From Escherichia phage vB_EcoM_CRP22: a stretch of 64,000 nt of DNA. Below, piece by piece: positions 1-64,000 of the stretch. The stretch lies in sequence record OQ708377.1. One strand, 5' to 3'. Under the pieces are notes generated by a model. It was not told the DNA's origin, searched no databases, and worked only from the letters and a program-made list of their open reading frames with translations. How positions within the stretch are numbered: position 1 is the first letter of the stretch; the number at the start of each line of letters is the position of its first letter. The position numbers and the translations under genes are program-made.

Positions 1-1100
1 GCCCCCTTAACATCTTCTTAACAAATTCTTAACAATACCTACATAGTTATGCTTGTTAGAGACTTGTTAGCCCCTTGTTAAATCTCTGTTAAAACCACGT
101 AAAAGCTTTGTAAGAGTCTTTGACATAGCCTTAAAAGCTCCTGTAAAGCCTTATAAATAGGTGTCTGTATAGTTGGGGTGTAATTACTAGGAAGAGGTTT
201 AAAAGAGCTTACAAGGAGCTATAGAGAGCTTTTAAAAGGGCTATTTAGAGAATCACTAAGAGGGAAAGGGAACGATAAGAAAGAGATAGTGACCATGTTA
301 ATAGCTTGTTAAAAAGATTAAACACTTGTTAGGAACTTGTTAATTATCTTAACAAAATAACTCTTAAAAATTAACTTGTTAGCTCTTGTTAGTCATCCGT
401 TAAGACGCTGTAAAGCCCATGTAGCAACTGTTAAGAACTTGTTACAGCCTTGTTAGTTCTGTTAAGAGTCTGTTAAGACCTCTGAAGAGATGTTAAGAGG
501 ATGTAATAGCTGTTAAGAGATTGTTAAGGATATTTTAAAATTCTGCAAAGGGGATGTTACAGGGATGTTAAGGGCTACCAAGCAGATATACATCTTCTAC
601 AGATATTTTTGAGTTCCTTCAAAGACCCTAAAAAATGACTTGATAGTCCTATTTTATAAAAATTTTAAAATTCTGAATAATTACCTAGACAGTCTTTTAA
701 AAATACAGGCATAAACAGGCTTATAAGATACCTTGTTAGTACCGTGTTAGACCTTGTGAGATAAGGTCTGTAAAGATATTCCTGTTAAGTTTGTTAAAAC
801 AGTCTATATAGAGGCTTAGTAATATCTAGTGAACACCTATAGAGGGTAACATAGCTGACATAATGGGTTACTGTTAAGTAACACAGGTAACCTAGAGATT
901 AAGAGGTGTATAGGAGCTTCTAAGAGGGTATAGAGAGGTGGTTAAGGTGATTGTATAGGTTGTTAAGAAGGCTTGTTAGAAGAGTGTTTAGAAGGTTTAT
1001 ACAGAGGGCTATTAAGACCACTAGATAGATACTAAGATACTATATAGTACTATATAACTATATAGAGAGTAAGATTAAGAAGGTTGTTAAGAAGTGTGGA
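1..1100. repeat. Non-coding array of ~35 degenerate short repeats, consensus YTGTTAR / CTGTTAAG, in both orientations
   Basis: No ORF over 60 aa except a low-complexity one; motifs such as cttgttag, ctgttaag, atgttaag recur every 10-25 nt between 20-600 and again 720-1100. Confidence 0.6.
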
Positions 1101-1223
1101 TATTTTATTCACATATGATGGTGACCCAGAGGTTGGAACAACCGATAAAATTTTATAAAAATTATAAATTTCGTAAATTTTACTCAATAAAAAGCCCCCA
1201 ATTAAGGAGGCTCTTAAGGTATT

Positions 1224-1904
1224 TTAAATCAGTGTTTCCAGAACTGTTTTTAATGATGACTTGGTTGTCTGATAAAAATGAGTGAACCCATTGTTGTTAT
1301 CGAATATCAGCATCATGATATCATCTCCCTTGATTGGGTATACTCGGATATCATAGTGAGAGCCATTAAAGACAGCAGAACCATTACAGAATACACTAAA
1401 ATCATCCACTGAGATATACTCTTCATGGCTTGTGATTTTTATACAGACACCTTTACTCGGTCTCTTAGGGTTGATATCTTCCATCACAGACATACTCTGT
1501 CCACCAAGAGATACCATAGTGACCACTTTACGGTTCTTCTGTCTAAGGTACATTTTAGCTTTCTGTAAAGTATCTTCATAGAACGGATAAGACTTCTCTA
1601 CAAAGATTCCTTCAAGTGGCTCTTTACCATTCTTAACTTCTCTGATATGCCGTACTGTTAAGACAAGCTGCTCTAGTCTGTTAAGGCTTTCTTTGGATAA
1701 TGCTTCTTGAACATCATTCCAGTCAAGTACCAAGTACTTTCTCTCTAATTCAAACTGTTTTTCCATATCTATCAAATCCTGAAAATACTTCTTAGTGATT
1801 TTTGACCACTCAGCAAAATGAATCTTTTTCTTCTTCCGAAGGAGAACCATATCTTTCAAGTTCATCCAATTCATTCTGCGAAGGTGTCCCGTAAGATTCT
1901 TCAT
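1224..1904 (-). CDS. hypothetical protein
   Basis: 226-aa ORF starting at ATG; no motif recognised by eye. Confidence 0.45.
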   Translation of the reverse strand: MKNLTGHLRRMNWMNLKDMVLLRKKKKIHFAEWSKITKKYFQDLIDMEKQFELERKYLVLDWNDVQEALSKESLNRLEQLVLTVRHIREVKNGKEPLEGIFVEKSYPFYEDTLQKAKMYLRQKNRKVVTMVSLGGQSMSVMEDINPKRPSKGVCIKITSHEEYISVDDFSVFCNGSAVFNGSHYDIRVYPIKGDDIMMLIFDNNNGFTHFYQTTKSSLKTVLETLI

Positions 1905-2069
1905 CGTACAATTTCATAGTGTGGTATAGAGTAAGTTTTATTTCCAGATGACATAGCTAAATCTTCTTTAGTAGAGTTATTCAGTATTGCTTTACGAACA
2001 ATTTCTTTAAGTTTCATTTTCACTACCTTGTTTGGTTAAGAGGGGCTATCAAGTAACCCCTTCAAGATT

Positions 2070-2297
2070 TTACTCAGAATCCTCAGATTTCTTTTCAGTC
2101 TTCTTCGTTTTCTTTTCAGCTTTCTTCTCAACTTCTGGTTTTGATTCTACAGTAGCTTCAATAGCAATGTCCAGAAGTTTTGAAAGGTCATCTTTAAGAA
2201 CCGTTACAGGTTGTTCATTGTAGTAGTTCTTGTCAAGGTGCTCTTTCAGTTCGTTCAGAGAGCTAAAGCCGAATGGCTGGATAGGTGTCTTAATCAT
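2070..2297 (-). CDS. hypothetical protein, Lys/Glu-rich C-terminus
   Basis: 75-aa ORF in same orientation as neighbours. Confidence 0.35.
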   Translation of the reverse strand: MIKTPIQPFGFSSLNELKEHLDKNYYNEQPVTVLKDDLSKLLDIAIEATVESKPEVEKKAEKKTKKTEKKSEDSE

Positions 2298-2373
2298 TAC
2301 TTAGTTTCTCCATAAGCATCTTTCAAGATTGCCTTGTTAATCATTTCAGCGATTGCAAAACGAACACATACAG

Positions 2374-2907
2374 CTATAATTGTAGGTTGCATTCTTTACT
2401 TACCTCTTCAAGTTTAACCTCAGAATCCTTAAGTCGTTTCTTATGAACTCTGAATCTTATTAGTGAGATGATAATACCAGCTAAAGGGACAGCATACAAG
2501 TACCAAACATCATATACCTTTGCAGTAATTTGTGTAATGGTTAAGTCTTGAGCTATGGAACTGATTGCTGATACTGCCAGTAATGTTGCTAGGAAAAATG
2601 CCAGTACCATGACAATACTTAGACAACCTCTGGCACGGTGTTCATGCTTAATGCACTTATTCTTTTCGTCAACAACCCTGTTGTAGTCGTTTGTAAAGTC
2701 TCTGTAGAAGGCTTTCAAGTATTCTTGATTGTAGCCTTCAAAGCAACCTGTACCGTACCAATAATCACCACCAAAGTGTGCTATGATACCGGTATCTCCA
2801 TTTGGTTTGGTTACTCTTAAAGAGACGTGATGACCAGTCTTCTGGTAGTCTATTTTATATCTTTCTTCGTAAATCATTTCCCAACCCCTCTCAATCGTTT
2901 GTTCCAC
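2374..2907 (-). CDS. hypothetical membrane protein
   Basis: 177-aa ORF with two hydrophobic segments (LSIVMVLAFFLATLLAVSAISSIA and LYAVPLAGIIISLI). Confidence 0.45.
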   Translation of the reverse strand: MEQTIERGWEMIYEERYKIDYQKTGHHVSLRVTKPNGDTGIIAHFGGDYWYGTGCFEGYNQEYLKAFYRDFTNDYNRVVDEKNKCIKHEHRARGCLSIVMVLAFFLATLLAVSAISSIAQDLTITQITAKVYDVWYLYAVPLAGIIISLIRFRVHKKRLKDSEVKLEEVSKECNLQL

Positions 2908-3107
2908 TCAAGGTCAACAAGTCTTTGCAGGACTTTCCCTCTAGGTGTTACACCTTTTAAGTCTGCATCGTAGCAACGGTAAAAGTCACCTTCAGCGTGT
3001 TTACCATAGCATTTCCTGATATTCTGACTTCTACGATATTGTTCTAATAGAGACAGTCTGTAGTAATCTTCAACTGTAGTTAGTTTTTTCATTCTTTCAC
3101 CACGCAT
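2874..3107 (-). CDS. hypothetical protein
   Basis: 77-aa ORF overlapping downstream gene start. Confidence 0.35.
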   Translation of the reverse strand: MRGERMKKLTTVEDYYRLSLLEQYRRSQNIRKCYGKHAEGDFYRCYDADLKGVTPRGKVLQRLVDLEWNKRLRGVGK

Positions 3108-3175
3108 CTTCTTAAGAAACTAAAAAGGGAACCACCTCTCGATAGCCCCCATCATAGTTAACCTTGTATATTCGG

Positions 3176-3757
3176 TCAAGAGTATTTTTTAGGCAGTAAT
3201 GCACTACGTTTGTTGCTCTCTTCACTCAACAGTGCGATAAAATCGTCACCTTTGCCTTTCCACGGGCTGAATGAAGGGATATGTTCACGAATGGCTTCAA
3301 TCACCGTCTTAAGTGCTGTATTTTTCATCCACCAGTCAGAATCTGCTGATGCTACAACATAGTAGCCACCTTCATCAGTCAGGATTGGCTCTGAGATACA
3401 TGGTGAAATCAGAGTGGTGATGATTGAACCATTATTCATGTAGTATGTGCGCTTCATAACCTTTTCAAGAAGCTTGTGAAGGTCACCAAACAGTGTTACA
3501 AGCTCTTTATGGTCAATGTCTTTTTCAAGATTTGCTCGATACTTCAAAAGTGCAGCATCAACTTCTCTGTCATTAAACTTGAAGTACTGGACTTCTTCAA
3601 CAAGACAAACACTGATGTTGTTGACATTCATAGTCAACTTGCAGACTTTTGCAGGAGAATTGATATTTGGTTGAAAAAGTGCAATACACCCTTCAATGTT
3701 TCCAAAATGTTGTACTAATGTCACTTGTGGAGTGATACTTTGTTGCTCTTCGGACAT
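3176..3757 (-). CDS. hypothetical protein
   Basis: 193-aa ORF. Confidence 0.45.
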   Translation of the reverse strand: MSEEQQSITPQVTLVQHFGNIEGCIALFQPNINSPAKVCKLTMNVNNISVCLVEEVQYFKFNDREVDAALLKYRANLEKDIDHKELVTLFGDLHKLLEKVMKRTYYMNNGSIITTLISPCISEPILTDEGGYYVVASADSDWWMKNTALKTVIEAIREHIPSFSPWKGKGDDFIALLSEESNKRSALLPKKYS

Positions 3758-4101
3758 TACAGTTTCCTCATTAAATACTTTTTAAGTTGTGTGTTAGGTT
3801 TCTCAAAAACTTCTATAGAAGAAATCTTGACAGATTCACCACGCATACCAGTATGTTTGAATATGTAGTACTCTAACATCCCTATATACTTTGCTGGTAA
3901 GTCATGTTTGACATACACCGTTACAGAATCTTCAAATTCAACAACCTTTGTACCATCCTTGTAGTTAAACTCTTTAGGATGGTCGTAGTTGTCGATATCG
4001 TACATTAAAAAGAGTCTTTTCCGTTGCATATCAAGCTTATTTGTTAAAGACTCTTTGATATCTGAGAAGTTTTTGTACACTGTGACATGGAGCTTACTCA
4101 T
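3757..4101 (-). CDS. hypothetical protein
   Basis: 114-aa ORF, start/stop overlap with neighbours (operon-like packing). Confidence 0.45.
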   Translation of the reverse strand: MSKLHVTVYKNFSDIKESLTNKLDMQRKRLFLMYDIDNYDHPKEFNYKDGTKVVEFEDSVTVYVKHDLPAKYIGMLEYYIFKHTGMRGESVKISSIEVFEKPNTQLKKYLMRKL

Positions 4102-4387
4102 CGTTAAACTCTCTGACGAAGAAATAGTTGACTTTGTTATTACCTACCATAAGGTCAAAGCAGGTATTCTCAAAAGGTTTGTTGTAGGCATCATATGAAG
4201 TGTATGTATCAGCTACTTTTTTGGTGTTGAGCTTTTTACTTGATGGATTTAAGAGGCCACCATACAGTTTCTTGATAGCCTCTTCTACAACAGACCAGAT
4301 AATTTCGTCAGTAATTTCTTCGTACAGGTCAAGTTCACGCTCTAGTGAGAAGTCACAAATAGGGAAAATAACCTGTACTTTACTCAT
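4094..4387 (-). CDS. hypothetical protein
   Basis: 97-aa ORF. Confidence 0.45.
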   Translation of the reverse strand: MSKVQVIFPICDFSLERELDLYEEITDEIIWSVVEEAIKKLYGGLLNPSSKKLNTKKVADTYTSYDAYNKPFENTCFDLMVGNNKVNYFFVREFNDE

Positions 4388-4803
4388 TAACGAATAACCT
4401 GTGTGACTTGAATTGCTTCAGTTACGGACAATTCACCTACTTTCTCTTCTTTGATAAAAGTGAAGGTGAGTTCAACAGGTTCTCCCTCTTCTTCTTCTTC
4501 TTCTTCTTCTTGCTCAACTGGAACACCATTAAGCTCATCAAAGATTGATTGGGTTGTCCAGTCTTCACCACCATCTGGGTAGTGAATTGCGTAGAGAGGG
4601 AACTCCCTGTCAAACCAACCAAATACAGGGCAGCCATCTTCATCATCTCGCATTCGATGAAGGGTGCTTCCAGACCCTGTAAAACGAAGGAATAAATCTC
4701 CGTTGCACTTGAATATTACTGCGTCGGCAAAATCAATGTCTTCTCGACCATCATGACCAAATGTGTCCACCTTTACTTGGATATCTCTAACATCTTTATT
4801 CAT
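4387..4803 (-). CDS. hypothetical protein with poly-Glu tract
   Basis: 138-aa ORF; EEEEEEEE encoded by (TTC)n on plus strand ~4487-4511. Confidence 0.45.
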   Translation of the reverse strand: MNKDVRDIQVKVDTFGHDGREDIDFADAVIFKCNGDLFLRFTGSGSTLHRMRDDEDGCPVFGWFDREFPLYAIHYPDGGEDWTTQSIFDELNGVPVEQEEEEEEEEGEPVELTFTFIKEEKVGELSVTEAIQVTQVIR

Positions 4804-5194
4804 AAAAACCTCTCTCTGCTTGTTCGATTTTCGCTTTTAGAACTTCACACCGTTCAATGTGATATCTGGCTTCATGTTCATGCGTCGCCAAAGTTCTTTC
4901 AAGAATGGTTTTATAGTAACCTGCAAGTTGCTCTCTTGTCAATGGGTTCTCTGAAATAATATCAAGACCACTTTCACCTAGAGTATTAAACTGGCCATGT
5001 TCATTTACATGGTAAGTCTCAAATTTGAATAAACAGTTATTAGCAGCCTCAATAGGTGAGAGTTCAACCAACTCAACGGTGAACATTGTATGCACTCTAT
5101 CACCAACTGTAACAATGTTACTTCCAATGATGCGTACAAGCGAACCATTGCGAGTGTACTTAAAAGTCCCAAAGTCACTAGCCCAAAGCTTCAT
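4796..5194 (-). CDS. hypothetical protein
   Basis: Start trimmed from the track ORF (4796..5305) to the internal ATG (MKLWASDF...) preceded by AAGGAG and lying just downstream of the endolysin terminator. Confidence 0.45.
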   Translation of the reverse strand: MKLWASDFGTFKYTRNGSLVRIIGSNIVTVGDRVHTMFTVELVELSPIEAANNCLFKFETYHVNEHGQFNTLGESGLDIISENPLTREQLAGYYKTILERTLATHEHEARYHIERCEVLKAKIEQAERGFYE

Positions 5195-5208
5195 AGTTTT
5201 CTCCTTAG

Positions 5209-5237
5209 AAAATAAAAAAGGCTCCCAAAGGGAGCCT
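5209..5237 (-). terminator. Rho-independent terminator after endolysin gene
   Basis: Hairpin ggctccc-aaa-gggagcc followed on the minus strand by a T-run. Confidence 0.55.
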
Positions 5238-5246
5238 ATGAAGATA

Positions 5247-5711
5247 TTACTTTGGATATATGTTGTCAAGATAAATGGCAGCTTCCATTCTACGTCTGTT
5301 TGCAAGACCTTTGGAGACTACTTTCTTACCTTTGACTGTAACCTTGTTCCACCACTGCATAGCTTCTGCACAACCGACCTTATTACCAGCGTTGTGGTGC
5401 TTGATAAATGTAGAGTCCTGCATAGCCGTGATACCAATGTTGTATGTTTCACTTACAAGTGCATCAAACTCATTCTGAGAAGTTGGAACCTTGATGGCTT
5501 TGTTAACTGCTGCAACGAACTTCTCAACATCTGCGAGAAGATACTGTTCAGCTTGTTCAGCAGTAATTTTCATACCCATCTTAACAGGTTTTCCGTCAAT
5601 ACGGATTGTACCATACCCGATTGTTGGGATTCCGGCAGAGTCTTCGTAAGCCTCTAACTTCAGGCCTTCAAAGAACTTAATGGCTTCTAAGCCTTTTCTT
5701 GAGAGTTGCAT
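5247..5711 (-). CDS. endolysin, phage lysozyme (glycoside hydrolase family 24-like)
   Basis: 154 aa; N-terminal LEAIKFFEGLKLEAYEDSAGIPTIGYG matches the conserved catalytic region of T4/P22-type lysozymes. Confidence 0.85.
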   Translation of the reverse strand: MQLSRKGLEAIKFFEGLKLEAYEDSAGIPTIGYGTIRIDGKPVKMGMKITAEQAEQYLLADVEKFVAAVNKAIKVPTSQNEFDALVSETYNIGITAMQDSTFIKHHNAGNKVGCAEAMQWWNKVTVKGKKVVSKGLANRRRMEAAIYLDNIYPK

Positions 5712-6355
5712 TATACCTCCACTACTGTGATAACTGTAACTGTAACTGTAACTGTTGCCGCATTAGATGTTACAGAGCCACCTGCACCAGTCACTACACA
5801 AGTGTAGATTCCTTCATCAGCAGCAGTTGCACCTTCTTTGGTGTAAGTTGCAGTAGTTGCATCGAGGATGTCTTCCTCACCTTTCTTCCACTGGTAACCT
5901 GTTGCACCTGTTGCCACAACATTCAGCGTTAAGGTATCACCTTCAGTGATTTCTTGATTGGTTGGCTGTTGAGTAATTGATGGTGGCTTGATAGCACCCT
6001 TCAGCTTAGCATTCAGCATTGAGAAGGGCTTAACTCTTGCCAGCCCTTCACAATAAACTGTATCAACATCTTTACCATTGATAATTGCATATTGTAAGTC
6101 CATGAAGAAGTCAGAAGTTCTCATTTGAGCACCGATGCTGTAAAGCAACTCATCACTAAATGGGACTTTGTAGTCTGGTTTGTAGTCAAACTTCTCAACT
6201 TCTGCAATATCAGCTTCAGGCCAATATGAACTATAGGTGAGTGGTAAAATAGCCTCTTGATATGTTCTAAAATCATATCTCTTACCAGCCTTTACATTTG
6301 CGATAAAGCCCTTCACAAACTCTTTGAAGTCTGGGTAAGTCTTTGCTTTAATCAT
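5711..6355 (-). CDS. hypothetical protein with C-terminal Ig-like domain; paralog of upstream gene
   Basis: 214 aa; C-terminal EGDTLTLNVVATGATGYQWKK...GIYTCVVTG is an Ig-like fold signature; N-terminal ~120 aa align with ORF 6352..6723 (FFMDLQYA vs FLMDIQYV); ends in TVTVTVTV from a hexanucleotide repeat. Confidence 0.55.
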   Translation of the reverse strand: MIKAKTYPDFKEFVKGFIANVKAGKRYDFRTYQEAILPLTYSSYWPEADIAEVEKFDYKPDYKVPFSDELLYSIGAQMRTSDFFMDLQYAIINGKDVDTVYCEGLARVKPFSMLNAKLKGAIKPPSITQQPTNQEITEGDTLTLNVVATGATGYQWKKGEEDILDATTATYTKEGATAADEGIYTCVVTGAGGSVTSNAATVTVTVTVITVVEV

Positions 6356-6723
6356 TTCTTTTTAGCCTCTAAATGTGCGTTTAGTCTAAAATAACCTTTG
6401 TGATGCGGAGATACATCACCAACAACAATGCCTTTAACCTTATAACCTTTACCAAGTACATACTGGATATCCATAAGGAATCTTCCAAGACCAACAATAT
6501 GGAACATGGGATATAATAGCTTCTCAGAGTCTGGAATATTGATTTCAGGTTTGTAGGTGCATTGTTCGCTTGTTGGTGTGATATCTTCTTCAGGCCATTT
6601 ACTGAGTCTCCATGTCAAAGGTGTTGGGATAACATCATTAAGGTTGTACCTTTCACCATTTTGCACGGAATTGATATAGGATTGTAGGAAGCAATAAAAG
6701 TCTTTTGCACTCTTAGCTTTCAT
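6352..6723 (-). CDS. hypothetical protein, paralog of N-terminal domain of 5711..6355
   Basis: 123 aa; conserved blocks KWPEEDI, YKPE, LLY, FLMDIQYV shared with downstream gene; ATGA start/stop overlap. Confidence 0.5.
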   Translation of the reverse strand: MKAKSAKDFYCFLQSYINSVQNGERYNLNDVIPTPLTWRLSKWPEEDITPTSEQCTYKPEINIPDSEKLLYPMFHIVGLGRFLMDIQYVLGKGYKVKGIVVGDVSPHHKGYFRLNAHLEAKKK

Positions 6724-6770
6724 TAAATATCCTTATAAATAGTTAAAGGGGCATCAGCCCCTATTCACAC

Positions 6771-7361
6771 TTAAGTCTTGGTCTTAAGTAGGTTCTTAAG
6801 TTTTTTAAGATTCATACTCTCATCAAACTTAAAACCAAATCCATTGACATAATCAATGAACTCGGATTTCTTACTAAGTGACAATGCGTAACTCATATCA
6901 AAGTTCTTACTTGTTTCTGCGTCTGGACTAGAGTTCACATCAAATGAAATTTCTGTAGATTCTTGCTTACTTTTTCTCATATTATCAACCAACAAACATG
7001 TATAGTTTGCTGGATAGAAGTTAACACTACCATCAACGTAGCTATACTTATTATTGTGAATAAGATTGAAAAATACATTAAAGAATGTTTCTGAGTCGTG
7101 GCACACAAGTTTGAATTGGCTGCTCTCTCCAAGCGCAACTAATGAGTACGGACTTTCACTATCAAAGTCATAATTTGGATTAGATGCCGTTACTGTTACA
7201 CGCATCAAGTTATTAGCAATAGTCTTCTGTTTAAAAGAATTTGGGACATAGTGAAGACCTCTATCACACTGATTGACTAGCTCTTTAAGTAGGTCATTTG
7301 CATATGGCGAATTAATTGATACAGAACCATCACTATTGTAATTAAAACTTACTGTTAACAT
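6771..7361 (-). CDS. hypothetical protein
   Basis: 196-aa ORF followed by hairpin aggggcatcagcccct. Confidence 0.45.
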   Translation of the reverse strand: MLTVSFNYNSDGSVSINSPYANDLLKELVNQCDRGLHYVPNSFKQKTIANNLMRVTVTASNPNYDFDSESPYSLVALGESSQFKLVCHDSETFFNVFFNLIHNNKYSYVDGSVNFYPANYTCLLVDNMRKSKQESTEISFDVNSSPDAETSKNFDMSYALSLSKKSEFIDYVNGFGFKFDESMNLKKLKNLLKTKT

Positions 7362-7588
7362 TTTTCAGTTCTCCTGCGATTTATAATTTTGCTGCAATAG
7401 AGAAACGAAGTAAACTCACTGGAAGAAACCATTAAGTGTTGTTCACTAGATTGAGCCATTGCCCTGAAATACATTCCAGTCAAAGCATCGTAGTGACTAT
7501 TCTTTCCAATTGAGGTTATATAGCCATGACTCTTTGCAGTTTTATATAAATCTATAATATCTGCGATTTCTAATTGGGAACTACACAT
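7355..7588 (-). CDS. hypothetical protein
   Basis: 77-aa ORF. Confidence 0.35.
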   Translation of the reverse strand: MCSSQLEIADIIDLYKTAKSHGYITSIGKNSHYDALTGMYFRAMAQSSEQHLMVSSSEFTSFLYCSKIINRRRTEKC

Positions 7589-7980
7589 AGATAATCCTCT
7601 TGTCTTCTGTAATTTTGAAAGAACAGGTACAGACCAATTTCAGAGGATGAATAGTAGAGTAACTCTACCCTTTTTGATTCCTTACAGTGATTGGTATTTT
7701 TACCTTTCTTCGGGTTGTTTGATTTTCTCATTAAGTCTCCTTTGTAGAACAAGGCAGACCTACAGCTTTAAGTAAGATGGTACAGTAATCCATACAACAA
7801 GTCAAGAACTATTGCAAGTTAAAAAAGTTGTTGACAAAGGACTTGACAAGGTGTAGGCTTATAAATACTTAGAAGATAACTTAAAAGGTTCCTCTAAAAA
7901 GGCTATTTAAACAGATATCTTTCTGGATATCTATCTTTTATCTTAAAAGCCTTTTAAGAGGTCTTATAAGAGGCATACCA

Positions 7981-8352
7981 ATGAAAAACAGAACAAACAA
8001 AGGCCAGTTTAAAAAAGGCCAGTCTGGAAACCCATCTGGAAGACCAAAAGGCTCTCGTAACAAAAGCTCACTTGTAAAAGCTCAACTGACCATTGATAAT
8101 TCTGCTGAGTTTGCTGCAAAGTTGTTTGAGGCGATTGTTACAAGGGACGCTGCTAAGCTTGCAGAGTTCGGTTTGACGACTGACGATGTAAACCTGAAGT
8201 CAATGATGGAAGCTGGTAAAACTATCATGACTCACTCAGCAGGTGAGATGAAAGCAATTGCAGCAGACACTAAGAAAACCACTGATAATGGTGGTCAGCC
8301 ACAGACAGATAACAAACCGACGTTCTCTGCTGTAGCGACTCTCAAAAAATAA
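7981..8352 (+). CDS. hypothetical protein with basic Gly/Pro-rich N-terminus
   Basis: 123 aa; ATG preceded by AAGAGG; N-terminal GNPSGRPKGSRNK motif. Confidence 0.45.
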   Translation: MKNRTNKGQFKKGQSGNPSGRPKGSRNKSSLVKAQLTIDNSAEFAAKLFEAIVTRDAAKLAEFGLTTDDVNLKSMMEAGKTIMTHSAGEMKAIAADTKKTTDNGGQPQTDNKPTFSAVATLKK

Positions 8353-8433
8353 TTTTAAAAGGTGTTGACAGACTCTACAAAGTTGCTCTAAAGTCTGTCA
8401 CATCAAACAACAAATGAGAGAAGAGAGTAAAAT

Positions 8434-9849
8434 ATGAGCGAGTTATTTAAACATGCGCACCTTCATGTAGGTCGAACTGAAAATGGTGCTGTAAACCATA
8501 CTTCATCAATGTCTGCTCTGGTAGACTTCTACAAAGCCGCTGGCTCAAGCCGTAGCAATGTAGAAATCTTACCAGACCTGTTCTACAAAGCTTTGCGTGA
8601 GGATGTTGATGTTGCAGTTCGTATTTTACTGCATATGCGAGATGTACGAGAAGGTATGGGTGAGCGTAAAGCTTTCCGAACTGTTTTGCTTCAAACGATT
8701 GAAGATAAGGTTTTAGAACCTACACAGGTTCTTCGCATTATGGATAAGATTGCAGAACTTGGTCGTTTTGATGACTTCAAAATCTTCGTAGGTACTCGTT
8801 TCGAGACAGATGCCTTCAAACATTTAGAAGCAGCATTACTAGACCCTGCAACAGCAGGTTTAGCGGCTAAGTGGTTACCACGAGTAAAACCACGCCACAA
8901 ACAGTTTGTAAAACGTTTCTGTAAGTTTGCAAACTTAAGCGAGAAGGAGTATCGCACACTGTTATCTGCACTGTCTGATACGGTTGAGCAAAAAATCTCT
9001 GCTAATGAGTTTGGTAAGATTGACTACAGCAAGATTCCTTCACTCGCTGCTGCACGTTACCAAAAACTCTTTAACCGTAAAGATGGGGAACGTTACAAAG
9101 CTTACATCGAGTCCCTCTCAAAAGGTGAGGCTAAGATTAACGCTGGTGCTGTTTACCCATATGATGTGATTAAATCTATTAAGTATGGTAATGCAGATGT
9201 TGCTAACGAGCAGTGGAAAGCACTACCAAACTGGATGGCAGAAGGTGAAAACATCTTGTGTATGACTGATGTTTCAAGCTCAATGTCTTGGGTGAATCTT
9301 GGCTCAATTACTGCCCTTGATATTGGTGTATCACTTGCCTTGTATGTAGCAGAACGCAATACAGGTTGCTTTAAAGATGAGTTAATGGTCTATTCAACAA
9401 ACCCTCATTTCATTGAACTGAGTGGTGATTTACGAAACCGTCATCGTCAGGTGATGCGTCATGTTGAATATGGTTCAACTAACTTACAAGCAGCCTTTGA
9501 CCGCATTCTTGAGACAGGTAAGAGAAACAACTTGACTCAGAAAGATATGCCAAGTAAGCTTATCATCTTCTCCGATATGGAGTTCAATCAGGTTGATGGA
9601 GCTAACGGTCGTACAAACTTTGAAGCAATTCAGAGCAAGTACAAAAAAGCTGGATATGAGATGCCACAACTGGTATTCTGGTACTTAGCAAACCGTAATG
9701 GCACTTGCGAAGTGTCTGTTAAGGATAATGGTGTAGCAATGGTATCAGGGTTCTCTCCAGCCACTTTAAAAGCTCTGCTTGGTGGTGAGAAGTTTGACCC
9801 AATCAGCGTAATGCTCAAAGCAGTAATGATTGACCGTTACATCTGGTAA
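8434..9849 (+). CDS. von Willebrand factor A (vWA) domain protein; possible Ro60/TROVE-like protein
   Basis: 471 aa; MIDAS-type DxSxS motif (CMTDVSSSMSW) after a ~270-aa N-terminal region; Ro60 assignment is inference from context only. Confidence 0.6.
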   Translation: MSELFKHAHLHVGRTENGAVNHTSSMSALVDFYKAAGSSRSNVEILPDLFYKALREDVDVAVRILLHMRDVREGMGERKAFRTVLLQTIEDKVLEPTQVLRIMDKIAELGRFDDFKIFVGTRFETDAFKHLEAALLDPATAGLAAKWLPRVKPRHKQFVKRFCKFANLSEKEYRTLLSALSDTVEQKISANEFGKIDYSKIPSLAAARYQKLFNRKDGERYKAYIESLSKGEAKINAGAVYPYDVIKSIKYGNADVANEQWKALPNWMAEGENILCMTDVSSSMSWVNLGSITALDIGVSLALYVAERNTGCFKDELMVYSTNPHFIELSGDLRNRHRQVMRHVEYGSTNLQAAFDRILETGKRNNLTQKDMPSKLIIFSDMEFNQVDGANGRTNFEAIQSKYKKAGYEMPQLVFWYLANRNGTCEVSVKDNGVAMVSGFSPATLKALLGGEKFDPISVMLKAVMIDRYIW

Positions 9850-9867
9850 AAAGTTTTGAAAAGGGTA

Positions 9868-9896
9868 TTGACAATGTGTTTAATACCCTTTAATAT
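9868..9896 (+). promoter_or_regulatory. sigma70-like promoter embedded in an inverted repeat, upstream of tRNA array
   Basis: TTGACA - 17 nt - TAATAT; flanked by aagggtatt ... aataccctt. Confidence 0.5.
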
Positions 9897-10014
9897 GTTC
9901 TACATAGAAACGAAATGAGAGCTTTTCTAAGATACTGAAAAATATTTTAAAAAAGTTCTTGACAACCACTAAAAAATAATGTTAAAGTGGTTACATAGAG
10001 TTTGAAAAGTTTAT

Positions 10015-10091
10015 CTCTGTTTAGCTCAGCTTGGTAGAGCGTTCCGTTTGGGGCGGTAAGGCCGGAGGTTCAAGTCCTCCAACAGAGACCA
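10015..10091 (+). tRNA. tRNA-Pro (anticodon TGG)
   Basis: 7-bp acceptor ctctgtt/aacagag, D-arm GCTCAGCTTGGTAGAGC, T-arm ggagg-ttcaagt-cctcc, CCA encoded. Confidence 0.75.
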
Positions 10092-10098
10092 AATTAAT

Positions 10099-10176
10099 GT
10101 TCCAGTAGACAAAATGGTATAGTCACCACTCTTTCAAAGTGGATATTTGAGGGTTCAAATCCCTTCTGGAACGCCA
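10099..10176 (+). tRNA. tRNA-Glu (anticodon TTC)
   Basis: Acceptor gttccag/ctggaac, anticodon stem ccact/agtgg with loop ctTTCaa, T-loop ttcaaat, CCA. Confidence 0.75.
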
Positions 10177-10267
10177 GTTTTGACAGAAGACCAATTACAG
10201 CAAGTTTAATCTTATTCATCTGACACGAAATCGGACAAAGAAGAGATTTGGTCTGGTCATTAAGAAT

Positions 10268-10344
10268 TGCGGGTATAGAGAAAGGGCGTCTCACATGTCT
10301 CATTAGCATGGTATCGGCAGGTTCGACTCCTGCACCCGCCTCCA
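10268..10344 (+). tRNA. tRNA-Met (anticodon CAT)
   Basis: Acceptor tgcgggt/acccgcc, anticodon loop ctCATta, T-arm gcagg-ttcgact-cctgc, CCA. Confidence 0.65.
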
Positions 10345-10421
10345 ATTTTGCAGAAGACCGTATTCAGCAACAAACTACTTTTTGCGGATAAAAGAAAAAA
10401 CACGGTCTGGCAATGTATTAA

Positions 10422-10497
10422 GGTTAGGAAGCACATAAGGTATGTGCGGTCGCCTGTTAAGCGAATGGCACAGGGTTCGAATCCCTGACTAACCGCA
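10422..10497 (+). tRNA. tRNA-Asn (anticodon GTT)
   Basis: Anticodon loop ctGTTaa, T-arm caggg-ttcgaat-ccctg; acceptor has one mismatch. Confidence 0.6.
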
Positions 10498-10506
10498 AAA
10501 TTAAAT

Positions 10507-10594
10507 GTGTCGTTATCCCGTAGATGGTAGCGGTGGGGACTGTAAATCCCTTGTCATTGAGACTCGGTAGGTTCGACTCCTACACGGCACACCA
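10507..10594 (+). tRNA. tRNA-Tyr (anticodon GTA), long variable arm
   Basis: Acceptor gtgtcgt/acggcac, anticodon stem gggga/tccct with loop ctGTAaa, long extra arm, T-arm gtagg-ttcgact-cctac, CCA. Confidence 0.7.
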
Positions 10595-10616
10595 ACACTT
10601 AGCGAGATACTTAGTT

Positions 10617-11045
10617 ATGAGAGATGAAGTATACAAATCACAACTTGGTATGAGTTTAGGAACTGCACAAAACAGACTAGTAAAAGATTTGCTATTCGAT
10701 TTTATATGTAAAACAAATCAAAATAGATGTTTTCAGTGCGGAAAAGAAATGACTAGGGATGATTTCTCCATCGAGCATAAGGTTCCGTGGAGACATAGTG
10801 AAAACGCAAAAGAGCTTTTCTTTTCACTGGATAATATCTCTTATAGTCATCTTAAATGTAATATGAAAGCAGCAAGACCAGCACAGATAAGTGAAAGAAA
10901 ACATAAAACAGTTGAACACGGAACTGCGTATAGCTATTACAAAGGCTGTAGATGCGAGGAGTGTAGGTTGGCTAAGAATGCTGCTAGCAGGAAGAACTAT
11001 AGCCCAGAAAGGCGTAGGAAGAAGTATTTAAGAAATGGCACATAG
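10617..11045 (+). CDS. HNH endonuclease (free-standing, inside tRNA array)
   Basis: 143 aa from internal ATG; CFQCGKEM...EHKVPW...HLKCN zinc-binding HNH-like motifs; the track ORF start at 10524 overlaps tRNA-Tyr and is rejected. Confidence 0.7.
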   Translation: MRDEVYKSQLGMSLGTAQNRLVKDLLFDFICKTNQNRCFQCGKEMTRDDFSIEHKVPWRHSENAKELFFSLDNISYSHLKCNMKAARPAQISERKHKTVEHGTAYSYYKGCRCEECRLAKNAASRKNYSPERRRKKYLRNGT

Positions 11046-11049
11046 TTTT

Positions 11050-11125
11050 GGGGTATTAGTTTAGACGGTTAAAATACGGGATTGTCTCTCCTGAGCCGCG
11101 AGTTCGATTCTCGCATACCTCGCCA
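11050..11125 (+). tRNA. tRNA-Asp (anticodon GTC)
   Basis: Acceptor ggggtat/atacctc, anticodon stem cggga/tcctg with loop ttGTCtc, T-arm gcgag-ttcgatt-ctcgc, CCA. Confidence 0.7.
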
Positions 11126-11273
11126 ATTTTGAGAGGGCTATTTAGCCCCTCCCTTAAAGAGTTATTACGAGTATTCTTTAAAGGAGCAGAAGACCAAATT
11201 CAGCAAGTTACTTAAAATTTCAAGCCAATTTAATTTTGAAAAATTTAAAACTTGGTCTGGCTTAACAAATTTA

Positions 11274-11404
11274 CAGAAGACCGTTTACAGCAAAACTTAA
11301 ACAATCTATTTCTCGGTAAAGAAAAGGCGAAGGTTCGATTCCTTCACTCGGCAGATGTCGAGTTGGTGTAATGGTAGCACTTAAGATGATAAACAACGGT
11401 CTGG
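11274..11404 (+). ncRNA. Candidate structured ncRNA: circularly permuted tRNA-like module enclosed by an 8-bp stem (possible Y-RNA/YrlA-like element)
   Basis: Linear order is stem strand agaccgtt, T-arm gaagg-ttcgatt-ccttc, acceptor 3' strand actcggc, 4-nt loop, acceptor 5' strand gtcgagt, D-arm gtgt-aatggta-gcac, stem strand aacggtct; the acceptor halves pair over 7 bp. Confidence 0.35.
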
Positions 11405-11405
11405 T

Positions 11406-11551
11406 AATTATCTTTGCAGTAGCTTATGTGGCTAATTATGTCGTCCCATGAGTGCCGATGAATTTCCTTAGCATGATTCTAGATTAGCTTAATAGGGAAT
11501 GACTCTACAGACCCTTTAGCAAGGTCTGCGTAGGTTACTGCAAAGATAATT
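11406..11551 (+). ncRNA. Candidate structured RNA domain closed by a 16-bp stem
   Basis: aattatctttgcagta (11406-11421) is the perfect reverse complement of tactgcaaagataatt (11535-11550), enclosing ~112 nt with an internal cagacc...ggtctg hairpin. Confidence 0.3.
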
Positions 11552-11555
11552 TAAT

Positions 11556-11631
11556 GGAAGTGTAGCAGAATGGTGATGCGGCAGACTTTTAATCTGACAG
11601 GCGATGGGTTCGAATCCATCCACTTCTACCA
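11556..11631 (+). tRNA. tRNA-Lys (anticodon TTT)
   Basis: Acceptor ggaagtg/cacttct, anticodon loop ctTTTaa, T-loop ttcgaat, CCA. Confidence 0.6.
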
Positions 11632-11635
11632 ATAT

Positions 11636-11712
11636 GGTTCAGTCGCAGATAAGGTAATGCAGGGGTCTCATAAGCCCTATGAATGTGGGTTCGATTCCCA
11701 TCTGAACCTCCA
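11636..11712 (+). tRNA. tRNA with anticodon CAT (Met, initiator-like, or Ile2)
   Basis: Acceptor ggttcag/ctgaacc, anticodon loop ctCATaa on a stem with three consecutive G-C pairs, T-loop ttcgatt, CCA. Confidence 0.7.
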
Positions 11713-11714
11713 AT

Positions 11715-11790
11715 GCTGTGAAAGCACATATGGATGTGCATTCGGCTGATAACCGAAAGGAAGAAGGTTCGAATCCTTCTCACAGTACCA
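11715..11790 (+). tRNA. tRNA-Ile (anticodon GAT)
   Basis: Acceptor gctgtga/tcacagt, anticodon stem ttcgg/ccgaa with loop ctGATaa, T-arm gaagg-ttcgaat-ccttc, CCA. Confidence 0.7.
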
Positions 11791-11805
11791 ATTTCAATAA
11801 AGTTG

Positions 11806-11834
11806 TTGACATTGAGATGTGACCACTTTATAGT
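11806..11834 (+). promoter_or_regulatory. sigma70-like promoter inside the tRNA array
   Basis: TTGACA - 17 nt - TATAGT, preceded by A-rich tract aaagttg. Confidence 0.5.
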
Positions 11835-12126
11835 AACTAAAATACTTCATAATATGTATAATTCAAACACCAATACATGAGTATTAGACGTAATGCAATG
11901 TGGGGAAATTTGTTGTACATATTCTGAATAGTTTTCGTTGCGTAGCGTCTATTTTGCAAATTTAAAATAAATGCAAACGACAATGTTTTTCTGGCAGTAG
12001 CTTGATAGGCTAAACACCAGTGAGGTCTTCCAATCCCTCATCAAAGAATTTGGCGTACTCGCCCACGGTATGATTAATAAGGTGGGCATCTTTAAGGGTT
12101 TTTAAGAGAGTCTTTAAAGATAATTA

Positions 12127-12208
12127 CGGGGCGTATCTCAGCTGTCTTCTAAACAGCCGTTAACCGAGTAAGTGGAGTATGCGGGTTCGAGTCCTGCCGC
12201 CTCGACCA
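12127..12208 (+). tRNA. Atypical tRNA-like gene, possibly Arg (anticodon TCT); D-arm not resolvable
   Basis: Acceptor cggggcg/cgcctcg, T-arm gcggg-ttcgagt-cctgc, CCA; clean stem gctgt/acagc with loop ctTCTaa but no canonical D-arm by eye. Confidence 0.4.
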
Positions 12209-12222
12209 ATTTTGGAGAAATC

Positions 12223-12570
12223 ATGAAAACTTGTATTAGGTGCAAACTTAGCAAGGATGAAAATGATTTCTACATGAAAGATGGTAGAAGAACTCATTCA
12301 TACTGTAAAAAGTGTGTTAATGAGCAAACCATAGAAAGACAAAGAGCACTTAAACTCTCAGCTATTGAGTACAAAGGTGGTGTTTGTCAGGATTGTGGTA
12401 AAAGGTATCATCCAGCAGTGTATGACTTCCATCATTTGAATCCTTCAGAGAAAGATTTTAACATTGCTCATAGAAGAAGTCTTAAGTTCTCTCAGGAGCT
12501 TAAGAACGAACTTGACAAATGTGTTTTGCTATGTTCAAATTGCCATAGGGTAAGACATGCAAAGTATTAG
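12223..12570 (+). CDS. HNH endonuclease (free-standing, inside tRNA array)
   Basis: 115 aa from internal ATG (MKTCIRCK...); CxxC pairs and FHHLNP...LLCSNCHRVRH HNH motif; the track start at 12172 overlaps the preceding tRNA-like gene. Confidence 0.7.
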   Translation: MKTCIRCKLSKDENDFYMKDGRRTHSYCKKCVNEQTIERQRALKLSAIEYKGGVCQDCGKRYHPAVYDFHHLNPSEKDFNIAHRRSLKFSQELKNELDKCVLLCSNCHRVRHAKY

Positions 12571-12707
12571 TTAGCAGATTGCTTAGACGACCTTATCGGG
12601 TCTCCGTGTAAGGAGGTGGTCTGTATCTCATGTTTTCCAGAACATGTAAATAATCTGAGAAGGGGCTTTACAGTGTTGAGATAATACGGTAAGCTTCGAA
12701 TTATAAT

Positions 12708-12790
12708 ATGGGACGATGTTAAGACTCTAAGGCATGAGCAACGGCTTCCAACACCGTTTCAAAGGGGTTCAACTCCTCCGTCCCATGCCA
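12708..12790 (+). tRNA. Atypical tRNA-like gene with an apparent 9-nt anticodon loop
   Basis: Perfect acceptor atgggac/gtcccat, T-loop ttcaact, CCA; best anticodon helix aacgg/ccgtt encloses cttccaaca (9 nt); D-region longer than canonical. Confidence 0.4.
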
Positions 12791-12803
12791 AAGTCTTATT
12801 AGG

Positions 12804-12893
12804 GGTAGGTAGCGGCTAATGGTAGCCAAACTGTCTTGAAAACAGTTGCCACTGTAGAGATACGGTGAGGGTTCGACTCCTTTACTTACCGCC
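12804..12893 (+). tRNA. tRNA-Ser (anticodon TGA), long variable arm
   Basis: Acceptor ggtaggt/acttacc, anticodon stem actgt/acagt with loop ctTGAaa, long variable arm, T-loop ttcgact. Confidence 0.7.
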
Positions 12894-13148
12894 TAATAAG
12901 ATTTAAAGCCAAGCTTCATTCGGATGTTGCTTTGGTATCCCTCGTGTATTGTCGTACACACTGATAAAGCACCTGGTAGGTGTCACGGAGAAGAGATAAT
13001 ATCAAGCTCTCCAAAGGTTCTAGTCACCGGATTAAACAAGACTATGCAAAGACCAATTTAGGTCTTTTTAGAGGGCTTCTAAGGTTATTACAGCTTGTTG
13101 TGGAACCTTGTTGCTTAGGTTCTTAGAAGTTCTCTAAAAAGATTTAAT

Positions 13149-13225
13149 GCACCTATAGCCCAATTGGTAGAGGCAGCAGACTTAGAATCTGTTCAGTGTG
13201 AGTTCGAATCTCTCTAGGTGTACCA
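13149..13225 (+). tRNA. tRNA with anticodon TAG (Leu-type), short variable arm
   Basis: Acceptor gcaccta/taggtgt, anticodon stem gcaga/tctgt with loop ctTAGaa, T-loop ttcgaat, A73, CCA. Confidence 0.6.
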
Positions 13226-13232
13226 AATTAAT

Positions 13233-13308
13233 GCAGGTGTAGCAAAATGGTTATGCGGCTGACTCTTAATCAGTAAGACGATGGGTTCAATTCCCTCCAC
13301 CTGTACCA
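13233..13308 (+). tRNA. tRNA-Lys (anticodon CTT)
   Basis: Acceptor gcaggtg/cacctgt, anticodon stem gctga/tcagt with loop ctCTTaa, T-loop ttcaatt (weak T-stem), CCA. Confidence 0.55.
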
Positions 13309-13314
13309 AACATT

Positions 13315-13390
13315 GGGGTCATAGTTTATATGGTTAAAATTCGAGTTTTGCAAACTTGGGAACTGAGTTCAATTCTCAGTGACTCCACCA
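13315..13390 (+). tRNA. tRNA-Ala (anticodon TGC)
   Basis: Acceptor ggggtca/tgactcc, anticodon stem cgagt/acttg with loop ttTGCaa, T-arm ctgag-ttcaatt-ctcag, CCA. Confidence 0.7.
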
Positions 13391-13396
13391 ATTAGT

Positions 13397-13471
13397 GCAT
13401 CCATAGTTTAAACGGGAAAATTACAGTCTTCCAAACTGAGGTTGAGGGTTCGATTCCCTCTGGATGCTCCA
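13397..13471 (+). tRNA. tRNA-Gly (anticodon TCC)
   Basis: Acceptor gcatcca/tggatgc, anticodon loop ctTCCaa, T-arm gaggg-ttcgatt-ccctc, CCA. Confidence 0.7.
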
Positions 13472-13478
13472 AATTAAT

Positions 13479-13555
13479 GCTGCTTTCGTATAATTGGCTA
13501 TTACACATCCCTTGTAAGGATGGAAATGCAGGTTCGAGTCCTGTGAGCAGCACCA
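13479..13555 (+). tRNA. tRNA-Thr (anticodon TGT)
   Basis: Acceptor gctgctt/gagcagc, anticodon stem catcc/ggatg with loop ctTGTaa, T-arm gcagg-ttcgagt-cctgt, CCA. Confidence 0.7.
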
Positions 13556-13651
13556 ATTCAGAGGTCAAGTGAAAGACCGCTTTGAGTCAACTGAAGACCG
13601 TAACAAATCCCACGGAGTTGAGTTAGCGGCACAACTTCAGACCTCTTTCAT

Positions 13652-13726
13652 ACTCGCTTAGTTTATATGGTAAAACATCAACCTTACAAGATGAAGAAAA
13701 AGGTTCAAGTCCTTTAGTGAGTACCA
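13652..13726 (+). tRNA. tRNA-Val (anticodon TAC)
   Basis: Acceptor actcgct/agtgagt, D-stem gttt/aaac, anticodon loop ctTACaa, T-arm aaagg-ttcaagt-ccttt, CCA. Confidence 0.65.
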
Positions 13727-13727
13727 T

Positions 13728-13805
13728 GTTCCAGTATCCCAATTGGCAGAGGATGCAAGCTCAAACCTTGTATTAGTGACGGTTCGAATCCGTCTTGGAA
13801 CACCA
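13728..13805 (+). tRNA. tRNA with anticodon CAA (Leu-type), short variable arm
   Basis: Acceptor gttccag/ttggaac, anticodon stem gcaag/cttgt with loop ctCAAac, T-arm gacgg-ttcgaat-ccgtc, A73, CCA. Confidence 0.6.
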
Positions 13806-13810
13806 ATTTT

Positions 13811-13885
13811 GCAGGATTAGTTCAAATGGATAGAGCAACAGTCTACGAAGCTGTTAATAGGGGTTCGAATCCCTTATCCTGCGCC
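13811..13885 (+). tRNA. tRNA-Arg (anticodon ACG)
   Basis: Perfect acceptor gcaggat/atcctgc, D-arm TAGTTCAAATGGATAGAGC, anticodon loop ctACGaa, T-loop ttcgaat, CCA. Confidence 0.75.
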
Positions 13886-13892
13886 AATTAAA

Positions 13893-13969
13893 TAGGGGAT
13901 TAGTTTACAAGGTTAAAACCTCGGTCTTTGAAATCGAAGAAGTTGGTTCAATTCCAACATCCCCCGCCA
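13893..13969 (+). tRNA. tRNA-Gln (anticodon TTG)
   Basis: Acceptor aggggat/atccccc (1-72 mismatch), D-stem gttt/aaac, anticodon stem tcggt/atcga with loop ctTTGaa, T-arm gttgg-ttcaatt-ccaac, CCA. Confidence 0.65.
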
Positions 13970-13971
13970 AT

Positions 13972-14050
13972 GCTCCATTACTCCAATTGGCAGAGAGGCC
14001 AGACTTAAAATCTGTGTTATGTATCGGTTCGAATCCGATATGGAGTACCA
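13972..14050 (+). tRNA. tRNA with anticodon TAA (Leu-type)
   Basis: Acceptor gctccat/atggagt, anticodon loop ctTAAaa, T-arm atcgg-ttcgaat-ccgat, A73, CCA; D-arm parse ambiguous. Confidence 0.55.
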
Positions 14051-14055
14051 AATTT

Positions 14056-14131
14056 AGCGGTATAGCATAACTGGCAATGCAGCAGTCTCTGAAGCTGTCT
14101 TATTAAGGTTCAAATCCTTATGCCGCTGCCA
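14056..14131 (+). tRNA. tRNA-Gln (anticodon CTG)
   Basis: Acceptor agcggta/tgccgct, D-stem gcat/atgc, anticodon stem gcagt/gctgt with loop ctCTGaa, T-loop ttcaaat, CCA. Confidence 0.65.
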
Positions 14132-14162
14132 CTTCTAAGGGTTCTTACGAGAGTCCTTAAAT

Positions 14163-14238
14163 GTGGCCTTATCATAAAAGGTAATGACCCATGCTGTGAA
14201 CATGGTCTATACGGGTTCAAATCCCGTAGGTCACCCCA
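14163..14238 (+). tRNA. tRNA-His (anticodon GTG)
   Basis: Acceptor gtggcct/aggtcac, anticodon stem ccatg/catgg with loop ctGTGaa, T-arm acggg-ttcaaat-cccgt, CCA. Confidence 0.7.
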
Positions 14239-14243
14239 ATTTA

Positions 14244-14320
14244 TAGTCCAAGTAGCTTATATGGTTAAAGCGCGTGTCTGAAAAACATGAGAAGAGGGTT
14301 CAAATCCCACTGGACTACCA
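14244..14320 (+). tRNA. tRNA-Phe (anticodon GAA)
   Basis: Acceptor tagtcca/tggacta, D-stem gctt/aagc, anticodon stem cgtgt/acatg with loop ctGAAaa, T-loop ttcaaat. Confidence 0.6.
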
Positions 14321-14337
14321 ATTTCAAAGGTGCTTAA

Positions 14338-15071
14338 TGAAAGAGATGACAGAACAAGGTAAGGAGATTTTTAATCTCTTAAAAACCGGTAGAGGGTTTT
14401 CTAATCCCCTTATTACTGGTGCAGCAGTTCTCGGTGGAACCGTAGCTACCTCTACATCACTTGTAAACTCTATTAGCTCTGTAACAGACCCTACAATAAA
14501 GGATAAACTTGTTGCTGCTGGACTTACAACAGTTCTGCTTAACAGCTTTACAACGAGTCTGACAAGCACTACATCAACCACTAAAACACCGACAGATTAC
14601 GGTCAAAAGTCCATTGATGAGTTTTCATCACGTATGCAGGTAGCAAAAGGATACTCTAATGTTATGGGTGCAGCAGGAGAGCAAGTTGGTTGTACACCAT
14701 TTAGTGGTATTATGGGTGTTGCTACAGAGTATGGTCAAAAAGCTATTGACACAATTAACAGTGCACTAGACGGTGTTAATGATGTATTAAGTGACTTACA
14801 AGATGCTATTGATAAAGGTCTTGATACTATTTCTGATTTAGCTAACCAAGCTGTTAGTAAGATTAATGAAGGTATTTCGAAGATTACAGCTTATGCAGAT
14901 GAAGTTGTGCAGATGATTGAAGAAGAAGCTGCCCTTATTGCAGAGTACCTTAAAACGAATATCAATGGGTTCTTAGCAGGTATCTTACCAGACTGGTTTG
15001 ACGATGCTTGTAAAACTGGTGTGATTGATACTATTGCAACACCAGAAATGAAGAACGCATTACAGAAATAA
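14338..15071 (+). CDS. hypothetical Ser/Thr-rich protein encoded inside the tRNA array
   Basis: 244 aa from internal ATG (MKEMTEQGKEIF...); the track start at 14274 overlaps tRNA-Phe; long S/T-rich region followed by a helical C-terminus. Confidence 0.45.
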
Positions 15072-15072
15072 T

Positions 15073-15165
15073 GGAAGATTAACCCTAAAAGGTAAGGGAG
15101 CAGTTTGCTAAACTGCCAGTAGCTGAGAAATCGGTGTACCAGTTCAAGTCTGGTATCTTCCTCCA
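15073..15165 (+). tRNA. tRNA-Ser (anticodon GCT), long variable arm
   Basis: Perfect acceptor ggaagat/atcttcc, anticodon stem gcagt/actgc with loop ttGCTaa, long variable arm, T-arm accag-ttcaagt-ctggt, CCA. Confidence 0.75.
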
Positions 15166-15169
15166 ATTT

Positions 15170-15245
15170 GAATCCGTGACAGAAATGGCTATGTGCCTGT
15201 CTGCAAAACAGGTTTATAAGGGTTCGAGTCCCTTCGGATTCTCCA
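15170..15245 (+). tRNA. tRNA-Cys (anticodon GCA)
   Basis: Perfect acceptor gaatccg/cggattc, anticodon stem cctgt/acagg with loop ctGCAaa, T-arm aaggg-ttcgagt-ccctt, CCA. Confidence 0.75.
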
Positions 15246-15284
15246 AGTTATTTTACTCTCTCTCTCAATTAAAATAATAATAAT

Positions 15285-15345
15285 GCCCTGCTATAAGTAT
15301 TCTTCCTTTCGCTACCGAAGAGTATTTTTAGACAGGGCTTTTTTA
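15285..15345 (+). terminator. Rho-independent terminator with nested hairpin, after tRNA array
   Basis: gccctg ... cagggc followed by TTTTTT. Confidence 0.5.
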
Positions 15346-15409
15346 CAGAGTTATACTTTATAAGAAGACTTATACAGTATGTCTCTGACGTACATTGTGG
15401 TTTCTCCTT

Positions 15410-15433
15410 GACGGTCTCTGTACCGTCTTTTTT
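15410..15433 (+). terminator. Rho-independent terminator
   Basis: gacggt-ctctgt-accgtc followed by TTTTTT. Confidence 0.6.
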
Positions 15434-15469
15434 AAGGAGAAACATAATTAATTATTTGGAGAAAACATA

Positions 15470-15670
15470 ATGAGTGAGACCGTTTATAAAGAACTTTATG
15501 AAGCTAACAAAAAGCTGGAATTTATGCAGAACACTATCATGGCAATTGCAGACAGATTATCTGTAGCAACAGGTATTGATATTAAAGAGGCATCTATGGA
15601 TGCGCTTCTTGATGCTGTTGATGCTAAATTCGAAGTTAAGAAAGAAGAGACTGCTACAGACTCTGAATAA
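15470..15670 (+). CDS. hypothetical small protein upstream of large terminase
   Basis: 66 aa; ATG preceded by GGAGAAA; position is compatible with a small terminase subunit but the size is atypical. Confidence 0.4.
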   Translation: MSETVYKELYEANKKLEFMQNTIMAIADRLSVATGIDIKEASMDALLDAVDAKFEVKKEETATDSE

Positions 15671-15691
15671 TTCTATTTGCGGAGGTGCTTA

Positions 15692-17293
15692 ATGGATTTA
15701 AATGCTGTTAAGCAGAAGCGAGTGGAAGATGTTAGGAAAGTCCTAGCTGGAGAGTTGGGGCTTTCTGATGAAGTAAAAGAAATTATCAAATCATTCGGTA
15801 AAGACCCCTCTAAATTCCTTCCAACTCAAATTCTGACTTTATTAAGATACACACCAGACCAAGTTAGACTTATCTTCAAATTGATGACTGATAAGAACTA
15901 TGTAGCCCCTCAACCGGGTTCTCAAGAGGTGTTTTTAAATACTAATGCTGACTTGGTTTTATATGGTGGTGCTGCTGGTGCTGGTAAAACTGCTGCATTG
16001 TTAATGGACTCTTTAAGGTTTATTGAAGACCCTAACTATAATGCTGTATATTTCCGTCGAAATACAACACAGTTACAAGGTGGTTTATGGCCTGCTGCAA
16101 AGAAACTATTTGGTAAGTTTGGTGGGGTTCCTCACGAGCAGAAGATGACTATCACATTCCCTTCTGGGGCAACTATCAAGTTTACCTACCTAGAACTTGA
16201 AAAGCACGCTGAAGGTCATCAGGGTATTGAATACTCAGCTATTTACTTTGACGAAGGTACGCACTTCTCTGCTTCACAGATTTCATACCTACAGACTCGT
16301 CTACGTTCTGGGGCTGAAGGTGATTCATACATGAAGATTTCTATGAACCCAGACAGAGACCACTTCATTTATGATTGGGTAGAGCCATTCTTAGATGAAG
16401 AAGGTTACCCAGACCCTGAGAAATGTGGTCGTATTCGTTGGTATGTTATGAATGATGGTGTGATGGTTTCTGATTGGGAGAGAGACAAGATTCTTGAAAT
16501 GTTCCCTCTTGAGATTCCTCAGACATACACCTTCATCTCTGGTACGATTGATGATAACCCAATTCTTGACTTCTTAGAACCTAAATATCGTGGTAAGTTG
16601 GAAAACAACACACCTGTAAACGTTGCAAGACTTCGTTTCGGTAACTGGAAGGCTCGTGCAGAAGGTTCAAACTATTGGCAAAGACAGTGGTGTGAAATTG
16701 TTGATTCACTCCCAGAAGATGTGTTTGATGTCAGAGCATGGGACTTAGCAGCGACTTTACCATCTGAAATTAACCCTAACCCAGACTGGACAGCGGGTGT
16801 TAAGATGGGTAAATCTAAAAAAGACGGTTGCTATTATATCATTGATGTAGTAAGATTTAGAGATAGACCCTCTGGAGTCGAAACACAAATTAATTTGACT
16901 GCTGAAAGTGACGGTAAGCGAACTGGTATTTTTATCCCTCAAGACCCAGGCGCTGCTGGTAAATCCTATGCAACATCCCTCATCAGGAAACTTGCCGAGA
17001 AAGGTTATCGCGCAAGAGCTAAACCAACAAATAAAGATAAAGTTACCCGCTTTGCGGGATTTTCTGCTGCTTCTGAAGCTGGACTTGTAAAAGTCTTGAG
17101 AGGTAGTTGGAACGAAGCTTACTTTCAAGAACTTGAAGGTTTTTGTGGTGATGGTAAAACTAAAGATGACCAAGTGGATGCTACCAGTGATGCTTTCAAC
17201 AGTCTTAACGAAGTTAAATTATTCAAGCCACCATCAATGGGTGCTCACACAGACTTAGTGAGAGGAAACCCATATGAGGGGCTTAGACGTTGA
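15692..17293 (+). CDS. terminase large subunit
   Basis: 533 aa from ATG after GGAGGTG; Walker A LYGGAAGAGKT; C-terminal nuclease-like region; the track ORF begins at an upstream TTG. Confidence 0.85.
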   Translation: MDLNAVKQKRVEDVRKVLAGELGLSDEVKEIIKSFGKDPSKFLPTQILTLLRYTPDQVRLIFKLMTDKNYVAPQPGSQEVFLNTNADLVLYGGAAGAGKTAALLMDSLRFIEDPNYNAVYFRRNTTQLQGGLWPAAKKLFGKFGGVPHEQKMTITFPSGATIKFTYLELEKHAEGHQGIEYSAIYFDEGTHFSASQISYLQTRLRSGAEGDSYMKISMNPDRDHFIYDWVEPFLDEEGYPDPEKCGRIRWYVMNDGVMVSDWERDKILEMFPLEIPQTYTFISGTIDDNPILDFLEPKYRGKLENNTPVNVARLRFGNWKARAEGSNYWQRQWCEIVDSLPEDVFDVRAWDLAATLPSEINPNPDWTAGVKMGKSKKDGCYYIIDVVRFRDRPSGVETQINLTAESDGKRTGIFIPQDPGAAGKSYATSLIRKLAEKGYRARAKPTNKDKVTRFAGFSAASEAGLVKVLRGSWNEAYFQELEGFCGDGKTKDDQVDATSDAFNSLNEVKLFKPPSMGAHTDLVRGNPYEGLRR

Positions 17294-17309
17294 TAGCTAG
17301 GTGAGAAGA

Positions 17310-18776
17310 ATGGCAGAAATTACAGAAACACAAGAAAGCTTACCACCATTTAGAATGGGTGAAGTAGGTTCTTTGGGTCTGAAGGTTAAGAATGGTAGAA
17401 TCTATGAAGAACCTCGTCAGGCACTAAGGTTCCCTGAAAGTATTAAAACTTTCCAATTAATGATGCGTGACCCTGCTGTAGCAGCATCTGTAAATATTAT
17501 TAAGATGTTTGTCAGAAAAGTCAACTGGAGATTCGTACCTCCAAAGGGAAAAGAGCAAGACCCTAAAATGCTTGAAAGAGCAGACTTCTTTAATTCTTTA
17601 ATGGATGACATGGAGCATGATTGGGCAGATTTTATTAACTCTGTAATGTCATTCTGCACTTATGGGTTCTGTGTTAACGAAAAGGTTTATAAGAAACGTC
17701 AGGGTAAAAAAGGAAAGTACCAGTCAAAATTTGATGATGGTCTAATTGGGTGGGCTAAATTACCAATCAGAAACCAATCAACACTTGATAAGTGGTATTT
17801 TGACGAAGACTTTAGAAAAGTTACTGGTGTCAGACAAAATCTAAGAAATGTTTCACATATTGCTGGAGCAATTAATCTTGGAGAAAGACCACTAACAAGA
17901 AAACTCCCACGAGCTAAATTCATGCTGTTTAAGTATGATGACGAGTATGGTAACCCAGAAGGCCGTTCACCATTACTTAACGCTTATGTACCGTGGAAGT
18001 ATAAAGTACAGATTGAAGAGTATGAAGCTGTTGGTGTTTCAAGAGACTTGGTAGGTATGCCAAAGATTGGTCTACCACCAGATTATCTGGATGAAAATGC
18101 AGAACCTGAAAAGAAAGCTTTCGTACAATACTGCAAAACTGTTGTTAATGATATGATTGCTAACGATAGAGCAGGTTTAATCTGGCCTAGATATATCGAC
18201 CCAGATACTAAAGAGGATATTTTTGAGTTCTCATTAGTTTCTAGACAGGGTGCTAAAGCATATGACACAGGCTCTATTATTGACAGGTATTCTAAGCAGA
18301 TTATGATGGCATTTATGTCAGATGTTCTTGCTATGGGCCAGTCAAAATACGGTTCATTCTCTCTTGCAGATTCTAAGACAAGCTTATTAGCAATGTCAGT
18401 AGATATTCTGCTGAAGCAAATTAAGAACGTAATTAACCGTGACTTAGTTGCACAGACTTATGCTCTTAATATGTGGGATGATGAAGAACATGTGCAAATC
18501 ACATATGATGATATCGAAACTCCAGACCTTGAAGCAATTGGTTCTTATATTCAGAAGACTGTTGCAGTAGGTGCTTTGGAAGTTGACAAAGAGCTATCTA
18601 ACAAACTTAGAGAGCATATTGGTCTTCCTCCTGCTGATGAGTCTCAGCCAGTATCTGAAAAGCTTTCTCCGAATAGCCAAAGCCGTTCAGGAGATGGTTA
18701 TAAGACCGCTGGAGAAGGTACTGCAAAGACACCTTCAGCGAAAGACCCAAGCACAGCAAATAAGGCAAATAAATAA
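17310..18776 (+). CDS. portal protein
   Basis: 488 aa; immediately follows large terminase and precedes prohead protease; acidic/basic C-terminal tail; the track start is GTG at 17301. Confidence 0.65.
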   Translation: MAEITETQESLPPFRMGEVGSLGLKVKNGRIYEEPRQALRFPESIKTFQLMMRDPAVAASVNIIKMFVRKVNWRFVPPKGKEQDPKMLERADFFNSLMDDMEHDWADFINSVMSFCTYGFCVNEKVYKKRQGKKGKYQSKFDDGLIGWAKLPIRNQSTLDKWYFDEDFRKVTGVRQNLRNVSHIAGAINLGERPLTRKLPRAKFMLFKYDDEYGNPEGRSPLLNAYVPWKYKVQIEEYEAVGVSRDLVGMPKIGLPPDYLDENAEPEKKAFVQYCKTVVNDMIANDRAGLIWPRYIDPDTKEDIFEFSLVSRQGAKAYDTGSIIDRYSKQIMMAFMSDVLAMGQSKYGSFSLADSKTSLLAMSVDILLKQIKNVINRDLVAQTYALNMWDDEEHVQITYDDIETPDLEAIGSYIQKTVAVGALEVDKELSNKLREHIGLPPADESQPVSEKLSPNSQSRSGDGYKTAGEGTAKTPSAKDPSTANKANK

Positions 18777-19276
18777 TGGCTGAAGTTATCTCTATTTCAA
18801 ATGCTACACGAGTGCATTCGTATAGGGGTGTCCTTATCATTACTGATAAGCTATCTGTAGAGGCTGGCTCAAGGGTCAGCCTTTCAGGTTATGTTAGTGA
18901 TGGTGGAATCTCTGACGTTTTCACTATTTGCAGGTTACTTGATGCACCAATGAGTGGAAAACCGTTTATTTCAAGAAATTGTAGTGAAATTGTTAAAATT
19001 CCATTTGACAGTTCATGCCTTTTGGGTGTAAAGTTATATAACTGCGAGAATAAACGTATCAATGTTAAAAGCATTGAAGCCGCTTTCATTACCCTCAACA
19101 CTGCATTTCAATCTCCAATGACAGTTAATAAAGAAACAAACAGACTTGAATACATTTTCTCACAAAATGATTACAAAGTACTTGTCAAAGGTAAAGTATA
19201 TGATATGATTGTAAATGTGGTAGATGAATCTGGTAACCATTCAACAGTCCTTAAACAAAAAGTAAGGTTTAATTAA
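18776..19276 (+). CDS. hypothetical protein (head module)
   Basis: 166-aa ORF overlapping portal stop (ATAATG). Confidence 0.45.
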   Translation: MAEVISISNATRVHSYRGVLIITDKLSVEAGSRVSLSGYVSDGGISDVFTICRLLDAPMSGKPFISRNCSEIVKIPFDSSCLLGVKLYNCENKRINVKSIEAAFITLNTAFQSPMTVNKETNRLEYIFSQNDYKVLVKGKVYDMIVNVVDESGNHSTVLKQKVRFN

Positions 19277-19608
19277 TGGGAACATTAACTATTGATGGTA
19301 AGAACAAAATCCTCGCCACGCTAACCCCAACGACTATTATTTTACACAATGTAGACCCAACGGCAGACCCTACAGCAAATAAGGTTACTCAGCCAGTGGC
19401 TATTTATTTTTCTGAACCGGATAATGGCTTAATTGCCTCAGAAGACACAGTTAACATTACTGTCCCAGCTTCTGCAACGGTCTCACACTATAGCTTGTGG
19501 GATGCTAACGATAAATGCGTGGCAACTGGTGCTCTTAGTAAACCTCAATTCTTTGCTGAAGAAGGTATCTATGTTATCTCTTCAGTCTCTGTAGATTTAA
19601 ACAAATAG
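19276..19608 (+). CDS. hypothetical protein (head module)
   Basis: 110-aa ORF. Confidence 0.45.
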   Translation: MGTLTIDGKNKILATLTPTTIILHNVDPTADPTANKVTQPVAIYFSEPDNGLIASEDTVNITVPASATVSHYSLWDANDKCVATGALSKPQFFAEEGIYVISSVSVDLNK

Positions 19609-19619
19609 GGTGAGTAAAA

Positions 19620-20966
19620 ATGAGTTCGAATATCTTCAGACTTGCTGATAGATTATTCAACCAACCTTTACTAGCCACTGAATCATTAGCTCACTCAGCA
19701 GCAACTTATGTGAATAACAGATTGCTGGGTGATGTCCAAGCAGCAGTAAACTTTGATAAGCCCAAAGGTGACGCAAGAAGTCTTTTAAAAGTAAGAGATG
19801 ATATTGCTATTATCCCTATTATGGGTGGTTTAACTCATCGTATGACATTCATTGATGCAATGTGTACAGGTGGTTTAAGCTCTTATGAAGGTTTACGCAG
19901 AGGCTTTGACGAAGCTTTAGCAGATGAGTCAATTAAGACTATTGTTCTGCATATTGATTCTGGTGGTGGTGAAGCTTCAGGTTGCTTTGAATTAGCACGT
20001 CACATCATGGCTTCAAGAGGCCAAAAGAAAATTATTGCTTATGTAGATGAGTTCGCTTGTTCCGCTGCATATGCTCTTGCATCTTCTGCTGAAGAAATTA
20101 TTGCATCACCAGATGCAGATGTTGGTTCTATTGGTGTAATCATGGTTCATCAGGAATTAACTAAGGCATTTGAAAAGAATGGCGTAACAATTAACGTCAT
20201 CAAAGCTGGTGAGTTTAAAGGTATGGGTTCACCATTCCAAGCACTTTCAGAAGAAAGCAAAGAAAGACTTCAAAAGAGAATTAATGATACCTACGCAACC
20301 TTTACAGGTTTTGTAGCCGAATCTCGTAATCTCTCTGAAGAAGCTGTAAAGAATACTGAGGCGAATGTTTATTCTGCTCAGGAAGCTCTTGAACTTGGTT
20401 TAATTAACTCAATCATGTCTCAAGATGATTTCTTAAATTACTTACAAGGTTCTGAAGAGGCTCCTGTAAGTTTAAACGTTAACAATTCAGGTGAAGAAAT
20501 GACTGAACAAGAAAAGCAAGAACTAGAAGCTTTGCGTCTTCAGGTTGCTCAAATGAAAGCTAAAGAACAGGAAGCTGCTTTGTCAGATTTGACTAATAAG
20601 ATTTCTGCTTCTGCTGAAGCTTTTGGATTTGATGCAAAAGAAGCTGCAACGACTATTTTAGGTGCTGGTCTTGATAACCCTCTGAGTGTTCTGTTTATGA
20701 ATGCTATGGAAGGTGCTAACCAGAAACTTAATGAAACTATCGCATCCCATGCTTCTGCAATGGAAGAAAAAGAATCAGAAATTACCAAGCTAAAAGAAAC
20801 TGCTGGTGCTGTTCTTGAACATTCCAACGCTATGGAAGAAATGGGTAATGACGGCGAAGCTGATTTGGTTGAAGAAGAAAAAGAACCAGCTAAGAATGCT
20901 TCCGAAGACACCGCTGAACAACGCAAACTGGCTCTCCAGAATGCTCTAAAATCTCTTATCAAATAA
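19620..20966 (+). CDS. prohead protease (S49/ClpP-like serine peptidase) fused to scaffold-like C-terminal domain
   Basis: 448 aa; IVLHIDSGGGEASG and DEFACSAAYALA are S49 signatures as in lambda gpC; C-terminal ~170 aa are Ala/Glu/Lys-rich. Confidence 0.75.
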   Translation: MSSNIFRLADRLFNQPLLATESLAHSAATYVNNRLLGDVQAAVNFDKPKGDARSLLKVRDDIAIIPIMGGLTHRMTFIDAMCTGGLSSYEGLRRGFDEALADESIKTIVLHIDSGGGEASGCFELARHIMASRGQKKIIAYVDEFACSAAYALASSAEEIIASPDADVGSIGVIMVHQELTKAFEKNGVTINVIKAGEFKGMGSPFQALSEESKERLQKRINDTYATFTGFVAESRNLSEEAVKNTEANVYSAQEALELGLINSIMSQDDFLNYLQGSEEAPVSLNVNNSGEEMTEQEKQELEALRLQVAQMKAKEQEAALSDLTNKISASAEAFGFDAKEAATTILGAGLDNPLSVLFMNAMEGANQKLNETIASHASAMEEKESEITKLKETAGAVLEHSNAMEEMGNDGEADLVEEEKEPAKNASEDTAEQRKLALQNALKSLIK

Positions 20967-20977
20967 GGAACACAATA

Positions 20978-21355
20978 ATGGCATATCAAGGTTTTACTAA
21001 GTTAGGTAAAAGAGAACCTCTGAATGATATCATTCTTTGGGAACAGGTTACCCCAACAGGCCACTCTCGTAAAGAGTACACTCCAGTTGCTTCAACAGAA
21101 TACCGTGTAGGTGAAGTTCTGAAAGCAGATGGTACTAAGGTACAAGCTGGGGAAGAAACTCAGGCTGATTCTGTATGTATCGTTAACTTTTATGCAGACC
21201 TGCAACTGTCTTACCACGGTCAGTTGAAAGTTGTTGGTATTTACCGTGATGCAGAATTAAAAGACATGCTTACTCTTGAATCAAGCGTTGATGCTGCCGC
21301 AGTCAAGAAAGCTCTGGCTGCTAAAGGTATTGATTTCGTACCAACTGGCCTGTAA
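20978..21355 (+). CDS. head decoration protein (lambda gpD-like position)
   Basis: 125 aa between protease and major capsid gene; assignment by gene order and size. Confidence 0.45.
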   Translation: MAYQGFTKLGKREPLNDIILWEQVTPTGHSRKEYTPVASTEYRVGEVLKADGTKVQAGEETQADSVCIVNFYADLQLSYHGQLKVVGIYRDAELKDMLTLESSVDAAAVKKALAAKGIDFVPTGL

Positions 21356-21388
21356 TAACAATAATAAGACATTCTGGAGAATTTTACA

Positions 21389-22495
21389 ATGTTGACTAAT
21401 TCTGAAAAAAGCAGATTTTTCCTTGCTGACCTGACTGGTGAAGTCCAGTCTATCCCAAATACTTATGGGTATATTTCCAACTTAGGTCTGTTCCGTTCAG
21501 CACCAATCACCCAAACTACTTTCCTTATGGACTTGACTGATTGGGATGTTAGCTTGCTTGATGCGGTAGACCGTGATAGCCGTAAAGCAGAGACTAGCGC
21601 ACCTGAGCGTGTTCGTCAAATCAGCTTCCCAATGATGTACTTCAAAGAAGTTGAAAGCATCACTCCTGATGAAATTCAGGGTGTACGTCAGCCAGGCACT
21701 GCAAACGAACTGACTACTGAAGCTGTAGTACGTGCTAAGAAGCTGATGAAGATTCGTACCAAGTTCGATATTACTCGTGAGTTCCTGTTTATGCAAGCTC
21801 TGAAGGGTAAAGTTGTTGATGCTCGTGGTACGCTGTATGCTGACCTGTACAAGCAGTTCGATGTTGAGAAGAAGACTATTTACTTCGACCTTGATAACCC
21901 TAATGCGGATATCGACGCTTCTATCGAAGAACTGCGTATGCACATGGAAGATGAAGCTAAGACTGGCACTGTAATCAACGGTGAAGAAATTCACGTAGTT
22001 GTTGACCGTGTGTTCTTCAGCAAGCTGACTAAACACCCTAAGATTCGTGACGCTTATCTTGCACAGCAGACTCCACTGGCTTGGCAACAGATTACTGGTT
22101 CTCTGAGAACTGGTGGTACTGACGGCGTTCAGGCTCATATGAACACTTTCTACTACGGTGGTGTTAAGTTTGTCCAGTACAACGGTAAGTTCAAAGACAA
22201 GCGTGGTAAGGTTCACACTCTGGTGAGCATTGATAGCGTAGCAGACACTGTTGGTGTTGGTCATGCTTTCCCTAACGTTTCTATGCTGGGTGAAGCAAAC
22301 AACATCTTCGAAGTTGCATATGGTCCATGTCCTAAGATGGGTTATGCAAATACACTTGGTCAGGAACTGTACGTATTCGAATACGAAAAAGACCGTGACG
22401 AAGGTATTGACTTCGAAGCTCACTCTTACATGCTGCCATACTGTACTCGTCCTCAGTTGCTGGTCGATGTTCGCGCTGACGCTCAAGGTGGCTGA
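21389..22495 (+). CDS. major capsid protein (lambda gpE-like)
   Basis: 368 aa; position after protease/decoration genes; ATG after GGAGA. Confidence 0.75.
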   Translation: MLTNSEKSRFFLADLTGEVQSIPNTYGYISNLGLFRSAPITQTTFLMDLTDWDVSLLDAVDRDSRKAETSAPERVRQISFPMMYFKEVESITPDEIQGVRQPGTANELTTEAVVRAKKLMKIRTKFDITREFLFMQALKGKVVDARGTLYADLYKQFDVEKKTIYFDLDNPNADIDASIEELRMHMEDEAKTGTVINGEEIHVVVDRVFFSKLTKHPKIRDAYLAQQTPLAWQQITGSLRTGGTDGVQAHMNTFYYGGVKFVQYNGKFKDKRGKVHTLVSIDSVADTVGVGHAFPNVSMLGEANNIFEVAYGPCPKMGYANTLGQELYVFEYEKDRDEGIDFEAHSYMLPYCTRPQLLVDVRADAQGG

Positions 22496-22515
22496 TAAAC
22501 TTAGGAGGGTTATGA

Positions 22516-22965
22516 ATGTGTTATACAGGCGACCCAGCCAATAACCCTCTTGATAGAGTAAGAATCCTCTGCACAGACACCAATAATGATGAAATTCTTA
22601 TTGAGCAGTCTGTGCTAGAGTGGTTCTATCTAGAATCTGGAAAGGATGAAAAGAAAGCAGCCATCAAAGCTCTTAAATATTTACTCTTTCAAGTAGCCAA
22701 GATGGGAGATGAGAAGGTTGGTGGTGTTTATTTACGTAACTCTTCCAGATTCAAATCTCTGAAAGCTGTTTATGACGACCTTGTTAAAAGCTCTGTTTCA
22801 GGACTACCCTATGCAGGTGGTATTAATCAGTGTGACATTGATATGCGTCGTCAGAATCCTTGCTCTGTCAAGAAATACACAGAATATGGTGATGCTGCCA
22901 GATACGAAGGCAGAGATTACTGCAACCGTGTTAATGGCGTATTTATTATCGAGCGAGATGAATAA
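22516..22965 (+). CDS. hypothetical protein (head-tail joining region)
   Basis: 149 aa; ATG 8 nt after AGGAGG. Confidence 0.45.
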   Translation: MCYTGDPANNPLDRVRILCTDTNNDEILIEQSVLEWFYLESGKDEKKAAIKALKYLLFQVAKMGDEKVGGVYLRNSSRFKSLKAVYDDLVKSSVSGLPYAGGINQCDIDMRRQNPCSVKKYTEYGDAARYEGRDYCNRVNGVFIIERDE

Positions 22966-23447
22966 TGGTTAAAAGGGTTATTCACCCCGCTAGAGCAAAA
23001 TTAGTCGGGGCTATGAAGAACTTGCAAACGGCTAATGCTCAAGTTGGGTATTTTCAAGAACAAGGTCAACATAGCTCTGGTTTTTCTTATCCTGCTTTAA
23101 TGTATTTACAAGAAGTTATTGGGGTTCCTTCAGCTTCTGGTAAAGTATATCGTAGGTTGTTTGAAATCACTATGATGCTAAACAGACAGACCTTGTTAGA
23201 GCAGACTAAGAAGAATCTATATAAGCAACTTAGCAGTCTCAACACAGACCCTTCAAATACCTTAGAAGCATTTGCAAAGAATGCTCAGAAGGCAATTAAA
23301 AGAGGTTTTGGTAATTCTGCTATCCTCCCTCCTAACGCACCTTCCACAGTCAAGAAAAAAGGCTTTAACGCACCTCTTGTTGAGACAGGTGACTTAAGAG
23401 ATAACCTTGCTTATAAAATTTCTACTAAGAAGGGTATTAAAAAATGA
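22965..23447 (+). CDS. hypothetical protein (head-tail joining region)
   Basis: 160 aa, ATGA overlap with upstream gene. Confidence 0.45.
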   Translation: MVKRVIHPARAKLVGAMKNLQTANAQVGYFQEQGQHSSGFSYPALMYLQEVIGVPSASGKVYRRLFEITMMLNRQTLLEQTKKNLYKQLSSLNTDPSNTLEAFAKNAQKAIKRGFGNSAILPPNAPSTVKKKGFNAPLVETGDLRDNLAYKISTKKGIKK

Positions 23448-23845
23448 GACTCTTAAACAGACACAGCTTTGTAGTAAAGCGTAAAGTCTCTGAAGACGGT
23501 TATTATAACGATGATGGTGATTGGGTAGCTTCACAAGATATTGTAGAGGTTAACTGTAAAGGTAATATCCAGCCATATATCAAAGGTTCTGTAAAGAATG
23601 GTACACAGATTGCTTTACCGGAAGGTATTAGGCTTACCGATACAAGAATCCTGTATACCACATATAAACTTAGAACTTCAGATGATGTAGAGTGGAATGA
23701 GTCTGATATTGTTATGATTGATGGTCATGAGTATGAAGTATTTATGACTATGGATTGGTCACAGCAATTAGCCCATACGTCCCATTATGAATATATCATT
23801 ATTAGAAGGGATAAAATGAATGCAGTTAGAAACAGCAGAACTTGA
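23444..23845 (+). CDS. hypothetical protein (head-tail joining region)
   Basis: 133 aa. Confidence 0.45.
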   Translation: MRLLNRHSFVVKRKVSEDGYYNDDGDWVASQDIVEVNCKGNIQPYIKGSVKNGTQIALPEGIRLTDTRILYTTYKLRTSDDVEWNESDIVMIDGHEYEVFMTMDWSQQLAHTSHYEYIIIRRDKMNAVRNSRT

Positions 23846-24419
23846 AAAAGGTCTAGTTAGAACCTTAGTGGATGTTATTGGTCACAGACTAGCTCGTGAT
23901 AAGAATAATAGACCAAACGTAATTAGAGCTTACCCTTCTGATAACTCAAATGACAAAGGTTTAAAACCTGACCAGCCATTTATTACCGTATATTGTCAAG
24001 ATGCTGCAACACCTTATGGTTGGGTTCTTGATAAGTTTGTTGAGGATGATGTAGTTTGCTACAGAATTGCTTTTCAGATTCCAGTATTGATTACGGTGAA
24101 TGGTAAAGGTGCTCACAGTATTATGCTTGAGCTTAAACAACGATTAGAGATGAGTTCAGTCAGAGATTTAATCCTTGAAGAAACAGGAGCTACAGTACTA
24201 GATACTGGAGCAATCCCTAATGACTACACTTATCTCAATACAGATTTCGAAAATTCTGCACCTCTTGTTGTAACTCTTGTAAAAAACTCAGTCCTGAAAG
24301 ATGAACGTGGAAGTATCATTGAGCGTGTCATTGTCGATGGTGAGTTGGTTTATGAGGAAGGACAAGAGCCACCAGAATATACTATCCATCTAGATGTAGA
24401 CTCCAAAGGGGTAAAATAA
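23820..24419 (+). CDS. hypothetical protein (neck / tail completion region)
   Basis: 199 aa. Confidence 0.45.
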   Translation: MQLETAELEKGLVRTLVDVIGHRLARDKNNRPNVIRAYPSDNSNDKGLKPDQPFITVYCQDAATPYGWVLDKFVEDDVVCYRIAFQIPVLITVNGKGAHSIMLELKQRLEMSSVRDLILEETGATVLDTGAIPNDYTYLNTDFENSAPLVVTLVKNSVLKDERGSIIERVIVDGELVYEEGQEPPEYTIHLDVDSKGVK

Positions 24420-25772
24420 ATGTGGAATCCAATTGTTAATGTAGATATTACATTGAACACCGCAGGAACTACAAGAGAAGGTTTTGGTTTGCCACTATTC
24501 TTAGCTTCAACAGATAACTTTGAAGAAAGAGTACGTGGTTACACTTCCTTAACTGAAGTTGCTGAAGATTTCGATGAGAATACTGCTGCATATAAGGCTG
24601 CTAAACAACTTTGGAGTCAGACTCCTAAAGTAACTCAGCTTTATATTGGTAGACGTGCTATGCAGTACACTGTATCAATTCCTGATGCCGTTACCAAAAG
24701 TACAGACTACTCGATTACTGTAGCTGCTGGCGGTGGAATTTCTCAACCATACCAGTATACAGCACAAGGCTCAGACACTGCTGAAGTAGTGTTGCAACAG
24801 TTTAAAACACAGATTGAAGCTGACCCAACAATCAAAGATAAGGTTTCTGTGAACGTAACTGGTAGCAATGGTTCTGCCACAATGATTATTACCAAAGCTG
24901 GTGATAATGACTTTGTGAAAGTAACAACTACAGCACAGACTGTATCTATTGCAAGCACAACTGCCGATACAGCATCAACTGCTCTGGCAGCCATTGAAGC
25001 TTATTCTACTGACTGGTATTTCATTGCAGCAGAAGATAGAACTCAACAGTTTGTCCTAGCAATGGCTTCTGAGATTCAGGCTCGTAAGAAAATCTTCTTC
25101 ACTGCTAACTCTGATGTATCAGCACTACAAGGTACAGAATTAAACAGTGCAAACGATGTTCCAGCACAGCTTGCTAAGAGTATGTATACTCGCACAGTTT
25201 GCTTGTGGCATCACACAGCAGCAGAAGACTATCCAGAGATGGCATACATTGCTTATGGTGCTCCATACGATGCAGGGTCAATTGCTTGGGGTAATGCTCA
25301 GTTGACTGGTGTAGCTGCTTCTCTACAGCCAGCTAATAAGAGACCTCTGACAAGTATTCAGAAGTCAGCTTTAGATGCACGTCACTGTAACTTTATTGAC
25401 CTTGATGGTGGTGTTCCAGTGGTTCGTAGAGGGATTACTTCTGGTGGGGAATGGATTGATATCATCCGTGGCGTTGACTGGTTGGAATCAGACCTGAAAA
25501 CTTCTCTGAGAGACTTGCTAATTAACCAGAAGGGTGGTAAGATTACTTATGATGATACTGGTATTACCCGTATTCGTCAAGTCATTGAAACCTCTCTACA
25601 AAGAGCAGTCAACAGAAACTTCCTGTCATCTTACACAGTTAATGTTCCTAAAGCCTCTCAAGTTGCTTTGGCAGACAAGAAAGCTCGTATCCTGAAAGAT
25701 GTTACCTTCTCAGGTATCTTAGCAGGGGCTATCTTGGATGTTGACTTGAAAGGTACAGTGGCTTACGAATAA
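24420..25772 (+). CDS. tail sheath protein
   Basis: 450 aa immediately upstream of a ~150-aa tube-sized gene; assignment by size and order. Confidence 0.65.
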   Translation: MWNPIVNVDITLNTAGTTREGFGLPLFLASTDNFEERVRGYTSLTEVAEDFDENTAAYKAAKQLWSQTPKVTQLYIGRRAMQYTVSIPDAVTKSTDYSITVAAGGGISQPYQYTAQGSDTAEVVLQQFKTQIEADPTIKDKVSVNVTGSNGSATMIITKAGDNDFVKVTTTAQTVSIASTTADTASTALAAIEAYSTDWYFIAAEDRTQQFVLAMASEIQARKKIFFTANSDVSALQGTELNSANDVPAQLAKSMYTRTVCLWHHTAAEDYPEMAYIAYGAPYDAGSIAWGNAQLTGVAASLQPANKRPLTSIQKSALDARHCNFIDLDGGVPVVRRGITSGGEWIDIIRGVDWLESDLKTSLRDLLINQKGGKITYDDTGITRIRQVIETSLQRAVNRNFLSSYTVNVPKASQVALADKKARILKDVTFSGILAGAILDVDLKGTVAYE

Positions 25773-25787
25773 TAGAGGTAAATTGGA

Positions 25788-26234
25788 ATGGCTATGTATC
25801 AGCAATATTCCCCTAAAGACGTTGTATGTAGCTGGAATGGTATTGCCATTGAAGGCTTTGCTCCAGACTCATTCTTACGTCTACAGAGAACATCACCACT
25901 TATTACACCAGTTGTAGGTGCAGGTGGTCAAGTTGCTCTGACAAGAAATGCAGATAAGACAGGTACTATTGAGATTGAGCTAATGCAGACTTCTCTCTCT
26001 AATCAGATGCTTTCTGCAATTCAAGCTAAACAAGACAATATGGAACTTGAAGAAGATATCTCTTCTAACTTCGTAATCTACGACCCATCAGGCTCTGTTC
26101 TGGCAACTGGTATTAATGCTTGGTTGCAGGAACTACCACAGATTGAACTTGGTCGTGACCAGAACTCTAAAACTTGGATTTTTGGTTGTGAGAAGCTAGA
26201 CTACACTTCTACAATTCCAGCGTCAAGTGTTTAA
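25788..26234 (+). CDS. tail tube protein
   Basis: 148 aa following sheath gene; followed by a strong terminator. Confidence 0.6.
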   Translation: MAMYQQYSPKDVVCSWNGIAIEGFAPDSFLRLQRTSPLITPVVGAGGQVALTRNADKTGTIEIELMQTSLSNQMLSAIQAKQDNMELEEDISSNFVIYDPSGSVLATGINAWLQELPQIELGRDQNSKTWIFGCEKLDYTSTIPASSV

Positions 26235-26246
26235 TAAATCCTATAA

Positions 26247-26279
26247 GGGGGAGACTTTAAAAGGTCTTCCCCTTTTTTG
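26247..26279 (+). terminator. Rho-independent terminator after tail tube gene
   Basis: ggggagac-ttttaaaag-gtcttcccc followed by TTTTTT. Confidence 0.7.
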
Positions 26280-26307
26280 TTTCTTTTAAAAGTATTAAGG
26301 AATCACA

Positions 26308-26706
26308 ATGAAAACAGAATCTAGAGTAATTAATGGTAAGAAAGTAAATATCGTTCTGCTTGGGGCAAGAGATGGTATTAAGATGTCTATGAAGTTGGGT
26401 AAAATTGTTGTTCCAACTTTTGCACAGATGCTATCAAGTCTGACTGATAAAGATAAGAAAGAAGCACCGATGGTTCCATTTAAAGAACTTGTTGAAGCTT
26501 GTTTTGACAGAATTGAAGAAATTAACCTTGAAGAAATGGCTACCCTATTATTTCAAGGGGCAACTGTTGATGACTTCCCACTTAATATTGATACATACTT
26601 CCAAGCAAACTATGGTGAATTTATTGATTACTTAGCATTTGCGCTGGAGGCAAATTTCGGAAGTTTTTTCGAAGCAAGCATTTTCAAAAGCCTAACTTCT
26701 CAGTAA
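26308..26706 (+). CDS. tail assembly chaperone (putative)
   Basis: 132 aa between tube and tape measure genes. Confidence 0.45.
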   Translation: MKTESRVINGKKVNIVLLGARDGIKMSMKLGKIVVPTFAQMLSSLTDKDKKEAPMVPFKELVEACFDRIEEINLEEMATLLFQGATVDDFPLNIDTYFQANYGEFIDYLAFALEANFGSFFEASIFKSLTSQ

Positions 26707-26708
26707 AC

Positions 26709-26947
26709 ATGGGTAACACTCTACAGACACCACTGACTGATGCTGCTGTAGAGGCAACCTATGAAGAAGCAGACGAGATGAAATTTGTGCTTGCTATTTA
26801 TGGTATGGAAGGGTGTAAAGAAACACTTGACCAACTCTTTGCTATGACATTCTCTGATTTATTATCATTGAGACAATTTCTTGAAATTCAGAGGTCGTAT
26901 AAAGAGGAAATTGCTTACAACGAACTTAGAAGAGCAGGAAAAATGTA

Positions 26948-26948
<1 letters not shown>
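26709..26948 (+). CDS. tail assembly chaperone (putative, second)
   Basis: 79-aa ORF directly upstream of tape measure gene. Confidence 0.4.
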
Positions 26949-34964
<8,016 letters not shown>

Positions 34965-34966
34965 TA

Positions 34967-36154
34967 ATGGCAGTAGGTGAAATTCAAATTAGTGCCTTGC
35001 CTCAAGCAGCCTTACCAATTGACCTTAGTGATATCTTCCATCTTAAGCAGGGTATTGAGGATAAGAGGTGTACTCTTGAGCAATTACTTGCTCCACACTC
35101 AAGTCTAAAAAATAACCCTCATGGTGTTACTAAAACACAAATTGGTTTAGATAATGTTATTAATGCTCTTCAATTAGTTGCTGCAAATAACTTATCAGAT
35201 ATTGTTAATGTAGCTGAGGCAAGAGCAAATCTACAGATTATGTCTTCAGAAGAGGTTAATAACCTTGTCCAGCAACATACCAAGGACAAGAGTAACCCAC
35301 ACAATACAACTAAGGCACAGGTTGGTTTAAGTAATGTCCAGAACTGGACAACATCTAATCTGTATAACGAAGATGCAGATAAGTATGCTACAGCAAGAGC
35401 AGTAAATAACTTGTACAAGGCTGTTCAGGCTTCTTATCCAGTAGGTACTATCCATCTTTCTATGAACTCTGCAAACCCTTCTACATACTTAATTTGTGGA
35501 GGTACTTGGGAGTTAGTTTCAAAAGGTAGGGCATTGGTTGGTTATGACTCTGAGACAAGGCCAGCAGGTTCTGTATTTGGTGCTTCAACTGTCACTTTGT
35601 CAGTTAATAACATGCCTCAACACTCACACTCTGTATCTCTTAGTGGTGGTGGTCACACTCATAATGCAACTGTTTCAATTTCAGCTTTTGACTATGGGAC
35701 TAAGACTACCAACTCTTTTGACTATGGGACTAAGACTACTAACACAACTGGTAACCACAACCATGTTGGTAGTGGGTCAACAAGTGCTGCTGGTGCTCAC
35801 AACCACAGATTAACCTATGAAGCGGGTGGTGGTCTATCGGAAAGACCTGCAATGGTCTGGTCTTCAAGGAATGACCAATCGTGGTACTCAGCAGATGTTG
35901 TCTGTGAAGTCGCTGGTGCGCACACCCACTCTTTCAGTGTTACCACCAACACAACTGGTGACCACAACCATACGGTGGGTATTGGTGCTCACAGTCACAC
36001 AGTTGGTATTGGTTCGCATACGCACAATGGTACTGTGACAGTTTCTTCTTCTGAGCATACGCATAGTGGAAACACGAACAGTGTTGGTGGAGGTCAGGCT
36101 GTGAATATTGAGCAGCCATCCTTTGTACTTTATGTATGGCAGAGAACAGCTTAA
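34967..36154 (+). CDS. tail fibre protein with His-rich C-terminal repeats
   Basis: 395 aa; C-terminal HxH motifs ([38 protein letters not shown]) typical of tail fibre tips; contains a 30-bp tandem duplication. Confidence 0.65.
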   Translation: MAVGEIQISALPQAALPIDLSDIFHLKQGIEDKRCTLEQLLAPHSSLKNNPHGVTKTQIGLDNVINALQLVAANNLSDIVNVAEARANLQIMSSEEVNNLVQQHTKDKSNPHNTTKAQVGLSNVQNWTTSNLYNEDADKYATARAVNNLYKAVQASYPVGTIHLSMNSANPSTYLICGGTWELVSKGRALVGYDSETRPAGSVFGASTVTLSVNNMPQHSHSVSLSGGGHTHNATVSISAFDYGTKTTNSFDYGTKTTNTTGNHNHVGSGSTSAAGAHNHRLTYEAGGGLSERPAMVWSSRNDQSWYSADVVCEVAGAHTHSFSVTTNTTGDHNHTVGIGAHSHTVGIGSHTHNGTVTVSSSEHTHSGNTNSVGGGQAVNIEQPSFVLYVWQRTA

Positions 36155-36164
36155 TTTCTTTACA

Positions 36165-36186
36165 GGGGCTTGAAAGCCCCTTTTTA
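36165..36186 (+). terminator. Rho-independent terminator
   Basis: ggggcttgaaagcccc followed by TTTTT. Confidence 0.7.
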
Positions 36187-36200
36187 GAGGAAAATTTATA

Positions 36201-38582
36201 ATGGCAGATTACAAGTTGAGTGAATTAAACTCAATCGACACAATCCGTTCAGATGACCTTCTTCATGTCAGGGTTAAAAAGAGACCTGAAATGCTGGGTG
36301 ATGAAGACCGTCGAATGACCTATCAAGACTTCTTAGCATCTTTTAAACTTGAAAGATTTGTTCAGATTGCTGGTAGCACCATGACGGGCGACTTAGGGAT
36401 TGTTAAGTTACTTTATGGTGGTAAGGCAGTATTTGACCCAACAGGCTCTTCTGAGATTACTATTGGGGATGTTTTAAAGACTTTTAAAATCAACGCAAAT
36501 GGTCTTAAACTAACTATTGCAGACGCTTCAAGGTCGGCAACTGTTTATCATACTCTGAATAAGCCAAGTCCTAATGAGCTTGGGATGAGAACTAATGAAG
36601 AGAATGACGCAAGATACTCAAGATTAACGGCAAATAACATCTTCACCTTCCAGCAAATTATCCAAGCAAATGGTGAAGCTCTTAGGGTAAAAAACTCTTC
36701 TGAGAACTCACCGTTGTATATCAGAGGTCAGGATAGTGCTGGGAATAATAGGTGGTATGTAGGTAATGGCTCAGGGAGTGATGATGTTACTATCTCCAAC
36801 TACAAGACTGGTTCCTATGTTAATCTTGCTAACGATATTGCTATCAATAAAACACTAAAAATCACTGGTCAAGTTCAACCTTCTGATTTCTCTAACTTAG
36901 ATGCTAGATATTTTACTCAGACAGTAGCTAATCAGAGATTTGCACAGTTAGCTGGCAATAATACATTTAGTGGCGTTAATACATTTAACCAAATCTTATC
37001 GATTCAGACGAATAATGCAGCTTTAAGACTGAAAAGCACTGTAGCAAGTGGTGCGCTATACATTAAAGCTGAAACCAATGATGGTGCTGGCAGATGGTAT
37101 GTAGGTAATGGCGATAATACACCTTCTGTATTAATCCACAACTATACGTATGGCTCTAATCTTAGACTTGATAATGGTTATGTTGAAGTTAACAAGCAGC
37201 TTAGGGTTGTTGGTCAAATTCAACCTTCTGATTGGACTAACATTGACTCTAGATATATTCCGGCGGGAACTTTGAGTAATCTTGCTAAGTTAAGTGATGT
37301 AAACACTTTTAGGATGGCACAGATTATTAATCAGAATGGCTCATTGTTACAGCTAAAGAACACTACACAAGACAGAGAGCTATACTTTGCTGGTCATAAT
37401 GCTGATGGTGTTAGAAGGTGGTACATCGGTAATGGGGAACCATCCAATCCAACAAGACTTACTATCCGCAACGACAGAACTGCAACTACGCTTTATATGC
37501 AAGATGATTTCTTGTTGGATAAAAATGTAAGAATCACTGGTCAAGTTCAACCTTCTGATTTCTCTAACTTAGATGCTAGATATTTCGTAAAAACAAAACT
37601 GTTAAGCCAATCTTTAATGACAAGGACAGCTAACAGGCTTGAGAGCGCGTCATCATTTAACAAAGATTATTCGGGATTTGTAAGAAACAACGGTATTGAG
37701 CAGGGTCTGAAAGATTTAGCCATCCATGTAGCACATTCTGCTGGTATTGCTCATGCCAGAGGTATTGCTTTTACATATGGGTCTAAAGGTCTTGATGTCT
37801 TCACATATGCTTATGGGTCAGGTGGAACATATGTTGGAGAGGCACAGTTGTATTCAACGGCATTTAAACCAACCCCTTCAGATATTGGTGCATACACTAA
37901 AACAGAAACTGACCAGAAAATTGCAACAGCAATTAGTGACTCTACAGACCTTAATAAAATCTATCCAGTAGGTATTGTAACGTGGTTTAACAGTAATGTT
38001 AACCCTAATACAGCACTTCCTGGTCTAACTTGGACATACCTAAACAATGGTGTTGGTAGAACTATCAGAATCGCAGCAGCAAACGGTTCAGATGTTGCTA
38101 CAACTGGTGGTTCAGACTCTGTAACGTTAGCTGTTGGTAACTTACCATCACACACTCACAGTTTCTCTGCTACCACTTCATCTTTTGATTATGGTACAAA
38201 GGGAACTAACAGTACTGGTGGACATACTCACTCTGTAAGTGGTACAACAAGTGCTGCTGGTAACCATGCTCACCACTTAGGTCTGCTATTGGTTAATGGT
38301 GGTGATGCTTTGTACGGATATACAACAGTTGGTAACAGTCTCCCTAGAACGCTTGACTGGCTTGAGAGAAGAGATAACAAGTTCCCTAACACTAACACAA
38401 CTGGTAACCATACACACACATGGTCTGGTACTACAAGCGGTGCTGGTGACCATTCCCACTCTGTAGGCATTGGTGCTCACAGCCACACAGTTAGTGGTAA
38501 CACTGGTAGTACAGGTTCTGGTTCAGCATTTAGTGTTACTAACCAGTTCTATAAATTAATGGCTTGGGTGAGAACTGCTTAA
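36201..38582 (+). CDS. long tail fibre protein with internal repeats and His-rich C-terminal module
   Basis: 793 aa; three ~115-aa internal repeats ([18 protein letters not shown]); C-terminal HTHS/HSHS motifs ending ...WVRTA, matching the end of 34967..36154 (...WQRTA). Confidence 0.7.
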
Positions 38583-38589
38583 TCCCTTA

Positions 38590-38618
38590 TTGACTGATTG
38601 TTAAGATGGTGTTAATAT
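38590..38618 (+). promoter_or_regulatory. sigma70-like promoter
   Basis: TTGACT - 17 nt - TAATAT, followed by inverted repeat aagatggtg ... caccatctt. Confidence 0.5.
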
Positions 38619-38661
38619 TCTTTATGGGTATTCTCACCATCTTGGCTGATGAGGTGATTAA

Positions 38662-38859
38662 ATGCCTACAATCCTAGCAATTCTTCTAAAAAATCTAGGT
38701 AGCTTCTTCTGGAAACTCATTTTATCCCTTCTAAGTGAATACATGATTGAGAAAGTGTTCTTTAGGCTTGCAAGGTATCTTGCAAGTAAAACAGACACAC
38801 CTATTGATGATGAGTTCGTAGATAACTTAGAAAAAGCTTTTAAGGGGGAGAATAAATGA
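38662..38859 (+). CDS. small membrane protein (holin-like candidate)
   Basis: 65 aa with N-terminal hydrophobic segment ILAILLKNLGSFFWKLILSLL and charged C-terminus. Confidence 0.35.
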   Translation: MPTILAILLKNLGSFFWKLILSLLSEYMIEKVFFRLARYLASKTDTPIDDEFVDNLEKAFKGENK

Positions 38860-39227
38860 AGTGGCTAGAGGAAGCTTTTAAAAATAATATTGGTGCAATT
38901 GTAGTTGGTATTTTTAGTGTTATTGGGATGTATACCACCATGCAAGTCTCGGATGGTAAGCAAGAAGTGTCTATCACAACAAAGTTACAGCAGTTAGATA
39001 ATTATTCCAAAAGTAATTATTCAGCTATTCGTGATTTACAGTCTGATGTGAGGCTGCTTCAGCTAGGGATGGAGAACCAGAAAGTCCAGTTAGAGAATGT
39101 TAAGGGTGAGAACGCAAAACTTACTAAGACTCTTGATAAATTCTCTGATAGTGTGAACAATCTGGCTCAATCAGTATCAGCCCTCCAAGCTATTACTGAA
39201 AAGAACACAAAGAATACTGAAAAGTAA
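38856..39227 (+). CDS. membrane-anchored coiled-coil protein (spanin-like or lysis-associated candidate)
   Basis: 123 aa; N-terminal TM IGAIVVGIFSVIGMY followed by heptad-like Q/L-rich region. Confidence 0.35.
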   Translation: MKWLEEAFKNNIGAIVVGIFSVIGMYTTMQVSDGKQEVSITTKLQQLDNYSKSNYSAIRDLQSDVRLLQLGMENQKVQLENVKGENAKLTKTLDKFSDSVNNLAQSVSALQAITEKNTKNTEK

Positions 39228-39234
39228 AGTTTAA

Positions 39235-39262
39235 GGCTCCTTTTTACGGGAGCCTTTTTTGT
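39235..39262 (+). terminator. Rho-independent terminator at convergent gene junction
   Basis: ggctcc-ttttta-cgggagcc followed by TTTTTT; lies between the converging genes ending at 39227 and 39264. Confidence 0.65.
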
Positions 39263-39263
39263 T

Positions 39264-40163
39264 TTATTTACCTACTGACAAAGGTGCTTCAATCTTTCCT
39301 GCATGTTGGTAGTTGTTAATTCCACCAATAAAGTCACTTGCAGTGAGATGTTTTAGGTCACTTAAGGTGTTAAGTGGGATACCAATCTCAAAAGTTGGTG
39401 CGTGGAACTCTTCATTGTTCATCAGTTCATAAACCTGCTTCATATGATTCTGATAAATCTGAGTATCTCCAAAGACACCTATCAAGTACCGTGGAGTGTA
39501 TCCAGTCATCTTACAAAGAACTTCCAGAATAAAACCATAAGATGCAATATTAAACGGAAGTCCTAAAAAGGTGTCTACAGAACGCTGATACCATTGTAAG
39601 TCAACTTCACCCTCGTTAGTAATATAAATCTGAAACAGAACATGACAAGGTGCTAGAGCCATTGAGTTTGCTGCAATATCTGCTGCATTCCAAGCATTAA
39701 CAAGCATATAACGGTCTGTGATATCACCCTTCATCTTCGTTACTAAGGTCTCTAACTGGTCTACAACACAACCATTATGACCTTCAAAGTTTCTCCACTG
39801 AACCCCGTAGATTCTTCCACCTGCATCTTCTAACCAATCTTGTTCAGAAGAGTAATTAGAGCTTAACCAGCGTTTAAAATCATCTGACCAGATAGTCCAG
39901 CGTTCTCCGTCATTTTCACCCCAAGTACGGTAACGGAGTTCACCAAGCTTATTCTCGCCATTTAGGAACCATAAAGCTTCCCCAATAACTTGCCGTGTAA
40001 ACACCTGTTTAGATGTTAAGAGCGGGAAACCAGTTCGCATATCAAAACGAAACTGAGGTGGAGCAAAAGCAGAGATAACATCTCCAGTTCGTGTAGTACG
40101 CAGTTCACCAACGGATAAAACATGGTTCAGGATATTTTTGTAACTTGAATCTGCTTGTGACAT
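39264..40163 (-). CDS. thyA: thymidylate synthase (ThyA-type)
   Basis: 299 aa; RTGTGD, active-site MALAPCH, DLQWYQRSVDTFLGLPFNIASY match E. coli ThyA conserved blocks. Confidence 0.9.
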   Translation of the reverse strand: MSQADSSYKNILNHVLSVGELRTTRTGDVISAFAPPQFRFDMRTGFPLLTSKQVFTRQVIGEALWFLNGENKLGELRYRTWGENDGERWTIWSDDFKRWLSSNYSSEQDWLEDAGGRIYGVQWRNFEGHNGCVVDQLETLVTKMKGDITDRYMLVNAWNAADIAANSMALAPCHVLFQIYITNEGEVDLQWYQRSVDTFLGLPFNIASYGFILEVLCKMTGYTPRYLIGVFGDTQIYQNHMKQVYELMNNEEFHAPTFEIGIPLNTLSDLKHLTASDFIGGINNYQHAGKIEAPLSVGK

Positions 40164-40164
40164 A

Positions 40165-40710
40165 TCAAAAGTGTCCTTTTACTTGTGGAACATAAATTTC
40201 AAAAGTTGCTTTACCATCCTCTGATGGTTTTGACTGTACCTTTGTAAATACACGGTTATCATACAGCTTCTCAAAGAAGTTTTCAAAAGGTAAATGCACA
40301 GTGGCCTCTTCAGTAACTTTATGGAAAACAGTATGGAACACCACACTAGCATATGGTAAAGCATTGACAAGGACACCTGCACCACCAATTACAAAGACAT
40401 CTTCATCAATAGAGCTATCAAGATACTTCAAAAATGCTCCAAATGAATCTTTACTGGCTTTAGCATACATTACATCATCTTTACCAAAGTCTATGCCTAA
40501 ATATGGTACAGAATTTGTTAAGATGAGGTTTGCACGTTCTGGTAAAGGTTTACTACCCAGAGTCTTAAAAGTCTCATTACCCATCACTACTAAGTTATTT
40601 TTAGTGAGTCTCTTAAACTCTTGCATGTCCTGTTTATGTCGAGGCCACGGCATACCAGTTGGAGTACCAAACTCACCATTTTCACCACTTGCAAAGATTA
40701 ATTTAATCAT
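40165..40710 (-). CDS. folA: dihydrofolate reductase
   Basis: 181 aa; N-terminal IKLIFA...GMPW and VVMGNETFKTLG resemble DHFR signature regions; adjacent to thyA. Confidence 0.8.
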   Translation of the reverse strand: MIKLIFASGENGEFGTPTGMPWPRHKQDMQEFKRLTKNNLVVMGNETFKTLGSKPLPERANLILTNSVPYLGIDFGKDDVMYAKASKDSFGAFLKYLDSSIDEDVFVIGGAGVLVNALPYASVVFHTVFHKVTEEATVHLPFENFFEKLYDNRVFTKVQSKPSEDGKATFEIYVPQVKGHF

Positions 40711-40967
40711 TTTGTAAACCCTTTCTTAATGAACCAGTTGATAACATTCTTCACAGCTTTATTGCTATGGTAGATTAAGTGCGGTGTAGGTTGGTATGAA
40801 CCATAAGCCCAGAAAGCAATAATTTCACTACACCCTGTACATCTTGTACTCTCTTCAGCAATATGACCGTTGACTATTTCACTCACCTCACCTTGTAAGT
40901 CTGTACACCCACAATGTGGACAACGAATAGGTGTTCCATCAGACTCATAGCAGTGTTCAATTTTCAT
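40707..40967 (-). CDS. hypothetical zinc-ribbon protein
   Basis: 86 aa with CPHCGC ... CTGC cysteine pairs. Confidence 0.45.
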   Translation of the reverse strand: MKIEHCYESDGTPIRCPHCGCTDLQGEVSEIVNGHIAEESTRCTGCSEIIAFWAYGSYQPTPHLIYHSNKAVKNVINWFIKKGFTK

Positions 40968-41483
40968 TTATTTAACCTCAAAAACTGGCTCAAGAGCCAA
41001 TATAAAGTCTACACAGTCATCTTCTTCATCCAGAATACCATCAAAGTTCTTAGGAACGAAGTCGAAGAGGTTCATAACAAAGCAGTCAGAAGTAACCCTT
41101 ATAGTCCCTCCCATATTCTCTACAGTCAACACTGTACGGCTTTCTTTTACCTCTCTCAGAAGATTGCTCACAAAGTCATCTAGGAAGTACTTCATTAGTG
41201 ACTTAAAACCTTTAGGGTAATCTGTACCAGAGTATGTTTCAATCTGAGGTACAAGCTTAACATTTATACTAGTCTTTGCTAAGAACGTGCTAGAGAACAT
41301 ACTATCAGGTAACTTGCAAACAGTCTTTCCAGTGCCTTCATGTTCAATCTCAACAAAACCAGCTTCATCGCCACACGTAACTATTTTAAAAGATGCTTCA
41401 TTCTCATACTGTGAAGCCATAAACTTTTTAAGCATGACTTTAAGGAAGTCTGCATGAGCATCTTGTAAGTAGATATCAATCAT
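40968..41483 (-). CDS. hypothetical protein
   Basis: 171-aa ORF. Confidence 0.45.
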   Translation of the reverse strand: MIDIYLQDAHADFLKVMLKKFMASQYENEASFKIVTCGDEAGFVEIEHEGTGKTVCKLPDSMFSSTFLAKTSINVKLVPQIETYSGTDYPKGFKSLMKYFLDDFVSNLLREVKESRTVLTVENMGGTIRVTSDCFVMNLFDFVPKNFDGILDEEDDCVDFILALEPVFEVK

Positions 41484-41496
41484 AGTTAATCACCTA

Positions 41497-41856
41497 TTAT
41501 GGGAACAGACACTTAATGTCATCGTTTTTGAAAACGAAACTTGTGTAGTTGTGACCATCAACATCCAGCCAAACAGCCTGAACATCTACACCATCAAGAT
41601 TCTGGTAAAGCTCTTTGATGAAGTGGTCTTTTACAATCTGACTGCTAGTTGTTTCCAGCTTAATGTTAGAGATTGCTGAACCTACAGCCATATAACCCAT
41701 GACACGTTTCTTCTCAGTATGCTTAATCTTACCATCTTTGTAAGCCATAATGAGATTGGAAAGAATCTTCACACCATAATACTTTTCAAGGTGAGTCGGT
41801 ACACCATAAAAACCTAATGCGAAGTTTTCAGAGTGGATAATGTTTTCACGTTTCAT
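41497..41856 (-). CDS. hypothetical protein
   Basis: 119-aa ORF. Confidence 0.45.
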   Translation of the reverse strand: MKRENIIHSENFALGFYGVPTHLEKYYGVKILSNLIMAYKDGKIKHTEKKRVMGYMAVGSAISNIKLETTSSQIVKDHFIKELYQNLDGVDVQAVWLDVDGHNYTSFVFKNDDIKCLFP

Positions 41857-41857
41857 A

Positions 41858-42157
41858 TTAATCTGCCAGCCTTAAATTAAAATTAACACCAAATTTTTCA
41901 CATACTTCCAACATAAACTCAAGAGAGACATTACCAGTGAGATTAATTATGTTGGATACACGAGCCTGAGAGATACCACAAATTTTAGCAACTTGCTCTT
42001 GAGAAAGACCTCTGGATTTAATCTCTCTCTTAAAACGATGTGCAACGAAATCTCTCATTTCGTCTACATCCATTGGACAAATATAACTCTCCATTTCAGC
42101 CTCTCTGTCAGCCTCCCAATCATCTTGTGGAGCATAAGGGTCAAAAACCTCATTCAT
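41858..42157 (-). CDS. helix-turn-helix (XRE-like) DNA-binding protein
   Basis: C-terminal LSQEQVAKICGISQARVSNIIN is an HTH signature; start set to the internal ATG (MNEVFD) which has a GGAAG RBS. Confidence 0.55.
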   Translation of the reverse strand: MNEVFDPYAPQDDWEADREAEMESYICPMDVDEMRDFVAHRFKREIKSRGLSQEQVAKICGISQARVSNIINLTGNVSLEFMLEVCEKFGVNFNLRLAD

Positions 42158-42362
42158 CTTTCTTCTTCCGTTTACGTGAAGTGTCAATCAATGAATCTAT
42201 GTTTGTAGCCCTAACCTTTTCACGTTCATCGTTAAGATAATCGTCAAGAGCCTTTTCAATCTGTGAATCATCTTGGCAGATAACTGTAAAGACTGTAAAG
42301 CCATCTGTATCGTCAATTATCTTACCATAACCGCTTCTGGGATGTAACTTTTTAAGAGCCAT
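42150..42362 (-). CDS. hypothetical protein
   Basis: 70-aa ORF. Confidence 0.3.
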   Translation of the reverse strand: MALKKLHPRSGYGKIIDDTDGFTVFTVICQDDSQIEKALDDYLNDEREKVRATNIDSLIDTSRKRKKKDE

Positions 42363-42363
42363 A

Positions 42364-42747
42364 TCAAATACCTGTGCAGCTTCTGTTTTCTAAGAAATAC
42401 TCAACACCATACATAGCTTTTTGCATCAAGTCTTCTTTAAACTGAATACGATGATTGAGCATAGCCTGTACATCAATATCTTCATGGTGCTTCTCTTTAA
42501 TGTTTGCAGATTGCAGGAAATACTCTGCAAGAACACGATACTGATAGTCAGTTACCTTATCAGTCATCTCTGTCAAAGACTCTTCAGAGATTGGTTTAAG
42601 TAACTCACCATTAGCTAGAGCAACACCTTTAACAATCTGGCAAGTGTCTTCTGGAACACCTGATAAGTCCACATTGGGAAGTTCTGTTGCATTGACTGGT
42701 AAATTCATTGCCATAACCATTGCAGCAGCTAATAAAATCTTTTTCAT
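42364..42747 (-). CDS. secreted/periplasmic hypothetical protein
   Basis: 127 aa; N-terminal signal peptide MKKILLAAAMVMAMNLPVNA. Confidence 0.5.
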   Translation of the reverse strand: MKKILLAAAMVMAMNLPVNATELPNVDLSGVPEDTCQIVKGVALANGELLKPISEESLTEMTDKVTDYQYRVLAEYFLQSANIKEKHHEDIDVQAMLNHRIQFKEDLMQKAMYGVEYFLENRSCTGI

Positions 42748-42860
42748 AATGACCTCAAAGTTATATTAAATTTTGTATTACGATGAGTATAAAAATAAGC
42801 TATAACACCTGACTTGTCAACAGATTTTATAGCTTATTTGGCAGATTTTTTATAAGGCTA

Positions 42861-43140
42861 CTGCCATCCTTCCATACTTTACCGAACATCACCCTACTGA
42901 ACCCGACCCTACCTCACCCGACCCAACCGAACCGTACCGAGCACAGCCTTATTAAAAGACCCTGTTTAAAGACCTTTTAAAAAGGTAAGTCTCATTTTAA
43001 TGTAGCTGAGACTAACTACCCATACTTCACATCACCGCACCATACTACACCTGACACCACCTTACACCACCGCACCATACCTGACCAAGCTACACATCAC
43101 TTAAAAACCCTCTTAGAAGACTCTTAAGTGATGCTGGTGA
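42861..43140. repeat. Strand-asymmetric C/A-rich intergenic tract with short direct repeats
   Basis: Plus strand nearly G-free: acccgaccctacctcacccgacccaaccgaaccgtaccg and caccgcaccatac repeated; minus strand carries GGG-N2-GGG-N7-GGG-N2-GGG. Confidence 0.5.
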
Positions 43141-43197
43141 GTACCCGTTGGTTTATGCTGCTCAGTATACTCACCAAATTTTCTATGTCAACAACTT

Positions 43198-44301
43198 TTA
43201 TTCATAATCTCGTATAACTAGACCAACAGGGAACTGTAAAGACCCCTTACGAGTCATCTTCTGGAACTGTACCGTTAAAGGTTTTCCGATAAACTCTTCA
43301 GGATGCTCAGCAAGATACTGTTTCTTCTCATGAGTGGTTTTCCATGAGACATCCACAAAGACGTTAGGAAGAGTCTCTACAACGAACTTGCCATGACCAC
43401 GCTTATCAGTCTTTACACCAGTCACTTTAAACTCTTCAGTGTGCATCTTCTTGTGCTTAATCAAGAAGTATGAACGGTGACAACACTCATAGAAGGAGTT
43501 TTCAGAGATTGAACGGTACATTGCACCTTCAAACTTAGCTTCAACCCACTTATCATGAGCTTCATCGAACTCTTCCCAAGAATTTACACGACGAGACTTA
43601 ACAGGGACAACTTTACAGCCATCTCTAAAGTCATTCAATGGTGAAGTCTCAATGATATCTCTACGCTCAGGCCACGTCTTAGTACTGTCACAGATATCAT
43701 ACCAGTAAAACTTGAGTAGGTGTCTGTCAGGATTGTCTTCATTTTTAATCATGGAGACGATATCTTCTAAGTCCCACCCATGAGCATAAATCTCTCCATC
43801 AAATTCATCAACATCTTTGTGGAGCCTTAACATTGCCATAATGTCATGTATTAGTTCAGTAGGGATTTTGTAAACAGTATTTTCACGAGAGTATGCTGTG
43901 AATACACTGCCAATACTTAAGTGCCTTGAAATCCTACAACGAACACCATCAAGTTTTGGTTGAGCATCAGCAGGGAATATCAAATACTTTGCATGACTAA
44001 CTTTTGCAGCATCATGAGCAAGCTGTACACCTACCTTTTCAGTGTTCTGTGCAGACTCTTTTGTGTAAGCATAACCTTTACGGTCAACTTGCTTTTTATA
44101 CTTAGCAGCAACTTCAAAGAGAGCTTGCTGTTCAGCATTACGCTCATTCTTTTTACCGATGTTTTTCGGTTCTGCTGTGTACTCTTCAAACATCATCTTG
44201 CCATTTTCTTTACCGTAGGTTGTAATAACTTTGTCACCTACAGCAACGCATGACCAGACGTTAAAAGAGCCATCTTTATTTTGTTTGTATAGAATTGTCA
44301 T
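43198..44301 (-). CDS. ATP-dependent DNA ligase
   Basis: 367 aa; adenylation motif KLDGVR (KxDG) and downstream nucleotidyltransferase-like blocks. Confidence 0.85.
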   Translation of the reverse strand: MTILYKQNKDGSFNVWSCVAVGDKVITTYGKENGKMMFEEYTAEPKNIGKKNERNAEQQALFEVAAKYKKQVDRKGYAYTKESAQNTEKVGVQLAHDAAKVSHAKYLIFPADAQPKLDGVRCRISRHLSIGSVFTAYSRENTVYKIPTELIHDIMAMLRLHKDVDEFDGEIYAHGWDLEDIVSMIKNEDNPDRHLLKFYWYDICDSTKTWPERRDIIETSPLNDFRDGCKVVPVKSRRVNSWEEFDEAHDKWVEAKFEGAMYRSISENSFYECCHRSYFLIKHKKMHTEEFKVTGVKTDKRGHGKFVVETLPNVFVDVSWKTTHEKKQYLAEHPEEFIGKPLTVQFQKMTRKGSLQFPVGLVIRDYE

Positions 44302-44603
44302 TTTCTCTTACCACCAATCTCTACGTCGATAACCTGAACATCACCAGCAACATCGAACTTATGGATGATGCTTTCCACAGTGTAAGTCCAACCATCAATG
44401 CGAACCAACTCACCTTCCCGTGGGACTATTGGATTACGTTGAGCTACGGTTGTAGTGGAGTGAACAACATCATAACAGTAGATATAGTTTACTAGGACTT
44501 CCATCTTGAAAACCTCACTCAATAACAGTAGTGTGTGATTGACCATTTTTGCCATAGCTATAAGATGTTGTTGTTTGAGAGTTTGGACATCTGACCACAA
44601 CAA
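44298..44603 (-). CDS. hypothetical protein
   Basis: 101-aa ORF overlapping ligase start. Confidence 0.4.
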   Translation of the reverse strand: MLWSDVQTLKQQHLIAMAKMVNHTLLLLSEVFKMEVLVNYIYCYDVVHSTTTVAQRNPIVPREGELVRIDGWTYTVESIIHKFDVAGDVQVIDVEIGGKRK

Positions 44604-44751
44604 TATCCCTACTTATAGCATCGCCATGTAACTTGTATACTCTGCAATCTTGCATCTCTGGTGGGAGGCTGTAAGAAGCATTTTTATCTTCATAAGAAGG
44701 GTTGCAGCCAGATAGAAAAATAACACCAAGTGCAATTACTGCTTTCCACAT
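44515..44751 (-). CDS. putative lipoprotein
   Basis: Signal peptide with lipobox (MWKAVIALGVIFLSGC); start trimmed to internal ATG. Confidence 0.4.
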   Translation of the reverse strand: MWKAVIALGVIFLSGCNPSYEDKNASYSLPPEMQDCRVYKLHGDAISRDIVVVRCPNSQTTTSYSYGKNGQSHTTVIE

Positions 44752-44937
44752 AATACCTCTCCTATTACTGTTCACGATGTTCTACTTCTCTGTACGTTCG
44801 TCGATAGTATATAATAAGCTGTGCTAACTCGTTGCTTTTAACATCTGAACGTAGTAGTTGCCAATCAAAACCTTTACCGACTCTTCCATACAAACTAAAT
44901 AATTTTACTTTGCGTTTCATTTTGGTACTCCAAATAC

Positions 44938-45150
44938 TCAGAGGCCAATGCTAATACGTTCACCCTTAAGGACTCCTGTACGGTCTCTTGCAATCTTACC
45001 GTCAACAATAAGGATATGCGCAGACTTTAAAGATTCACTATTAAAACCTTTTACGAACTTACTAGGCATCACCACAATAAGCATCTCTTGAATCAACTCT
45101 GGAGTATAGCAGTTGTCGTGAAGTTGCTTAATAACGTCTGCAAGTGTCAT
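44938..45150 (-). CDS. hypothetical protein
   Basis: 70-aa ORF. Confidence 0.35.
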   Translation of the reverse strand: MTLADVIKQLHDNCYTPELIQEMLIVVMPSKFVKGFNSESLKSAHILIVDGKIARDRTGVLKGERISIGL

Positions 45151-45201
45151 ATAACCTCCTATATAAGATATTGTATAAGGTACTCTTCCATGAGCACCTT
45201 G

Positions 45202-45735
45202 TCAAGATAGTTTTGCAAACTCTCCGTGGAGTTTCACAGCAGCTTCACAGTAAGCTTTATGGGCTTCTTCTGGTGTGTCATGGTAACCTAAAAACATCTT
45301 CTTACCTTTATAACTTATCTGTGCGACCCACTTACCAGACTTCTTCTTAAGACTTACACCCTTGTACCCAGATTTATTGGTGACTAGTTTACCTTTATTC
45401 CAAGCACTTTGAAAGTCATCTGCCTCCCTTAAGTTTACAATCCTGTTGTCAAGTGAATCTCCGTTGATATGGTCAATGATACCTTTTGGCATCTTGCCAT
45501 ACACGTAAAGCCATGCGAGTCTGTGTGCTTTATGTGCTTTCTTGTCAAAATAGATACTAATCTGTTTATGACCACTTGAATCAGTCTGGATATTACCTGC
45601 CACCTTTCCTGCATAATTACTATTAAAAACACTAACAGCTCTTGATTTACCTTCTCTACGAAGCCAAGTAAAGACCCCTGTTTCGGGGTCATAGTGCAGC
45701 AGCTCCTTTAAACGTTTTTGTAAAATTAAATCCAT
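45202..45735 (-). CDS. HNH homing endonuclease with AP2-like DNA-binding domain
   Basis: 177 aa; HNH motif IDHINGDSLDNRIVNLR and AP2-like GYKGVS...GKWVAQISYKGKKMFLGYHDTPEEAHKAY. Confidence 0.75.
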   Translation of the reverse strand: MDLILQKRLKELLHYDPETGVFTWLRREGKSRAVSVFNSNYAGKVAGNIQTDSSGHKQISIYFDKKAHKAHRLAWLYVYGKMPKGIIDHINGDSLDNRIVNLREADDFQSAWNKGKLVTNKSGYKGVSLKKKSGKWVAQISYKGKKMFLGYHDTPEEAHKAYCEAAVKLHGEFAKLS

Positions 45736-45738
45736 TAA

Positions 45739-48438
45739 TCAATGTACCTCATACCAGCTCTTACCAACCTTTGCTGTACCAGTTACAAGTGTTTCTTTCC
45801 TCAAACCTAAGTTTTTTGAAGCTTGTCCATACATCCAGTCAGCAATTGCTTTCATATCATGTGTCATACCCTCTGGACATTCCCAACTATTTTCATCGTG
45901 ATATGCCAGAAGTAACCTTGCTCCGATAGCTGGTTTTCGAGCATTCAGTTTTGTCAGGCCATCTTCACAGGCTTTTCTTGCTGCTAGGTTGATGGCCTCA
46001 TTCTGAATCTGTGCTTCCGAACTCATCAGGAGGTAGTTCAGTAGTTTATGTGGAGATTTGCACCATATCCATGCTCCAGCGACCCTGATATAACCACCTT
46101 TAGCAATTGAAGAGTTCTTCCCAAAAACCTCTTCCAGAGCCTTTTTAGACGCCTTAAAATCAGCTTCTAAGCTATCAAGTAACTTCTTAATCTTTGGCAA
46201 ACGCATATAGTAAGTTTGTTTAGTCAATGCACCTTCTTCCGTAGATGATGCCTTGATAGTTTTTGCAAACTTCTCGTCTCCGGCTCCAAATAACAGGGCG
46301 TAGATGCCATTTTTGCTCTTCTTACGACCTTTTGTAATCTCGTGAAGAAGTTCCTCATCCTGTGTCTCCCTGCAACGAACAATATCTTCTTCCTTGTTCA
46401 GACCAAAGTAAATACTATTCAGTGTATGTGCATCAGTACCTGTGTAGACTTCGTAGAGGTCATTCTCAGCATCATAACGAAGATACTTATCAGTTTCTGG
46501 ATTGAGGTACTTATCGAGATGCTTGCAATAGTATCTCCCATCCTCTTGCTTGGTAAATTCTACTGACTCTTTACCTTCAGTTACCGCTTTGGTGAAGTCT
46601 TTATCACCCATAAAGTTACACAGTAAAACAAGCTGTGCAGAGTTCTGGTCAACTGAAACGATATTAGTCCCTTCCTCGCAAATCCAAACCTCCCTCATAG
46701 GCGCTCCATAGACAGCAGCACCAGACGGTACGTTTACAATACCATATTGTGTCATACGTCCAGTTGAAGTACCAAACACCATTGCACCAGCACTAAGGCG
46801 ACCATCAGGACGAATCTGGTTCAACCAACCTTTTTCATCATCCTTTGAGTTCTCAATAGTCCTACGTCGGTGCATCAAAGTATAGTATTTAGCAATCTTC
46901 TGTCCAAGCTCACCTTCAATCGTATCATAAGATGATTCAGTAAGTTTTGGTGAAGTACGGATTAAGCAAGGCTCAAGCAAATCTGTGTACTTCTTCACAG
47001 ACCAGTTATGTTCAATGTACTGGACACCTTCGTGTTCAACATAACTCAAACCACACCGTTCCACCATCTCATCCCACTTAGGATGTTTTGTAATCATCTT
47101 TTTGTTGTCTTTGAAGCGACAAACCTTAACAGGACGACCATCAGAGTCTTTCTTATAGTTCCAGTCATCTGGAATCCAACCAACTGATTTCAAGTAGTCT
47201 TTGACAACTGCTACCTGAGTCATACGAGAAACTTCGAACTCAATTGGTGTATATGGTGCATCAATCAAACCTGTGTAGCGACTTGACTCAAGCTCAAAGT
47301 GGTTAACAACATGGCTGTTATAGTACTTCACAGTTTTAACTGTTTTTACTGGCTTCCAGTCTTTGCACTTCTTACCAATCTTTGCATTCAACTCATTGCA
47401 AATTGCACGAGCATCCTTCATTGCTACAAAGCCTTCCTTGTACTCTTCACCAGTTACAGAGTTGGTTGGTGTATAGCAATTCCGCTTTTCAATGTTAAAA
47501 ATCTTGGTAGTTGGTTTACCAAATGGCTTGATTTCATATGTCTGCATCTCACCGTTGCGTACCTGTTGACGATACTTTGTCTTAGGGTACTTGGTAATCC
47601 TCTTCAGTCCATCTGCATGGCCAAATGCTTCAACATACTCATTCCAAGCTTTTGCAAATTCTTCTCCAGTGACTTTACCTTTAGTCTTAATAGTTGGAGG
47701 AAGATGTGGTTCAACTTCTGAAGCAAGCTCATTAGTCAACTTGTCAAGTTCCTTTACATGAAACTCCATAAGCTCTTTATCAGCTTTCCAACCATTGATA
47801 GCCTGTTGACTCATCCAGAAAGATGTTTCTTTAGCTCGCATGTAGGTTTCATAGGTGTCTACGCCACACTTCTTTAGCTTCAGATATTCATTATCCAATG
47901 CACGTTTAGTTTTGGCGTTGATACGGATATCTTCTACAACACGAGTGAAGATTTCTGCATTCCACACACCCCAATGTTCAATCTCTGGTTTACGGACACC
48001 AACACGAGCACCCCATGCTGCCAAGCCATGAGCACCTTTATAGCCTTTTGGAGTTGGCCTATCCATCCACTGAACACGAGACTGGATAAGAGAATCCTGA
48101 AAGAAATTACTCCACGGCTTACACTTTGGATTATCAAAGTTCCACAAATCAGGTGCAATGTGATTGAAAACCCACCAGTCATACCCTAAACCATTATGGA
48201 TGCAAAGTCGTTTTGCCTTTAACGCAAACTCAACACCTTCACGCAAGCCACCCTTAATGTACTTGGTATACTTGTGACCGAGGATAGGCTCATCTGTAAA
48301 GACCCATACAGGTGGCTCTTCATCGTCAGATTTATAGTCTGCGAAAGCCATTACGTGTACTTTAGTGAACTCAAGGAGTAAACCATCAGTTTCTGTATCA
48401 CCAACTAAATGTAAGTTTTTAAAATCTACGTTTTCCAT
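45739..48438 (-). CDS. DNA polymerase, family A (Pol I-like) with 3'-5' exonuclease domain
   Basis: Exo I motif LVGDTETDG near N-terminus; polymerase motifs KSKNGIYALLFGAG and LLAYHDE; start set to second ATG (MENVDF) preceded by GAGGGAG (track ORF extends to 48471). Confidence 0.9.
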   Translation of the reverse strand: MENVDFKNLHLVGDTETDGLLLEFTKVHVMAFADYKSDDEEPPVWVFTDEPILGHKYTKYIKGGLREGVEFALKAKRLCIHNGLGYDWWVFNHIAPDLWNFDNPKCKPWSNFFQDSLIQSRVQWMDRPTPKGYKGAHGLAAWGARVGVRKPEIEHWGVWNAEIFTRVVEDIRINAKTKRALDNEYLKLKKCGVDTYETYMRAKETSFWMSQQAINGWKADKELMEFHVKELDKLTNELASEVEPHLPPTIKTKGKVTGEEFAKAWNEYVEAFGHADGLKRITKYPKTKYRQQVRNGEMQTYEIKPFGKPTTKIFNIEKRNCYTPTNSVTGEEYKEGFVAMKDARAICNELNAKIGKKCKDWKPVKTVKTVKYYNSHVVNHFELESSRYTGLIDAPYTPIEFEVSRMTQVAVVKDYLKSVGWIPDDWNYKKDSDGRPVKVCRFKDNKKMITKHPKWDEMVERCGLSYVEHEGVQYIEHNWSVKKYTDLLEPCLIRTSPKLTESSYDTIEGELGQKIAKYYTLMHRRRTIENSKDDEKGWLNQIRPDGRLSAGAMVFGTSTGRMTQYGIVNVPSGAAVYGAPMREVWICEEGTNIVSVDQNSAQLVLLCNFMGDKDFTKAVTEGKESVEFTKQEDGRYYCKHLDKYLNPETDKYLRYDAENDLYEVYTGTDAHTLNSIYFGLNKEEDIVRCRETQDEELLHEITKGRKKSKNGIYALLFGAGDEKFAKTIKASSTEEGALTKQTYYMRLPKIKKLLDSLEADFKASKKALEEVFGKNSSIAKGGYIRVAGAWIWCKSPHKLLNYLLMSSEAQIQNEAINLAARKACEDGLTKLNARKPAIGARLLLAYHDENSWECPEGMTHDMKAIADWMYGQASKNLGLRKETLVTGTAKVGKSWYEVH

Positions 48439-48497
48439 TTGCACTCCCTCTAATTCATTAACCTCATACATTACTGCAAAAAATTATAAAAAGCAAG

Positions 48498-48527
48498 TTG
48501 ACAATGTGCTTGACAAGGTGTTAATCT
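48498..48527 (+). promoter_or_regulatory. sigma70-like promoter in divergent intergenic region
   Basis: TTGACA - 17 nt - TTAATC, after an A-rich tract. Confidence 0.4.
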
Positions 48528-48694
48528 TTGCGAAGTGGGTTTTTACTTAAAAGGTTACTTAACAGTTTAACTATACAGCTACTTTAAAACTCTTAAAAGA
48601 TTATTTAATAGCTTTTAAAAAGCTTTAAAGTATAACGTATAGAATACGTTAAGATAAAAGATTAAAACTTAACAGTTACTTAAAAGAGGCTTAC

Positions 48695-49117
48695 ATGCAG
48701 AAAATGTTTGTTCACCCAGACATAGCTGACTTTGTTAGAGCTTTGCAGAAGTTGGAAGAACTTGACATTGCTGCTCAACGGGAATATGCTCACCATCACA
48801 GGAGAATGGTTGATATACAACATGAAATAGAGTTGTCTGAAAACTATGAGGATGACTTAAAATGCTCTGTATTTGAGCATATGAAAGATGTTGCTACAGC
48901 GAGGCGTAAAGCTAAAGACACAGTTGCTTTACTAGATTCTCTTAAAAAGAGGTTGCAAAGTGGTACAGACCTGTGTAATCTAGCGTCACTGATTAACGAT
49001 GTTGAAACTTCTTGGGATAGACATTACTATCCACGTTCTGAAAAGACACTTGACTTTTCTTCATCAGAAAACTTAAAATGTTCTAGAAAGAAACTTAACC
49101 AACTGAGAGAGAAATAA
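48695..49117 (+). CDS. hypothetical protein
   Basis: 140-aa ORF. Confidence 0.45.
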   Translation: MQKMFVHPDIADFVRALQKLEELDIAAQREYAHHHRRMVDIQHEIELSENYEDDLKCSVFEHMKDVATARRKAKDTVALLDSLKKRLQSGTDLCNLASLINDVETSWDRHYYPRSEKTLDFSSSENLKCSRKKLNQLREK

Positions 49118-49118
49118 T

Positions 49119-49919
49119 ATGAATAACGATGTAGAAAAGATGCTTGAAGAGAAAGGTGTTGATGAAGCATTCTTAATAAATGCCGTAGAAAGCATGGCTA
49201 TGATTCTTCGTGGAAACAACTACACAGAACAGTTTATGCCTGCAAGCTATAACTTGCCTAAAGACAAGTCTGATAACGGTGCTTTTGCAGAGCAGGTTAA
49301 TATGATGTTGACAGACACTACACTTGCTCTGGCATCTATTGCGGTTGGTGTTGATGCACTTGCTGAGTTCATTTTTTATGAAATGCAAAAGAATGACTAT
49401 ATCAGGATGTCAGACGAAGATAAGGAACTGTTGCTGACTAAGGACACTGATTTCATTATTGATACGCTTATCTCATCAACGAGTGCTGTTATGGCTGTTC
49501 TTGAGAAGCGTATGGAAGAGAAACTTTCACGATATGAAAAACTTGATTGGGGCGTAGAAGAATTAAACCCACGAATCAAAGAGATTATCCAGCAAACTAA
49601 AGAGTCTTTGGAAGAAGCTGTTGAAAATGACTCTGTAGCTGACATTGAACCACTTCAGGTGAAAGTTGCACTGATGATTCAAGCTATATCTACGATGATG
49701 TATATCGTTGCACTAATCCAACTGTCACAGATGATGGGTGTGAGTATTGAGTTCATTGAGGAGATGACTGGTGGTGCTAGTATGCAAGCAATCAATGATG
49801 TTTTGGTGAATATTGGTGCTTCAATCATTGAAGAGAAGCTACGCATTAACTTCGGTGATGATTTTGTGAAGCAAATCTCAACTATGGCTGAAAAAGAGTA
49901 TGCTGACCAACTGCACTAA
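49119..49919 (+). CDS. hypothetical protein
   Basis: 266 aa with hydrophobic central segment. Confidence 0.45.
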   Translation: MNNDVEKMLEEKGVDEAFLINAVESMAMILRGNNYTEQFMPASYNLPKDKSDNGAFAEQVNMMLTDTTLALASIAVGVDALAEFIFYEMQKNDYIRMSDEDKELLLTKDTDFIIDTLISSTSAVMAVLEKRMEEKLSRYEKLDWGVEELNPRIKEIIQQTKESLEEAVENDSVADIEPLQVKVALMIQAISTMMYIVALIQLSQMMGVSIEFIEEMTGGASMQAINDVLVNIGASIIEEKLRINFGDDFVKQISTMAEKEYADQLH

Positions 49920-49937
49920 GTCTTTATAAATCTTACA

Positions 49938-49961
49938 AGCCTCCTTAGTTGGGGGCTTTTT
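49938..49961 (+). terminator. Rho-independent terminator
   Basis: agcctcc-ttagtt-gggggct followed by TTTTT. Confidence 0.6.
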
Positions 49962-49980
49962 AGTAATTAAGGGAGACAAA

Positions 49981-50724
49981 ATGAGTAATATTATCGCATT
50001 TACTGGAAAGGCACGTTCTGGAAAAGATACCTCATGCTCTATTGTTAAGAATATCCTAGAAGATGAGTATGGCTACAATGTTGCAGTAATGGCCTATGCA
50101 GACAATCTTAAGCTATCTGCATCAAAGATATTTGACTTGACGTGGAATGACCTGTACGGTGAAACTAAAGAGACTCCACAGGTTTTTGATTTATCATACT
50201 CTGAACTTATGTTTAAAGTTACAGAAGCTATGGAGTTTACCTTCAGGGGCGAGCGTTATCATACGGACTTCAAACTTATGTCAGAGTTAACCGGACGATT
50301 AATTATGGAGCTTAAGAAGGTTGCTAAACCAACTCTATTGACACGTCTGGGATTTAGTAAAAAGTATAAATTCTCGTCAAGGCAAATTCAACAGATTTGG
50401 GGTACTGAAGTTATCCGTAAAGTTATGGGTGACAAATTCTGGGCTAAAGACCTCGAAAAACGAATGGCAAATTTCTTTGACGTTTGCTCACTTAGGAATC
50501 AAGAAGGTGTTGTTTTAATCAGTGACTTAAGGTTTGACTCTGAAGCTGAGTGGTTGAGCAGATTTGCACACCAAATTGTTGAAGTAAAAAGAAACAATGT
50601 GGATAAGGTTTCGTCACATGTTTCAGAAAATGGAATTTCTACCAAATATGCGCGTGACATTATCCATAATAATGGTACTCTTGCAGACCTTGAAAGCAAG
50701 CTAAGAGCTATCCTGAAAATTTAA
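49981..50724 (+). CDS. deoxynucleoside monophosphate kinase-like P-loop protein
   Basis: 247 aa; N-terminal IIAFTGKARSGKDT resembles T4 gp1 dNMP kinase N-terminus as I recall it. Confidence 0.6.
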   Translation: MSNIIAFTGKARSGKDTSCSIVKNILEDEYGYNVAVMAYADNLKLSASKIFDLTWNDLYGETKETPQVFDLSYSELMFKVTEAMEFTFRGERYHTDFKLMSELTGRLIMELKKVAKPTLLTRLGFSKKYKFSSRQIQQIWGTEVIRKVMGDKFWAKDLEKRMANFFDVCSLRNQEGVVLISDLRFDSEAEWLSRFAHQIVEVKRNNVDKVSSHVSENGISTKYARDIIHNNGTLADLESKLRAILKI

Positions 50725-50732
50725 AAGAGAGG

Positions 50733-50933
50733 ATGAAGATGAGAGTAAAAGATAATTTTAAAGTTATTGACCATCGTTTAGTGGAACTCTCATCTCTTTC
50801 CGATGAGGTAATGATTGAACGTCTTAAGAGAGTTGAATCACGAAGGAAAGAGATTGCAGATGAAATTCATGAACTGGACAAGATTGAAAATGGATTGAAG
50901 GCAGAACTACAACGAAGAGGTGCTAATGTCTAA
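50733..50933 (+). CDS. hypothetical small coiled-coil protein
   Basis: 66-aa ORF. Confidence 0.4.
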   Translation: MKMRVKDNFKVIDHRLVELSSLSDEVMIERLKRVESRRKEIADEIHELDKIENGLKAELQRRGANV

Positions 50934-52911
50934 AGGTCGTAAATTGAAAGAGGCTGGTCAGTTTGTTGGTCATTGTGCATGTCCACGTTGTGGTTCATCA
51001 GATGCTGGTTCAATCTATCATCATGACGATGATTCTTATTCAATGACTTGCTTTAGTTGTAACAAAGGTTTCCCAGAGTGGGATTTTGATAAAGGACAAA
51101 TCGTGAGCACTTATTCTACTGGTTCAGACAATAAAAACCGTACTTTCCGTGGAATGGATTTAGACGATGTGAAAGAAAACCTTGAAGCAATGGACTTGAA
51201 AGACAGGAAAATCCCTGCAAAAGTCCTTGAACGTTTAGGTATCAAGGTTGACATTGACAGTGATGGTGAAATTGACGCACATTTCTACCCAACTTACAAA
51301 CGTAATGAAGATGGCAAGCTAGAGCATGTTGGCTACCGTGTTCGTCACCGTTACCCAGAAGACCATCCAAAAGAACACCTACGTGGTAAGCTAAAAGACT
51401 TTTCAGGTGGTGTTGGAGACATTAAAGGTGAACTGGCAATGTTCGGTTCATGGATTGCTCCAGAAGGTGGCAACCGTCTATTCATCTGGGAAGGTGAGAT
51501 GGAATGTGCGACAGCAATCTACATGACTTCTTTGGCGATTAAAGATAAATCTCGTCGTAAGAATTACTGTCACGTATCTGTTCCATCAGGTGCAAACATT
51601 AAGTCTATCAAAGACAACTATCAGTACATCACATCATTTGATGAAATTTACTTGTGCTTTGATAACGATGAAGCAGGTGCTAAAGCCACTAAAGAGGCTG
51701 CTGGTATCCTACCTATTGAGAAGGTCCGTTTATTCCAGTATCCAGAAGGTGTAAAAGACCTTAACGAGTGGTGGACAAAGTTCTATAAAGAGAAAGATAC
51801 AGTTCTGGAAGGATTTAAGCAGCGTATCTACAACGCACCTCGTTACTGCCCTGCTGGTATCAAGAACTTTGCAGATGGTTTTGAGGCAATGAAGAATCGT
51901 GGTCAGATTCCATTGATTCCTTTCCCAGAATCTTTCGGGGATTTGAACAGGCTGACTTATGGTGGTTACGGTTTAGGTGAGATTACAACTCTGGCAGCAC
52001 CATCTTCAGTAGGTAAATCGGCATATACCCGTGAAATGATTTACACTGCTTGGAAGGAAACCGATTACAATATTGGTGTAATTCCTGTAGAAGATACCTA
52101 TGAAGAGTTGATGGAGATGCTCTGTGCAATTCACCTGAGCAAGCAGATTTCTGAGATTCCTTATGATGAACGGGATTGGGATGAATTAAAAGGAGCACAC
52201 GCAGAACTATCTAAAGGTCGTCGTATCCATATCGTTGACCATCAAGGGGCAATTGACCAAGATAACCTGCTGGAATTTGTTGACTACCTTGTTAACAGTT
52301 TAGACTGTAAGATTATTATTCTTGACCCTATTACGTTGGCTCTGTCACGTTCTGATACGGATGAAGAAGAAGTCTTGTCTGAGTTATTGCGTCGTTGCAA
52401 ACGCTACCAGTATGCACAGGTAAACGTATGTCACGTTCGTAAGAGTGCAGGTGGTCAGAAAGCTAACTCTGAAGGCGGGGATATCTCTGAAGAGGATATT
52501 AAGGGTTCTGGTGCGTATTTCCAGATTTCCATGAACAACATCCTGTTAATGCGTAACAAGGTTGACCCAGACCCTGTTAAGAAAAACTTGACAAAAATCA
52601 AGTTAACTAAGTGTCGTCGTCATGGTAAGTCAACAGGTATTGCTGGTCATACTTGGTACAATCCAGATACAGGACGTCTTATCAAAGCTTCTGGATGTGG
52701 TGTTGATATTGATGGTGCAGCAGAAAATATTCGTCAACAGTTTGGTATTGGTGAAGCTGAAGACCATTACGATGACTCTTTACCTCATTATGAGGATGAA
52801 GTGTTTGACCGTGAGACTGGTGAAGTCTATACTGAAGAACAGCGTCAAAGCTCAACGATTCCACCTGTATTAAGTGAGGATGCAGATGACTGCCCGTTTG
52901 AAACTGAGTGA
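50926..52911 (+). CDS. bifunctional DNA primase / DnaB-like helicase
   Basis: N-terminal zinc ribbon CACPRCG...CFSCNKGF, TOPRIM-like FDNDEAGAKA, C-terminal helicase Walker A APSSVGKSAY; ATG after GAGGTG (track start is GTG at 50920). Confidence 0.85.
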   Translation: MSKGRKLKEAGQFVGHCACPRCGSSDAGSIYHHDDDSYSMTCFSCNKGFPEWDFDKGQIVSTYSTGSDNKNRTFRGMDLDDVKENLEAMDLKDRKIPAKVLERLGIKVDIDSDGEIDAHFYPTYKRNEDGKLEHVGYRVRHRYPEDHPKEHLRGKLKDFSGGVGDIKGELAMFGSWIAPEGGNRLFIWEGEMECATAIYMTSLAIKDKSRRKNYCHVSVPSGANIKSIKDNYQYITSFDEIYLCFDNDEAGAKATKEAAGILPIEKVRLFQYPEGVKDLNEWWTKFYKEKDTVLEGFKQRIYNAPRYCPAGIKNFADGFEAMKNRGQIPLIPFPESFGDLNRLTYGGYGLGEITTLAAPSSVGKSAYTREMIYTAWKETDYNIGVIPVEDTYEELMEMLCAIHLSKQISEIPYDERDWDELKGAHAELSKGRRIHIVDHQGAIDQDNLLEFVDYLVNSLDCKIIILDPITLALSRSDTDEEEVLSELLRRCKRYQYAQVNVCHVRKSAGGQKANSEGGDISEEDIKGSGAYFQISMNNILLMRNKVDPDPVKKNLTKIKLTKCRRHGKSTGIAGHTWYNPDTGRLIKASGCGVDIDGAAENIRQQFGIGEAEDHYDDSLPHYEDEVFDRETGEVYTEEQRQSSTIPPVLSEDADDCPFETE

Positions 52912-53320
52912 TAGTTATAAAAGAGAGGGGTTCACTCCCTTCTTTGAAGAAAAAAGTTTAAATGAATTTCAGGAAGAGTGTTTGACAAAGGTTGATAGGT
53001 TCTATAGAATGCTTCTCATGAAATGCGATGGAGAGGTTGCTATAAAAGAAGATTCCTACCAAAGCACGATTACAGTCATCATTACACTGCCTCAGCATAA
53101 TATTAGTTGGCTGTTTATAATTAAAGAAAATGTGTTTGAATATCAAGTATATCGGAGAATATCATGAAACACTCTAAAGCATTTGAAAAAGTTTTTGGTG
53201 ATTCCTTAAAAGCCACTGCTGGAAAACCAGCAAAATACTATGAAGAAAAACGTGTAAGAACTGGAAAAACTGCACGTAAAGCAGCTTCTAAAGATAAGCA
53301 CAACTTCCAGTAATTAGTAT

Positions 53321-53349
53321 TTGACAATAGAGTATCAACAAACTAGAAT
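53321..53349 (+). promoter_or_regulatory. sigma70-like promoter overlapping a palindrome
   Basis: TTGACA - 17 nt - TAGAAT; gagtatcaa ... ttgatactc inverted repeat spans the spacer and -10. Confidence 0.5.
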
Positions 53350-53385
53350 TGATACTCTTCATAAATTGAGATAGAGGTTTAAATA

Positions 53386-54243
53386 ATGTCTAAAGTTGTT
53401 AAAATGAAAGCTCCGGTAGAGAAGTACAATGGTACTGAACGTCAAACTCTGCGTTACCTGCTGAAAGATGTCTGGTTTTATTACCTGAACACTTCACCAC
53501 GTCCGGGAAAAGGTAAATCCATTGATAAGAAATTCCCAGGAAAAGACTGTAACTACAGCGTATCAATCCTGGCAGAAGACGGTAACAAGCTCTTTAAAGA
53601 GTTTACTAAGTCTAAGAAGAATCCAGAAGGTTGGGATAAAGTTACTACTGAAGCAGTTGATGCAGACGACTTTGAAGAGAAGTTTGGTTGCAAACCACCA
53701 TTTGAAGCAGATACTTACTACATCTTGAAAGTAAGTCGTGCAGCAGCTTATAAAGATGGTGCTGTGTGGACAGCTAAACAGTCATTCCCTGTAATGCTGA
53801 TTGAAGAAGTAAATGGTAAGCGTGTAGCTGTTAAACAGCCGATGAAGAAAATCAAAGCTCAAGCATCTGATGAACATGAAGATGACAAGAACTATGATGT
53901 AATTCATCCAGATATTGCAGTCGGTAATGGTTCTTTTGGTAGTGTGATTCTTTCTACTCACTTCTACACTTTTGAGAACAATGTTCTGACAAAACCTATT
54001 CAGGAACAGTTTATCATTGATACTCTTGTACCTTACACTGGTGGTAACGGTGCTAACGGCGAACCTGAACTGGATGAAGATGAACTGGCTATGCTTGGTC
54101 TTGATGGTGTTGAAGATAACGGTGAAATCACTGAAGAAGATGCAACAGACCACAAACCTTCGAATGCTTCTGATGATGGTGATGATGAAGACTTGCCAGA
54201 CCCAGATGATGAAGAAGATGAAGACTTCGATACAGAAGACTAA
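53386..54243 (+). CDS. putative single-stranded DNA-binding protein with acidic C-terminal tail
   Basis: 285 aa; extremely acidic C-terminus (DDGDDEDLPDPDDEEDEDFDTED); sits between replication genes; assignment is inference. Confidence 0.4.
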   Translation: MSKVVKMKAPVEKYNGTERQTLRYLLKDVWFYYLNTSPRPGKGKSIDKKFPGKDCNYSVSILAEDGNKLFKEFTKSKKNPEGWDKVTTEAVDADDFEEKFGCKPPFEADTYYILKVSRAAAYKDGAVWTAKQSFPVMLIEEVNGKRVAVKQPMKKIKAQASDEHEDDKNYDVIHPDIAVGNGSFGSVILSTHFYTFENNVLTKPIQEQFIIDTLVPYTGGNGANGEPELDEDELAMLGLDGVEDNGEITEEDATDHKPSNASDDGDDEDLPDPDDEEDEDFDTED

Positions 54244-54262
54244 TCTCTAAAAGTTACTTTAA

Positions 54263-54290
54263 AGCCCTGTACTTAGTATGGGGCTTTTTC
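54263..54290 (+). terminator. Rho-independent terminator
   Basis: agcccc ... ggggct followed by TTTTT. Confidence 0.6.
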
Positions 54291-54305
54291 ATATGGAGAG
54301 CCATA

Positions 54306-55352
54306 ATGGAGAAGTACACATTAACAAAACTTCCCGATTCAGTTACACATGTTTTTATTGACTCTGACAGTATTGCCTATAAAGGTGCTTGTGTAGTTGA
54401 GAAAGCAAAATATAAATATGTCAATAAACTCACAGCAGAAGAGTCTGAGCCATTTGATAATGCGAAAGATGCTGCAAGATGGTTATCAGACCAGAGAATC
54501 CTTGTGGAAGAGCTTGGCCTGACATTTGATGAAGATGAATGGGAAAGACAGACTTGGAAAGAAGCTAAGAGTGAAAAAGAAGCTATCATGGCTACTCAAC
54601 AGGTGCTTCAGGAATGGCTTAAGATTGTTGGTAAAGAAAGAACTTGGGTAGGTTATTTAACAGAGAAAGGTGTGCATAAGCATAAAGACATTAAAGGTCT
54701 TGAGCACCAATATCAAGGTAACCGTAAAGATGCTGTCACACCAACACACTTAGTTGCTTGTCGTGAGTATCTTCTGTCAAGACCAGAGTTTAAATTGATT
54801 CTTGATGGATTTGAAGCTGACTCTATCGTTATTGCTAAAGCTGAAAAGATGGGTAAAAAGGCTGCCTTAATGAGTATTGATAAAGACCTTCGCCAAGCTG
54901 AAGGGACTTACTGCATTGATATGACCTATGAGAAGTCACCTTTGATTTTCATTGCTGATAACAACGTTGGTGAAATTTGGGATTGTCCAATAAAATCGAC
55001 ACCAAAAGCTAAGAAGACAGTTGGGGTAGGTTTTAAATTTCTTTGTTACCAAGCTGTGGCTGGTGATAATGCAGATAACTATTTTGGTTTAAAGGGCGTT
55101 GGTAAGGTTGCTGTAATGAAAGCCCTTGAAGGTAAAACTACTTACAAAGAGTGTCTTGATGCAATTTATGAGCTTTATGCTAAGAAAGAGTCATACACTT
55201 ATGTCTCGTGGGATGGTCAAACAATTACCAGAACACCCTTAGAGTTAATGCAGCAACACTTTTTCTTAGCTTATCAGGAAAGAAATAAGAAAGACGATTT
55301 TACTTTTGATAAGTATGGGTGGACACCAAATGTTAACTCAACAAACTCTTAA
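54306..55352 (+). CDS. putative 5'-3' exonuclease / RNase H (FEN-like)
   Basis: 348 aa; N-terminal VFIDSDSIAYKG resembles the flap-endonuclease/T4 RNase H N-terminal motif. Confidence 0.45.
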   Translation: MEKYTLTKLPDSVTHVFIDSDSIAYKGACVVEKAKYKYVNKLTAEESEPFDNAKDAARWLSDQRILVEELGLTFDEDEWERQTWKEAKSEKEAIMATQQVLQEWLKIVGKERTWVGYLTEKGVHKHKDIKGLEHQYQGNRKDAVTPTHLVACREYLLSRPEFKLILDGFEADSIVIAKAEKMGKKAALMSIDKDLRQAEGTYCIDMTYEKSPLIFIADNNVGEIWDCPIKSTPKAKKTVGVGFKFLCYQAVAGDNADNYFGLKGVGKVAVMKALEGKTTYKECLDAIYELYAKKESYTYVSWDGQTITRTPLELMQQHFFLAYQERNKKDDFTFDKYGWTPNVNSTNS

Positions 55353-55366
55353 AGAATACCTACACT

Positions 55367-55822
55367 ATGACCCCGAAACAGGGGGTCTTTACTTGGATTA
55401 AGAAGTCTGCTAAGCACACAAAAATTGGTTCTGTTGCAGGTACAAACTTAAGGGGATACATCAGAATCTATTTGTTTGGTAAGGGTTATTATGCACATAC
55501 ACTGGCTGTTCTGTATATGGATGGTTACCTCCCTGAGTGTGTTGACCATAAAAATCATGTAACCCTAGATAATCGCTGGATAAATCTTAGGGCATGTACG
55601 TTATCAGAGAACCAATGTAATAGGTTACTCAATAAGAATAATAAATCAGGTGTTAAAGGTGTGTACTACAAAAAACAGTATGGTAAGTGGTCTACACAGA
55701 TAACTTTTAAGAAGAGAGTTTACTTCTTCGGCAACTATGACACGATTGCTGAAGCAGCAGAGGTTGTAAATAGGGAACGTCAACGGTTACACAGAGAGTT
55801 TGCTAATAAAGGTGATGAATGA
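55367..55822 (+). CDS. HNH homing endonuclease with AP2-like domain
   Basis: 151 aa; VDHKNHVTLDNRWINLR HNH motif and SGVKGVYYKKQYGKWSTQITFKKRVYFFGNYDTIAEAA AP2-like region; paralog of 45202..45735. Confidence 0.75.
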   Translation: MTPKQGVFTWIKKSAKHTKIGSVAGTNLRGYIRIYLFGKGYYAHTLAVLYMDGYLPECVDHKNHVTLDNRWINLRACTLSENQCNRLLNKNNKSGVKGVYYKKQYGKWSTQITFKKRVYFFGNYDTIAEAAEVVNRERQRLHREFANKGDE

Positions 55823-56319
55823 GAAAAATAAAAGGTTTTGGCAATTGCCCTGAATATGGACATTGGACTTCACTATGTGGTGAGGTTGACCCAGCAAAGC
55901 ACTTTGGTTTTGTCTACCTAGTGTACTGCAAAAAGACTGGACAGTACTATTTGGGTAAAAAACAGCTTAATAGCGTGACCAAAAGAAAAGTTGCTGGTAA
56001 GACTCGGAAGAAGGTAGTCACTAAGGAGAGTGATTGGATGACTTATGAGACTTCTTCTGAGTATATTAAAAAAGATATTGAGAGCTTTGGAAAAGAATTT
56101 TTTGACTTTTACATTATTCAGACCTACTACACAAAAGGTGGCCTAGTCTATGGTGAAGCAAACCTTCAACATAAATTCGATGTAATGACAAAAAGGATTG
56201 ACTCGAAGCTCAGACTCTTCTACAATGCCAATATTGCAGCAATTAAGTTTATCACTAAAGAAACTTATGAAGATGCTGAAAAAAGAATCCATAAGGTAAT
56301 GAAAGCAAATCGTGCTTGA
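55819..56319 (+). CDS. hypothetical protein, possible GIY-YIG-like nuclease
   Basis: 166 aa; FVYLVYCKKTGQYYLGKK loosely resembles a GIY-(10-11)-YIG spacing; weak. Confidence 0.3.
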   Translation: MRKIKGFGNCPEYGHWTSLCGEVDPAKHFGFVYLVYCKKTGQYYLGKKQLNSVTKRKVAGKTRKKVVTKESDWMTYETSSEYIKKDIESFGKEFFDFYIIQTYYTKGGLVYGEANLQHKFDVMTKRIDSKLRLFYNANIAAIKFITKETYEDAEKRIHKVMKANRA

Positions 56320-56325
56320 TAACTA

Positions 56326-56589
56326 TTGAGAGAGAATAAAATGTTTAACAAAAGTAAAGCTGTGAGTCATGTAGCAAAAGTTGACAGCAAGATTGAAGAA
56401 CTTGAGCGCATCCTTGCAAATGCTAGAGAGTCAATAATTAAAGAAGTTGAAGCTGTTGAATCTCAAATGCAGCACCTAATGCTTAAACGCCAAGAGCTAC
56501 GTGAGCATCTTGAATATATTGAAACACGAGAGCTAAAGGTTAACAAATATTTTAAGGAGTACGAATGTTTAACTCAAGAGAATCAGTAA
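56326..56589 (+). CDS. hypothetical coiled-coil protein
   Basis: 87-aa ORF. Confidence 0.4.
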   Translation: MRENKMFNKSKAVSHVAKVDSKIEELERILANARESIIKEVEAVESQMQHLMLKRQELREHLEYIETRELKVNKYFKEYECLTQENQ

Positions 56590-57320
56590 AAAACTGGAAC
56601 CTTCGTTGTGGAAACACTCAAAAGCAACCTTACAGTGATGAGTATTGGGAATCTTTAAAATCTCAATCTCTGTGTATGCTTGAAGAGGCAAAAGAGCTTG
56701 TAAAAGCAATTGAAGAGAAAGACCCCATTGAGACACTGGATGCTCAGGCAGATTTACAATATGTTCTTGACGGTTTGATTTACCTGTCACAACATGACCA
56801 TAACGGTGCTATGGAAGCTGTTTGCCATAATAATGACCTGAAGTACACAGATGACTATGAAGAAGCTTTAAAACGTCTTGCAGATATTGAGAAGCGCACT
56901 GGTCAAGATTGTATTGTCAGAATGTCAGTGGTTGATGGCAAAGAATGGTATGCAATTGTTCGTGCAGCCGATGGGAAGATTATGAAGCAATCAAATCTTC
57001 CTAAAGTGCAGCTTGGTGAATACATTGTAGAACTTGAAAGCCAAGAACTTTTTGTGGTAGTATCTGAGACATGCGTTATCTGCAAAGGTCTTGTAGGTAG
57101 CTTAAAGGATTTGGGTGTAGATGGTTTTGTAGAAGTTAATCCAATTACCTCTAAGGCAGATAAAGACTTCTGTAAAGAGAATGGACTATGGATTGCAGAT
57201 ATTGTCTACTATGATGGTGAGCAGTTCCATGTAACCTCATACCCGAAACTGAATTATGATGCTAATAACCTGAAGTGCTGGTTAAAAGGGGTTGGTTATA
57301 ATGGATTCACAGAACATTAA
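56565..57320 (+). CDS. hypothetical protein, possible MazG-like pyrophosphohydrolase domain
   Basis: 251 aa; LEEAKELVKAIEEK...DAQADLQYVLDGL has the ExxE...ExxD spacing seen in MazG/HisE-type enzymes; weak. Confidence 0.3.
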   Translation: MFNSRESVKNWNLRCGNTQKQPYSDEYWESLKSQSLCMLEEAKELVKAIEEKDPIETLDAQADLQYVLDGLIYLSQHDHNGAMEAVCHNNDLKYTDDYEEALKRLADIEKRTGQDCIVRMSVVDGKEWYAIVRAADGKIMKQSNLPKVQLGEYIVELESQELFVVVSETCVICKGLVGSLKDLGVDGFVEVNPITSKADKDFCKENGLWIADIVYYDGEQFHVTSYPKLNYDANNLKCWLKGVGYNGFTEH

Positions 57321-57624
57321 TAAAGAAGGTGTGGCTCAGAAGAGCCACTTCTCAAACTACAATATTTCTATGACGGTGTTTATGAATGACCCGTTACTTG
57401 AGAAGTATGGTGAGACTCCAGATACACTTCTGGATAATGAACAAGTTTTAAAAGCAGTTCTGTACAAATACGGGATTGATATTGAGAAAGAGTATTCTTT
57501 TGAAATCTGTCAACACAGGAATACTTTTGGTAAAGTTGTAATGGCTCCACTCTTCATGGGTGTAGAAAGAACTGACTATGGTTGGTTATATCTAAAAAGA
57601 AACTTGGAGAAATACCGTGTCTAA
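57292..57624 (+). CDS. hypothetical protein
   Basis: 110-aa ORF. Confidence 0.4.
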   Translation: MVIMDSQNINKEGVAQKSHFSNYNISMTVFMNDPLLEKYGETPDTLLDNEQVLKAVLYKYGIDIEKEYSFEICQHRNTFGKVVMAPLFMGVERTDYGWLYLKRNLEKYRV

Positions 57625-57955
57625 AGCAAAAAAGTTATCTTATGATGACATTATCTCAGGTGCTAAGTTAGGTGTTGATAGTATCGGACAAGACGTTAAG
57701 CACGGAGACACAGTTATGTACTGTGATGACCGAAGAGGGAGAAGTGCAATCTTGTTTGGAAGAATTGTTTGCAATATGCGAGGCAATTACGTTGTTGCAG
57801 ACATGGATGTGAACGTTACACAAAAACTTGAAACACTTATGGATGATAATCCATCATCATGGTTCTCCCTGAACTGTATGCACACTTCATCAGTCACAAA
57901 AGTAAGTGATAAGTTTTACGATATGTGGCAGAATGAGCAAATTTTCAAGATTTAA
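57617..57955 (+). CDS. hypothetical protein
   Basis: 112-aa ORF followed by terminator. Confidence 0.4.
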   Translation: MSKAKKLSYDDIISGAKLGVDSIGQDVKHGDTVMYCDDRRGRSAILFGRIVCNMRGNYVVADMDVNVTQKLETLMDDNPSSWFSLNCMHTSSVTKVSDKFYDMWQNEQIFKI

Positions 57956-57958
57956 ACT

Positions 57959-57984
57959 AGGGAGCCTCTTCGGGGGCTCTTTTC
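57959..57984 (+). terminator. Rho-independent terminator
   Basis: gggagcc-tcttc-gggggctc followed by TTTT. Confidence 0.65.
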
Positions 57985-58000
57985 ATCTGTAGGATTCAAA

Positions 58001-60235
58001 ATGATTAAGACAATTAAAAAATCAAACGGTACAGTAGTAAGCTTTGACCCAGAAAGACTGAATAAGTGGGCATCATGGGCAGATAAACGTGGAATTATCT
58101 GGTCAGAAGTCACTATGGAAGCTATGAAACGTGTCTATGAAGGTTGCACTACAAAAGAGATGCACCAAGCCATGATTGATGTTTGTGTTGATAAGCAAAC
58201 TCAAGAGTACTCAGATATGGCTGGACGGCTACTTCTGGGAATTATCTACAAAGAATCCTTTGGAGGCTTTACTAAGGTTCCTACGCTGGTTACCTTCGTT
58301 AAAAATATGGAGAGAGCAGGACTTTGGGAGAAGATGGACTATTCACAGGAAGAGCTTGAATACCTGCAAGGGTACATTGTGCACTCAAAAGATATCTCTT
58401 ACGGTTATGCAGTACTGAAACAGTTTAGAGACAAGTATGGTATCCGTGATATTAAAACGGGAAGACTTTTTGAGTCACCACAGTTTATGTTTATGGGTAT
58501 GGCTATGAAAGCCTTCGAGAAGCAACCAAAGCACCGTAGACTGCAAGATGTTATCAAGCTGTACACTTACCTATCTGACCTGAAGATTAATGCTCCTACG
58601 CCTTATCTGAATGGTTTAAGAGCTACTAAATCAGGTTATGCGTCATGCTGTTTGATTAAGGCAAATGATACTGCTGAATCTCTAGGTATTGCTGCAAAGG
58701 TTGCTTATGATATGACTACAAAGCAAGCTGGTATTGGGATGCTGATGGAGACTCGCACTATTGGTGATGGTATCCGTCAAAATACTATTGAGCATATGGG
58801 TAAACTACCTTATTACAAGCTTGTACGTTCATCTGTAGAGGCAAACAAACAAAAGAGCCGTGGTGGTTCAGCTAACAACTTCTACACCGCTCTAGACCCG
58901 CAGATTGAAGATTTACTGCGTTTGAAGCACCCTACAACGGTTCCTTCGAAACGTATTAACGAGATGGACTACTCATTTGGTACAAATGATTATTTCTGGC
59001 AGTGTGTTCAATATGATACAGACTGGTTGCTATTCTCTTACAAGGATGCACCAAAGCTCTATGACATGTTCTACACAGCATCTGCTGATGAGTTTGCTAT
59101 GGCAGTTGGTCACGCAGTGCATTCAGGTGTTAAGCACAGACGAGTAAAGGCTCGTGAAATTGCTAAACTGTTTATCCAGCAGCGTTATGCAACAGGCCGT
59201 GTGTACCCATTCTTCACAAATAATGCAAACACACATACACCATTTAAAGAGCCTTTGAAGATGTCAAATCTTTGTATGGAAATTGTGTTGCCAGTGTACG
59301 GTTTTGAGAAAGAGACAGACCTTTACAGAGATGATGCTGTGAAAGAGGATGGTGAGGTAGCTCTTTGCTTCCTAGCTAGTTTGGTTGCAGGGAGAATTTC
59401 AGAAGATGAATACGCTGACGTTGCTTATTATGCTCTTGCAATGGTTGACTCCGTTATTGACCTTATGGATTATCCGTATCCGTCGATGTGTAACCATGTT
59501 CAGAAGCGTCGTTCTGTTGGGATTGGCCTTACAAATGTGGCTCATTACCTTGCAAAAAACTACGTGAACTACTCTTCAAGAGCAGGTAAGACGAAGCTTC
59601 ATGAGCTTGCTGAAATGCACTCTTACTACTTACACGAAGCTTCTTTAAGACTTGCTAAAGAACGTGGTGTACCTGAGTATATGCAGTTCACTAAGTATCC
59701 TGAAGGTTGGGTTCCTCCGAAGACAGCTAACAGGAAGATTGATGAGAAGCATGATGCAAAACTTCGTTATGATTGGGATGACTTAGCACAACGTATTAAA
59801 GAAAATGGTGGAATCCGCAACTCTGTATTAGAAGCTTACATGCCTAATGAGAGTTCTTCACTGGCAACTAATACGACAAACGGCTTGTACCCAATTCGTG
59901 ACTTTATTTTAACTAAAAAGTCTGCAACTGGTAACGTACTGTTTATTGTTCCAGATTACGAAGAGTTGAAGTATGTCTATGAAATTGCTTGGGATATTGA
60001 CACCTTTGACCTAATTGATTGCTATGCAATTGTTCAAAAGTTCACTGGTCAAGCTATCTCTTCAGATTTCTATGTTGACTACGCAAAAGCTAAGAAGGTA
60101 TCATTGGCTCAAGCTTTGAAGTACATGATTTATGCCAACTCAGTAGGTATGAAAACCATGTACTACCTTAACAGTCGCATCGGTGTAGGTAAATCTGCAC
60201 TGCAAGATGCTTATTGCGAGGGTTGTGGTGTTTAG
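58001..60235 (+). CDS. nrdA: ribonucleoside-diphosphate reductase large subunit (class I, NrdA)
   Basis: 744 aa; N-terminal ATP-cone-like region, C-terminal tail ending CEGCGV with Cys pair; followed by nrdB. Confidence 0.9.
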   Translation: MIKTIKKSNGTVVSFDPERLNKWASWADKRGIIWSEVTMEAMKRVYEGCTTKEMHQAMIDVCVDKQTQEYSDMAGRLLLGIIYKESFGGFTKVPTLVTFVKNMERAGLWEKMDYSQEELEYLQGYIVHSKDISYGYAVLKQFRDKYGIRDIKTGRLFESPQFMFMGMAMKAFEKQPKHRRLQDVIKLYTYLSDLKINAPTPYLNGLRATKSGYASCCLIKANDTAESLGIAAKVAYDMTTKQAGIGMLMETRTIGDGIRQNTIEHMGKLPYYKLVRSSVEANKQKSRGGSANNFYTALDPQIEDLLRLKHPTTVPSKRINEMDYSFGTNDYFWQCVQYDTDWLLFSYKDAPKLYDMFYTASADEFAMAVGHAVHSGVKHRRVKAREIAKLFIQQRYATGRVYPFFTNNANTHTPFKEPLKMSNLCMEIVLPVYGFEKETDLYRDDAVKEDGEVALCFLASLVAGRISEDEYADVAYYALAMVDSVIDLMDYPYPSMCNHVQKRRSVGIGLTNVAHYLAKNYVNYSSRAGKTKLHELAEMHSYYLHEASLRLAKERGVPEYMQFTKYPEGWVPPKTANRKIDEKHDAKLRYDWDDLAQRIKENGGIRNSVLEAYMPNESSSLATNTTNGLYPIRDFILTKKSATGNVLFIVPDYEELKYVYEIAWDIDTFDLIDCYAIVQKFTGQAISSDFYVDYAKAKKVSLAQALKYMIYANSVGMKTMYYLNSRIGVGKSALQDAYCEGCGV

Positions 60236-60290
60236 TTTTAATAACTATGAGGGTCGTAAAAGACCCTCTAAAATTAACTTTGGAGAGACC

Positions 60291-60548
60291 ATGAAAGATT
60301 TAATAGAAAAACATGAGCGACCTATATACTTGCTCCACAAGCCTCGGAAAACGATGTACTATGTGAGTAGCACAGATATGATGATAAAACAAAAGGATGA
60401 CTCATGGGTTGCTGGTATCTCTTACATCTCTACAGCAGATGGTAAAATCTACGCAAGACCTTATGAGATGTTCAACAAAGAAAATTGGGAAGTTTTAGAC
60501 AGAAAACAAGCCTTAGAAATGATAAAGAAAGGAGAAATCACGCTATGA
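60291..60548 (+). CDS. hypothetical small protein between nrdA and nrdB
   Basis: 85 aa from internal ATG after GGAGAG; overlaps nrdB start by ATGA. Confidence 0.35.
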   Translation: MKDLIEKHERPIYLLHKPRKTMYYVSSTDMMIKQKDDSWVAGISYISTADGKIYARPYEMFNKENWEVLDRKQALEMIKKGEITL

Positions 60549-61618
60549 TTAACCAGCACCCAATCTTTTTAGGTGGTGAGAGAAAAACTTTTGACTCACT
60601 TAATAAACACTACCCAAAAATCTTTGAGCTTTATAAACAACAAAAAGCACAAGATTGGTCAGAAGATGAGTTCCCTTTTGAACAATCACGTCTTGATTTT
60701 GAGAGTGTTCCAGCATCAATGTCAGGTGTAATGCTTGAGATTCTTAAGTGGCAGTGGGAAGCAGATACTCAAGTTGCTAAGAGCTTGGCATTTGCCTTTG
60801 CACCCTTTATCTCTGATGATATCTATGCAACTGCAATTATGAAGCAGTCTGAGATTGAAAACCTACATGCTCTTACTTACTCAGAGATTGTAAGGCAATG
60901 TATTAAAAACCCTGAAACAATCTTAGATGAGATTAACCAGAATGTTGCTGTACAAGACCGATTAAAAACTGTGAATCGTGTTCTTGAAGAATTGCTGGAT
61001 GAAGGTATAAACTACCGACTGAGTTATGTCCGTGACTCACTTCTGGACAAAGACCCTTTACACTTCCATAAAGTGATTCTAAAAGGTCTATTTGCAGTGA
61101 CTGCACTTGAAGGTATTTCTTTTATGGCATCCTTTGCATGTACTTTTGCACTTGATGCTCAAGATAAATTTCAAGGTATTGCTCAAGCTGTCCAGAAAAT
61201 TATGCTTGACGAAATCCTTCACACTAAAATTGATATTGAAGTTTTAAAAGAAACTTTAAGAGATGATGAGTGGCAAAAAGCTTTCCAACAAATTCTTCCA
61301 GAGATTAAAGTAATCTTAGATGAAGTAGTTGAAAGTGAAGAGAAATGGTCGTATTATATCTTCTCCGAAGGACGTGCTGTAGTTGGGTTAAATACAAAGC
61401 TTCTTCATGAGTGGGTTTACTATAATGCTGCCCCACTGTATGATATGTTTGGCATTCCCAGAGATTTTGTAGCTCCTAAAGAACCACCTTTGAAGTACAT
61501 GATTAAGAAGATGGAAATTGATAAAGAGCAGAATGCTAATCAGGAGCAACAGAACGGTGCGTACCTGTTGAATACTGTTGTAGATGATTTGAATAGTGGA
61601 TTTTTAGAGGTTCCTTAA
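60545..61618 (+). CDS. nrdB: ribonucleoside-diphosphate reductase small subunit (NrdB)
   Basis: 357 aa from ATG (MINQHP); ferritin-like di-iron fold residues (EILHT, LEGISFMASFA). Confidence 0.85.
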   Translation: MINQHPIFLGGERKTFDSLNKHYPKIFELYKQQKAQDWSEDEFPFEQSRLDFESVPASMSGVMLEILKWQWEADTQVAKSLAFAFAPFISDDIYATAIMKQSEIENLHALTYSEIVRQCIKNPETILDEINQNVAVQDRLKTVNRVLEELLDEGINYRLSYVRDSLLDKDPLHFHKVILKGLFAVTALEGISFMASFACTFALDAQDKFQGIAQAVQKIMLDEILHTKIDIEVLKETLRDDEWQKAFQQILPEIKVILDEVVESEEKWSYYIFSEGRAVVGLNTKLLHEWVYYNAAPLYDMFGIPRDFVAPKEPPLKYMIKKMEIDKEQNANQEQQNGAYLLNTVVDDLNSGFLEVP

Positions 61619-61860
61619 TGACTTATGTAATTTACTCCAAAACTGGATGCCCTCAATGTGAGACTGCAAAGAATTTTGCAAAAGCTCGTGGTATTGACCA
61701 TGTTGTGAGAATGTTGGGGCAGGATTATGAACTGTCAGACCTGATTGATATTGCACAGATGCCAGTTCGTCAGATGCCATTCATCATGAAAACTGATGGT
61801 CAAAATCTAAAACCTGTTGGAATGCTACAGAATTTCATGGCAGAGGTGAATAATGCTTAA
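61618..61860 (+). CDS. glutaredoxin-like redoxin
   Basis: 80 aa; active site CPQC near N-terminus (KTGCPQCETAK), thioredoxin-fold size. Confidence 0.8.
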   Translation: MTYVIYSKTGCPQCETAKNFAKARGIDHVVRMLGQDYELSDLIDIAQMPVRQMPFIMKTDGQNLKPVGMLQNFMAEVNNA

Positions 61861-62059
61861 ACGCCTTTGGGAAGGCTTGGTTGTTGATGCACCAGCTATT
61901 GTGATTGGTATGCTTATTGTTAACCTATTTACTGACTTTGAACAAGGTTCATTGTTTGGAGCCATGTTACTATGGGTTATCTTCGAAATATTAGAGATAC
62001 AGCTAGGTATCACTGAAAAACTAAGAGAACTCTTTGCGAAGTTTTCTAAAAAGATTTAA
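61853..62059 (+). CDS. hypothetical small membrane protein
   Basis: 68 aa with hydrophobic segments. Confidence 0.3.
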   Translation: MLKRLWEGLVVDAPAIVIGMLIVNLFTDFEQGSLFGAMLLWVIFEILEIQLGITEKLRELFAKFSKKI

Positions 62060-62066
62060 AATGAAA

Positions 62067-62088
62067 GGGTCTCTTCGGAGACCTTTTT
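62067..62088 (+). terminator. Rho-independent terminator
   Basis: gggtctc-ttcg-gagacc followed by TTTTT. Confidence 0.65.
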
Positions 62089-62107
62089 AGCATGTAAAGG
62101 GGCAATA

Positions 62108-63304
62108 ATGAACAAAGTACAGATTATTAAAAAGAATGGCTCACTCGAAGAACCTGATATCAAAAAAGTTTTAGCAGCAGTCACAAAGTCAGCTAACAGG
62201 GTTGGATATAAAGAACTCCCACCAGATGTTACCCAAGCTCTTGAGTCAGCATTTATGAGGATTCTGGTAAAATCTACTAAACAGAATAATTTGCTAATTT
62301 CTGTAAATGATATTCACAGTATTGTTGAGGGTGCTTTGGCAGAAGTCAATCACGAGATTTATGAGTCTTACTCAACATATAGAAATTACCGTAAAGAAGT
62401 TGCTCAAAATTGGGATGAGCTTTACCAGAAGACCAAAGACACACTCTTCTTAGGTGACAGAGAGAATGCTAACTTTGATAGCAGTTTAATTTCTACAAAA
62501 GGTTCAATTATTCGTGGTTATCTGACTAAAGAAATCTTTAAACAGTACCACTTAACACCAGAGGAACTTGAAGCCATTGAAAAAGGGTTTATCTACATCC
62601 ATGACTTAAGAGACCTAATTTTTGGTGGTATCAACTGTTGCCTGTTCGACATTGGTAAAGTCCTGAAAGGTGGCTTTGAAATGTCCGGCATCGAATATTG
62701 TGAACCAAAGTCTGTGCTGTCGGCATTACAGGTTATTGGTGACGTAGTTCTTTCAGCAACTGCACAGCAATTTGGTGGATTTACTTTAGCAGAGATTGAT
62801 AAGGTACTTGTACCGTATGCTAAGAAGTCTCTACGCTATCATGCTGAGAAAGCAGCATCTTATGGTATTCCTAAAGAGCATTACCACAATTATGTCATGG
62901 AGCAGCTACAGATTGAGCTAACTCAAGGTTTCCAGTCACTTGAAATGAAACTAAATACTGTACCTTGTAGTCGTGGGGATTTTGCATTCACAACTTTGAC
63001 ATTCGGGTTACTTGACTCAGATATGTCCAATGAAGATAACCGACTGCAATATATAATTGCAAGTACTCTCCTAGATGTTCGTATGAATGGACAAGGTAAG
63101 AGCAAAAAGCCTGTTGTATTCCCTAAACTGGTTTATATTTATGACCAGAAGAGACATAATGAGAATATCTGTCAAGGACACCTGTACAGTAAAGCCATTG
63201 AGTGTTGCTCTAAAGCAATGTATCCAGATTTCTTAAGTGTATCTGGTCATGGTGCTGTAGCAGAGGCTTTTGAGCGTTCTGGCAAGGTAATTTCACCGAT
63301 GGGT
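62108..63304 (+). CDS. nrdD: anaerobic ribonucleoside-triphosphate reductase (NrdD), exon 1 only
   Basis: ATP-cone N-terminus; IHDLRDLIFGGINCCLFDIGKVLKGGFE and ...SPMG align with T4 NrdD as I recall it, where the protein continues CRSFLS; here the frame stops right after PMG at an intron-like sequence. Confidence 0.8.
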
Positions 63305-64000
63305 TAACAAGCTCTATAGCTCATCTAAAACGTGCCTAAACAGGGAAACTCTACAGGTGTAGACAATCCTGTGCTAAATGATGTACGATGTAAGAAACTA
63401 TATAAATAGGAGTATTACATGCCAAATTATCATGTTACTGAGGACGGAAGAGTCTTTAGGAAAAATGGTGTAGAACTTACGCAGTGGAAATCCAACACTG
63501 GTTATATGAAAGTAAGGTTTTATGGAAGGAAGAATCGTGACATGTATGTCCATAGGTTAGTTGCTGAAAAGTATGTACCTAACCCTAACAATCTTCCAAT
63601 TGTAAAACACAAAGATGATAACAAACTGAACAACCATGCTTCTAACTTAGAATGGGGAACTCATTCTGAGAATGTTAAAGAGGGTTATGAAAACGGTTGC
63701 TACAAGTTTTGTAAGCGTTCATATGCTGTGAAGGCTACACACAAAGTGACAAAAGAAGTTATTGTTGCTAAGTCAATACGAGAGTTATCCAACATACTCG
63801 GATATAATCGCAAGACTATCTCTTCAATATTGAAGGGTGTAAAAGAGCATAATAACTTTGAACATGAATTTGAGTACATTTAAATGCCGAACGACTAACC
63901 GTGATGAATGTAGCGGTGTAGGGTCAAGCGACTCGAAATGGTACGCTACTTAGAAATAAGTAGAAGATATAGTCTGGACTTACTGGTGACAGTAAGCAGC
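63305..64000 (+). mobile_element. Group I self-splicing intron in nrdD carrying an HNH endonuclease ORF; extends beyond window end
   Basis: 5' part ctaaacagggaaactctacaggtgtagacaatcctgtgctaaat closely resembles the T4 td intron core as recalled (CUAAACGGGGAACCUCU...UAGACAAUCCCGUGCUAAAU); 3' part has gggtcaagcgactcgaaa and atagtctgg; no downstream exon within window. Confidence 0.7.
63419..63883 (+). CDS. intron-encoded HNH homing endonuclease
   Basis: 154 aa; YVHRLVAEKYVPNP...VKHKDDNKLNNHASNLEWGTHSEN HNH motif; ATG after AGGAG; lies inside the intron. Confidence 0.75.
   Translation: MPNYHVTEDGRVFRKNGVELTQWKSNTGYMKVRFYGRKNRDMYVHRLVAEKYVPNPNNLPIVKHKDDNKLNNHASNLEWGTHSENVKEGYENGCYKFCKRSYAVKATHKVTKEVIVAKSIRELSNILGYNRKTISSILKGVKEHNNFEHEFEYI

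Follow-up and report, generated by a model that had tools for sequence, protein, structure and literature searches.

The first 579 bp of the DNA analysed here, a 64,000-nucleotide stretch of record OQ708377.1 (Escherichia phage vB_EcoM_CRP22; hereafter the window), almost certainly constitute the left copy of a short direct terminal repeat (DTR), with position 1 at the genome end. This copy is filled with short TGTTA elements, which very probably form a conserved, phased and selected putative protein-binding platform at the genome ends. Core, spacing and orientation of the elements match the binding sites of the host oxygen-response regulator ArcA, a candidate link, and ArcA-P is the best candidate for the binder, an assignment that we hold only tentatively.

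The window belongs to a Felix O1-like myovirus (Felixounavirus), and its junction region matches more than 220 records of Felixounavirus, Suspvirus and Mooglevirus at 80–95% identity; a search for distant relatives via the flanking genes returned the same 253 records only. The hosts named in the matching records are all Enterobacterales, with the exception of the record 'Staphylococcus phage SA1'. This 147-kb record (GU169904.1) carries a Felix O1-type junction inside, at 135884–137055, with 93% identity; such a junction in a Staphylococcus-labelled record suggests that GU169904.1 is a chimeric or contaminated assembly.

The terminal repeat and the end of the genome

Four independent records (D4, NBEco005, Ro111lw and NBSal004) begin at window position 1, and exact terminal repeats computed in the three records that hold both ends measure 581 bp (D4), 613 bp (Ro111lw) and 694 bp (NBSal004). 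In these three the edges are base-identical (left, ...GTAAATGCTA/GCCCCCTTAACA; right, ...TGTTAAGGGCTACC/AAGCAGATATACA; the slash marks the edge), and the last 581 bp of D4 correspond to window 1–579. The UAB_69 record annotates the homologous 618 bp, which map to window -2..581, as 'DTR'. For UAB_Phi87, from the same laboratory as UAB_69, a 608-bp repeat has been described whose termini were mapped by Bal31 digestion and run-off sequencing (PMC4837284). PhageTerm gave a repeat length of 613 bp for Ro111lw (PMC6454146), and the D4 termini in the literature were likewise obtained with PhageTerm. The termini mapped experimentally or from reads in these relatives coincide with window positions 1 and 579, which is the comparison with genome termini that the original prediction had proposed. 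It is from the shared record starts, the exact repeats, the UAB_69 annotation and the mapped termini that the assignment of 1–579 as the left DTR copy follows. Since the window does not contain the right end, the presence of the repeat at both ends of this particular genome is by homology (92–94% identity).

The suggestion that the whole of 1–1100 might be a terminal-repeat region therefore holds for 1–579; the remainder belongs to the unique left-end DNA outside the DTR, which extends over 580–1190. The DTR itself is already known for the genus, and its recognition here is solid and routine; papers on the Felixounavirus DTR in the searchable literature report the existence and length of the repeat and no motif array. 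The phage DNA is packaged with fixed ends, and in replicating concatemers a single copy of the repeat lies between two converging gene blocks, with terminase cutting at both repeat edges. In relatives whose records are opened circularly the region lies within a 1.7-kb gap devoid of genes, towards which the two gene blocks converge, and their circular or concatemer maps place about 465 bp of further repeat-rich non-coding DNA across the junction from the window start. Because the window start is the genome end, the array is cut there only in this sense. On the right-end side of the repeat, outside the window (L001 5449–5913), lies unique DNA with a second repeat family (CTATAAAG, CTTAAAAG and AAAGTTAC), and three copies of AAAGTTAC immediately precede the left cut.

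From TGTTAAGGGCTACC/AAGCAGATATACA onward, the sequence at the right edge is identical in all 18 aligned genomes from three genera. Because the three elements beside the left end stand in inverted orientation, the left edge (GCCCCCTTAACATC) and the right edge (GATGTTAAGGGC) form an imperfect inverted repeat, and reading inward from either physical end gives GCCC(CC)TTAACATC.

The junction (Table 1) contains no complete open reading frame of at least 40 amino acids in 1–1049, as expected of the non-coding region that had been proposed. Rfam gave no match below E = 0.09 in the array region, and an RNA gene or riboswitch was rejected on this ground; a promoter cluster was rejected as well, the region having no strong sigma-70 promoter and only weak 9-of-12 matches. 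The first gene inside the left end (1224–1904, minus strand) encodes 226 amino acids of family phrog_4330; most relatives align only from about residue 35–52 on, so that its start or N terminus differs. Recognising the DTR guards against mistaking the region for an origin or a CRISPR-like array.

Table 1. Features at the left end of the window (window coordinates; slash, cut; blank strand cell, none given)
Feature	Position	Strand	Description
Left DTR copy (almost certain)	1..579		Short direct terminal repeat; position 1 is the physical left genome end
Three TGTTA elements, 11-nt period	7..35	-	TAACA at 8, 19 and 30; beside the left terminus; kept in 16–17 of 17 relatives
Four TGTTA elements, exact 11-nt spacing	53..92	+	Cores at 54, 65, 76 and 87
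TGTTA-free middle of the DTR	96..290		Degenerate ~11-nt units (CTTAAAAG, CTGTAAAG, GAGCT words); lag 11, z = 3.9
Main array	295..571	+	16 plus-strand cores (296–566) and one minus-strand core (350)
Right DTR edge	554..592		ATGTTACAGGGATGTTAAGGGCTACC / AAGCAGATATACA, cut after 579
Unique left-end DNA beside the DTR	601..800		A+T-rich tract 649–687; TGTTA cores at 734, 745, 783 and 792; 14–17 of 17 kept
Purine-rich degenerate repeats	801..1090		TATAGAG, TTAAGA, CTATATAG; less conserved; scattered cores at 872, 961, 974 and 1085
Terminator-like hairpin	1195..1209	-	Ends the leftward gene block; inner limit of the non-coding junction; 'terminator' annotated here in AYO145A

Layout and conservation of the TGTTA array

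Positions 1–1100 contain 34 TGTTA cores, 28 on the plus and 6 on the minus strand, where 1.75 per strand are expected from the rest of the window. The count of about 35 short YTGTTAR repeats given in the original prediction is thus real and refers to the 5-nt core, since the strict YTGTTAR word occurs only 25 times here (101 times in the whole 64-kb window). By the same expectation CTTGTTA is found 12 times (0.12 expected) and TATAG nine times (0.71 expected); the CTTTAAAAG-type words and the TATAG-rich tract (1020–1080) that had been pointed out are also present. Outside the junction YTGTTAR occurs at background frequency, and it was therefore rejected as a general promoter or regulatory word of the genome. 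The extended consensus of the array reads cTTGTTAAGa, and the DTR proper holds 24 TGTTA elements in its 579 bp.

The repeats had been described as lying in both orientations at an irregular spacing of 10–25 nt. Both strands are used, although with the strong plus-strand bias given above, and three of the six minus-strand elements come first in the array, at its far left end. The spacing, however, proves regular: 11 of the 27 gaps between successive TGTTA are exactly 11 nt, the modal value (the others are mostly 9, 10, 20 and 33 nt), and phase coherence is highest for a period of ~10.25, so that the sites share one face of the helix. Runs of three to four elements keep the 11-nt spacing exactly. 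In each DTR segment, including the TGTTA-free one at 96–290, autocorrelation is strongest at lag 11. Elements adjoin both cuts, at 7–35 nt from the left and 8–25 nt from the right, and both edges are invariant. A CRISPR array would have repeats of at least 20 nt with unique spacers of similar length; the units here measure ~11 nt and the spacers 4–6 nt, in agreement with the earlier dismissal of that identity.

Conservation was measured in an alignment of 18 genomes from three genera, retention being counted over the 17 relatives of the window. Core positions inside the DTR are 98.1% conserved, compared with 86.9% elsewhere in the DTR, and none of 20,000 random placements reaches 98.1%; over 281–580 the values are 98.8% for core positions and 86.5% for the others. 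Outside the DTR, 581–1100 shows no excess core conservation, and in 801..1090 the cores are no better conserved than the remaining positions (0.789 versus 0.899). Substitutions are located in the 4–6-nt spacers, and indels among the relatives add or remove 11 or 22 nt (one 11-nt unit, for instance, has been gained or lost in 53..92), so that the length of the repeat varies (581–694 bp) while its edges stay fixed. As this comparison shows, selection appears to keep the 5-nt TGTTA core, head to tail and on one face of the helix, in a repeat built from ~11-nt units. Core selection and helical phasing lend good support to the putative protein-binding platform that had been among the suggested functions.

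The most conserved part of the junction is window 601–800 (mean identity 0.955–0.969, compared with 0.88–0.90 inside the DTR). This stretch, which lies close to the repeat but outside it and includes the invariant A+T-rich tract, may be where terminase itself recognises the DNA, or may act as an origin or a promoter. A 32-nt insertion at about 856–887, which carries the near-palindrome GTTACTGTTAAGTAAC, is found only in this window and in LTH02.

The motif search in relatives that had been proposed finds the array present and its cores conserved in the 17 relatives from three genera and, in addition, in Erwinia phage phiEa21-4 (Kolesnikvirus), a phage that is absent from the DNA search matches and has a 70%-identical large terminase. 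In its syntenic gap TGTTA occurs 17 times on the plus and 11 times on the minus strand (1.7 expected), and TGTTAAGA seven times. The only significant similarity between its junction and the window is a block comprising the right end of the repeat and the boundary (471–592, E = 4e-10), in which 554..592 falls; the TGTTA word and the right edge thus recur in a junction that is otherwise barely alignable. From a weak match to the left end of the window, a repeat of about 440 bp is predicted for phiEa21-4, at roughly 17028–17466 of NC_011811. Its second repeat family differs, with CTTCTAAG in place of CTWTAAAG and CTTAAAAG; at 16560–16910 (L031) the family is replaced there by 12 copies of CTTCTAA[AG]. 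In the Pseudomonas relative PaP1 the terminal repeat is coding and has neither TGTTA nor an array, and the terminase tree offers no intermediate lineage usable for a host-switch test.

Candidate binders of the array

ArcA-P binds 10-bp elements (ATGTTAAAAA) with the core TGTTA, arranged as direct repeats with centres 11 bp apart; its sites comprise 2–5 elements, and in most of 158 ChIP-seq sites there are 3–5 of them, 11 or 22 bp apart; TGTAA occurs naturally as a weaker form of the core, and elements close to the consensus are occupied even in the presence of oxygen (PMC4173790; PMC3798270). The array likewise presents direct TGTTA repeats with 11-bp centres in sets of at least two elements. 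An individual-information matrix for ArcA was rebuilt from 115 of the 128 published E. coli ChIP-seq boxes (published scores are reproduced with r = 0.994) and applied with the cut-off of at least 15 bits used in genome scans (Table 2). The four DTR boxes above this cut-off score 17.4–21.8 bits and include 7–24 (17.6 bits), 18–35 (21.8 bits) and 75–92 (17.6 bits); 295..571 holds ten ArcA-type boxes of at least 10 bits. Box 18–35 exceeds every listed chromosomal box (maximum 21.4 bits), and the equivalent left-terminal boxes of Felix O1, Mijalis and SUSP2 reach 22–23 bits. The same enrichment of ArcA-type boxes at the junction is seen in four genera, and in phiEa21-4 the TGTTA word is stable (TGTTAAGA) where the second repeat family has diverged (CTTCTAAG versus CTWTAAAG). 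In an RB-TnSeq screen of Salmonella, arcB disruption made cells resistant to FelixO1 (PMC8744999). The D4 genome encodes both aerobic (NrdA/NrdB) and anaerobic (NrdD/NrdG) ribonucleotide reductases (L150, 10533–18043), and the phage is thus equipped to replicate in oxygen-free hosts.

Table 2. ArcA-type boxes found with the rebuilt matrix
Sequence scanned	≥15 bits	≥12 bits
Window DTR (579 bp)	4	10
Window beyond 1100 (62.9 kb)	1	11
Dinucleotide shuffles of the DTR, mean	0.024	0.19
Junctions of LTH02, Felix O1, Mijalis, SUSP2, UAB_69 and phiEa21-4, each	6–8	11–14
Rest of D4 (87 kb)	4	17
Rest of phiEa21-4, first 50 kb (48.8 kb)	1	3
T7 left end (1.2 kb)	0	0

The matrix score rests mainly on core and spacing, and the matrix test is independent of neither. 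The flanks do not show the A/T preference of ArcA: the 34 phage sites score -1.14 bits and 200 background TGTTA -1.53 bits (p = 0.55). G follows TGTTA and TGTTAA (element positions 7 and 8) in 26% and 47% of the phage sites, compared with 3% and 8% of ArcA sites, and C precedes the core (element position 1) in 21% compared with 3%. The array also includes steps of 9 and 20 nt. ArcA-P is low in aerated LB culture. It is in ordinary aerated LB that Felix O1-type phages have been grown (PMC8744999). In the RB-TnSeq screen arcA is missing from the table of FelixO1 resistance genes, and arcB is among 29 non-receptor genes that confer resistance to both FelixO1 and a T5-like phage, a gene set that the authors tie to RpoS and global effects (PMC8744999); the genetic support for ArcA is therefore weak. 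With respect to spacing, ArcA sites use 11 or 22 bp, and a 12-bp spacing is not bound (PMC3798270). In the literature searched, no paper ties ArcA to lytic phage DNA or phage genome ends and none describes this array, and a TGTTA array inside the DTR is apparently undescribed. Other host regulators were rejected on sequence: PmrA, with the consensus YTTAAK-N5-YTTAAK, clashes with the invariant C of the phage reverse complement CTTAAC, and PhoB has the core TGTCA, TorR recognises CTGTTCATAT and RcsB an inverted repeat.

A 5-nt core with one-turn spacing could be a chance match to a host regulator, and a TGTTA array at terminase cut sites fits a phage-encoded recognition protein equally. A putative packaging protein of the phage, either a small terminase or an accessory protein, would then bind TGTTA head to tail and position the large terminase, its likeness to ArcA being coincidental; we regard this as a genuine possibility, if on balance a doubtful one. 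It would account for an array that fills the DTR and abuts both cut sites, with edges invariant across three genera, and that places repeated putative protein sites next to the terminase cleavage positions. The flanks have a preference of their own (TGTTAAG, CTTGTTAG) that departs from that of ArcA, spacings of 9 and 20 nt occur, and arcA is missing from the FelixO1 hits; the recurrence of the word in phiEa21-4, with its related large terminase, would moreover be explained by a conserved phage protein. No small terminase is recognised in the group, whose DNA-recognition component is thus missing: none was recognisable beside the large terminase (window 15677–17293) or in the annotations of a Pharokka-annotated relative, an absent annotation not being an absent protein. 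On the other side, the open reading frames beside the large terminase and beside the junction are without a DNA-binding domain, and the sole regulator annotated in that relative is a 99-residue XRE-type HTH protein, a type that usually binds inverted rather than direct repeats. Annotation and tblastn yielded no phage-encoded ArcA/PhoB-like (OmpR/PhoB-like) protein (all E > 0.5, with approximate probe sequences), and between genera the second repeat family diverged while TGTTA did not. The packaging site that the original prediction had listed among its options is plausible.

The origin and the partition site listed beside it have little support. As a replication element, the array would consist of iterons at an origin or of primase start sites near each 3' end of the linear genome. 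The A+T-rich tract beside the array is conserved, a DnaA-box-like TTATTCACA lies at 1104–1112, the nearest TGTTA at each end is on the strand whose 3' end is that terminus, and the phage encodes its own primase/helicase. However, the array units measure 11 nt, compared with the 17–22 nt typical of plasmid and phage origin iterons, no initiator gene lies nearby, only one DnaA-like box is conserved, priming needs no helical phasing, and GC skew merely tracks gene orientation, which together leave a replication role very unlikely. A DnaA-box pair at 1095–1112 was rejected, its left box being specific to this window. It is highly improbable that the array acts mainly as a decoy that titrates ArcA-P as genomes multiply and so frees respiratory metabolism from repression by ArcA in hosts short of oxygen. 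Each genome copy does carry many good ArcA-type boxes, and NrdD/NrdG equip the phage for anaerobic hosts, but a decoy would need neither a terminal-repeat location nor sites abutting the cuts nor the inversion at the left end. The array might, finally, have no specific binder and be a by-product of slippage or unequal exchange in non-coding DNA, or act by DNA shape (curvature) only. Units are frequently gained and lost, with DTR lengths from 581 to 694 bp, and many unrelated viral contigs contain simple 11-nt tandem duplications that include TGTTA; here, in contrast, spacers differ while cores are kept, conservation is 98% for the cores and 87% for the rest, and the same word persists in the genus of phiEa21-4 where the junction is otherwise barely alignable, so that this reading, too, has only a slim chance of being right.

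The array would serve as a platform for cooperative, head-to-tail binding of a protein of the winged-helix type, with ArcA-P as the best candidate. If ArcA-P is the binder, its bound and bent filament would mark both repeat edges for terminase and/or cover the ends of newly injected genomes, and the left-terminal sites, being near consensus, would be expected to be occupied even at low ArcA phosphorylation. More broadly, the Ounavirinae, an entire subfamily of virulent phages of enterobacteria, may have filled their terminal repeats with tens of near-consensus elements for the host redox regulator ArcA. ArcA would then coat the ends and the concatemer junction as an architectural cofactor in recognising or protecting the ends, and so couple DNA handling to the oxygen state of the gut host, a scheme that we put forward with reserve. 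Should ArcA bind, Felix O1-type phages would depend on their host in a way that is new; these phages serve for Salmonella typing and for biocontrol, and the gut in which they work is poor in oxygen, a condition under which ArcA is active. Should the binder be a phage protein, the array offers a handle for finding the missing small terminase of the group.

Repeat arrays and ArcA sites in other systems

Most of the more than 120 loci returned by an IMG/VR scan for four TGTTA at an 11-nt period are plain tandem duplications, and the scan supplied no information on hosts. Among the contigs, IMGVR_UViG_3300043120_000090 (L121, an 86-kb metagenomic contig of T5-like, Demerecviridae type) carries at 5237–5345 a run of eight TGTTA spaced 11 nt apart, including ATGTTAATAAAATGTTAA (24.9 bits). 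The run lies in the gap directly upstream of a 165-residue open reading frame, after which comes a large-terminase homologue; at the matching spot the isolated relatives Ceto and KKP_3711, also T5-like, have no array. In phage T5 (NC_005859) the left terminal repeat carries minus-strand ArcA-type boxes at 5316–5333 and 6578–6595 (23.5 and 20.8 bits), and the injection-stop region contains none. These isolated high-scoring boxes or arrays in T5 and the T5-like contig are a hint of a possible wider use of ArcA by phages. Contig L120 (128 kb, from an unrelated phage) has about a dozen TGTTAA at 11-nt spacing with varied spacers in non-coding DNA at about 9730–10000; its sole database relatives are human-faecal phage fragments.

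The window DTR is homologous to those of UAB_Phi87 (608 bp) and Ro111lw (613 bp), has the same two edges and occupies the same place between converging gene blocks; it differs from them in no respect of kind and is another copy, of 579 bp. The DTR of T7 is likewise short, lies at fixed genome ends and has a recurring short word both within it and immediately past its edge: at the T7 left end, CCTAAAG is found at 17, 41 and 60 in the 160-bp repeat and eight more times at 175–332. T7 nevertheless uses another word, without an 11-nt phase, in a repeat of 160 bp, and has no ArcA-type box of at least 12 bits in 1.2 kb. For the binder of short-repeat arrays at fixed phage ends, such as those seen in T7, the present array offers a concrete candidate in ArcA-P. 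At or near the inner edge of the T7 repeat, insertions have been found to be essential (10.1101/2024.10.10.617714).

The E. coli ArcA-P sites at icdA, astC and acs share with the array the TGTTA core, 11-bp direct repeats, cooperative extension and in-phase TGTAA variants. Chromosomal sites, however, have 2–5 elements and overlap promoters, whereas the array has 24 elements in 579 bp, lies off promoters, and shows G-rich flanks and some 9- and 20-nt steps. The proposed role of ArcA-P at the phage ends would have its closest parallels in IHF, a host protein that helps lambda terminase at cos (cosB), and in ArcA-P itself, which is an accessory factor for Xer recombination at psi. In both cases, as in the proposal, a host DNA-bending protein sits beside the site at which an enzyme of the element cuts or recombines DNA; unlike at cosB and psi, the sites in the window number in the tens.

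Follow-up and report, generated by a model that had tools for sequence, protein, structure and literature searches.

The closest described counterparts of the locus analyzed here are the Hex-Dec protein of phage Bas63 and gp20 of phage Sf14, both of which have been solved by cryo-EM (PMC12609058; PMC11821841). In the two structures the N-terminal domain forms a plug at the center of a capsid hexamer and the Ig-like domains extend outward, with the protein present as a monomer at the quasi-3-fold hexamer centers of a T=9 capsid (PMC12609058; PMC11821841). In Sf14, the counterparts of Arg79 and Arg107 form salt bridges with Asp221 of the capsid protein (PMC11821841), and in phage Felix O1 gp36 has been detected in virions by mass spectrometry with 44% coverage (PMC3185647). 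The structure papers liken these proteins to Hoc of phage T4, which is likewise a monomer at hexamer centers, presents an outward string of Ig-like domains and is encoded away from the main cluster of head genes (PMC12609058; PMC11821841). The capsid-binding domain (CapBD), however, is C-terminal in Hoc and N-terminal in Hex-Dec, and the comparison made in the structure papers found the two domains to be topologically distinct, with minimal sequence similarity.

The window, by which we mean the whole 64,000-nucleotide stretch of Escherichia phage vB_EcoM_CRP22 that was analyzed (OQ708377.1), is the genome of a Felixounavirus (a Felix O1-like myophage). The region of interest matches 249 phage records, the best of them 94.3% identical and nearly all of them Felixounavirus or other Ounavirinae, and has the following layout:

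6747..6762, minus strand: GC-rich hairpin AGGGGC-TGAT-GCCCCT followed by TTTAACTATTTAT (RNA fold; Felix O1 Table 2)
6352..6723, minus strand: paralog of 123 aa, consisting of the CapBD only, without an Ig domain (BLASTP, phmmer, AF2 and Foldseek)
5711..6355, minus strand: Hex-Dec gene, 214 aa, one-Ig allele (phmmer against the PDB; synteny)
5247..5711, minus strand: endolysin, a GH24 phage lysozyme (Pfam Phage_lysozyme, E 8.4e-41)
5219..5237, minus strand: intrinsic-terminator-like hairpin and T-run at the end of the three-gene block (terminator scan)

When the 214-aa protein was searched against the PDB with phmmer, it matched Bas63 Hex-Dec (9NCF chain S, E 8.5e-207) and Sf14 gp20 (9C2D chain S, E 6.5e-146); residues 1-207 of the query align with residues 1-208 of 9NCF_S, and the gene is syntenic with Felix O1 ORF36 and Sf14 gp20. 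Because it is near-identical to these solved structures, we identify the protein from its sequence as Hex-Dec, a decoration protein of capsid hexamer centers that is functionally Hoc-like. Indeed, chain S of Bas63 and Sf14 (9NCF; 9C2D/9C3A) and the window protein are orthologs: the CapBD is nearly identical to that of Bas63 and strongly conserved relative to that of Sf14, and the likeness extends to the order of the CapBD followed by I-set Ig repeats, to Arg79 and Arg107, and to the position of the gene between the paralog and the endolysin. The window protein differs in having one Ig domain, versus four in Bas63 and three in Sf14, in its unique four-copy TV tail, and in carrying Gly in place of an otherwise invariant Trp104. 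By extension from the solved structures, its N-terminal ~120 aa would sit as a monomer centered in the 60 pentamer-proximal (quasi-3-fold) hexamers of a T=9 head, would be held there in part by contacts of Arg79 and Arg107 with residue Asp221 of the major capsid subunit, and would leave the single C-terminal I-set Ig-like domain projecting outward. The first-pass annotation had considered no function to be recognizable; the domain shared by the two proteins is the CapBD of a head decoration protein of solved structure (9NCF_S, 9C2D_S). Hex-Dec is an ordinary system that has already been solved, and we found no evidence against the identity. We put the probability of the explanation as a whole, namely a Hex-Dec decoration protein with a repeat subject to slippage and a paralog derived from its capsid-binding domain, at roughly 0.85.

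Two other functions have been suggested for proteins of this locus. Database annotation makes the 214-aa protein a tail protein, as UniRef does for the paralog: product names in GenBank and RefSeq are 'tail protein' or 'HK97 major tail subunit', and phrog_3995 carries the label 'tail protein'. We regard this as scarcely credible, and for the 214-aa protein the annotation is refuted by 9NCF and 9C2D, in which its homolog is seen by cryo-EM at capsid hexamer centers. The label derives from the similarity of the Ig domain to tail proteins that bear Ig domains, and the Bas63 authors state explicitly that it is a misannotation (PMC12609058). For this genome, the analysis thus mends a widespread 'tail protein' misannotation in favor of a decoration protein solved in 2025. 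The first-pass annotation had suggested a role in lysis or at the cell surface from the position next to the endolysin; for the two proteins this could mean action at the host envelope, or as holin, spanin or lysis regulator. Their place directly upstream of the endolysin, with a stop/start overlap, is conserved even in distant lineages. Such a role is very improbable, and for the 214-aa protein it is contradicted by the capsid location of close homologs, as established in close relatives by cryo-EM and mass spectrometry. Moreover, neither protein contains a transmembrane-grade segment (maximum 19-aa Kyte-Doolittle scores of 1.11 for the paralog and 1.48 for the Hex-Dec tail, both below about 1.6), neither matches a lysis family in Pfam, PHROGs or NCBIfam, and the Felix O1 authors name other genes as holin candidates. 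The conserved adjacency to the endolysin seems to reflect a single transcription unit whose genes are tightly coupled, and not a shared role in lysis. Of the two outcomes that the first-pass annotation had named as counting against its proposal, a known structural protein behind the shared domain and an invariant repeat number, we observed the former and not the latter, the copy number being two or three in relatives and four in the window.

No Hoc chain was found among the PDB sequence matches of the 214-aa protein (phmmer), and the PHROG families described as 'Hoc-like head decoration' match only its Ig part (residues 127-207); Hex-Dec works like Hoc and is not a member of the Hoc family. 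T4 Hoc is non-essential, and by analogy with it the Ig domain of Hex-Dec probably serves weak adhesion or aggregation and is probably dispensable for assembly. We know of no Ig-less tandem paralog of Hoc. [quoted passage not shown] Its Ig domain is homologous to that of Hex-Dec (E 1.4e-8 for 8ZVI_a, and 2.5e-8), but the alignment is limited to the Ig region (query residues 132-207), and the capsid-binding domains of the two proteins share no sequence similarity detectable by phmmer.

Within and at the end of the Hex-Dec gene we distinguished the following features:

5990..6355, minus strand: CapBD, residues 1-122 (near residue-for-residue alignment with the modeled CapBD of 9NCF_S and 9C2D_S)
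6119-6121, minus strand: codon for Arg79, present in the window protein
6044-6046, minus strand: codon GGG for Gly104, where relatives have Trp
6035-6037, minus strand: codon for Arg107, present in the window protein
5741..5986, minus strand: single I-set Ig-like domain, residues 124-205 (Pfam)
5731..5754, minus strand: in-frame (ACAGTT)4, which reads TAACTG on the plus strand and encodes TVTVTVTV in the C-terminal tail (TRF)
5709..5720, minus strand: last codons of Hex-Dec, which are also the endolysin Shine-Dalgarno sequence GGAGG (5716-5720) (read from the sequence)

The CapBD, which is about 118-122 aa long, is homologous to the modeled chain S of 9NCF and 9C2D. Trp occupies position 104 in 43 of 43 database representatives and the window has Gly, a difference of one base. 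For this reason the window Hex-Dec could have a defect in capsid binding; alternatively, the base could have been miscalled. Since Trp104 is not a family-defining residue in either structure paper, we take Gly104 to be a peculiarity of the allele or a base-call error, and no ground for excluding the protein from the Hex-Dec family. A profile search run exhaustively over 1.84 billion representatives returned only 12 family members, none of them an annotated relative informative on function, and by this search the CapBD is confined to Ounavirinae-like phages. Among more distant lineages the slot can be filled by a single gene without any Ig domain, such as P0104 (153 aa), which encodes a CapBD and a Lys/Ser-rich tail. 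No tandem paralog lies beside a second distant member (P0100), whose upstream 205-aa neighbor is unrelated.

The C-terminal Ig-like domain that the first-pass annotation had ascribed to the second gene is recognized by Pfam at residues 124-205 as Ig_3 (E 4.5e-10), I-set (1.9e-8) and Ig_2 (5.7e-8), and each of these matches clears its curated cut-off. Hex-Dec proteins have one to four Ig domains in the published range, and the window protein, with one, is the shortest known form. Its Ig matches the last one of two- to four-Ig alleles: compared with VpaE1 and P0096, it is identical at 74 of 80 positions to their last Ig, versus 55 of 79 to their first. In Felix O1, the second Ig is chimeric and combines two repeats. 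Retention of the last Ig in the one-Ig allele and the chimeric repeat of Felix O1, both of which are additions beyond the structure papers, together point to recombination between repeats as the means by which Ig number changes.

The tandem paralogy and shared N-terminal domain of ~120 aa reported in the first-pass annotation were borne out by BLASTP, which aligned the paralog with Hex-Dec at 34% identity over 125 columns (E 4e-17), and when 28 paralogs were aligned with 16 Hex-Dec sequences, 26 columns were invariant in both groups. The paralog also matched 9NCF_S in a phmmer search (E 2.6e-11). Its AF2 model, which is of moderate quality (mean pLDDT 63.7), gave 9ncf_S and 9c2d_S as the only significant Foldseek matches (TM 0.62-0.64, probability 1.00), with nothing else below E 0.5. 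The protein ends at residue 123 with no Ig domain and has no match in Pfam or NCBIfam; the only PHROG that it matches is a family of 'unknown function', phrog_4463, of which it is a full-length member (E 1.2e-79) equal to Felix O1 ORF37 and Sf14 gp21 and without any difference that sets it apart. The paralog is thus a capsid-binding domain without any Ig, with a predicted CapBD fold, and represents an old duplicate of that domain from which the display domain is missing. Position 79 is Gly rather than Arg in all paralogs aligned, and position 107 is His in the window, Gln in most paralogs and Arg in a few. However, because distant single-copy members of the family also vary at positions 79 and 107, the missing arginines say little either way about the paralog. 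Net charge and pI revealed no consistent difference between paralogs and CapBDs.

A near-full-length match to the paralog is present in 232 of 252 matching phage records, from Felixounavirus, Mooglevirus and SUSP2-like phages, with 77-98% identity across three genera; about 19 of the 252 have a weak match only, namely to the CapBD of Hex-Dec. In a deep lineage, an intact ortholog with 45% identity keeps the order of paralog, Hex-Dec and lysozyme. The length of the protein is 122-124 aa in nearly all clusters, and dN/dS is 0.06-0.2; between Felixounavirus and Mooglevirus, at a dS of about 1.1, it is about 0.16. The paralog is therefore under purifying selection, with its synteny kept across the subfamily. 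It is a decayed pseudogene in phage REP11 and, on that evidence, is dispensable.

In Felix O1, ORF36 (Hex-Dec) and ORF37 (the paralog) are both maximally expressed at 60 min, and their neighbors on either side, ORF35 and ORF38, reach their peak at 25 min (PMC3185647). ORF37 is absent from the list of Felix O1 virion proteins, in which smaller proteins of 9.7-13 kDa were detected (PMC3185647); the list was filtered at a coverage of at least 25%, and the absence is negative evidence. For VpaE1, three additional virion proteins have been named, none of which is gp40, the counterpart of the paralog. We found no mention of the paralog in the Bas63 and Sf14 cryo-EM papers (PMC12609058; PMC11821841) or the Sf14 supplement, no mention of gp21 in the Sf14 tRNA paper, no relevant text on its virion proteomics in the wV8 paper, and no report in the literature of homology between phrog_4463 and the CapBD of Hex-Dec. 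The paralog as a conserved, late-expressed relative of the CapBD under purifying selection is an addition beyond the structure papers.

What the paralog does can be framed in several ways. We tentatively favor, at rather less than even odds, an accessory protein made late that does not stay in the virion as a stable component and would act transiently on hexamer centers or on Hex-Dec while heads are being assembled. As a placeholder or competitor, for instance, it might influence where Hex-Dec binds and in what amount. It is improbable that the paralog is a decaying duplicate without function that persists only through its place inside a tightly packed transcription unit. The REP11 pseudogene, the 19 or so records with a weak match only and the lack of any reported function or virion presence would fit such a duplicate, but the low dN/dS (even at a dS of about 1.1), the constant length and the intact ortholog at the same position in a deep lineage argue against it.

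Distinctly less likely than a transient accessory factor, although well ahead of simple decay, is a decoration protein of the virion, that is, an Ig-less plug that would occupy the 20 true 3-fold hexamers or would compete with Hex-Dec for the hexamer centers that the latter uses and so set the density of Ig fibers. The predicted fold is that of the capsid-binding domain, the gene is late and co-transcribed with Hex-Dec in Felix O1, its stop overlapping the Hex-Dec start, and the true 3-fold hexamers are left empty by Hex-Dec (PMC12609058; PMC11821841). In addition, P0104, in which a single gene encodes a CapBD with no Ig, makes a bare CapBD seem a viable product. Against a virion plug stand the absence of the paralog from the Felix O1 list and the VpaE1 additions, its lack of Arg79 and its loss in REP11-type phages. 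Both cryo-EM studies, furthermore, place Hex-Dec/gp20 only on hexamers other than the true 3-fold ones, and the Bas63 paper says that density was absent elsewhere (PMC12609058). Somewhat more doubtful still is the idea that the paralog is a second, overlooked ligand of hexamer centers that determines the decoration of 60 of the 80 hexamers by Hex-Dec and tunes the number of Ig fibers per head. Binding of this kind could be transient in assembly, or stable at the 20 true 3-fold hexamers, positions at which a monomer would be blurred by icosahedral averaging, and if it occurs it would amount to a paralog-based mechanism for patterning capsid decoration. More generally, if the paralog acts on capsid hexamers, it could account for the site selectivity of Hex-Dec and would be relevant to phage-display engineering on Felix O1-type heads. 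The locus overall is a known system, and the conserved Ig-less paralog is the remaining, modest point of interest.

The order of paralog, Hex-Dec and endolysin is common to RPN213, VpaE1, Sf14, phiWec172, Felix O1 and a metagenomic contig (L008). The Hex-Dec gene lies outside the main structural module, and its position beside the endolysin is kept even in distant lineages; the endolysin itself is context and falls outside the decoration system. The hairpin at 6747..6762, between a 196-aa gene and the paralog, forms the 5' edge of the paralog/Hex-Dec/endolysin block. The 51 nt around it fold at -14.4 kcal/mol (z = -3.2), and Table 2 of the Felix O1 paper lists its sequence among the rho-independent terminators of that phage (PMC3185647). 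At the other end of the block, the hairpin at 5219..5237 has a stem of 8 bp with 6 GC pairs followed by TTTTTTATTTT. A scan of 5000-8100 for sigma-70 promoters gave 8 matches versus 8.6 in shuffled sequences, and we therefore claim no promoter. The stop codon of the paralog overlaps the start codon of Hex-Dec as ATGA, which suggests translational coupling. The Hex-Dec stop and endolysin start overlap as TAATG (5709-5713), and this arrangement, with the Shine-Dalgarno sequence inside Hex-Dec, is also found in RPN213, VpaE1 and phiWec172.

The hexanucleotide repeat described in the first-pass annotation, (TAACTG)4 at 5731-5754 encoding TVTVTVTV, was recovered by Tandem Repeats Finder as 4.2 copies at 5731-5755 with 100% matches, (ACAGTT)4 on the coding strand; about 1e-6 perfect four-copy hexamers would be expected by chance in 64 kb. 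Its copy number changes in frame, as had been anticipated: two copies (GCAACAGTTACAGTTAAT…) are present in RPN213, VpaE1 and most other relatives, three in phiWec172/174/177 and cluster P0062, and four in the window only. An IMG/VR scan for at least three ACAGTT copies yielded no further Felixounavirus alleles, its one match being an unrelated gene that ends …SATVTVTVTEATE. The four copies most likely arose by slipped-strand expansion of ACAGTTACAGTT, the end of every Ig repeat (…ATVTV), and the change in copy number is most likely neutral slippage, with neutrality being an assumption. We rejected phase variation, since gain or loss of 6-nt units leaves the reading frame intact. This slippage-prone repeat, with its two-, three- and four-copy forms near the endolysin ribosome-binding site, is an addition beyond the structure papers. 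It sits 10 nt upstream of that site, in the short tail past the Ig fold that carries the site as well, and expansion to four copies raises the hydrophobicity of the Hex-Dec tail.

Two overlapping genes of the window encode proteins that share an N-terminal domain, as the first-pass annotation had proposed from the sequence. In particular, BLASTP aligned the shorter product, hereafter the paralog, with the 214-aa product of the downstream gene at 34% identity over 125 columns (E 4e-17), and when 28 short homologs were aligned with 16 long ones, 26 columns were invariant in both groups, including WPExDI, LLY, FxMDxQ and LNAxL. The C-terminal Ig-like domain of the longer protein was likewise recovered, with Pfam Ig_3, I-set and Ig_2 all scoring above their curated cut-offs for residues 124-205, and the adjacent gene is indeed an endolysin gene. 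The features are arranged as follows.

6747-6762: hairpin just upstream of the paralog gene (surrounding 51 nt: -14.4 kcal/mol, z -3.2)
6352..6723, minus strand: paralog gene, 123 aa
5711..6355, minus strand: Hex-Dec gene, 214 aa
5247..5711, minus strand: endolysin gene downstream of Hex-Dec, a GH24 phage lysozyme by Pfam

The paralog stop codon overlaps the Hex-Dec start codon in the sequence ATGA. The authors of the Felix O1 study counted the hairpin upstream of the paralog as a terminator (PMC3185647), and a terminator scan placed a strong terminator 3' of the endolysin gene.

Matches to the region came from 249 phage records, with 94.3% identity for the best of them; nearly all are Felixounavirus or other Ounavirinae, and the window is therefore part of a Felix O1-like myophage genome. 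A PDB sequence search with the 214-aa protein returned chain S of 9NCF ('Immunoglobulin-like domain protein', 460 aa; E 8.5e-207) and chain S of 9C2D/9C3A ('Tail protein', 372 aa; E 6.5e-146), which come from the reconstructed capsids of phage Bas63 (PMC12609058) and of Shigella phage Sf14 (PMC11821841), respectively. These matches identify a decoration protein and so overturn the earlier statement that no function was recognisable; they also replace the guess of a lysis or cell-surface role with that of a protein which, judged by homology to the solved structures, is a hexamer-centre decoration protein of the capsid. In the published capsids the true 3-fold hexamers lack Hex-Dec or its Sf14 ortholog gp20, and the string of Ig-like domains reaches outwards, as in T4 Hoc (PMC12609058, PMC11821841). 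Arg79 and Arg107 of Sf14 gp20 form salt bridges to Asp221 of the capsid protein (PMC11821841), and the window protein has arginine at both positions. Consistent with a virion location, the Felix O1 ortholog gp36 was detected in purified virions with 44% peptide coverage (PMC3185647). The 214-aa gene is thus an allele, with one Ig, of a head decoration protein that is already known and structurally solved, and its product belongs to the Bas63 Hex-Dec/Sf14 gp20 family, having every defining feature of that family that can be read from sequence. A role in the tail is effectively excluded by the capsid position of the homologs in cryo-EM and by the statement of the Bas63 authors that 'tail protein', the label usually given, is a misannotation (PMC12609058); a lysis role, for either protein of the pair, is effectively excluded as well. 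By way of a domain at its N terminus that binds the capsid (CapBD, residues 1-122), the window protein would bind 60 hexamers per head, and the single Ig domain that it displays is likely to mediate weak adhesion or aggregation, the role proposed for Hoc. The likeness to T4 Hoc is one of action: the 214-aa protein is not a member of that family, its domain order is reversed and CapBD similarity is absent. T5 pb10 has the same layout, with homology detectable in the Ig domain only.

Publications of 2025 essentially explain the gene pair; what is left as new is the CapBD-only paralog, which had gone unremarked, together with minor features of the window allele, namely the orthology of its Ig domain to terminal ones, a four-copy repeat and the substitution W104G. 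At position 104 the window encodes Gly (GGG, 6044-6046, minus strand), whereas 43 of 43 scorable database representatives have Trp (TGG). Gly104 sits three residues ahead of the capsid-contacting Arg107, and W104G could be either a base-call error or an allele able to weaken folding or capsid binding.

The number of Ig-like domains in this protein ranges from one to four among Felixounavirus species (PMC12609058). Among the best 30 of the 249 records, the spans matched by a 2501-nt query fell into classes of about 2488, 2739, 2989 and 3240 nt, corresponding to 1, 2, 3 and 4 Ig repeats. The window Ig is identical at 74/80 positions to the final Ig of both the VpaE1 protein (two Ig domains) and the database protein P0096 (three), but at only 55/79 to the first Ig of each, and in the Bas63 alignment it is closest to the fourth Ig (136 bits, versus 94 for the second and 88 for the third). 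The second Ig of Felix O1 ORF36 (NC_005282.1, 2520-3404) is chimeric: it begins like an internal repeat of 3-4-Ig alleles and ends like a terminal repeat, a structure suggestive of crossing-over inside the repeats, at the conserved ATGATGYQWKK segment. These similarity patterns agree with unequal homologous recombination between repeats of ~249 nt.

The hexanucleotide repeat near the 3' end of Hex-Dec was also confirmed: Tandem Repeats Finder reported TAACTG x4.2 at 5731-5755 with zero mismatches, the four full units (5731-5754) reading (ACAGTT)4 on the coding strand and encoding TVTVTVTV within the C-terminal NAATVTVTVTVITVVEV. By chance, such perfect repeats are expected at ~1e-6 per 64 kb. 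Every Ig repeat finishes GCA ACA GTT ACA GTT AAT (ATVTVN), which makes two ACAGTT copies the ground state. Copy number varies among relatives, a check the first-pass annotation had called for, and the alleles (with the residues preceding the stop codon) are these.

2 copies: RPN213, VpaE1, Felix O1 and almost all other records; tail ATVTVNPxGEx
3 copies: phiWec172/174/177 and the 31-member metagenomic cluster P0062; tail ATVTVTVIPxVGV
4 copies: the window only, among the records compared; tail ATVTVTVTVITVVEV

In nearly all matches listed, 127 nt stand opposite query positions 3-141 (139 nt); the three phiWec phages have 133 nt there, and no listed match has 139 nt. Polymorphism in 6-nt steps is as expected for slipped-strand mispairing. 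As anticipated, the frame is kept at every copy number, which rules out a phase-variation switch. The tract lies past the last β-strand of the Ig fold, and its expansion would most likely be neutral. The tail ends in (G/V)E(V/A) because the final Hex-Dec codons include GGAGG (5716-5720), the Shine-Dalgarno sequence of the endolysin gene, and because the Hex-Dec stop overlaps the endolysin start as TAATG. A scan of IMG/VR for at least three ACAGTT copies found only an unrelated viral gene, which ends with (ACAGTT)3 (IMGVR_UViG_3300028805_000643, 2657-2677), encoding SATVTVTVTEATE at the C terminus of a protein that is probably Ig-like or β-rich. (Note that the window also holds a perfect (TCT)8.3 at 4487-4511, encoding EEEEEEEEE in a 138-aa hypothetical protein (4387..4803, minus strand); this gene is 417 nt long, versus 399-408 nt for its orthologs in RPN213, VpaE1 and phiWec172, and judging from these whole-gene lengths the tract may be another in-frame microsatellite that is polymorphic in length.)

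The paralog has no Pfam or NCBIfam match and belongs, over its full length, to phrog_4463 (labelled 'unknown function'). It matches 9NCF_S (E 2.6e-11) and 9C2D_S (E 5.4e-11) directly in sequence, and the same two chains were the sole significant Foldseek PDB matches (TM 0.62-0.64, probability 1.00; next match E 0.5) of its AlphaFold2 model, which is of moderate confidence (mean pLDDT 63.7, pTM 0.66). Since both searches point to these chains, the paralog is a CapBD without a display domain. Its position 79 is Gly, and position 107 is His, Gln or Arg.

When 1.84 billion representative proteins were searched with a profile built from both paralog types, a wider CapBD family of only 12 members was recovered. 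The distant members occupy the same slot as a single gene after a 183-185-aa gene, with a lysozyme gene immediately next wherever the contig reaches far enough. Their C termini differ: Big_2 in P0100 (P0101 and P0103 similar by eye), a weak I-set match in P0102, and only a Lys/Ser-rich tail in P0104 (153 aa). Four of the loci, all on metagenomic contigs, are as follows.

L010, 869-1489: Big_2 (Pfam); contig too short to show context
L014, 3182-3799: Big_2-like by eye; shares the window's upstream neighbours
L011, 5001-5462: Lys/Ser-rich tail; shares the window's upstream neighbours, lysozyme gene directly after
L016, 2179-2868: weak I-set match; context differs

CapBD thus appears to be an anchoring module with exchangeable cargo. 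For the distant members, scores are higher against the CapBD of Hex-Dec than against the short paralog. We conclude from these sequence comparisons that the duplication arose within the Felixounavirus/Mooglevirus lineage and its nearer relatives, and that the short copy is more derived than the Hex-Dec CapBD.

Near-full-length paralog matches occur in 232 of 252 matching phage records, at 84-98% identity in Felixounavirus, 77% in Mooglevirus (Sf14 gp21) and 74% in SUSP2-like phages. A 45%-identical ortholog lies in an 87-kb metagenomic contig with conserved order (195-aa gene, paralog, two-Ig Hex-Dec, lysozyme). Paralog sequences give pairwise dN/dS values of 0.06-0.2, those of the Hex-Dec CapBD 0.02-0.08. 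Distribution, kept gene order and dN/dS are together evidence, at the sequence level, for a maintained gene. In phage REP11 (OQ174510.1, 2306-2497) the paralog is a decayed pseudogene with a broken frame, a lost start codon and an internal deletion of ~230 nt, next to an intact two-Ig Hex-Dec, and ~19 of the 252 records show only a weak cross-match of the paralog to Hex-Dec; the paralog is therefore dispensable for laboratory growth. That it is a functionless relic is nevertheless improbable, given the dN/dS values and how deeply it is conserved.

By RT-PCR, Felix O1 ORF36 and ORF37 (the paralog) were both 'maximal at 60 min', in a class with morphogenesis genes, whereas ORF35 (lysin) and ORF38, on either side, reached their peak at 25 min; the list of Felix O1 virion proteins lacks ORF37, yet includes proteins down to 9.7 kDa (PMC3185647). 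For VpaE1, the counterpart gp40 is not among the three extra virion proteins named, and text searches found no mention of the paralog in PMC12609058, PMC11821841 or the Sf14 supplement. In Bas63, no density was seen on hexamers other than those bearing Hex-Dec (PMC12609058). The main rival reading, set beside these observations, is that the paralog is a stable plug lacking an Ig domain, one conceivable site being the 20 true 3-fold hexamers; we consider this reading rather unlikely. Our leading reading, itself tentative (probability roughly 40%), is that the paralog has a late accessory role off the mature virion, in which it would contact hexamer centres or Hex-Dec transiently during head assembly.

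Two further features of the neighbourhood were recorded. A mechanical ORF list includes a TTG-start ORF of 169 aa (4796..5305, minus strand) overlapping the endolysin gene at the 3' end of the latter; the counterpart of this ORF in annotated relatives is 399 nt with an internal ATG start, which makes the long form a probable artefact of ORF calling. A few kb from the gene pair, 25 tRNA genes are clustered on the plus strand at 10015-15245, a kind of cluster typical for Felix O1-like phages. Before it lie a DUF5681 gene (7981..8352) and a gene of 471 aa (8434..9849) that carries the annotation DUF2828 'RNA-binding protein' in relatives.

Follow-up and report, generated by a model that had tools for sequence, protein, structure and literature searches.

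The window that we analyzed is a stretch of 64,000 nucleotides from Escherichia phage vB_EcoM_CRP22 (OQ708377.1), in which an earlier note had pointed to four places where a TTGACA-containing promoter lies inside or overlaps a palindrome. All four palindromes were found as perfect inverted repeats, and a promoter search returned a sigma70-like match overlapping each of them. The -35 hexamer was indeed TTGACA at 8365, 9868 and 53321, and was TTGACT at 38590. P8365 (TTGACA-18-TAAAGT, 8365..8394, plus strand) begins 13 nt past the stop of the open reading frame (ORF) 7981-8352, with ORF 8434-9849 downstream. Its repeat, TGACAGACT / AGTCTGTCA (8366-8374/8392-8400), has 9-bp arms and a loop of 17, with the left arm over the -35 box and the right arm over the end of the -10 box and the +1 region (RNA fold -15.6 kcal/mol, z -3.3). 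We considered 8366-8400 as a bidirectional promoter, given a minus-strand mirror (GTGACA-18-TAGAGT), and dropped the idea because this occurred at a single site only. P9868 (TTGACA-17-TAATAT, 9868..9896, plus strand) is the first of a tandem pair ahead of the tRNA cluster; its palindrome, given before as 9 bp, proved to be 10 bp, AAAGGGTATT / AATACCCTTT (9860-9869/9882-9891), with a loop of 12 (RNA fold -13.5 kcal/mol, z -4.6), and begins 11 nt beyond the stop of ORF 8434-9849. The promoter-like P38590 (TTGACT-17-TAATAT, 38590..38618, plus strand) lies 8 nt past the stop of a 793-aa ORF (36201-38582) and is overlapped by a stem-loop at 38600..38646, whose perfect 9-bp arms, AAGATGGTG / CACCATCTT (38603-38611/38635-38643, loop 23), are lengthened by G.U pairs and accompanied by an inner stem of 7 bp (RNA fold -23.7 kcal/mol, z -9.2). 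P53321 (TTGACA-17-TAGAAT, 53321..53349, plus strand) lies 8 nt past the stop of ORF 53164-53313, with ORF 53386-54243 downstream. Its 10-bp repeat, AGAGTATCAA / TTGATACTCT (53329-53338/53349-53358, loop 10; RNA fold -10.2 kcal/mol, z -4.9), places its left arm within the spacer, and its right arm begins at the last base of the -10 box.

Three further promoters in the window carried an inverted repeat, at 9959 (plus strand), 42820 and 43191 (both minus strand). P9959 (TTGACA-18-TAAAGT, 9959..9992) has 7-bp arms, AACCACT / AGTGGTT (9964-9970/9986-9992). P42820 (TTGACA-17-TATTTT, 42792..42820) stands ahead of ORF 42364-42747 and an operon that includes a helix-turn-helix (HTH) ORF; its repeat of 13 bp, AAATAAGCTATAA / TTATAGCTTATTT (42793-42805/42827-42839), holds the -35 box in the loop (RNA fold -17.8 kcal/mol, z -4.4). 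P43191 (TTGACA-16-TATACT, 43164..43191) lies 7 nt past the stop of the DNA ligase gene (43198-44301), and of its 9-bp arms, TGGTGAGTA / TACTCACCA (43135-43143/43168-43176), the left extends into the -10 box and the right lies about 20-30 nt past it.

The seven promoters share their general construction. All have TTGACA or TTGACT, 16-18 nt and TAnnnT, matching the consensus at 9-11 of 12 positions, and in five an A-rich tract precedes the -35 box (AAAAGGTG, GAAAAGGGTA, AAAAAAGTTC, ATAAAATCTG and AAAAGTTG); among the seven, this tract was absent at 38590 and 53321. The gap from a same-strand stop codon to the -35 box is 7-13 nt at 8365, 38590, 43191 and 53321, and the 9959 and 42820 modules are preceded by another promoter or a noncoding RNA region. 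The position of the arms relative to the -35 and -10 boxes differs at each of the seven promoters, and so does the loop (10, 12, 15, 17, 21, 23 and 24 bp). In all seven, however, the 5' arm lies upstream of the start site as predicted from the position of the -10 box, within the upstream, -35, spacer or -10 region. The promoter's own transcript therefore cannot form the hairpin, which is possible only in RNA reading through from upstream or in single-stranded DNA. This argues against the proposal in the earlier note that the palindromes serve as RNA 5' stem-loops.

Next, we asked how often such repeats occur by chance. Promoters were defined by motif only, as intergenic matches to TTGAC[ACT]-N16-18-TAnnnT, which gave a set of 14. 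A perfect inverted repeat of at least 9 bp inside a 90-nt window was present at 6 of the 14. The background frequency was 1.1% over all 90-nt windows (binomial P 5e-9) and 1.9% over noncoding windows that lie away from promoters (P 1e-7). Another six had best arms of only 4-5 bp, those at 7831, 48498 and 45205 among them, and the 7-bp arms of the 11806 promoter did not give a significant fold (z -1.3). When the same pattern was searched within coding sequence (n=13), the best arms were 4-6 bp, apart from one match abutting a terminator. We used the part of the genome of Shigella phage Z31, a close relative, that lies outside the window as a hold-out: 8 of its 12 noncoding promoter-like sites had a repeat of at least 8 bp, against a background of 4.1%. 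These results show that the association of repeats and promoters is real and far from chance (P about 1e-7), that the arrangement recurs as the earlier note had proposed, and that about half of the intergenic host-type promoters in this Felix O1-like phage sit in an inverted repeat.

Folded as RNA, six of the seven hairpins were more stable than any of 200 dinucleotide shuffles (z -3.1 to -9.2), and only the 9959 hairpin was weak (z -2.0). Loops of 10-24 nt weaken hairpins. The sense strand was the more stable in 13 cases and the antisense strand in 7 (21 elements, Wilcoxon P 0.16), and because this difference is not significant, folding energy does not settle the strand or the molecule, RNA or DNA. 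An Rfam scan at gathering thresholds returned tRNAs only and no known RNA family at the repeats. A U-tract-like tail followed only the hairpins at 9860-9891 and 42793-42839, so that most of the seven are not canonical intrinsic terminators, and a terminator scan flagged 9860-9891 alone among them. As a class the seven lack the G+C-rich stem, short loop and U-tract of such terminators, and this candidate was rejected for them. All three features were found at 3127-3150 and 5219-5237, in two modules of the same design on the minus strand. In the first (3127..3179), the promoter TTGACC-17-TATGAT (3179-3151) is followed directly by a terminator hairpin, GGGGGCTATC..GGTGGTTCCC, and a T-run (3150-3127), and the predicted start falls within the 5' arm; a near-identical hairpin is terminator t29 of Felix O1 (PMC3185647). 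In the second (5219..5269), TTGACA-17-TATCTT (5269-5241) is followed after 3 nt by the terminator AGGCTCCC ttt GGGAGCCT and a T-run (5237-5219). Back-to-back intrinsic terminators are thus a partial likeness: the hairpin comes right after a stop codon, and the 3179 and 5269 modules have true T-run terminators 0-3 nt past the -10 box, whereas five of the seven repeats have no U-tract, their loops are large, and the hairpin overlaps the promoter instead of preceding it.

We then compared the repeats with those of related phages. At the promoter of the ligase junction (P43191), five lineages carry five unrelated arms, TGGTGAGTA, AAACATAGCAAGT, TAGTGGGT, CCTGACGGGT and TCCGGTAGTT, each perfectly complemented. 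In the alignment of this junction, 6 of 8 pairs had changed on both sides, and 90% of the cells were paired, compared with 29-47% when the partner was slid; none of 500 shuffles reached the observed values. At P53321, the relatives display the series T-A, T.G, C-G, and also a change of A-T to G-C, and in a divergent lineage the arms are GGGAGTAC / GTACTCCT. Pairing at P8365 is kept in relatives through G.U changes, a U.G pair of the 38600-38646 stem has become C-G in four relatives, and the P9959 arms are AACACT / AGTGTT instead in the L019-L022 lineage. The arms at 42793-42839 showed no variation in 27 sequences. Where a transition had altered only one side of a pair in the arms of P8365, P9868, P9959 and P53321, the outcome was always G.U on the sense strand (7 of 7) and never A.C, a 7:0 bias that could partly stem from strand-biased mutation. 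The compensatory changes show that pairing itself is selected; judged by these alignments, base pairing is under selection while the sequence of the arms changes, and the arrangement appears to be functional, as the earlier note had supposed.

The best explanation, to which we give a probability of about 0.55, is that the modules are composite promoter/stem-loops of the PeSL type, whose hairpin forms in read-through RNA. In each, a strong sigma70 promoter of the host type, with A/T-rich DNA upstream, would follow a few bases past the stop of a co-oriented gene, and an inverted repeat would be overlaid on this promoter. The 5' arm would occupy the upstream, -35, spacer or -10 region, and the 3' arm would lie at the -10 box or past it. 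Polymerase arriving from the upstream gene would transcribe both arms, and the read-through RNA would fold at the end of the upstream cistron, where the hairpin could attenuate or terminate transcription, or block 3' exonucleases and set the 3' end. RNA from the embedded promoter would start inside or beyond the repeat, lack the 5' arm and pass freely. In this way, each module would close one transcription unit and open the next in minimal space. The repeats, their enrichment at promoters, their geometry, their unshared arms and the selection on pairing are observed; from them we infer that the folded molecule is the read-through RNA and that the hairpin acts on it. As their promoter parts resemble one another, the modules could in addition act as joints for the exchange of gene cassettes.

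PeSLs are promoter-early stem-loop cassettes described in the T4-like phages RB49, phi1, PST/T4 and nt-1/KVP40 (Arbiol et al. 2010, PMC2839356; Comeau et al. 2014, PMC4122927). In the first of these, RB49 and phi1 PeSLs have stem-loops between or overlapping the -35 and -10 boxes, one tested stem-loop terminated transcription as well as rrnB T1, and PeSLs are proposed as mediators of recombination. The likeness to the present modules is close. Both have a strong sigma70-type promoter with A/T-rich DNA upstream, between a stop codon and the next Shine-Dalgarno sequence and ATG; and both have a stem-loop, with G-T pairs in the stem, that lies ahead of the -35 and -10 boxes, between them, over them or just past them. 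PeSLs are linked to small variable genes and to cassette swaps between close relatives, and the present modules may be so as well. The PeSL definition further includes an active promoter, a stem-loop that terminates or attenuates incoming transcription, and mini-circles that arise when neighboring elements recombine. In the window, a sigma70-type promoter, a stem-loop at the -35 and -10 boxes (z -2 to -9) and an intergenic, co-oriented position were all found. The differences are that the present phage belongs to another subfamily (Ounavirinae) and that the seven stems are each unique and mostly A/T-rich; their loops measure 10-24 nt, and a U-tract is usually lacking. The repeated PeSL motif of ~100 bp with GGGG...CCCC stems was absent from the window, where the arms are mostly A/T-rich. 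Outside the window, Z31 carries a TTTACA-aGGGG...CCCC cassette at six promoter sites, five with the stem GGGGCTTA...TAAGCCCC and one with GGGGTTATC...GATAGCCCC, and TTGACAAGGGGCT..AGCCCCTTAGAAT lies between rIIA and rIIB; the arms of this cassette are in the spacer and just past the -10 box.

One rival reading, in line with the earlier note, is that the repeats are operators at which dimeric repressors shut the promoters off, which we regard as quite unlikely. Like the operators of lambda OR/OL and other Cro/CI-type sites, the repeats place dyad symmetry over core promoter elements, and two half-sites that change together symmetrically can pass for base-pair covariation. The phage also encodes a candidate protein: the HTH ORF (41858..42187, minus strand) suggested earlier as the cognate repressor is a Cro/C1-type HTH_3 gene by Pfam (E 5e-11), although we found no tie between it and any of the seven repeats. 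K-mer and pairwise comparison found no 6-mer common to the seven arms, the best ungapped matches covering 4-7 of 7-10 positions, so that no common half-site emerges, and unlike in the lambda operators, the spacing is not fixed (10-24 bp), the arm position varies per promoter and arms are replaced wholesale between lineages. Given five arm sequences in five lineages at the ligase junction, the operator model needs one repressor per promoter per lineage, whereas the small genes downstream of this promoter, which begin MKK and in the two read further have signal-peptide-like starts, do not encode DNA-binding proteins. Nor would a protein site favor one-sided changes that, without exception, give wobble pairs on a single strand. 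The 13-bp repeat at 42820 may by itself be an operator, since it flanks the -35 box of the promoter that drives the operon with the HTH gene and is invariant in 27 sequences, but no further copies of its 13-mer above chance were detected in the window. That the repeats have no function seems very improbable. They would then be palindromes that arose by chance in A/T-rich promoter DNA, or quasi-palindromes that template-switch correction during replication keeps perfect. Promoter regions are A/T-rich and of low complexity, and template switching can carry a mutation over from one arm to its partner with no need for selection. Neither idea fits the enrichment over noncoding DNA, the six hairpins that no dinucleotide shuffle matched, the recurrence in the held-out Z31 sequence or the different sequences at the same position of one promoter in five lineages, and wobble intermediates persist in most relatives, the opposite of rapid homogenization.

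A structure acting in DNA is rather unlikely, in our estimate; it would be either a cruciform or single-strand hairpin, through which supercoiling or replication would influence promoter strength, or a recombination signal recognized by its structure, through which promoter-gene cassettes would be moved. Its appeal is that the arms in the window are perfect Watson-Crick repeats of 9-13 bp, that both strands fold about equally well and that PeSLs have been proposed to mediate recombination. Moreover, homology with relatives is interrupted within promoter hexamers, namely at 11837 (end of the -10 box of P11806), 43164 (-10 box of P43191) and 52986 (-35 box of P52982), and a whole cassette has been swapped between relatives after the ligase gene. 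As evidence of cassette shuffling these breakpoints are weakened by the HNH homing endonuclease genes at 10524-11045, 12172-12570 and 45202-45735, which explain several of them. A conserved motif beside variable DNA by itself ends BLAST alignments. In addition, relatives tolerate G.T on the sense strand, which is an A.C mismatch on the opposite strand, and loops of 10-24 nt are unfavorable for cruciform extrusion. A promoter that is itself a DNA hairpin is known from phage N4, in which a 5-7 bp stem with a 3-nt loop is read by a phage-encoded RNA polymerase. This type was ruled out by the loops of 10-24 nt and the sigma70 hexamers, and Felix O1 is reported to have no RNA polymerase of its own (PMC3185647).

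Returning to the composite promoter/stem-loop, one variant of it seems unlikely to us. Here the hairpins would not be simple terminators but would discriminate transcripts by their origin: as both arms would be present only in read-through RNA, phage or host RNases might cleave or destabilize the read-through copy of a gene, or it might be translationally silenced, while the copy started at the embedded promoter would be spared. In lambda sib retroregulation and at the T7 intercistronic RNase III hairpins, whether a full hairpin is present depends on where the transcript starts or ends, and RNAs carrying the same gene can thus be treated differently. The present hairpins would share this dependence on transcript origin; their stems, of 9-13 bp with short inner stems in addition, fall below the usual length of RNase III substrates. 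If true, this would be a genome-wide version of sib-type retroregulation, and it could supply part of the unexplained temporal control in Felix O1-like phages. These phages are reported to have neither an RNA polymerase of their own nor proteins that redirect the promoter specificity of the host polymerase. Searches of the literature found neither transcript mapping in Felix O1-like phages nor a description of these repeats.

The modules offer a concrete unit of transcriptional organization for phages that are widely used in typing and biocontrol of Salmonella and E. coli, and they extend the PeSL idea beyond T4-like phages. In the PeSL text consulted, we found no counterpart to the clear compensatory evolution of the stem. 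For engineering, the modules are predicted to mark natural insulated joints, suited to the insertion or exchange of genes. In the more distant Kolesnikvirus genomes L062 and L063 (41 kb examined), intergenic promoters showed repeats of 5-7 bp only, and the DUF2828 gene junction is missing, so that the feature is not traceable deeper. A metagenome scan with a generic promoter pattern returned mostly unrelated contigs, together with one new arm variant from Felixounavirus (L099) and a small number of unrelated families in which a promoter is combined with an inverted repeat.

The window belongs to the genome of a Felix O1-like myovirus (genus Felixounavirus), and the 1.9 kb surrounding the finding shares 97-98% identity with Shigella phage Z31 and with about 250 further phage records. 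The four palindromes that an earlier note had placed at promoters were all found as perfect inverted repeats (IRs), at 8366-8374/8392-8400 (9 bp), 9860-9869/9882-9891 (10 bp), 38603-38611/38635-38643 (9 bp) and 53329-53338/53349-53358 (10 bp), and each overlaps a sigma70-type promoter match. We listed all TTGAC[ACT]-N16-18-TAnnnT sites and took the best IR around each, which gave three additional cases: 9959 (+; AACCACT/AGTGGTT), 42820 (-; 13 bp, with the -35 within the loop) and 43191 (-; TGGTGAGTA/TACTCACCA). Named by the start of the -35, the promoter-plus-IR modules are thus 8365, 9868, 9959, 38590 and 53321 on the + strand and 42820 and 43191 on the - strand. Their loops measure 10, 12, 15, 17, 21, 23 and 24 bp, and the placement of the arms relative to the hexamers differs among them. 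Five of the seven start 7-13 nt past the stop codon of a same-strand gene, a distance measured to the -35 at 8365, 38590, 43191 and 53321 and to the IR itself at 9868; the respective genes are 7981-8352 (DUF5681), 36201-38582, 43198-44301 (ligase), 53164-53313 and 8434-9849 (DUF2828/DUF7788). Polymerases arriving from upstream must therefore cross these modules.

The promoter set for the enrichment test was chosen without reference to repeats. Within a 90-nt frame and with loops of up to 30 allowed, 6 of the 14 noncoding promoter sites had a perfect IR of at least 9 bp and 8 had one of at least 7 bp. The background frequency of the 9-bp class was 1.1% across all 90-nt windows and 1.9% in noncoding windows off promoters (binomial P for 6/14, 5e-9 and 1e-7, respectively). 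Coding-sequence matches to the same pattern (n=13) had best arms of 4-6 bp, bar one beside a terminator. In RNA folding, six hairpins were more stable than every one of 200 dinucleotide shuffles (z -3.1 to -9.2), and the seventh, at 9959, was marginal (z -2.0). As a hold-out we used the part of the genome outside the window, represented by positions 1-25400 of the close relative Z31; there, 8/12 noncoding promoter-like sites had an IR of at least 8 bp vs a 4.1% background, these sites not being independent because several are copies of one repeated cassette. The association of palindromes with promoters is confirmed and extended.

We compared the repeats among related phages. The promoter AAAGTTGTTGACA-N16-TATACT, which follows the DNA ligase gene, is conserved among lineages, unlike the repeat overlaid on it. 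The 5' and 3' arms of this repeat are TGGTGAGTA and TACTCACCA in the window type, AAACATAGCAAGT and ACTTGCTATGTTT in the related sequence L049, TAGTGGGT and ACCCACTA in L050 and L064, CCTGACGGGT and ACCCGTCAGG in L051, and TCCGGTAGTT and AACTACCGGA in L099. In every lineage the left arm runs up to the first base(s) of the -10, with the right arm 20-30 nt downstream. The five-lineage alignment contained double-sided changes in 6 of 8 pairs, and 90% of cells were paired, the unpaired ones belonging only to L099, whose stem is offset by a single base. With the partner slid by 1-3 columns, 29-47% were paired, and 0/500 shuffles reached the observed values. At 53321, a T-A pair in the window is T.G in most relatives and C-G in a divergent lineage, and another stem pair changes from A-T to G-C; the divergent lineage has a different loop and a -10 of TAAGAT, yet its stem still spans from just past the -35 to just past the -10. 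At 8365, a stem of 10 bp is retained in the divergent lineage, with wobble pairing at two positions, and a change within the -10 adds a C-G pair; at 38590 a U.G pair becomes C-G in relatives. These alignments indicate selection on pairing rather than on sequence.

The earlier note had read the repeats as repressor operators or RNA 5' stem-loops; this reading was partly supported, as to a regulatory structure but as to neither specific form. A 5' stem-loop of the promoter's own transcript fails because the 5' arm of every module is located in the upstream sequence, the -35, the spacer or the -10, and an RNA starting about 7 nt past the -10, as predicted from promoter position rather than mapped, would lack it. 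A shared operator was rejected: the seven arm sequences have no 6-mer in common, and the loops (10-24 bp) and arm positions relative to the hexamers vary. The longest half-site, from the 13-bp IR of 42820, had no further copies above chance. The ORF at 41858-42187, suggested as the cognate repressor, does encode a Cro/C1-type HTH protein (Pfam HTH_3, E 5e-11), but nothing was found to connect it to the repeats. The 42820 repeat does front the operon that includes this HTH gene, its arms do not vary in 27 sequences, and it is the one module where an operator role keeps some probability; protein operators as a whole seem improbable.

Which molecule folds was suggested by one-sided transitions in the arms of the + promoters 8365, 9868, 9959 and 53321. 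All seven (7/7) give G.T (G.U) on the sense strand and none gives A.C (P about 0.008 if mutation is strand-symmetric), which points, not conclusively, to the sense strand and most simply to RNA read through from the upstream gene. Strand-biased mutation could contribute to this pattern, and among 21 elements sense RNA was the more stable in 13 and antisense in 7 (Wilcoxon P 0.16). We favor, at a probability of roughly 0.55, a model in which the repeat acts as an RNA stem-loop of read-through transcripts only. The stem-loop would form solely in transcripts entering from the upstream unit and would end, attenuate or 3'-stabilize that unit, and the embedded promoter would start a new RNA without the 5' arm and hence be unaffected. 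A variant in which read-through and promoter-initiated copies of the same gene are told apart, in the manner of lambda sib, is rather doubtful. A DNA-level structure or recombination signal is unlikely, and non-functional palindromes are very improbable; the remaining probability goes to mechanisms beyond those named. Two further promoters, both on the - strand, show this layout with canonical terminators, at 3179 (TTGACC-17-TATGAT, then directly GGGGGCTATC..GGTGGTTCCC-TTTTT) and at 5269 (TTGACA-17-TATCTT, 3 nt, then AGGCTCCC-ttt-GGGAGCCT-TTTTT), and their own RNA would escape termination because the predicted start lies inside the 5' arm.

A similar arrangement, the promoter-early stem-loop (PeSL), was described in the T4-like phages RB49 and phi1 (PMC2839356). 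There, a strong sigma70-like promoter preceded by A/T-rich sequence is placed between the stop codon of one gene and the ribosome-binding site of the next; the stem-loop, whose stems contain G-T pairs, can lie ahead of the -35, between the two boxes, across either of them, or just past the -10; and one stem-loop equalled rrnB T1 as a terminator in a reporter test (PMC2839356). Proposed roles are ORFan gene insulation and modular shuffling (PMC2839356; PMC4122927). The window modules match this anatomy but differ from classic PeSLs in that each has a stem of its own, in most cases A/T-rich, and a loop of 10-24 nt. U-rich tails follow only two of the stems, 9860-9891 and 42793-42839, so that most do not qualify as canonical intrinsic terminators. 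By analogy, the modules appear to be PeSL-like elements in Ounavirinae, a kind already known from T4-like phages, to which the present comparison adds clear covariation in the stems. In the literature searched, neither the paper on the Felix O1 genome nor later papers on Felixounavirus mention the repeats; the former describes temporal regulation as not understood (PMC3185647).

A closer likeness to PeSLs lies outside the window, where copies of a cassette, taAAGTACTTTACAaGGGGCTTA-N11-13-TAAGCCCCagATAAAGAGCTTT, recur between small genes (Z31 1900-6200); the cassette has a TTTACA-17-TAnnnT promoter, with the left arm in the spacer and the right arm abutting the -10. The rIIA-rIIB interval of Z31 carries TTGACAAGGGGCTtcaaAGCCCCTTAGAAT, with the stem within the spacer. 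Two repeated intergenic cassettes occur between ORFans at Z31 1185-6208, one being the TTTACA-GGGGCTTA..TAAGCCCC promoter/stem-loop and the other TTGACActgatttttagataggcTAAATT then caacGGGGAGGtaatgaCCTTCCCC, whose hairpin is placed past the predicted start and so would be a true 5' hairpin. Alignments to relatives lose homology at promoter hexamers at 11837, 43164 and 52986, and relatives carry a different cassette behind the ligase gene, observations that do no more than suggest cassette exchange. Other breaks, two of them within the tRNA cluster (25 genes, 10015-15245), are accounted for by three ORFs with HNH endonuclease matches, missing or replaced in many relatives, at 10524-11045 and 12172-12570 (both weak, under the Pfam cut-off) and 45202-45735 (HNH_3 plus AP2, E 9e-15).

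The DUF2828/DUF7788 gene is flanked by two modules, with the tRNA cluster directly downstream. Its product, labelled Ro-like RNA-binding protein in some records, occurs in Felixounavirus and close relatives; a 709-record tblastn listing contained no match in the Kolesnikvirus range, identities dropping from 84% to 46%. Between promoters 43191 and 42820, the - strand of 42840-43135 is noncoding (no sense-strand ORF of at least 22 aa), G/T-rich and C-poor, with GGT-like repeats, a G3N2G3N7G3N2G3 motif and a start that is hypervariable among relatives. A 19-bp RNA hairpin at 43090-43138 (-; -20 kcal/mol, z -5.0) falls entirely within the predicted 43191 transcript; it has several sense-strand G.U pairs and a double change from C-G to U-A in relatives (tcttCtaaGagg versus tcttTgaaAagg). 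At 15400-15443, a 10-bp IR, GTTTCTCCTT..AAGGAGAAAC, surrounds a terminator-like hairpin (GACGGT..ACCGTC plus T-run), making a nested stem.

The exact 12-mer CTTGACAAGGTG has three copies in the window, 7842-7853 (+), 48509-48520 (+) and 45195-45206 (-), and one in Z31 at about 23802 (-). In both divergent control regions it sits 12 nt past another TTGACA, and the third copy is downstream of an HNH gene. No promoter with this 12-mer in the window carries an IR, and it looks like a separate promoter class or regulator box. The same control regions (7860-7960 and 48540-48640) hold several CTTAAAAGG / TTAAAAG-like boxes, and similar words stand ahead of the -35 at 8365 and 9868. Window positions 1-1200 are noncoding and dense in short degenerate repeats of the type CTTGTTAR / TGTTAAG, and of the 21 exact copies of CTTGTTAR in the window, 11 lie within the first 1 kb, every one of these on the + strand; this may be a genome-end, packaging or replication-origin region. 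Long IRs are also overlaid on the same generic promoter in unrelated metagenome contigs (L139, L080/L131, L137; L169, L081, L118, L157), TTGACATATGCC..GGCATATGTCAA including the -35 and ATACTTGCACC..GGTGCAAGTAT beginning in the -10, and the promoter-plus-IR design may be widespread.

What the first reader, a model, noticed from the sequence alone, without database searches (positions are those of the whole stretch)
8434..11551. Possible Ro60-like vWA protein plus Y-RNA-like ncRNA module next to the tRNA array
ORF 8434..9849 has a MIDAS-type vWA motif (TDVSSSM) after a ~270-aa helical N-terminal region. About 1.4 kb downstream, 11274..11404 holds a permuted tRNA-like module: T-arm and acceptor 3' strand, a 4-nt loop, then acceptor 5' strand and D-arm, all enclosed by the stem agaccgtt/aacggtct. 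That topology matches what is described for bacterial Y RNAs (YrlA), which sit beside Ro60 (TROVE plus vWA) genes and mimic tRNA with the anticodon stem replaced by the Ro-binding stem. The architecture and protein motif are seen in the sequence; the Ro60/Y-RNA link is inference. The short N-terminal region relative to canonical Ro60 is a caveat.
Basis: partly seen in the sequence, partly recalled or inferred. Interest (0 to 1): 0.85.

Follow-up and report, generated by a model that had tools for sequence, protein, structure and literature searches.

The report
Phage Ro60-like protein with Y-like RNAs
A Felix O1-type phage encodes a distant relative of the Ro60 RNA-binding ring protein, followed inside its tRNA gene cluster by four small structured RNAs (one a rearranged tRNA look-alike) that carry a signature found next to this protein's gene in very different phages, pointing to an undescribed branch of the Ro60/Y RNA particle family.

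Summary
ORF 8434-9849 matches Pfam DUF2828+DUF7788 and PHROG 850, not TROVE. Its confident AlphaFold model matches Ro60 structures over the full length, and all MIDAS residues are invariant.

11271-11407 is a circularly permuted tRNA-like RNA (V hairpin, T arm, closed acceptor, D arm) inside a terminal stem. It is the fourth of four units (10181, 10348, 11184, 11271). Each has a terminal stem, AGA/G internal loop, AGACC/GGUCU helix and invariant CAGCAA.

The core signature (AGG-stem, UUACAGCAA, variable insert, CCUG) recurs beside homologous genes at 29-52% identity in phages of Proteobacteria, Firmicutes, Actinobacteria and Campylobacter. It is always on the gene's strand and mostly within 600 nt. 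Stems covary, and several units carry permuted tRNA-like domains with unrelated sequences.

No Rfam family matches, including YrlA, and the YrlA/Y RNA motif GNCGAA is absent.

Best reading: a divergent, phage-wide Ro60-like/Y-like RNA particle. Binding is inferred, not shown. A 2024 preprint noted the Ro60-like fold of the Bas63 orthologue (gp130, which counters the ppl defence) and guessed that Y RNAs hide among the tRNAs. I found no description of the RNAs themselves. New variant of a known kind.

The parts
8365..8394 (+). sigma-70-like promoter match (TTGACA-18-TAAAGT) ahead of the Ro60-like gene
   Evidence: This is a consensus match only; the number of promoter-like sites in the region equals the shuffle expectation.
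8434..9849 (+). Ro60-like protein gene (471 aa): alpha-helical TROVE-like ring region (~res 1-265) followed by a vWA domain with MIDAS (D279, S281, S283, T349, D381)
   Evidence: Pfam DUF2828 + DUF7788. PHROG 850 'RNA-binding protein'. AF2 model pLDDT 88. Foldseek top 10 hits are all Ro60/TROVE structures. MIDAS residues are invariant in 34 homologues.
9265..9285 (+). codons for TDVSSSM (MIDAS DxSxS)
9868..9988 (+). two promoter-like sites (9868-9896, 9959-9988) ahead of the first tRNA; probable start of the tRNA/Y-like RNA transcript
   Evidence: consensus matches only
10181..10259 (+). Y-like unit 1: outer stem UGAC/GUCA, AGA/G internal loop, AGACCAA/UUGGUCU helix, CAGCAA at 10198-10203. It fills the gap between tRNA-Glu (ends 10176) and tRNA-Met (starts 10268).
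   Evidence: CM R1 E=9e-5
10348..10413 (+). Y-like unit 2: outer stem UUGC/GCAA, the same loop and helix, CAGCAA at 10365-10370. It lies between tRNA-Met (ends 10344) and tRNA-Asn (starts 10422).
   Evidence: CM R1 E=1.5e-6. The outer stem covaries in relatives (UUGC/GCAA vs UUAC/GUAA).
11184..11263 (+). Y-like unit 3: outer stem GAGC/GCUU, the same loop and helix, CAGCAA at 11201-11206
   Evidence: CM R1 E=7e-6
11271..11407 (+). Y-like unit 4 (YrlA-like). Outer stem UUAC/GUAA, AGA/G loop, AGACCGUU/AACGGUCU helix, CAGCAA at 11288-11293. The insert is a permuted tRNA-like domain: AC-like stem 11296-11300/11381-11385, V hairpin 11309-11324, T arm 11329-11345, closed acceptor 11346-11363, D arm 11366-11380.
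   Evidence: The acceptor hairpin shows compensatory changes among Felixounaviruses.
11406..11551 (+). Separate ~146-nt highly structured element closed by a 23-bp stem. It contains a mini-hairpin ACAGACC-CUUUAGCAA-GGUCUG (about 11507-11528) that resembles a collapsed copy of the module. Whether it belongs to the system is uncertain.
   Evidence: -54.3 kcal/mol, z -6.2. It is present in all Felixounavirus loci in two sequence forms with compensatory changes.

Best explanation
The window comes from a Felix O1-like phage (Felixounavirus). ORF 8434-9849 encodes a very divergent Ro60-type protein: a ring of helical repeats plus a vWA/MIDAS domain. The four units at 10181-11407 are its noncoding RNA partners, functional analogues of Y RNAs. 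They are co-transcribed with the tRNA array. They are probably released by the same RNase P and 3'-end processing that cuts out the flanking tRNAs (inferred; units 1 and 2 exactly fill tRNA-to-tRNA gaps). Each RNA pairs its 5' and 3' ends into a stem whose invariant features would form the protein-binding site. Those features are the A-U/G-C base of the helix, the 3' G, and the CAGCAA tract at the top of the 5' strand. This would be analogous to the GGUCCGA / GNCGAA helix of canonical Y RNAs. The variable insert would be the effector module. In unit 4 the insert is a tRNA-shaped domain without an anticodon loop and with a closed acceptor end. It could engage factors that recognise the tRNA elbow, as proposed for YrlA. 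The particle most likely modulates host RNA decay, tRNA surveillance or repair, or an immune response during infection. What is shown: the fold similarity, the RNA structures and their covariation, and the cross-phylum genetic linkage. What is inferred: binding, processing, stability and function.
For: Identity of the window: 95-98% DNA identity to Felixounavirus genomes.

Protein: AF2 model pLDDT 88 / pTM 0.88. The ten best PDB matches are all Ro60, Rsr or Thermus phage phiLo Ro60, with E 9e-8 to 2e-6, TM 0.52-0.67 and full-length alignment. The MIDAS residues D279/S281/S283/T349/D381 are invariant. The vWA region aligns with the human Ro60 vWA domain.

RNA in the window: four copies of the motif against 0.24 expected, all with the same fold. 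They are conserved in 27 Felixounavirus loci, with variable loops and covarying stems.

Cross-phylum linkage, scanner: in 64 non-redundant loci encoding 29-52% identical homologues, CAGCAA plus a >=7-bp stem on the gene strand occurs 41 times within 500 nt downstream and 23 times within 500 nt upstream. Composition-matched decoy hexamers give means of 3.2 and 2.3 (max 7). Inside the gene and in the far flanks the count is at background.

Cross-phylum linkage, covariance model: model R1 finds 55 hits at E<=0.1 in 678 kb x 2 strands. All 55 are on the gene's strand, 45 lie within 600 nt of the gene, and 19 are in loci not used to build the model.

Named phages fetched afterwards: R1 finds units beside the gene in Staphylococcus 6ec, Listeria LMSP-25, Enterococcus VRE9_1 and Bacillus PBC2, and within the surrounding tRNA array in Ralstonia RSP15. 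In PBC2 the tRNA array is on the opposite strand but the units follow the gene's strand.

Stem covariation: 93% paired vs 59% in shuffles; covariation score 0.95 vs 0.24; slid controls 34-45% paired.

Permuted tRNA-like inserts: T, acceptor and D stems that are unrelated in sequence but fully paired occur in Klebsiella FBKp34, Mycobacterium Gabriela and metagenomic phages. ARAGORN calls all five tested as tRNAs once they are un-permuted.

Precedent: bacterial and phage Ro60 genes have adjacent Y RNAs, one of them tRNA-like (PMC4201824; PMC12135203).
Against: No experiment shows binding, processing or a stable transcript.

No Rfam Y_RNA or YrlA hit appears even at E<=10. The canonical Ro-binding motif GNCGAA is absent.

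The TROVE part is supported only by a predicted structure. Sequence profiles find no Ro60 in the PDB. hhalign aligns only the vWA domain, at 48% probability.

The Bas63 orthologue gp130 counters the ppl defence when expressed alone from a plasmid or from T7, that is, without these RNAs (PMC11482910). At least that activity therefore does not require them.

About 15 of 65 loci showed no unit within 1.6 kb with my scanner.

The seed units for the covariation count were chosen by a stem-requiring scan, so the percentage paired is partly circular. The decoy and strand statistics are not.
Confidence: 0.62

Rival explanations
1. The units are cis-acting elements rather than stable trans-acting RNAs. 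They could be operator sites through which the RNA-binding protein autoregulates its own mRNA or the tRNA operon, or processing and stability signals that punctuate the polycistronic tRNA transcript.
For: In many distant loci a single unit sits only 23-30 nt after the stop codon or within ~100 nt before the start codon, as expected for UTR elements. In the window, units 1 and 2 exactly fill tRNA-tRNA spacers. gp130 acts against ppl without the RNAs.
Against: Units occur in tandem sets of 3-6, upstream or downstream of the gene, and separated from it by tRNAs and an HNH gene in the window. Some carry complete tRNA-like domains, which a simple operator would not need. Precedent favours free Y RNAs next to Ro60 genes. 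This rival still implies that the protein binds the motif.
Confidence: 0.2
2. The units are decayed or rearranged tRNA genes and spacer hairpins of the tRNA array. They would have no functional tie to the upstream protein, and the adjacency would be coincidental.
For: The window units lie inside a 25-tRNA array that is also invaded by HNH endonuclease genes, a setting prone to rearrangement. Unit 4 contains tRNA-derived arms.
Against: The invariant CAGCAA/stem signature follows the gene, not the tRNAs. In Mycobacterium phage Gabriela no tRNA gene is annotated within 6 kb of the gene, yet it has three units in the 370-nt gap after the gene. In Bacillus PBC2 the units are on the gene's strand while the array is on the other strand. 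All 55 + 16 covariance-model hits are on the gene's strand. Stems covary instead of decaying.
Confidence: 0.06
3. Unit 4 is a circularly permuted tRNA gene. Its transcript would be processed at the acceptor loop, as in Cyanidioschyzon permuted tRNAs, or into a split tRNA, to give a decoding tRNA.
For: The order is 3' half, linker, 5' half. The Cronobacter phage homologue even has ACCA after the acceptor 3' strand (L036 8203-8240). ARAGORN accepts the un-permuted forms.
Against: There is no anticodon loop: the anticodon stem continues into the conserved CAGCAA/terminal stem. The window's acceptor loop is only 4 nt and has no CCA. The three sibling units have no tRNA part at all but share the terminal module.
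Confidence: 0.04

Closest known systems
Bacterial Ro60 (Rsr) with YrlA/YrlB Y RNAs (Salmonella, Mycobacterium smegmatis; Rfam RF02553; Chen et al. 2014, PMC4201824)
   Same: The Ro60-fold protein gene is followed on the same strand, within 4 kb, by several small RNAs whose ends pair into a stem. One RNA carries a tRNA-like domain in the order T arm, closed acceptor, D arm, preceded by a V hairpin. The shorter siblings lack it, as YrlB does.
   Different: The protein is Pfam DUF2828/DUF7788, not TROVE, and is ~60 residues shorter. The RNA does not match the YrlA model. The conserved recognition element is an AGG...CCUG helix base plus UUACAGCAA, instead of GNCGAA(N)G. The RNAs are embedded in a phage tRNA array.
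Thermus phage phiLo Ro60 with Yrl1/Yrl2 (PMC12135203; PDB 9KOP, 9L5Y)
   Same: A phage-encoded Ro60-fold protein with adjacent phage-encoded Y-like RNAs. It is one of the best structural matches. It was proposed to act on host RNA decay (PNPase) and to counter host defence.
   Different: phiLo Ro60 is a recognisable Ro60 homologue, and its Yrls carry the CGAA motif. Here the motif and the sequence family differ, and no partner nuclease is known.
Bas63 gp130 (PhageMaP preprint, PMC11482910)
   Same: Almost certainly the orthologue. Bas63 is a Felixounavirus. Its gene lies directly upstream of the tRNA stretch, has a Ro60-like predicted structure and counters the ppl defence system.
   Different: The preprint only speculated that some annotated tRNA genes might be Y RNAs. 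The actual candidates found here are unannotated RNAs in the gaps between tRNAs. Orthology was inferred from synteny, not checked on the Bas63 sequence.
Metazoan Ro60/Y RNA RNP
   Same: Ring plus vWA protein. The RNA has a terminal stem with a conserved asymmetric internal loop or bulge, and a variable effector loop.
   Different: There is no sequence similarity in the RNA, and the partner set and biology differ.
Circularly permuted tRNA genes (Cyanidioschyzon merolae)
   Same: The 3' half of a tRNA-like sequence precedes the 5' half.
   Different: There is no anticodon loop, and the junction is replaced by a conserved protein-module stem. This is not expected to give a decoding tRNA.

Membership tests
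Ro60 / TROVE proteins | Sequence match to the TROVE domain (Pfam PF05731) | tested here: not met
   Pfam gives only DUF2828 (E 3e-29) and DUF7788 (E 3e-43), with no TROVE hit at E<=1. phmmer and profile searches against PDB sequences find no Ro60.
Ro60 / TROVE proteins | Ring of helical repeats followed by a vWA domain, superimposable on solved Ro60 structures | tested here: met
   This rests on a predicted structure only. The model has pLDDT 88 and pTM 0.88. The Foldseek top 10 are all Ro60/Rsr/phiLo Ro60, with 506-558 aligned columns and TM 0.52-0.67. The next hits are isolated vWA domains at E>=3e-3.
Ro60 / TROVE proteins | MIDAS motif DxSxS...T...D in the vWA domain | tested here: met
   D279-V-S281-S-S283, T349 and D381 are all invariant in a 34-sequence alignment down to 43% identity.
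Ro60 / TROVE proteins | Detectable sequence homology to the Ro60-specific vWA domain (Pfam vWA_Ro60) | tested here: inconclusive
   hhalign of the family profile against human Ro60 gives a colinear vWA alignment at probability 48%, E 1.8e-4. The human sequence was recalled from memory and then validated as TROVE + vWA_Ro60 by Pfam.
Ro60 / TROVE proteins | Binds Y RNAs and misfolded RNAs | not testable with these tools
   Needs RIP/EMSA.
YrlA / bacterial Y RNA (Rfam RF02553) | Encoded within ~4 kb of the Ro60 gene on the same strand | tested here: met
   The units start 332, 499, 1335 and 1422 nt after the stop codon, on the + strand. The neighbouring gene is a Ro60-fold homologue, not an orthologue.
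YrlA / bacterial Y RNA (Rfam RF02553) | Match to the YrlA (or Y_RNA) covariance model | tested here: not met
   There is no hit on 11126-11555 or 9800-15400 at E<=10. The only YrlA line is a 17-bit chance match over two tRNAs at 14184-14306.
YrlA / bacterial Y RNA (Rfam RF02553) | 5' motif GNCGAA(N)G, the putative Ro60 contact | tested here: not met
   The 5' strand reads (U/G)NNCAGAAGACC. The nearest string, CAGAAG, has an extra A and is not conserved outside Felixounavirus.
YrlA / bacterial Y RNA (Rfam RF02553) | tRNA-like domain in the order (V) - T arm - closed acceptor-like stem - D arm, attached through a stem to the paired 5'/3' ends | tested here: met
   This holds for unit 4 by MFE and alifold structures and by parsed arms with G18G19 and the UUCGAUU T loop. 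ARAGORN calls a cloverleaf after un-permutation. The same layout, with different sequences, occurs in five other phage lineages.
YrlA / bacterial Y RNA (Rfam RF02553) | Stable small transcript bound by the Ro60 protein | not testable with these tools
   No expression data are available here.
tRNA | Cloverleaf with a 7-nt anticodon loop and a free CCA-accepting 3' end, detected by tRNA finders | tested here: not met
   ARAGORN and Rfam tRNA do not call 11271-11407. Only a 21-nt T-arm fragment scores, at 14.9 bits. The acceptor is closed by a 4-nt loop, and the anticodon stem runs into the module.

The most novel reading that the evidence does not exclude
DUF2828-type Ro60-like proteins occur in at least 709 sequenced phage genomes that infect Proteobacteria, Firmicutes, Actinobacteria and Campylobacter. 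With their CAGCAA-stem RNAs they would form a previously unrecognised, phage-wide ribonucleoprotein class. Its RNA-recognition module would be grafted onto tRNA scaffolds in at least three topologies. In the first the domain is permuted and the acceptor is closed. In the second an intact tRNA carries the module in place of the anticodon loop. In the third the module replaces the acceptor stem. The class recurs inside or beside tRNA arrays and, in some phages, near RNA-repair genes. It would be a dedicated phage system that uses tRNA mimicry to manipulate host tRNA/RNA surveillance or tRNA-directed immunity.
Probability: 0.5. Interest if true: 0.85.

Novelty: new variant of a known kind. Interest (0 to 1): 0.72.

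Why it matters
Ro60/Y RNA particles are conserved from bacteria to humans, yet the role of the tRNA-like domain of bacterial Y RNAs is still unclear. This would be a second, sequence-unrelated lineage with the same architecture. It is common in well-studied therapeutic and model phages: Felix O1, Listeria P100/A511-type, staphylococcal, KVP40-type and cluster L-type mycobacteriophages. It would show that the protein-ring plus tRNA-mimic design is under strong selection.

It also provides many natural variants for dissecting the system. The invariant CAGCAA/stem gives a direct handle for mutagenesis, pulldown and covariance-model annotation.

One family member (Bas63 gp130) already has a genetic phenotype against the ppl defence system. 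The RNAs therefore offer a testable route to its mechanism and to the question of why phages carry tRNA arrays.

On the practical side, these RNAs are unannotated in the Felixounavirus record examined here, and relatives in other phages are mis-annotated as intron-containing or odd tRNAs.

Tried and rejected
- Rfam at gathering and at E<=10 on the window and on 11 related loci found only tRNAs and chance hits. The weak tmRNA/tmRNA_permuted lines at 11879-12125 (15-20 bits) and the snoRNA/miRNA lines were dismissed as noise.
- Sequence searches of the protein and of its family profile against PDB chains found no Ro60. NCBIfam and PADLOC gave nothing.
- A first regex for T arms used an 8-nt loop by mistake and gave only noise. 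It was corrected.
- The loose criterion in that parser (6 of 7 acceptor pairs) mostly picks up ordinary adjacent tRNAs. Only the 7/7 acceptor plus 4/4 D-stem cases were used.
- The 6-bp version of the stem scanner had a high background and was replaced by >=7 bp with decoy controls.
- Model R1 does not find unit 4 because of its 100-nt insert.
- The Chen 2014 supplementary tables and the Sim/Wolin 2020 review are not held. I therefore could not check which 22 phages were already listed with YrlA.
- My guess at the Bas63 accession was wrong: MZ501111 is Bas51. Orthology with gp130 rests on synteny and the preprint's description.
- I considered and rejected terminators (no U tracts) and self-cleaving ribozymes (no Rfam ribozyme hits) for the units.

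Full report
WHAT THE WINDOW IS. The 3.1-kb query is 95-98% identical to Felix O1-like phages (Felixounavirus; Salmonella phages SWJM-02 and BPS17W1, Escherichia phage wV8 and others). The finding lies at the start of a rightward transcription unit. That unit runs from a small DUF5681 gene (7981-8352) through the 471-aa ORF (8434-9849) into an array of 25 tRNA genes (10015-15245), which is interrupted by two HNH endonuclease ORFs. In the annotated relative examined (Salmonella phage SLAM_phiST56), the gaps tRNA-Glu/tRNA-Met, tRNA-Met/tRNA-Asn and tRNA-Asp/tRNA-Lys carry no feature.

CHECK OF THE OBSERVATION. The ORF, the CMTDVSSSM motif, the enclosing stem agaccgtt/aacggtct (11278-11285 / 11395-11402), the T arm (11329-11345), the acceptor hairpin with its 4-nt loop (11346-11363) and the D arm (11366-11380) are all present as described. 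RNAfold also gives a variable-arm-like hairpin (11309-11324) and a 5-bp anticodon-stem-like helix (11296-11300/11381-11385). Neither ARAGORN nor Rfam calls this region a tRNA in its native order. I then joined the 5' half after the 3' half at the position of the enclosing stem and added ACCA. ARAGORN then draws a complete cloverleaf.

THE PROTEIN. By sequence it belongs to Pfam DUF2828 (N-terminal part) plus DUF7788 (residues 275-455) and to PHROG 850 'RNA-binding protein'. No TROVE hit appears, and neither the protein nor a 34-member family profile finds any Ro60 among PDB sequences. An AlphaFold2 model built on that alignment is confident (pLDDT 88, pTM 0.88). Its ten best Foldseek matches in the PDB are all Ro60-type rings: Thermus phage phiLo Ro60, Xenopus and human Ro60, and Deinococcus Rsr. 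They have E-values of 9e-8 to 2e-6, 506-558 aligned columns and TM-scores of 0.52-0.67. Only after these come isolated vWA domains. The five MIDAS residues (D279, S281, S283, T349, D381) are invariant across homologues down to 43% identity. A profile-versus-sequence comparison with human Ro60 aligns the vWA domains colinearly but weakly, at probability 48% and E 1.8e-4. The human sequence was recalled from memory and validated as TROVE + vWA_Ro60. The protein is therefore a structural Ro60 homologue from a separate, very divergent sequence family. The family is large: 2849 clusters at E<=1e-3 among scored candidates and 709 phage genomes. Those genomes include Vibrio KVP40-like, Klebsiella, Aeromonas, Campylobacter, Listeria, Staphylococcus, Enterococcus and Bacillus phages. 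They also include mycobacteriophages, where curators already call the protein 'Ro-like RNA binding protein'.

THE RNAS IN THE WINDOW. The tRNA-like element is not alone. The string AGAAGACCnnnTnCAGCAA occurs four times in the 64-kb window, at 10185, 10352, 11188 and 11275, all on the + strand. The expectation is 0.24, and 0 of 100 shuffles reach 4. Each copy is followed 50-120 nt later by nnnGGTCTGG. All four fold the same way:
- a 4-bp outer stem that differs between copies but stays complementary (UGAC/GUCA, UUGC/GCAA, GAGC/GCUU, UUAC/GUAA);
- an invariant AGA-over-G internal loop;
- the helix AGACCnn(n)/(n)nnGGUCU;
- U-N-CAGCAA opening the apical region.

Units 1 and 2 exactly fill the spaces between tRNA-Glu, tRNA-Met and tRNA-Asn. 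tRNA processing would therefore release them as RNAs of about 79 and 66 nt (inference). Only unit 4 carries the tRNA-like insert. All four units are present in the 27 Felixounavirus loci fetched. The module is invariant, the apical loops are freely variable, and stems show compensatory changes. Examples are the unit 2 outer stem (UUGC/GCAA versus UUAC/GUAA) and the unit 4 acceptor hairpin (ACUCGGC/GUCGAGU versus ACACGU/GCGUGU versus ACCCUUC/GAAGGGU). RNAalifold recovers the whole unit 4 architecture, with three pairs kept through double changes.

THE SAME SIGNATURE NEXT TO THE SAME GENE IN DISTANT PHAGES. This is the main new evidence.
- Klebsiella phage FBKp34 (protein 52% identical) also has the gene directly before a tRNA array. 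The 480-nt gap holds at least four units with different stems but the same WUACAGCAA. One of them has a permuted tRNA-like insert with a textbook D arm.
- Mycobacterium phage Gabriela (34% identical) has no tRNA gene annotated within 6 kb of the gene. It has three units in the 370-nt gap after the gene, and the middle one is tRNA-like.
- Similar sets lie just upstream of the gene in Campylobacter, Aeromonas and Listeria-type phages.

I quantified this on 64 non-redundant loci (proteins 29-52% identical). I scanned for CAGCAA preceded by a strand that pairs (>=7 bp) with a segment 12-200 nt downstream. On the gene's strand there are 41 such units within 500 nt downstream and 23 within 500 nt upstream. 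Twenty composition-matched decoy hexamers give means of 3.15 and 2.25, with a maximum of 7. Inside the gene (6 versus 5.25) and in the far flanks the count is at background. Fifty of 65 loci have at least one unit within 1.6 kb.

COVARIANCE-MODEL TEST. I aligned 34 short units from 21 loci. The alignment has CAGCAA invariant and an 8-bp helix that is 93% paired (59% in shuffles, 0 of 500 as high; 34-45% when partners are slid), with every pair showing double substitutions. Because the seeds were picked by a stem-requiring scan, the percentage paired is partly built in. The decoy, strand and position statistics are not. The covariance model built from this alignment (R1) behaves as follows:
- In the whole window it finds only units 1-3 (E 1.5e-6 to 9e-5); the next best hit has E 0.38.
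- In 678 kb of the 64 loci, searched on both strands, it finds 55 hits at E<=0.1. All 55 are on the gene's strand, 45 lie within 600 nt of the gene, and 19 are in loci not in the seed.
- In five named phages fetched afterwards it again finds units only on the gene's strand. Staphylococcus 6ec has three in tandem right after the gene. In Listeria LMSP-25, Enterococcus VRE9_1 and Bacillus PBC2 they sit beside the gene. In Ralstonia RSP15 they lie within the surrounding tRNA array. In Bacillus PBC2 the tRNA array is on the opposite strand, so the units follow the gene rather than the tRNAs.

The consensus from 55 hits is (A/U)AGGNUNNU-UA-CAGCAA ... NNNANCCU-G. The second base pair is G-C in 52 of 55, and CAGCA and the 3' G are present in 54-55 of 55.

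tRNA MIMICRY IS A RECURRENT FEATURE. Permuted modules with a perfect T arm, a 7-bp closed acceptor and a 4-bp D stem with GG in the loop occur next to the gene in several lineages: Felixounavirus, Klebsiella FBKp34 and Mycobacterium Gabriela, plus further metagenomic and Cronobacter-type loci. The stem sequences are unrelated between lineages. All five tested are called tRNAs after un-permutation. Two other topologies exist. In the first, 'tRNAs' carry 40-48-nt inserts in the anticodon-loop region that consist of a hairpin followed by UUACAGCA(A/U) or AUUCAGCA (L033 8003-8116, L035 3494-3610, L036 7895-8015). In the second, one RNA has the conserved stem in place of the acceptor stem (L099 7322-7434). 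Topologically all three are a tRNA body joined to the same module. They differ only in where the chain ends lie. This echoes the YrlA versus Deinococcus Yrn1 difference noted by Chen et al..

COMPARISON WITH WHAT IS KNOWN. Bacterial and some phage Ro60 genes have adjacent Y RNAs, at least one of which is tRNA-like (YrlA). Their putative Ro contact is GNCGAA(N)G (PMC4201824). Thermus phage phiLo Ro60 binds two CGAA-containing Yrl RNAs and host PNPase (PMC12135203). The present RNAs share the genomic arrangement, the end-to-end stem, the sibling set with and without a tRNA domain, and the T-acceptor-D order. They fail the YrlA covariance model and lack the motif, so I do not file them as YrlA members. 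For Felixounavirus specifically, the PhageMaP preprint reports three things about Bas63 gp130, the gene directly upstream of the tRNA stretch. It is structurally Ro60-like. Its deletion cripples growth on a ppl-defence host. The protein alone restores T7 growth on that host. The authors only speculate that 'some tRNA genes ... are possibly Y RNAs' (PMC11482910). Full-text searches for DUF2828, YrlA+phage, Felixounavirus+Ro60 and Ro60+phage+defense found nothing that describes these RNAs. Rfam 15 has no matching family.

MECHANISM AND CONFIDENCE. I consider it most likely (about 0.6) that the protein binds these RNAs through the conserved stem/CAGCAA module. They would form Ro60/Y-RNA-like particles whose variable inserts, including the tRNA mimic, recruit or occlude other factors. 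The fold match, the RNA structures and the linkage are shown. Binding, processing, stability and biological role are inferred. The gp130 result shows that anti-ppl activity does not need the RNAs. They may instead regulate or re-target the protein, or serve another function. The recurrent placement in or beside tRNA arrays, and near an RtcB-type ligase in Listeria phage LMSP-25 and RNA ligase 2 in Aeromonas LAh_6, suggests tRNA surveillance or repair, or tRNA-directed immunity. That is a hint only. The main rival (about 0.2) is that the units are cis-acting operators or processing elements. That still implies recognition by the protein. Coincidental tRNA debris and a decoding permuted tRNA are unlikely, for the reasons given under the rival explanations.

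VERDICT. It is a new variant of a known kind: a divergent, phage-wide Ro60-like/Y-like RNA system with its own RNA signature. The protein side is partly anticipated in annotation and in one preprint. I found no prior description of the RNA side.

Noticed in passing
window 11406-11551 (+): A ~146-nt element between unit 4 and tRNA-Lys folds into a very stable multi-branch structure closed by a 23-bp stem (-54.3 kcal/mol, z -6.2). All Felixounavirus loci have it, in two quite different sequence versions that keep the closing stem and show compensatory changes. It contains a mini-hairpin ACAGACC-CUUUAGCAA-GGUCUG that resembles a collapsed copy of the Y-like module. It has no Rfam match, and its function is unknown.
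   Followed up: partly
L033 8003-8116; L035 3494-3610; L036 7895-8015 and 8025-8137: In Klebsiella, Aeromonas and Cronobacter phages that encode the same protein, 111-121-nt 'tRNA' genes carry 40-48-nt inserts in the anticodon-loop region. Each insert is a hairpin followed by UUACAGCA(A/U) or AUUCAGCA, that is, the same module inside an otherwise intact tRNA. GenBank annotates one as tRNA-Asp. They may be non-decoding tRNA-shaped partners, or tRNAs with a new kind of intron.
   Followed up: partly
L121 (Listeria phage LMSP-25) 6811-8022; L035 (Aeromonas LAh_6) 11070-11993; L036 (Cronobacter LPCS28) 12281-13321; L122 6181-6723: RNA-repair or tRNA-maturation genes lie a few kb from the Ro60-like gene in several phages: an RtcB-type 'tRNA-splicing ligase', RNA ligase 2, a CCA-adding enzyme and a phosphoesterase. 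The gene itself sits inside or beside tRNA arrays in at least eight unrelated phage groups.
   Followed up: no
window 10524-11045 and 12172-12570 (+): Two HNH-endonuclease ORFs lie inside the tRNA array. The longest mechanical ORF of the first begins within tRNA-Tyr (10507-10594). Relatives annotate a shorter homing endonuclease and differ by presence or absence of this insert (83% coverage classes).
   Followed up: no
window 12700-12800 (+): A tRNA-like 3' part (T arm GGGGUUCAACUCCUC, 7-bp acceptor UGGGACG/CGUCCCA, then UGCCA) is interleaved with a UAAGACU/AGUCUUA pairing and a GAGCAA tract. No tool calls it a tRNA. It might be a further degenerate relative of the units or a tRNA remnant.
   Followed up: no
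window 12127-12205 (+): Rfam tRNA hit of 31.2 bits (just above gathering when the smaller region is searched) that ARAGORN does not report. It overlaps the start of the second HNH ORF. A relative annotates a tRNA-Arg between tRNA-Ile and tRNA-Ser; I did not check whether that is the same position.
   Followed up: no
L036 8203-8240 (Cronobacter phage LPCS28): The permuted tRNA-like unit here has ACCA directly after the acceptor 3' strand, before the linker to the 5' strand. This looks like a freshly permuted tRNA gene and suggests how these domains arise.
   Followed up: no
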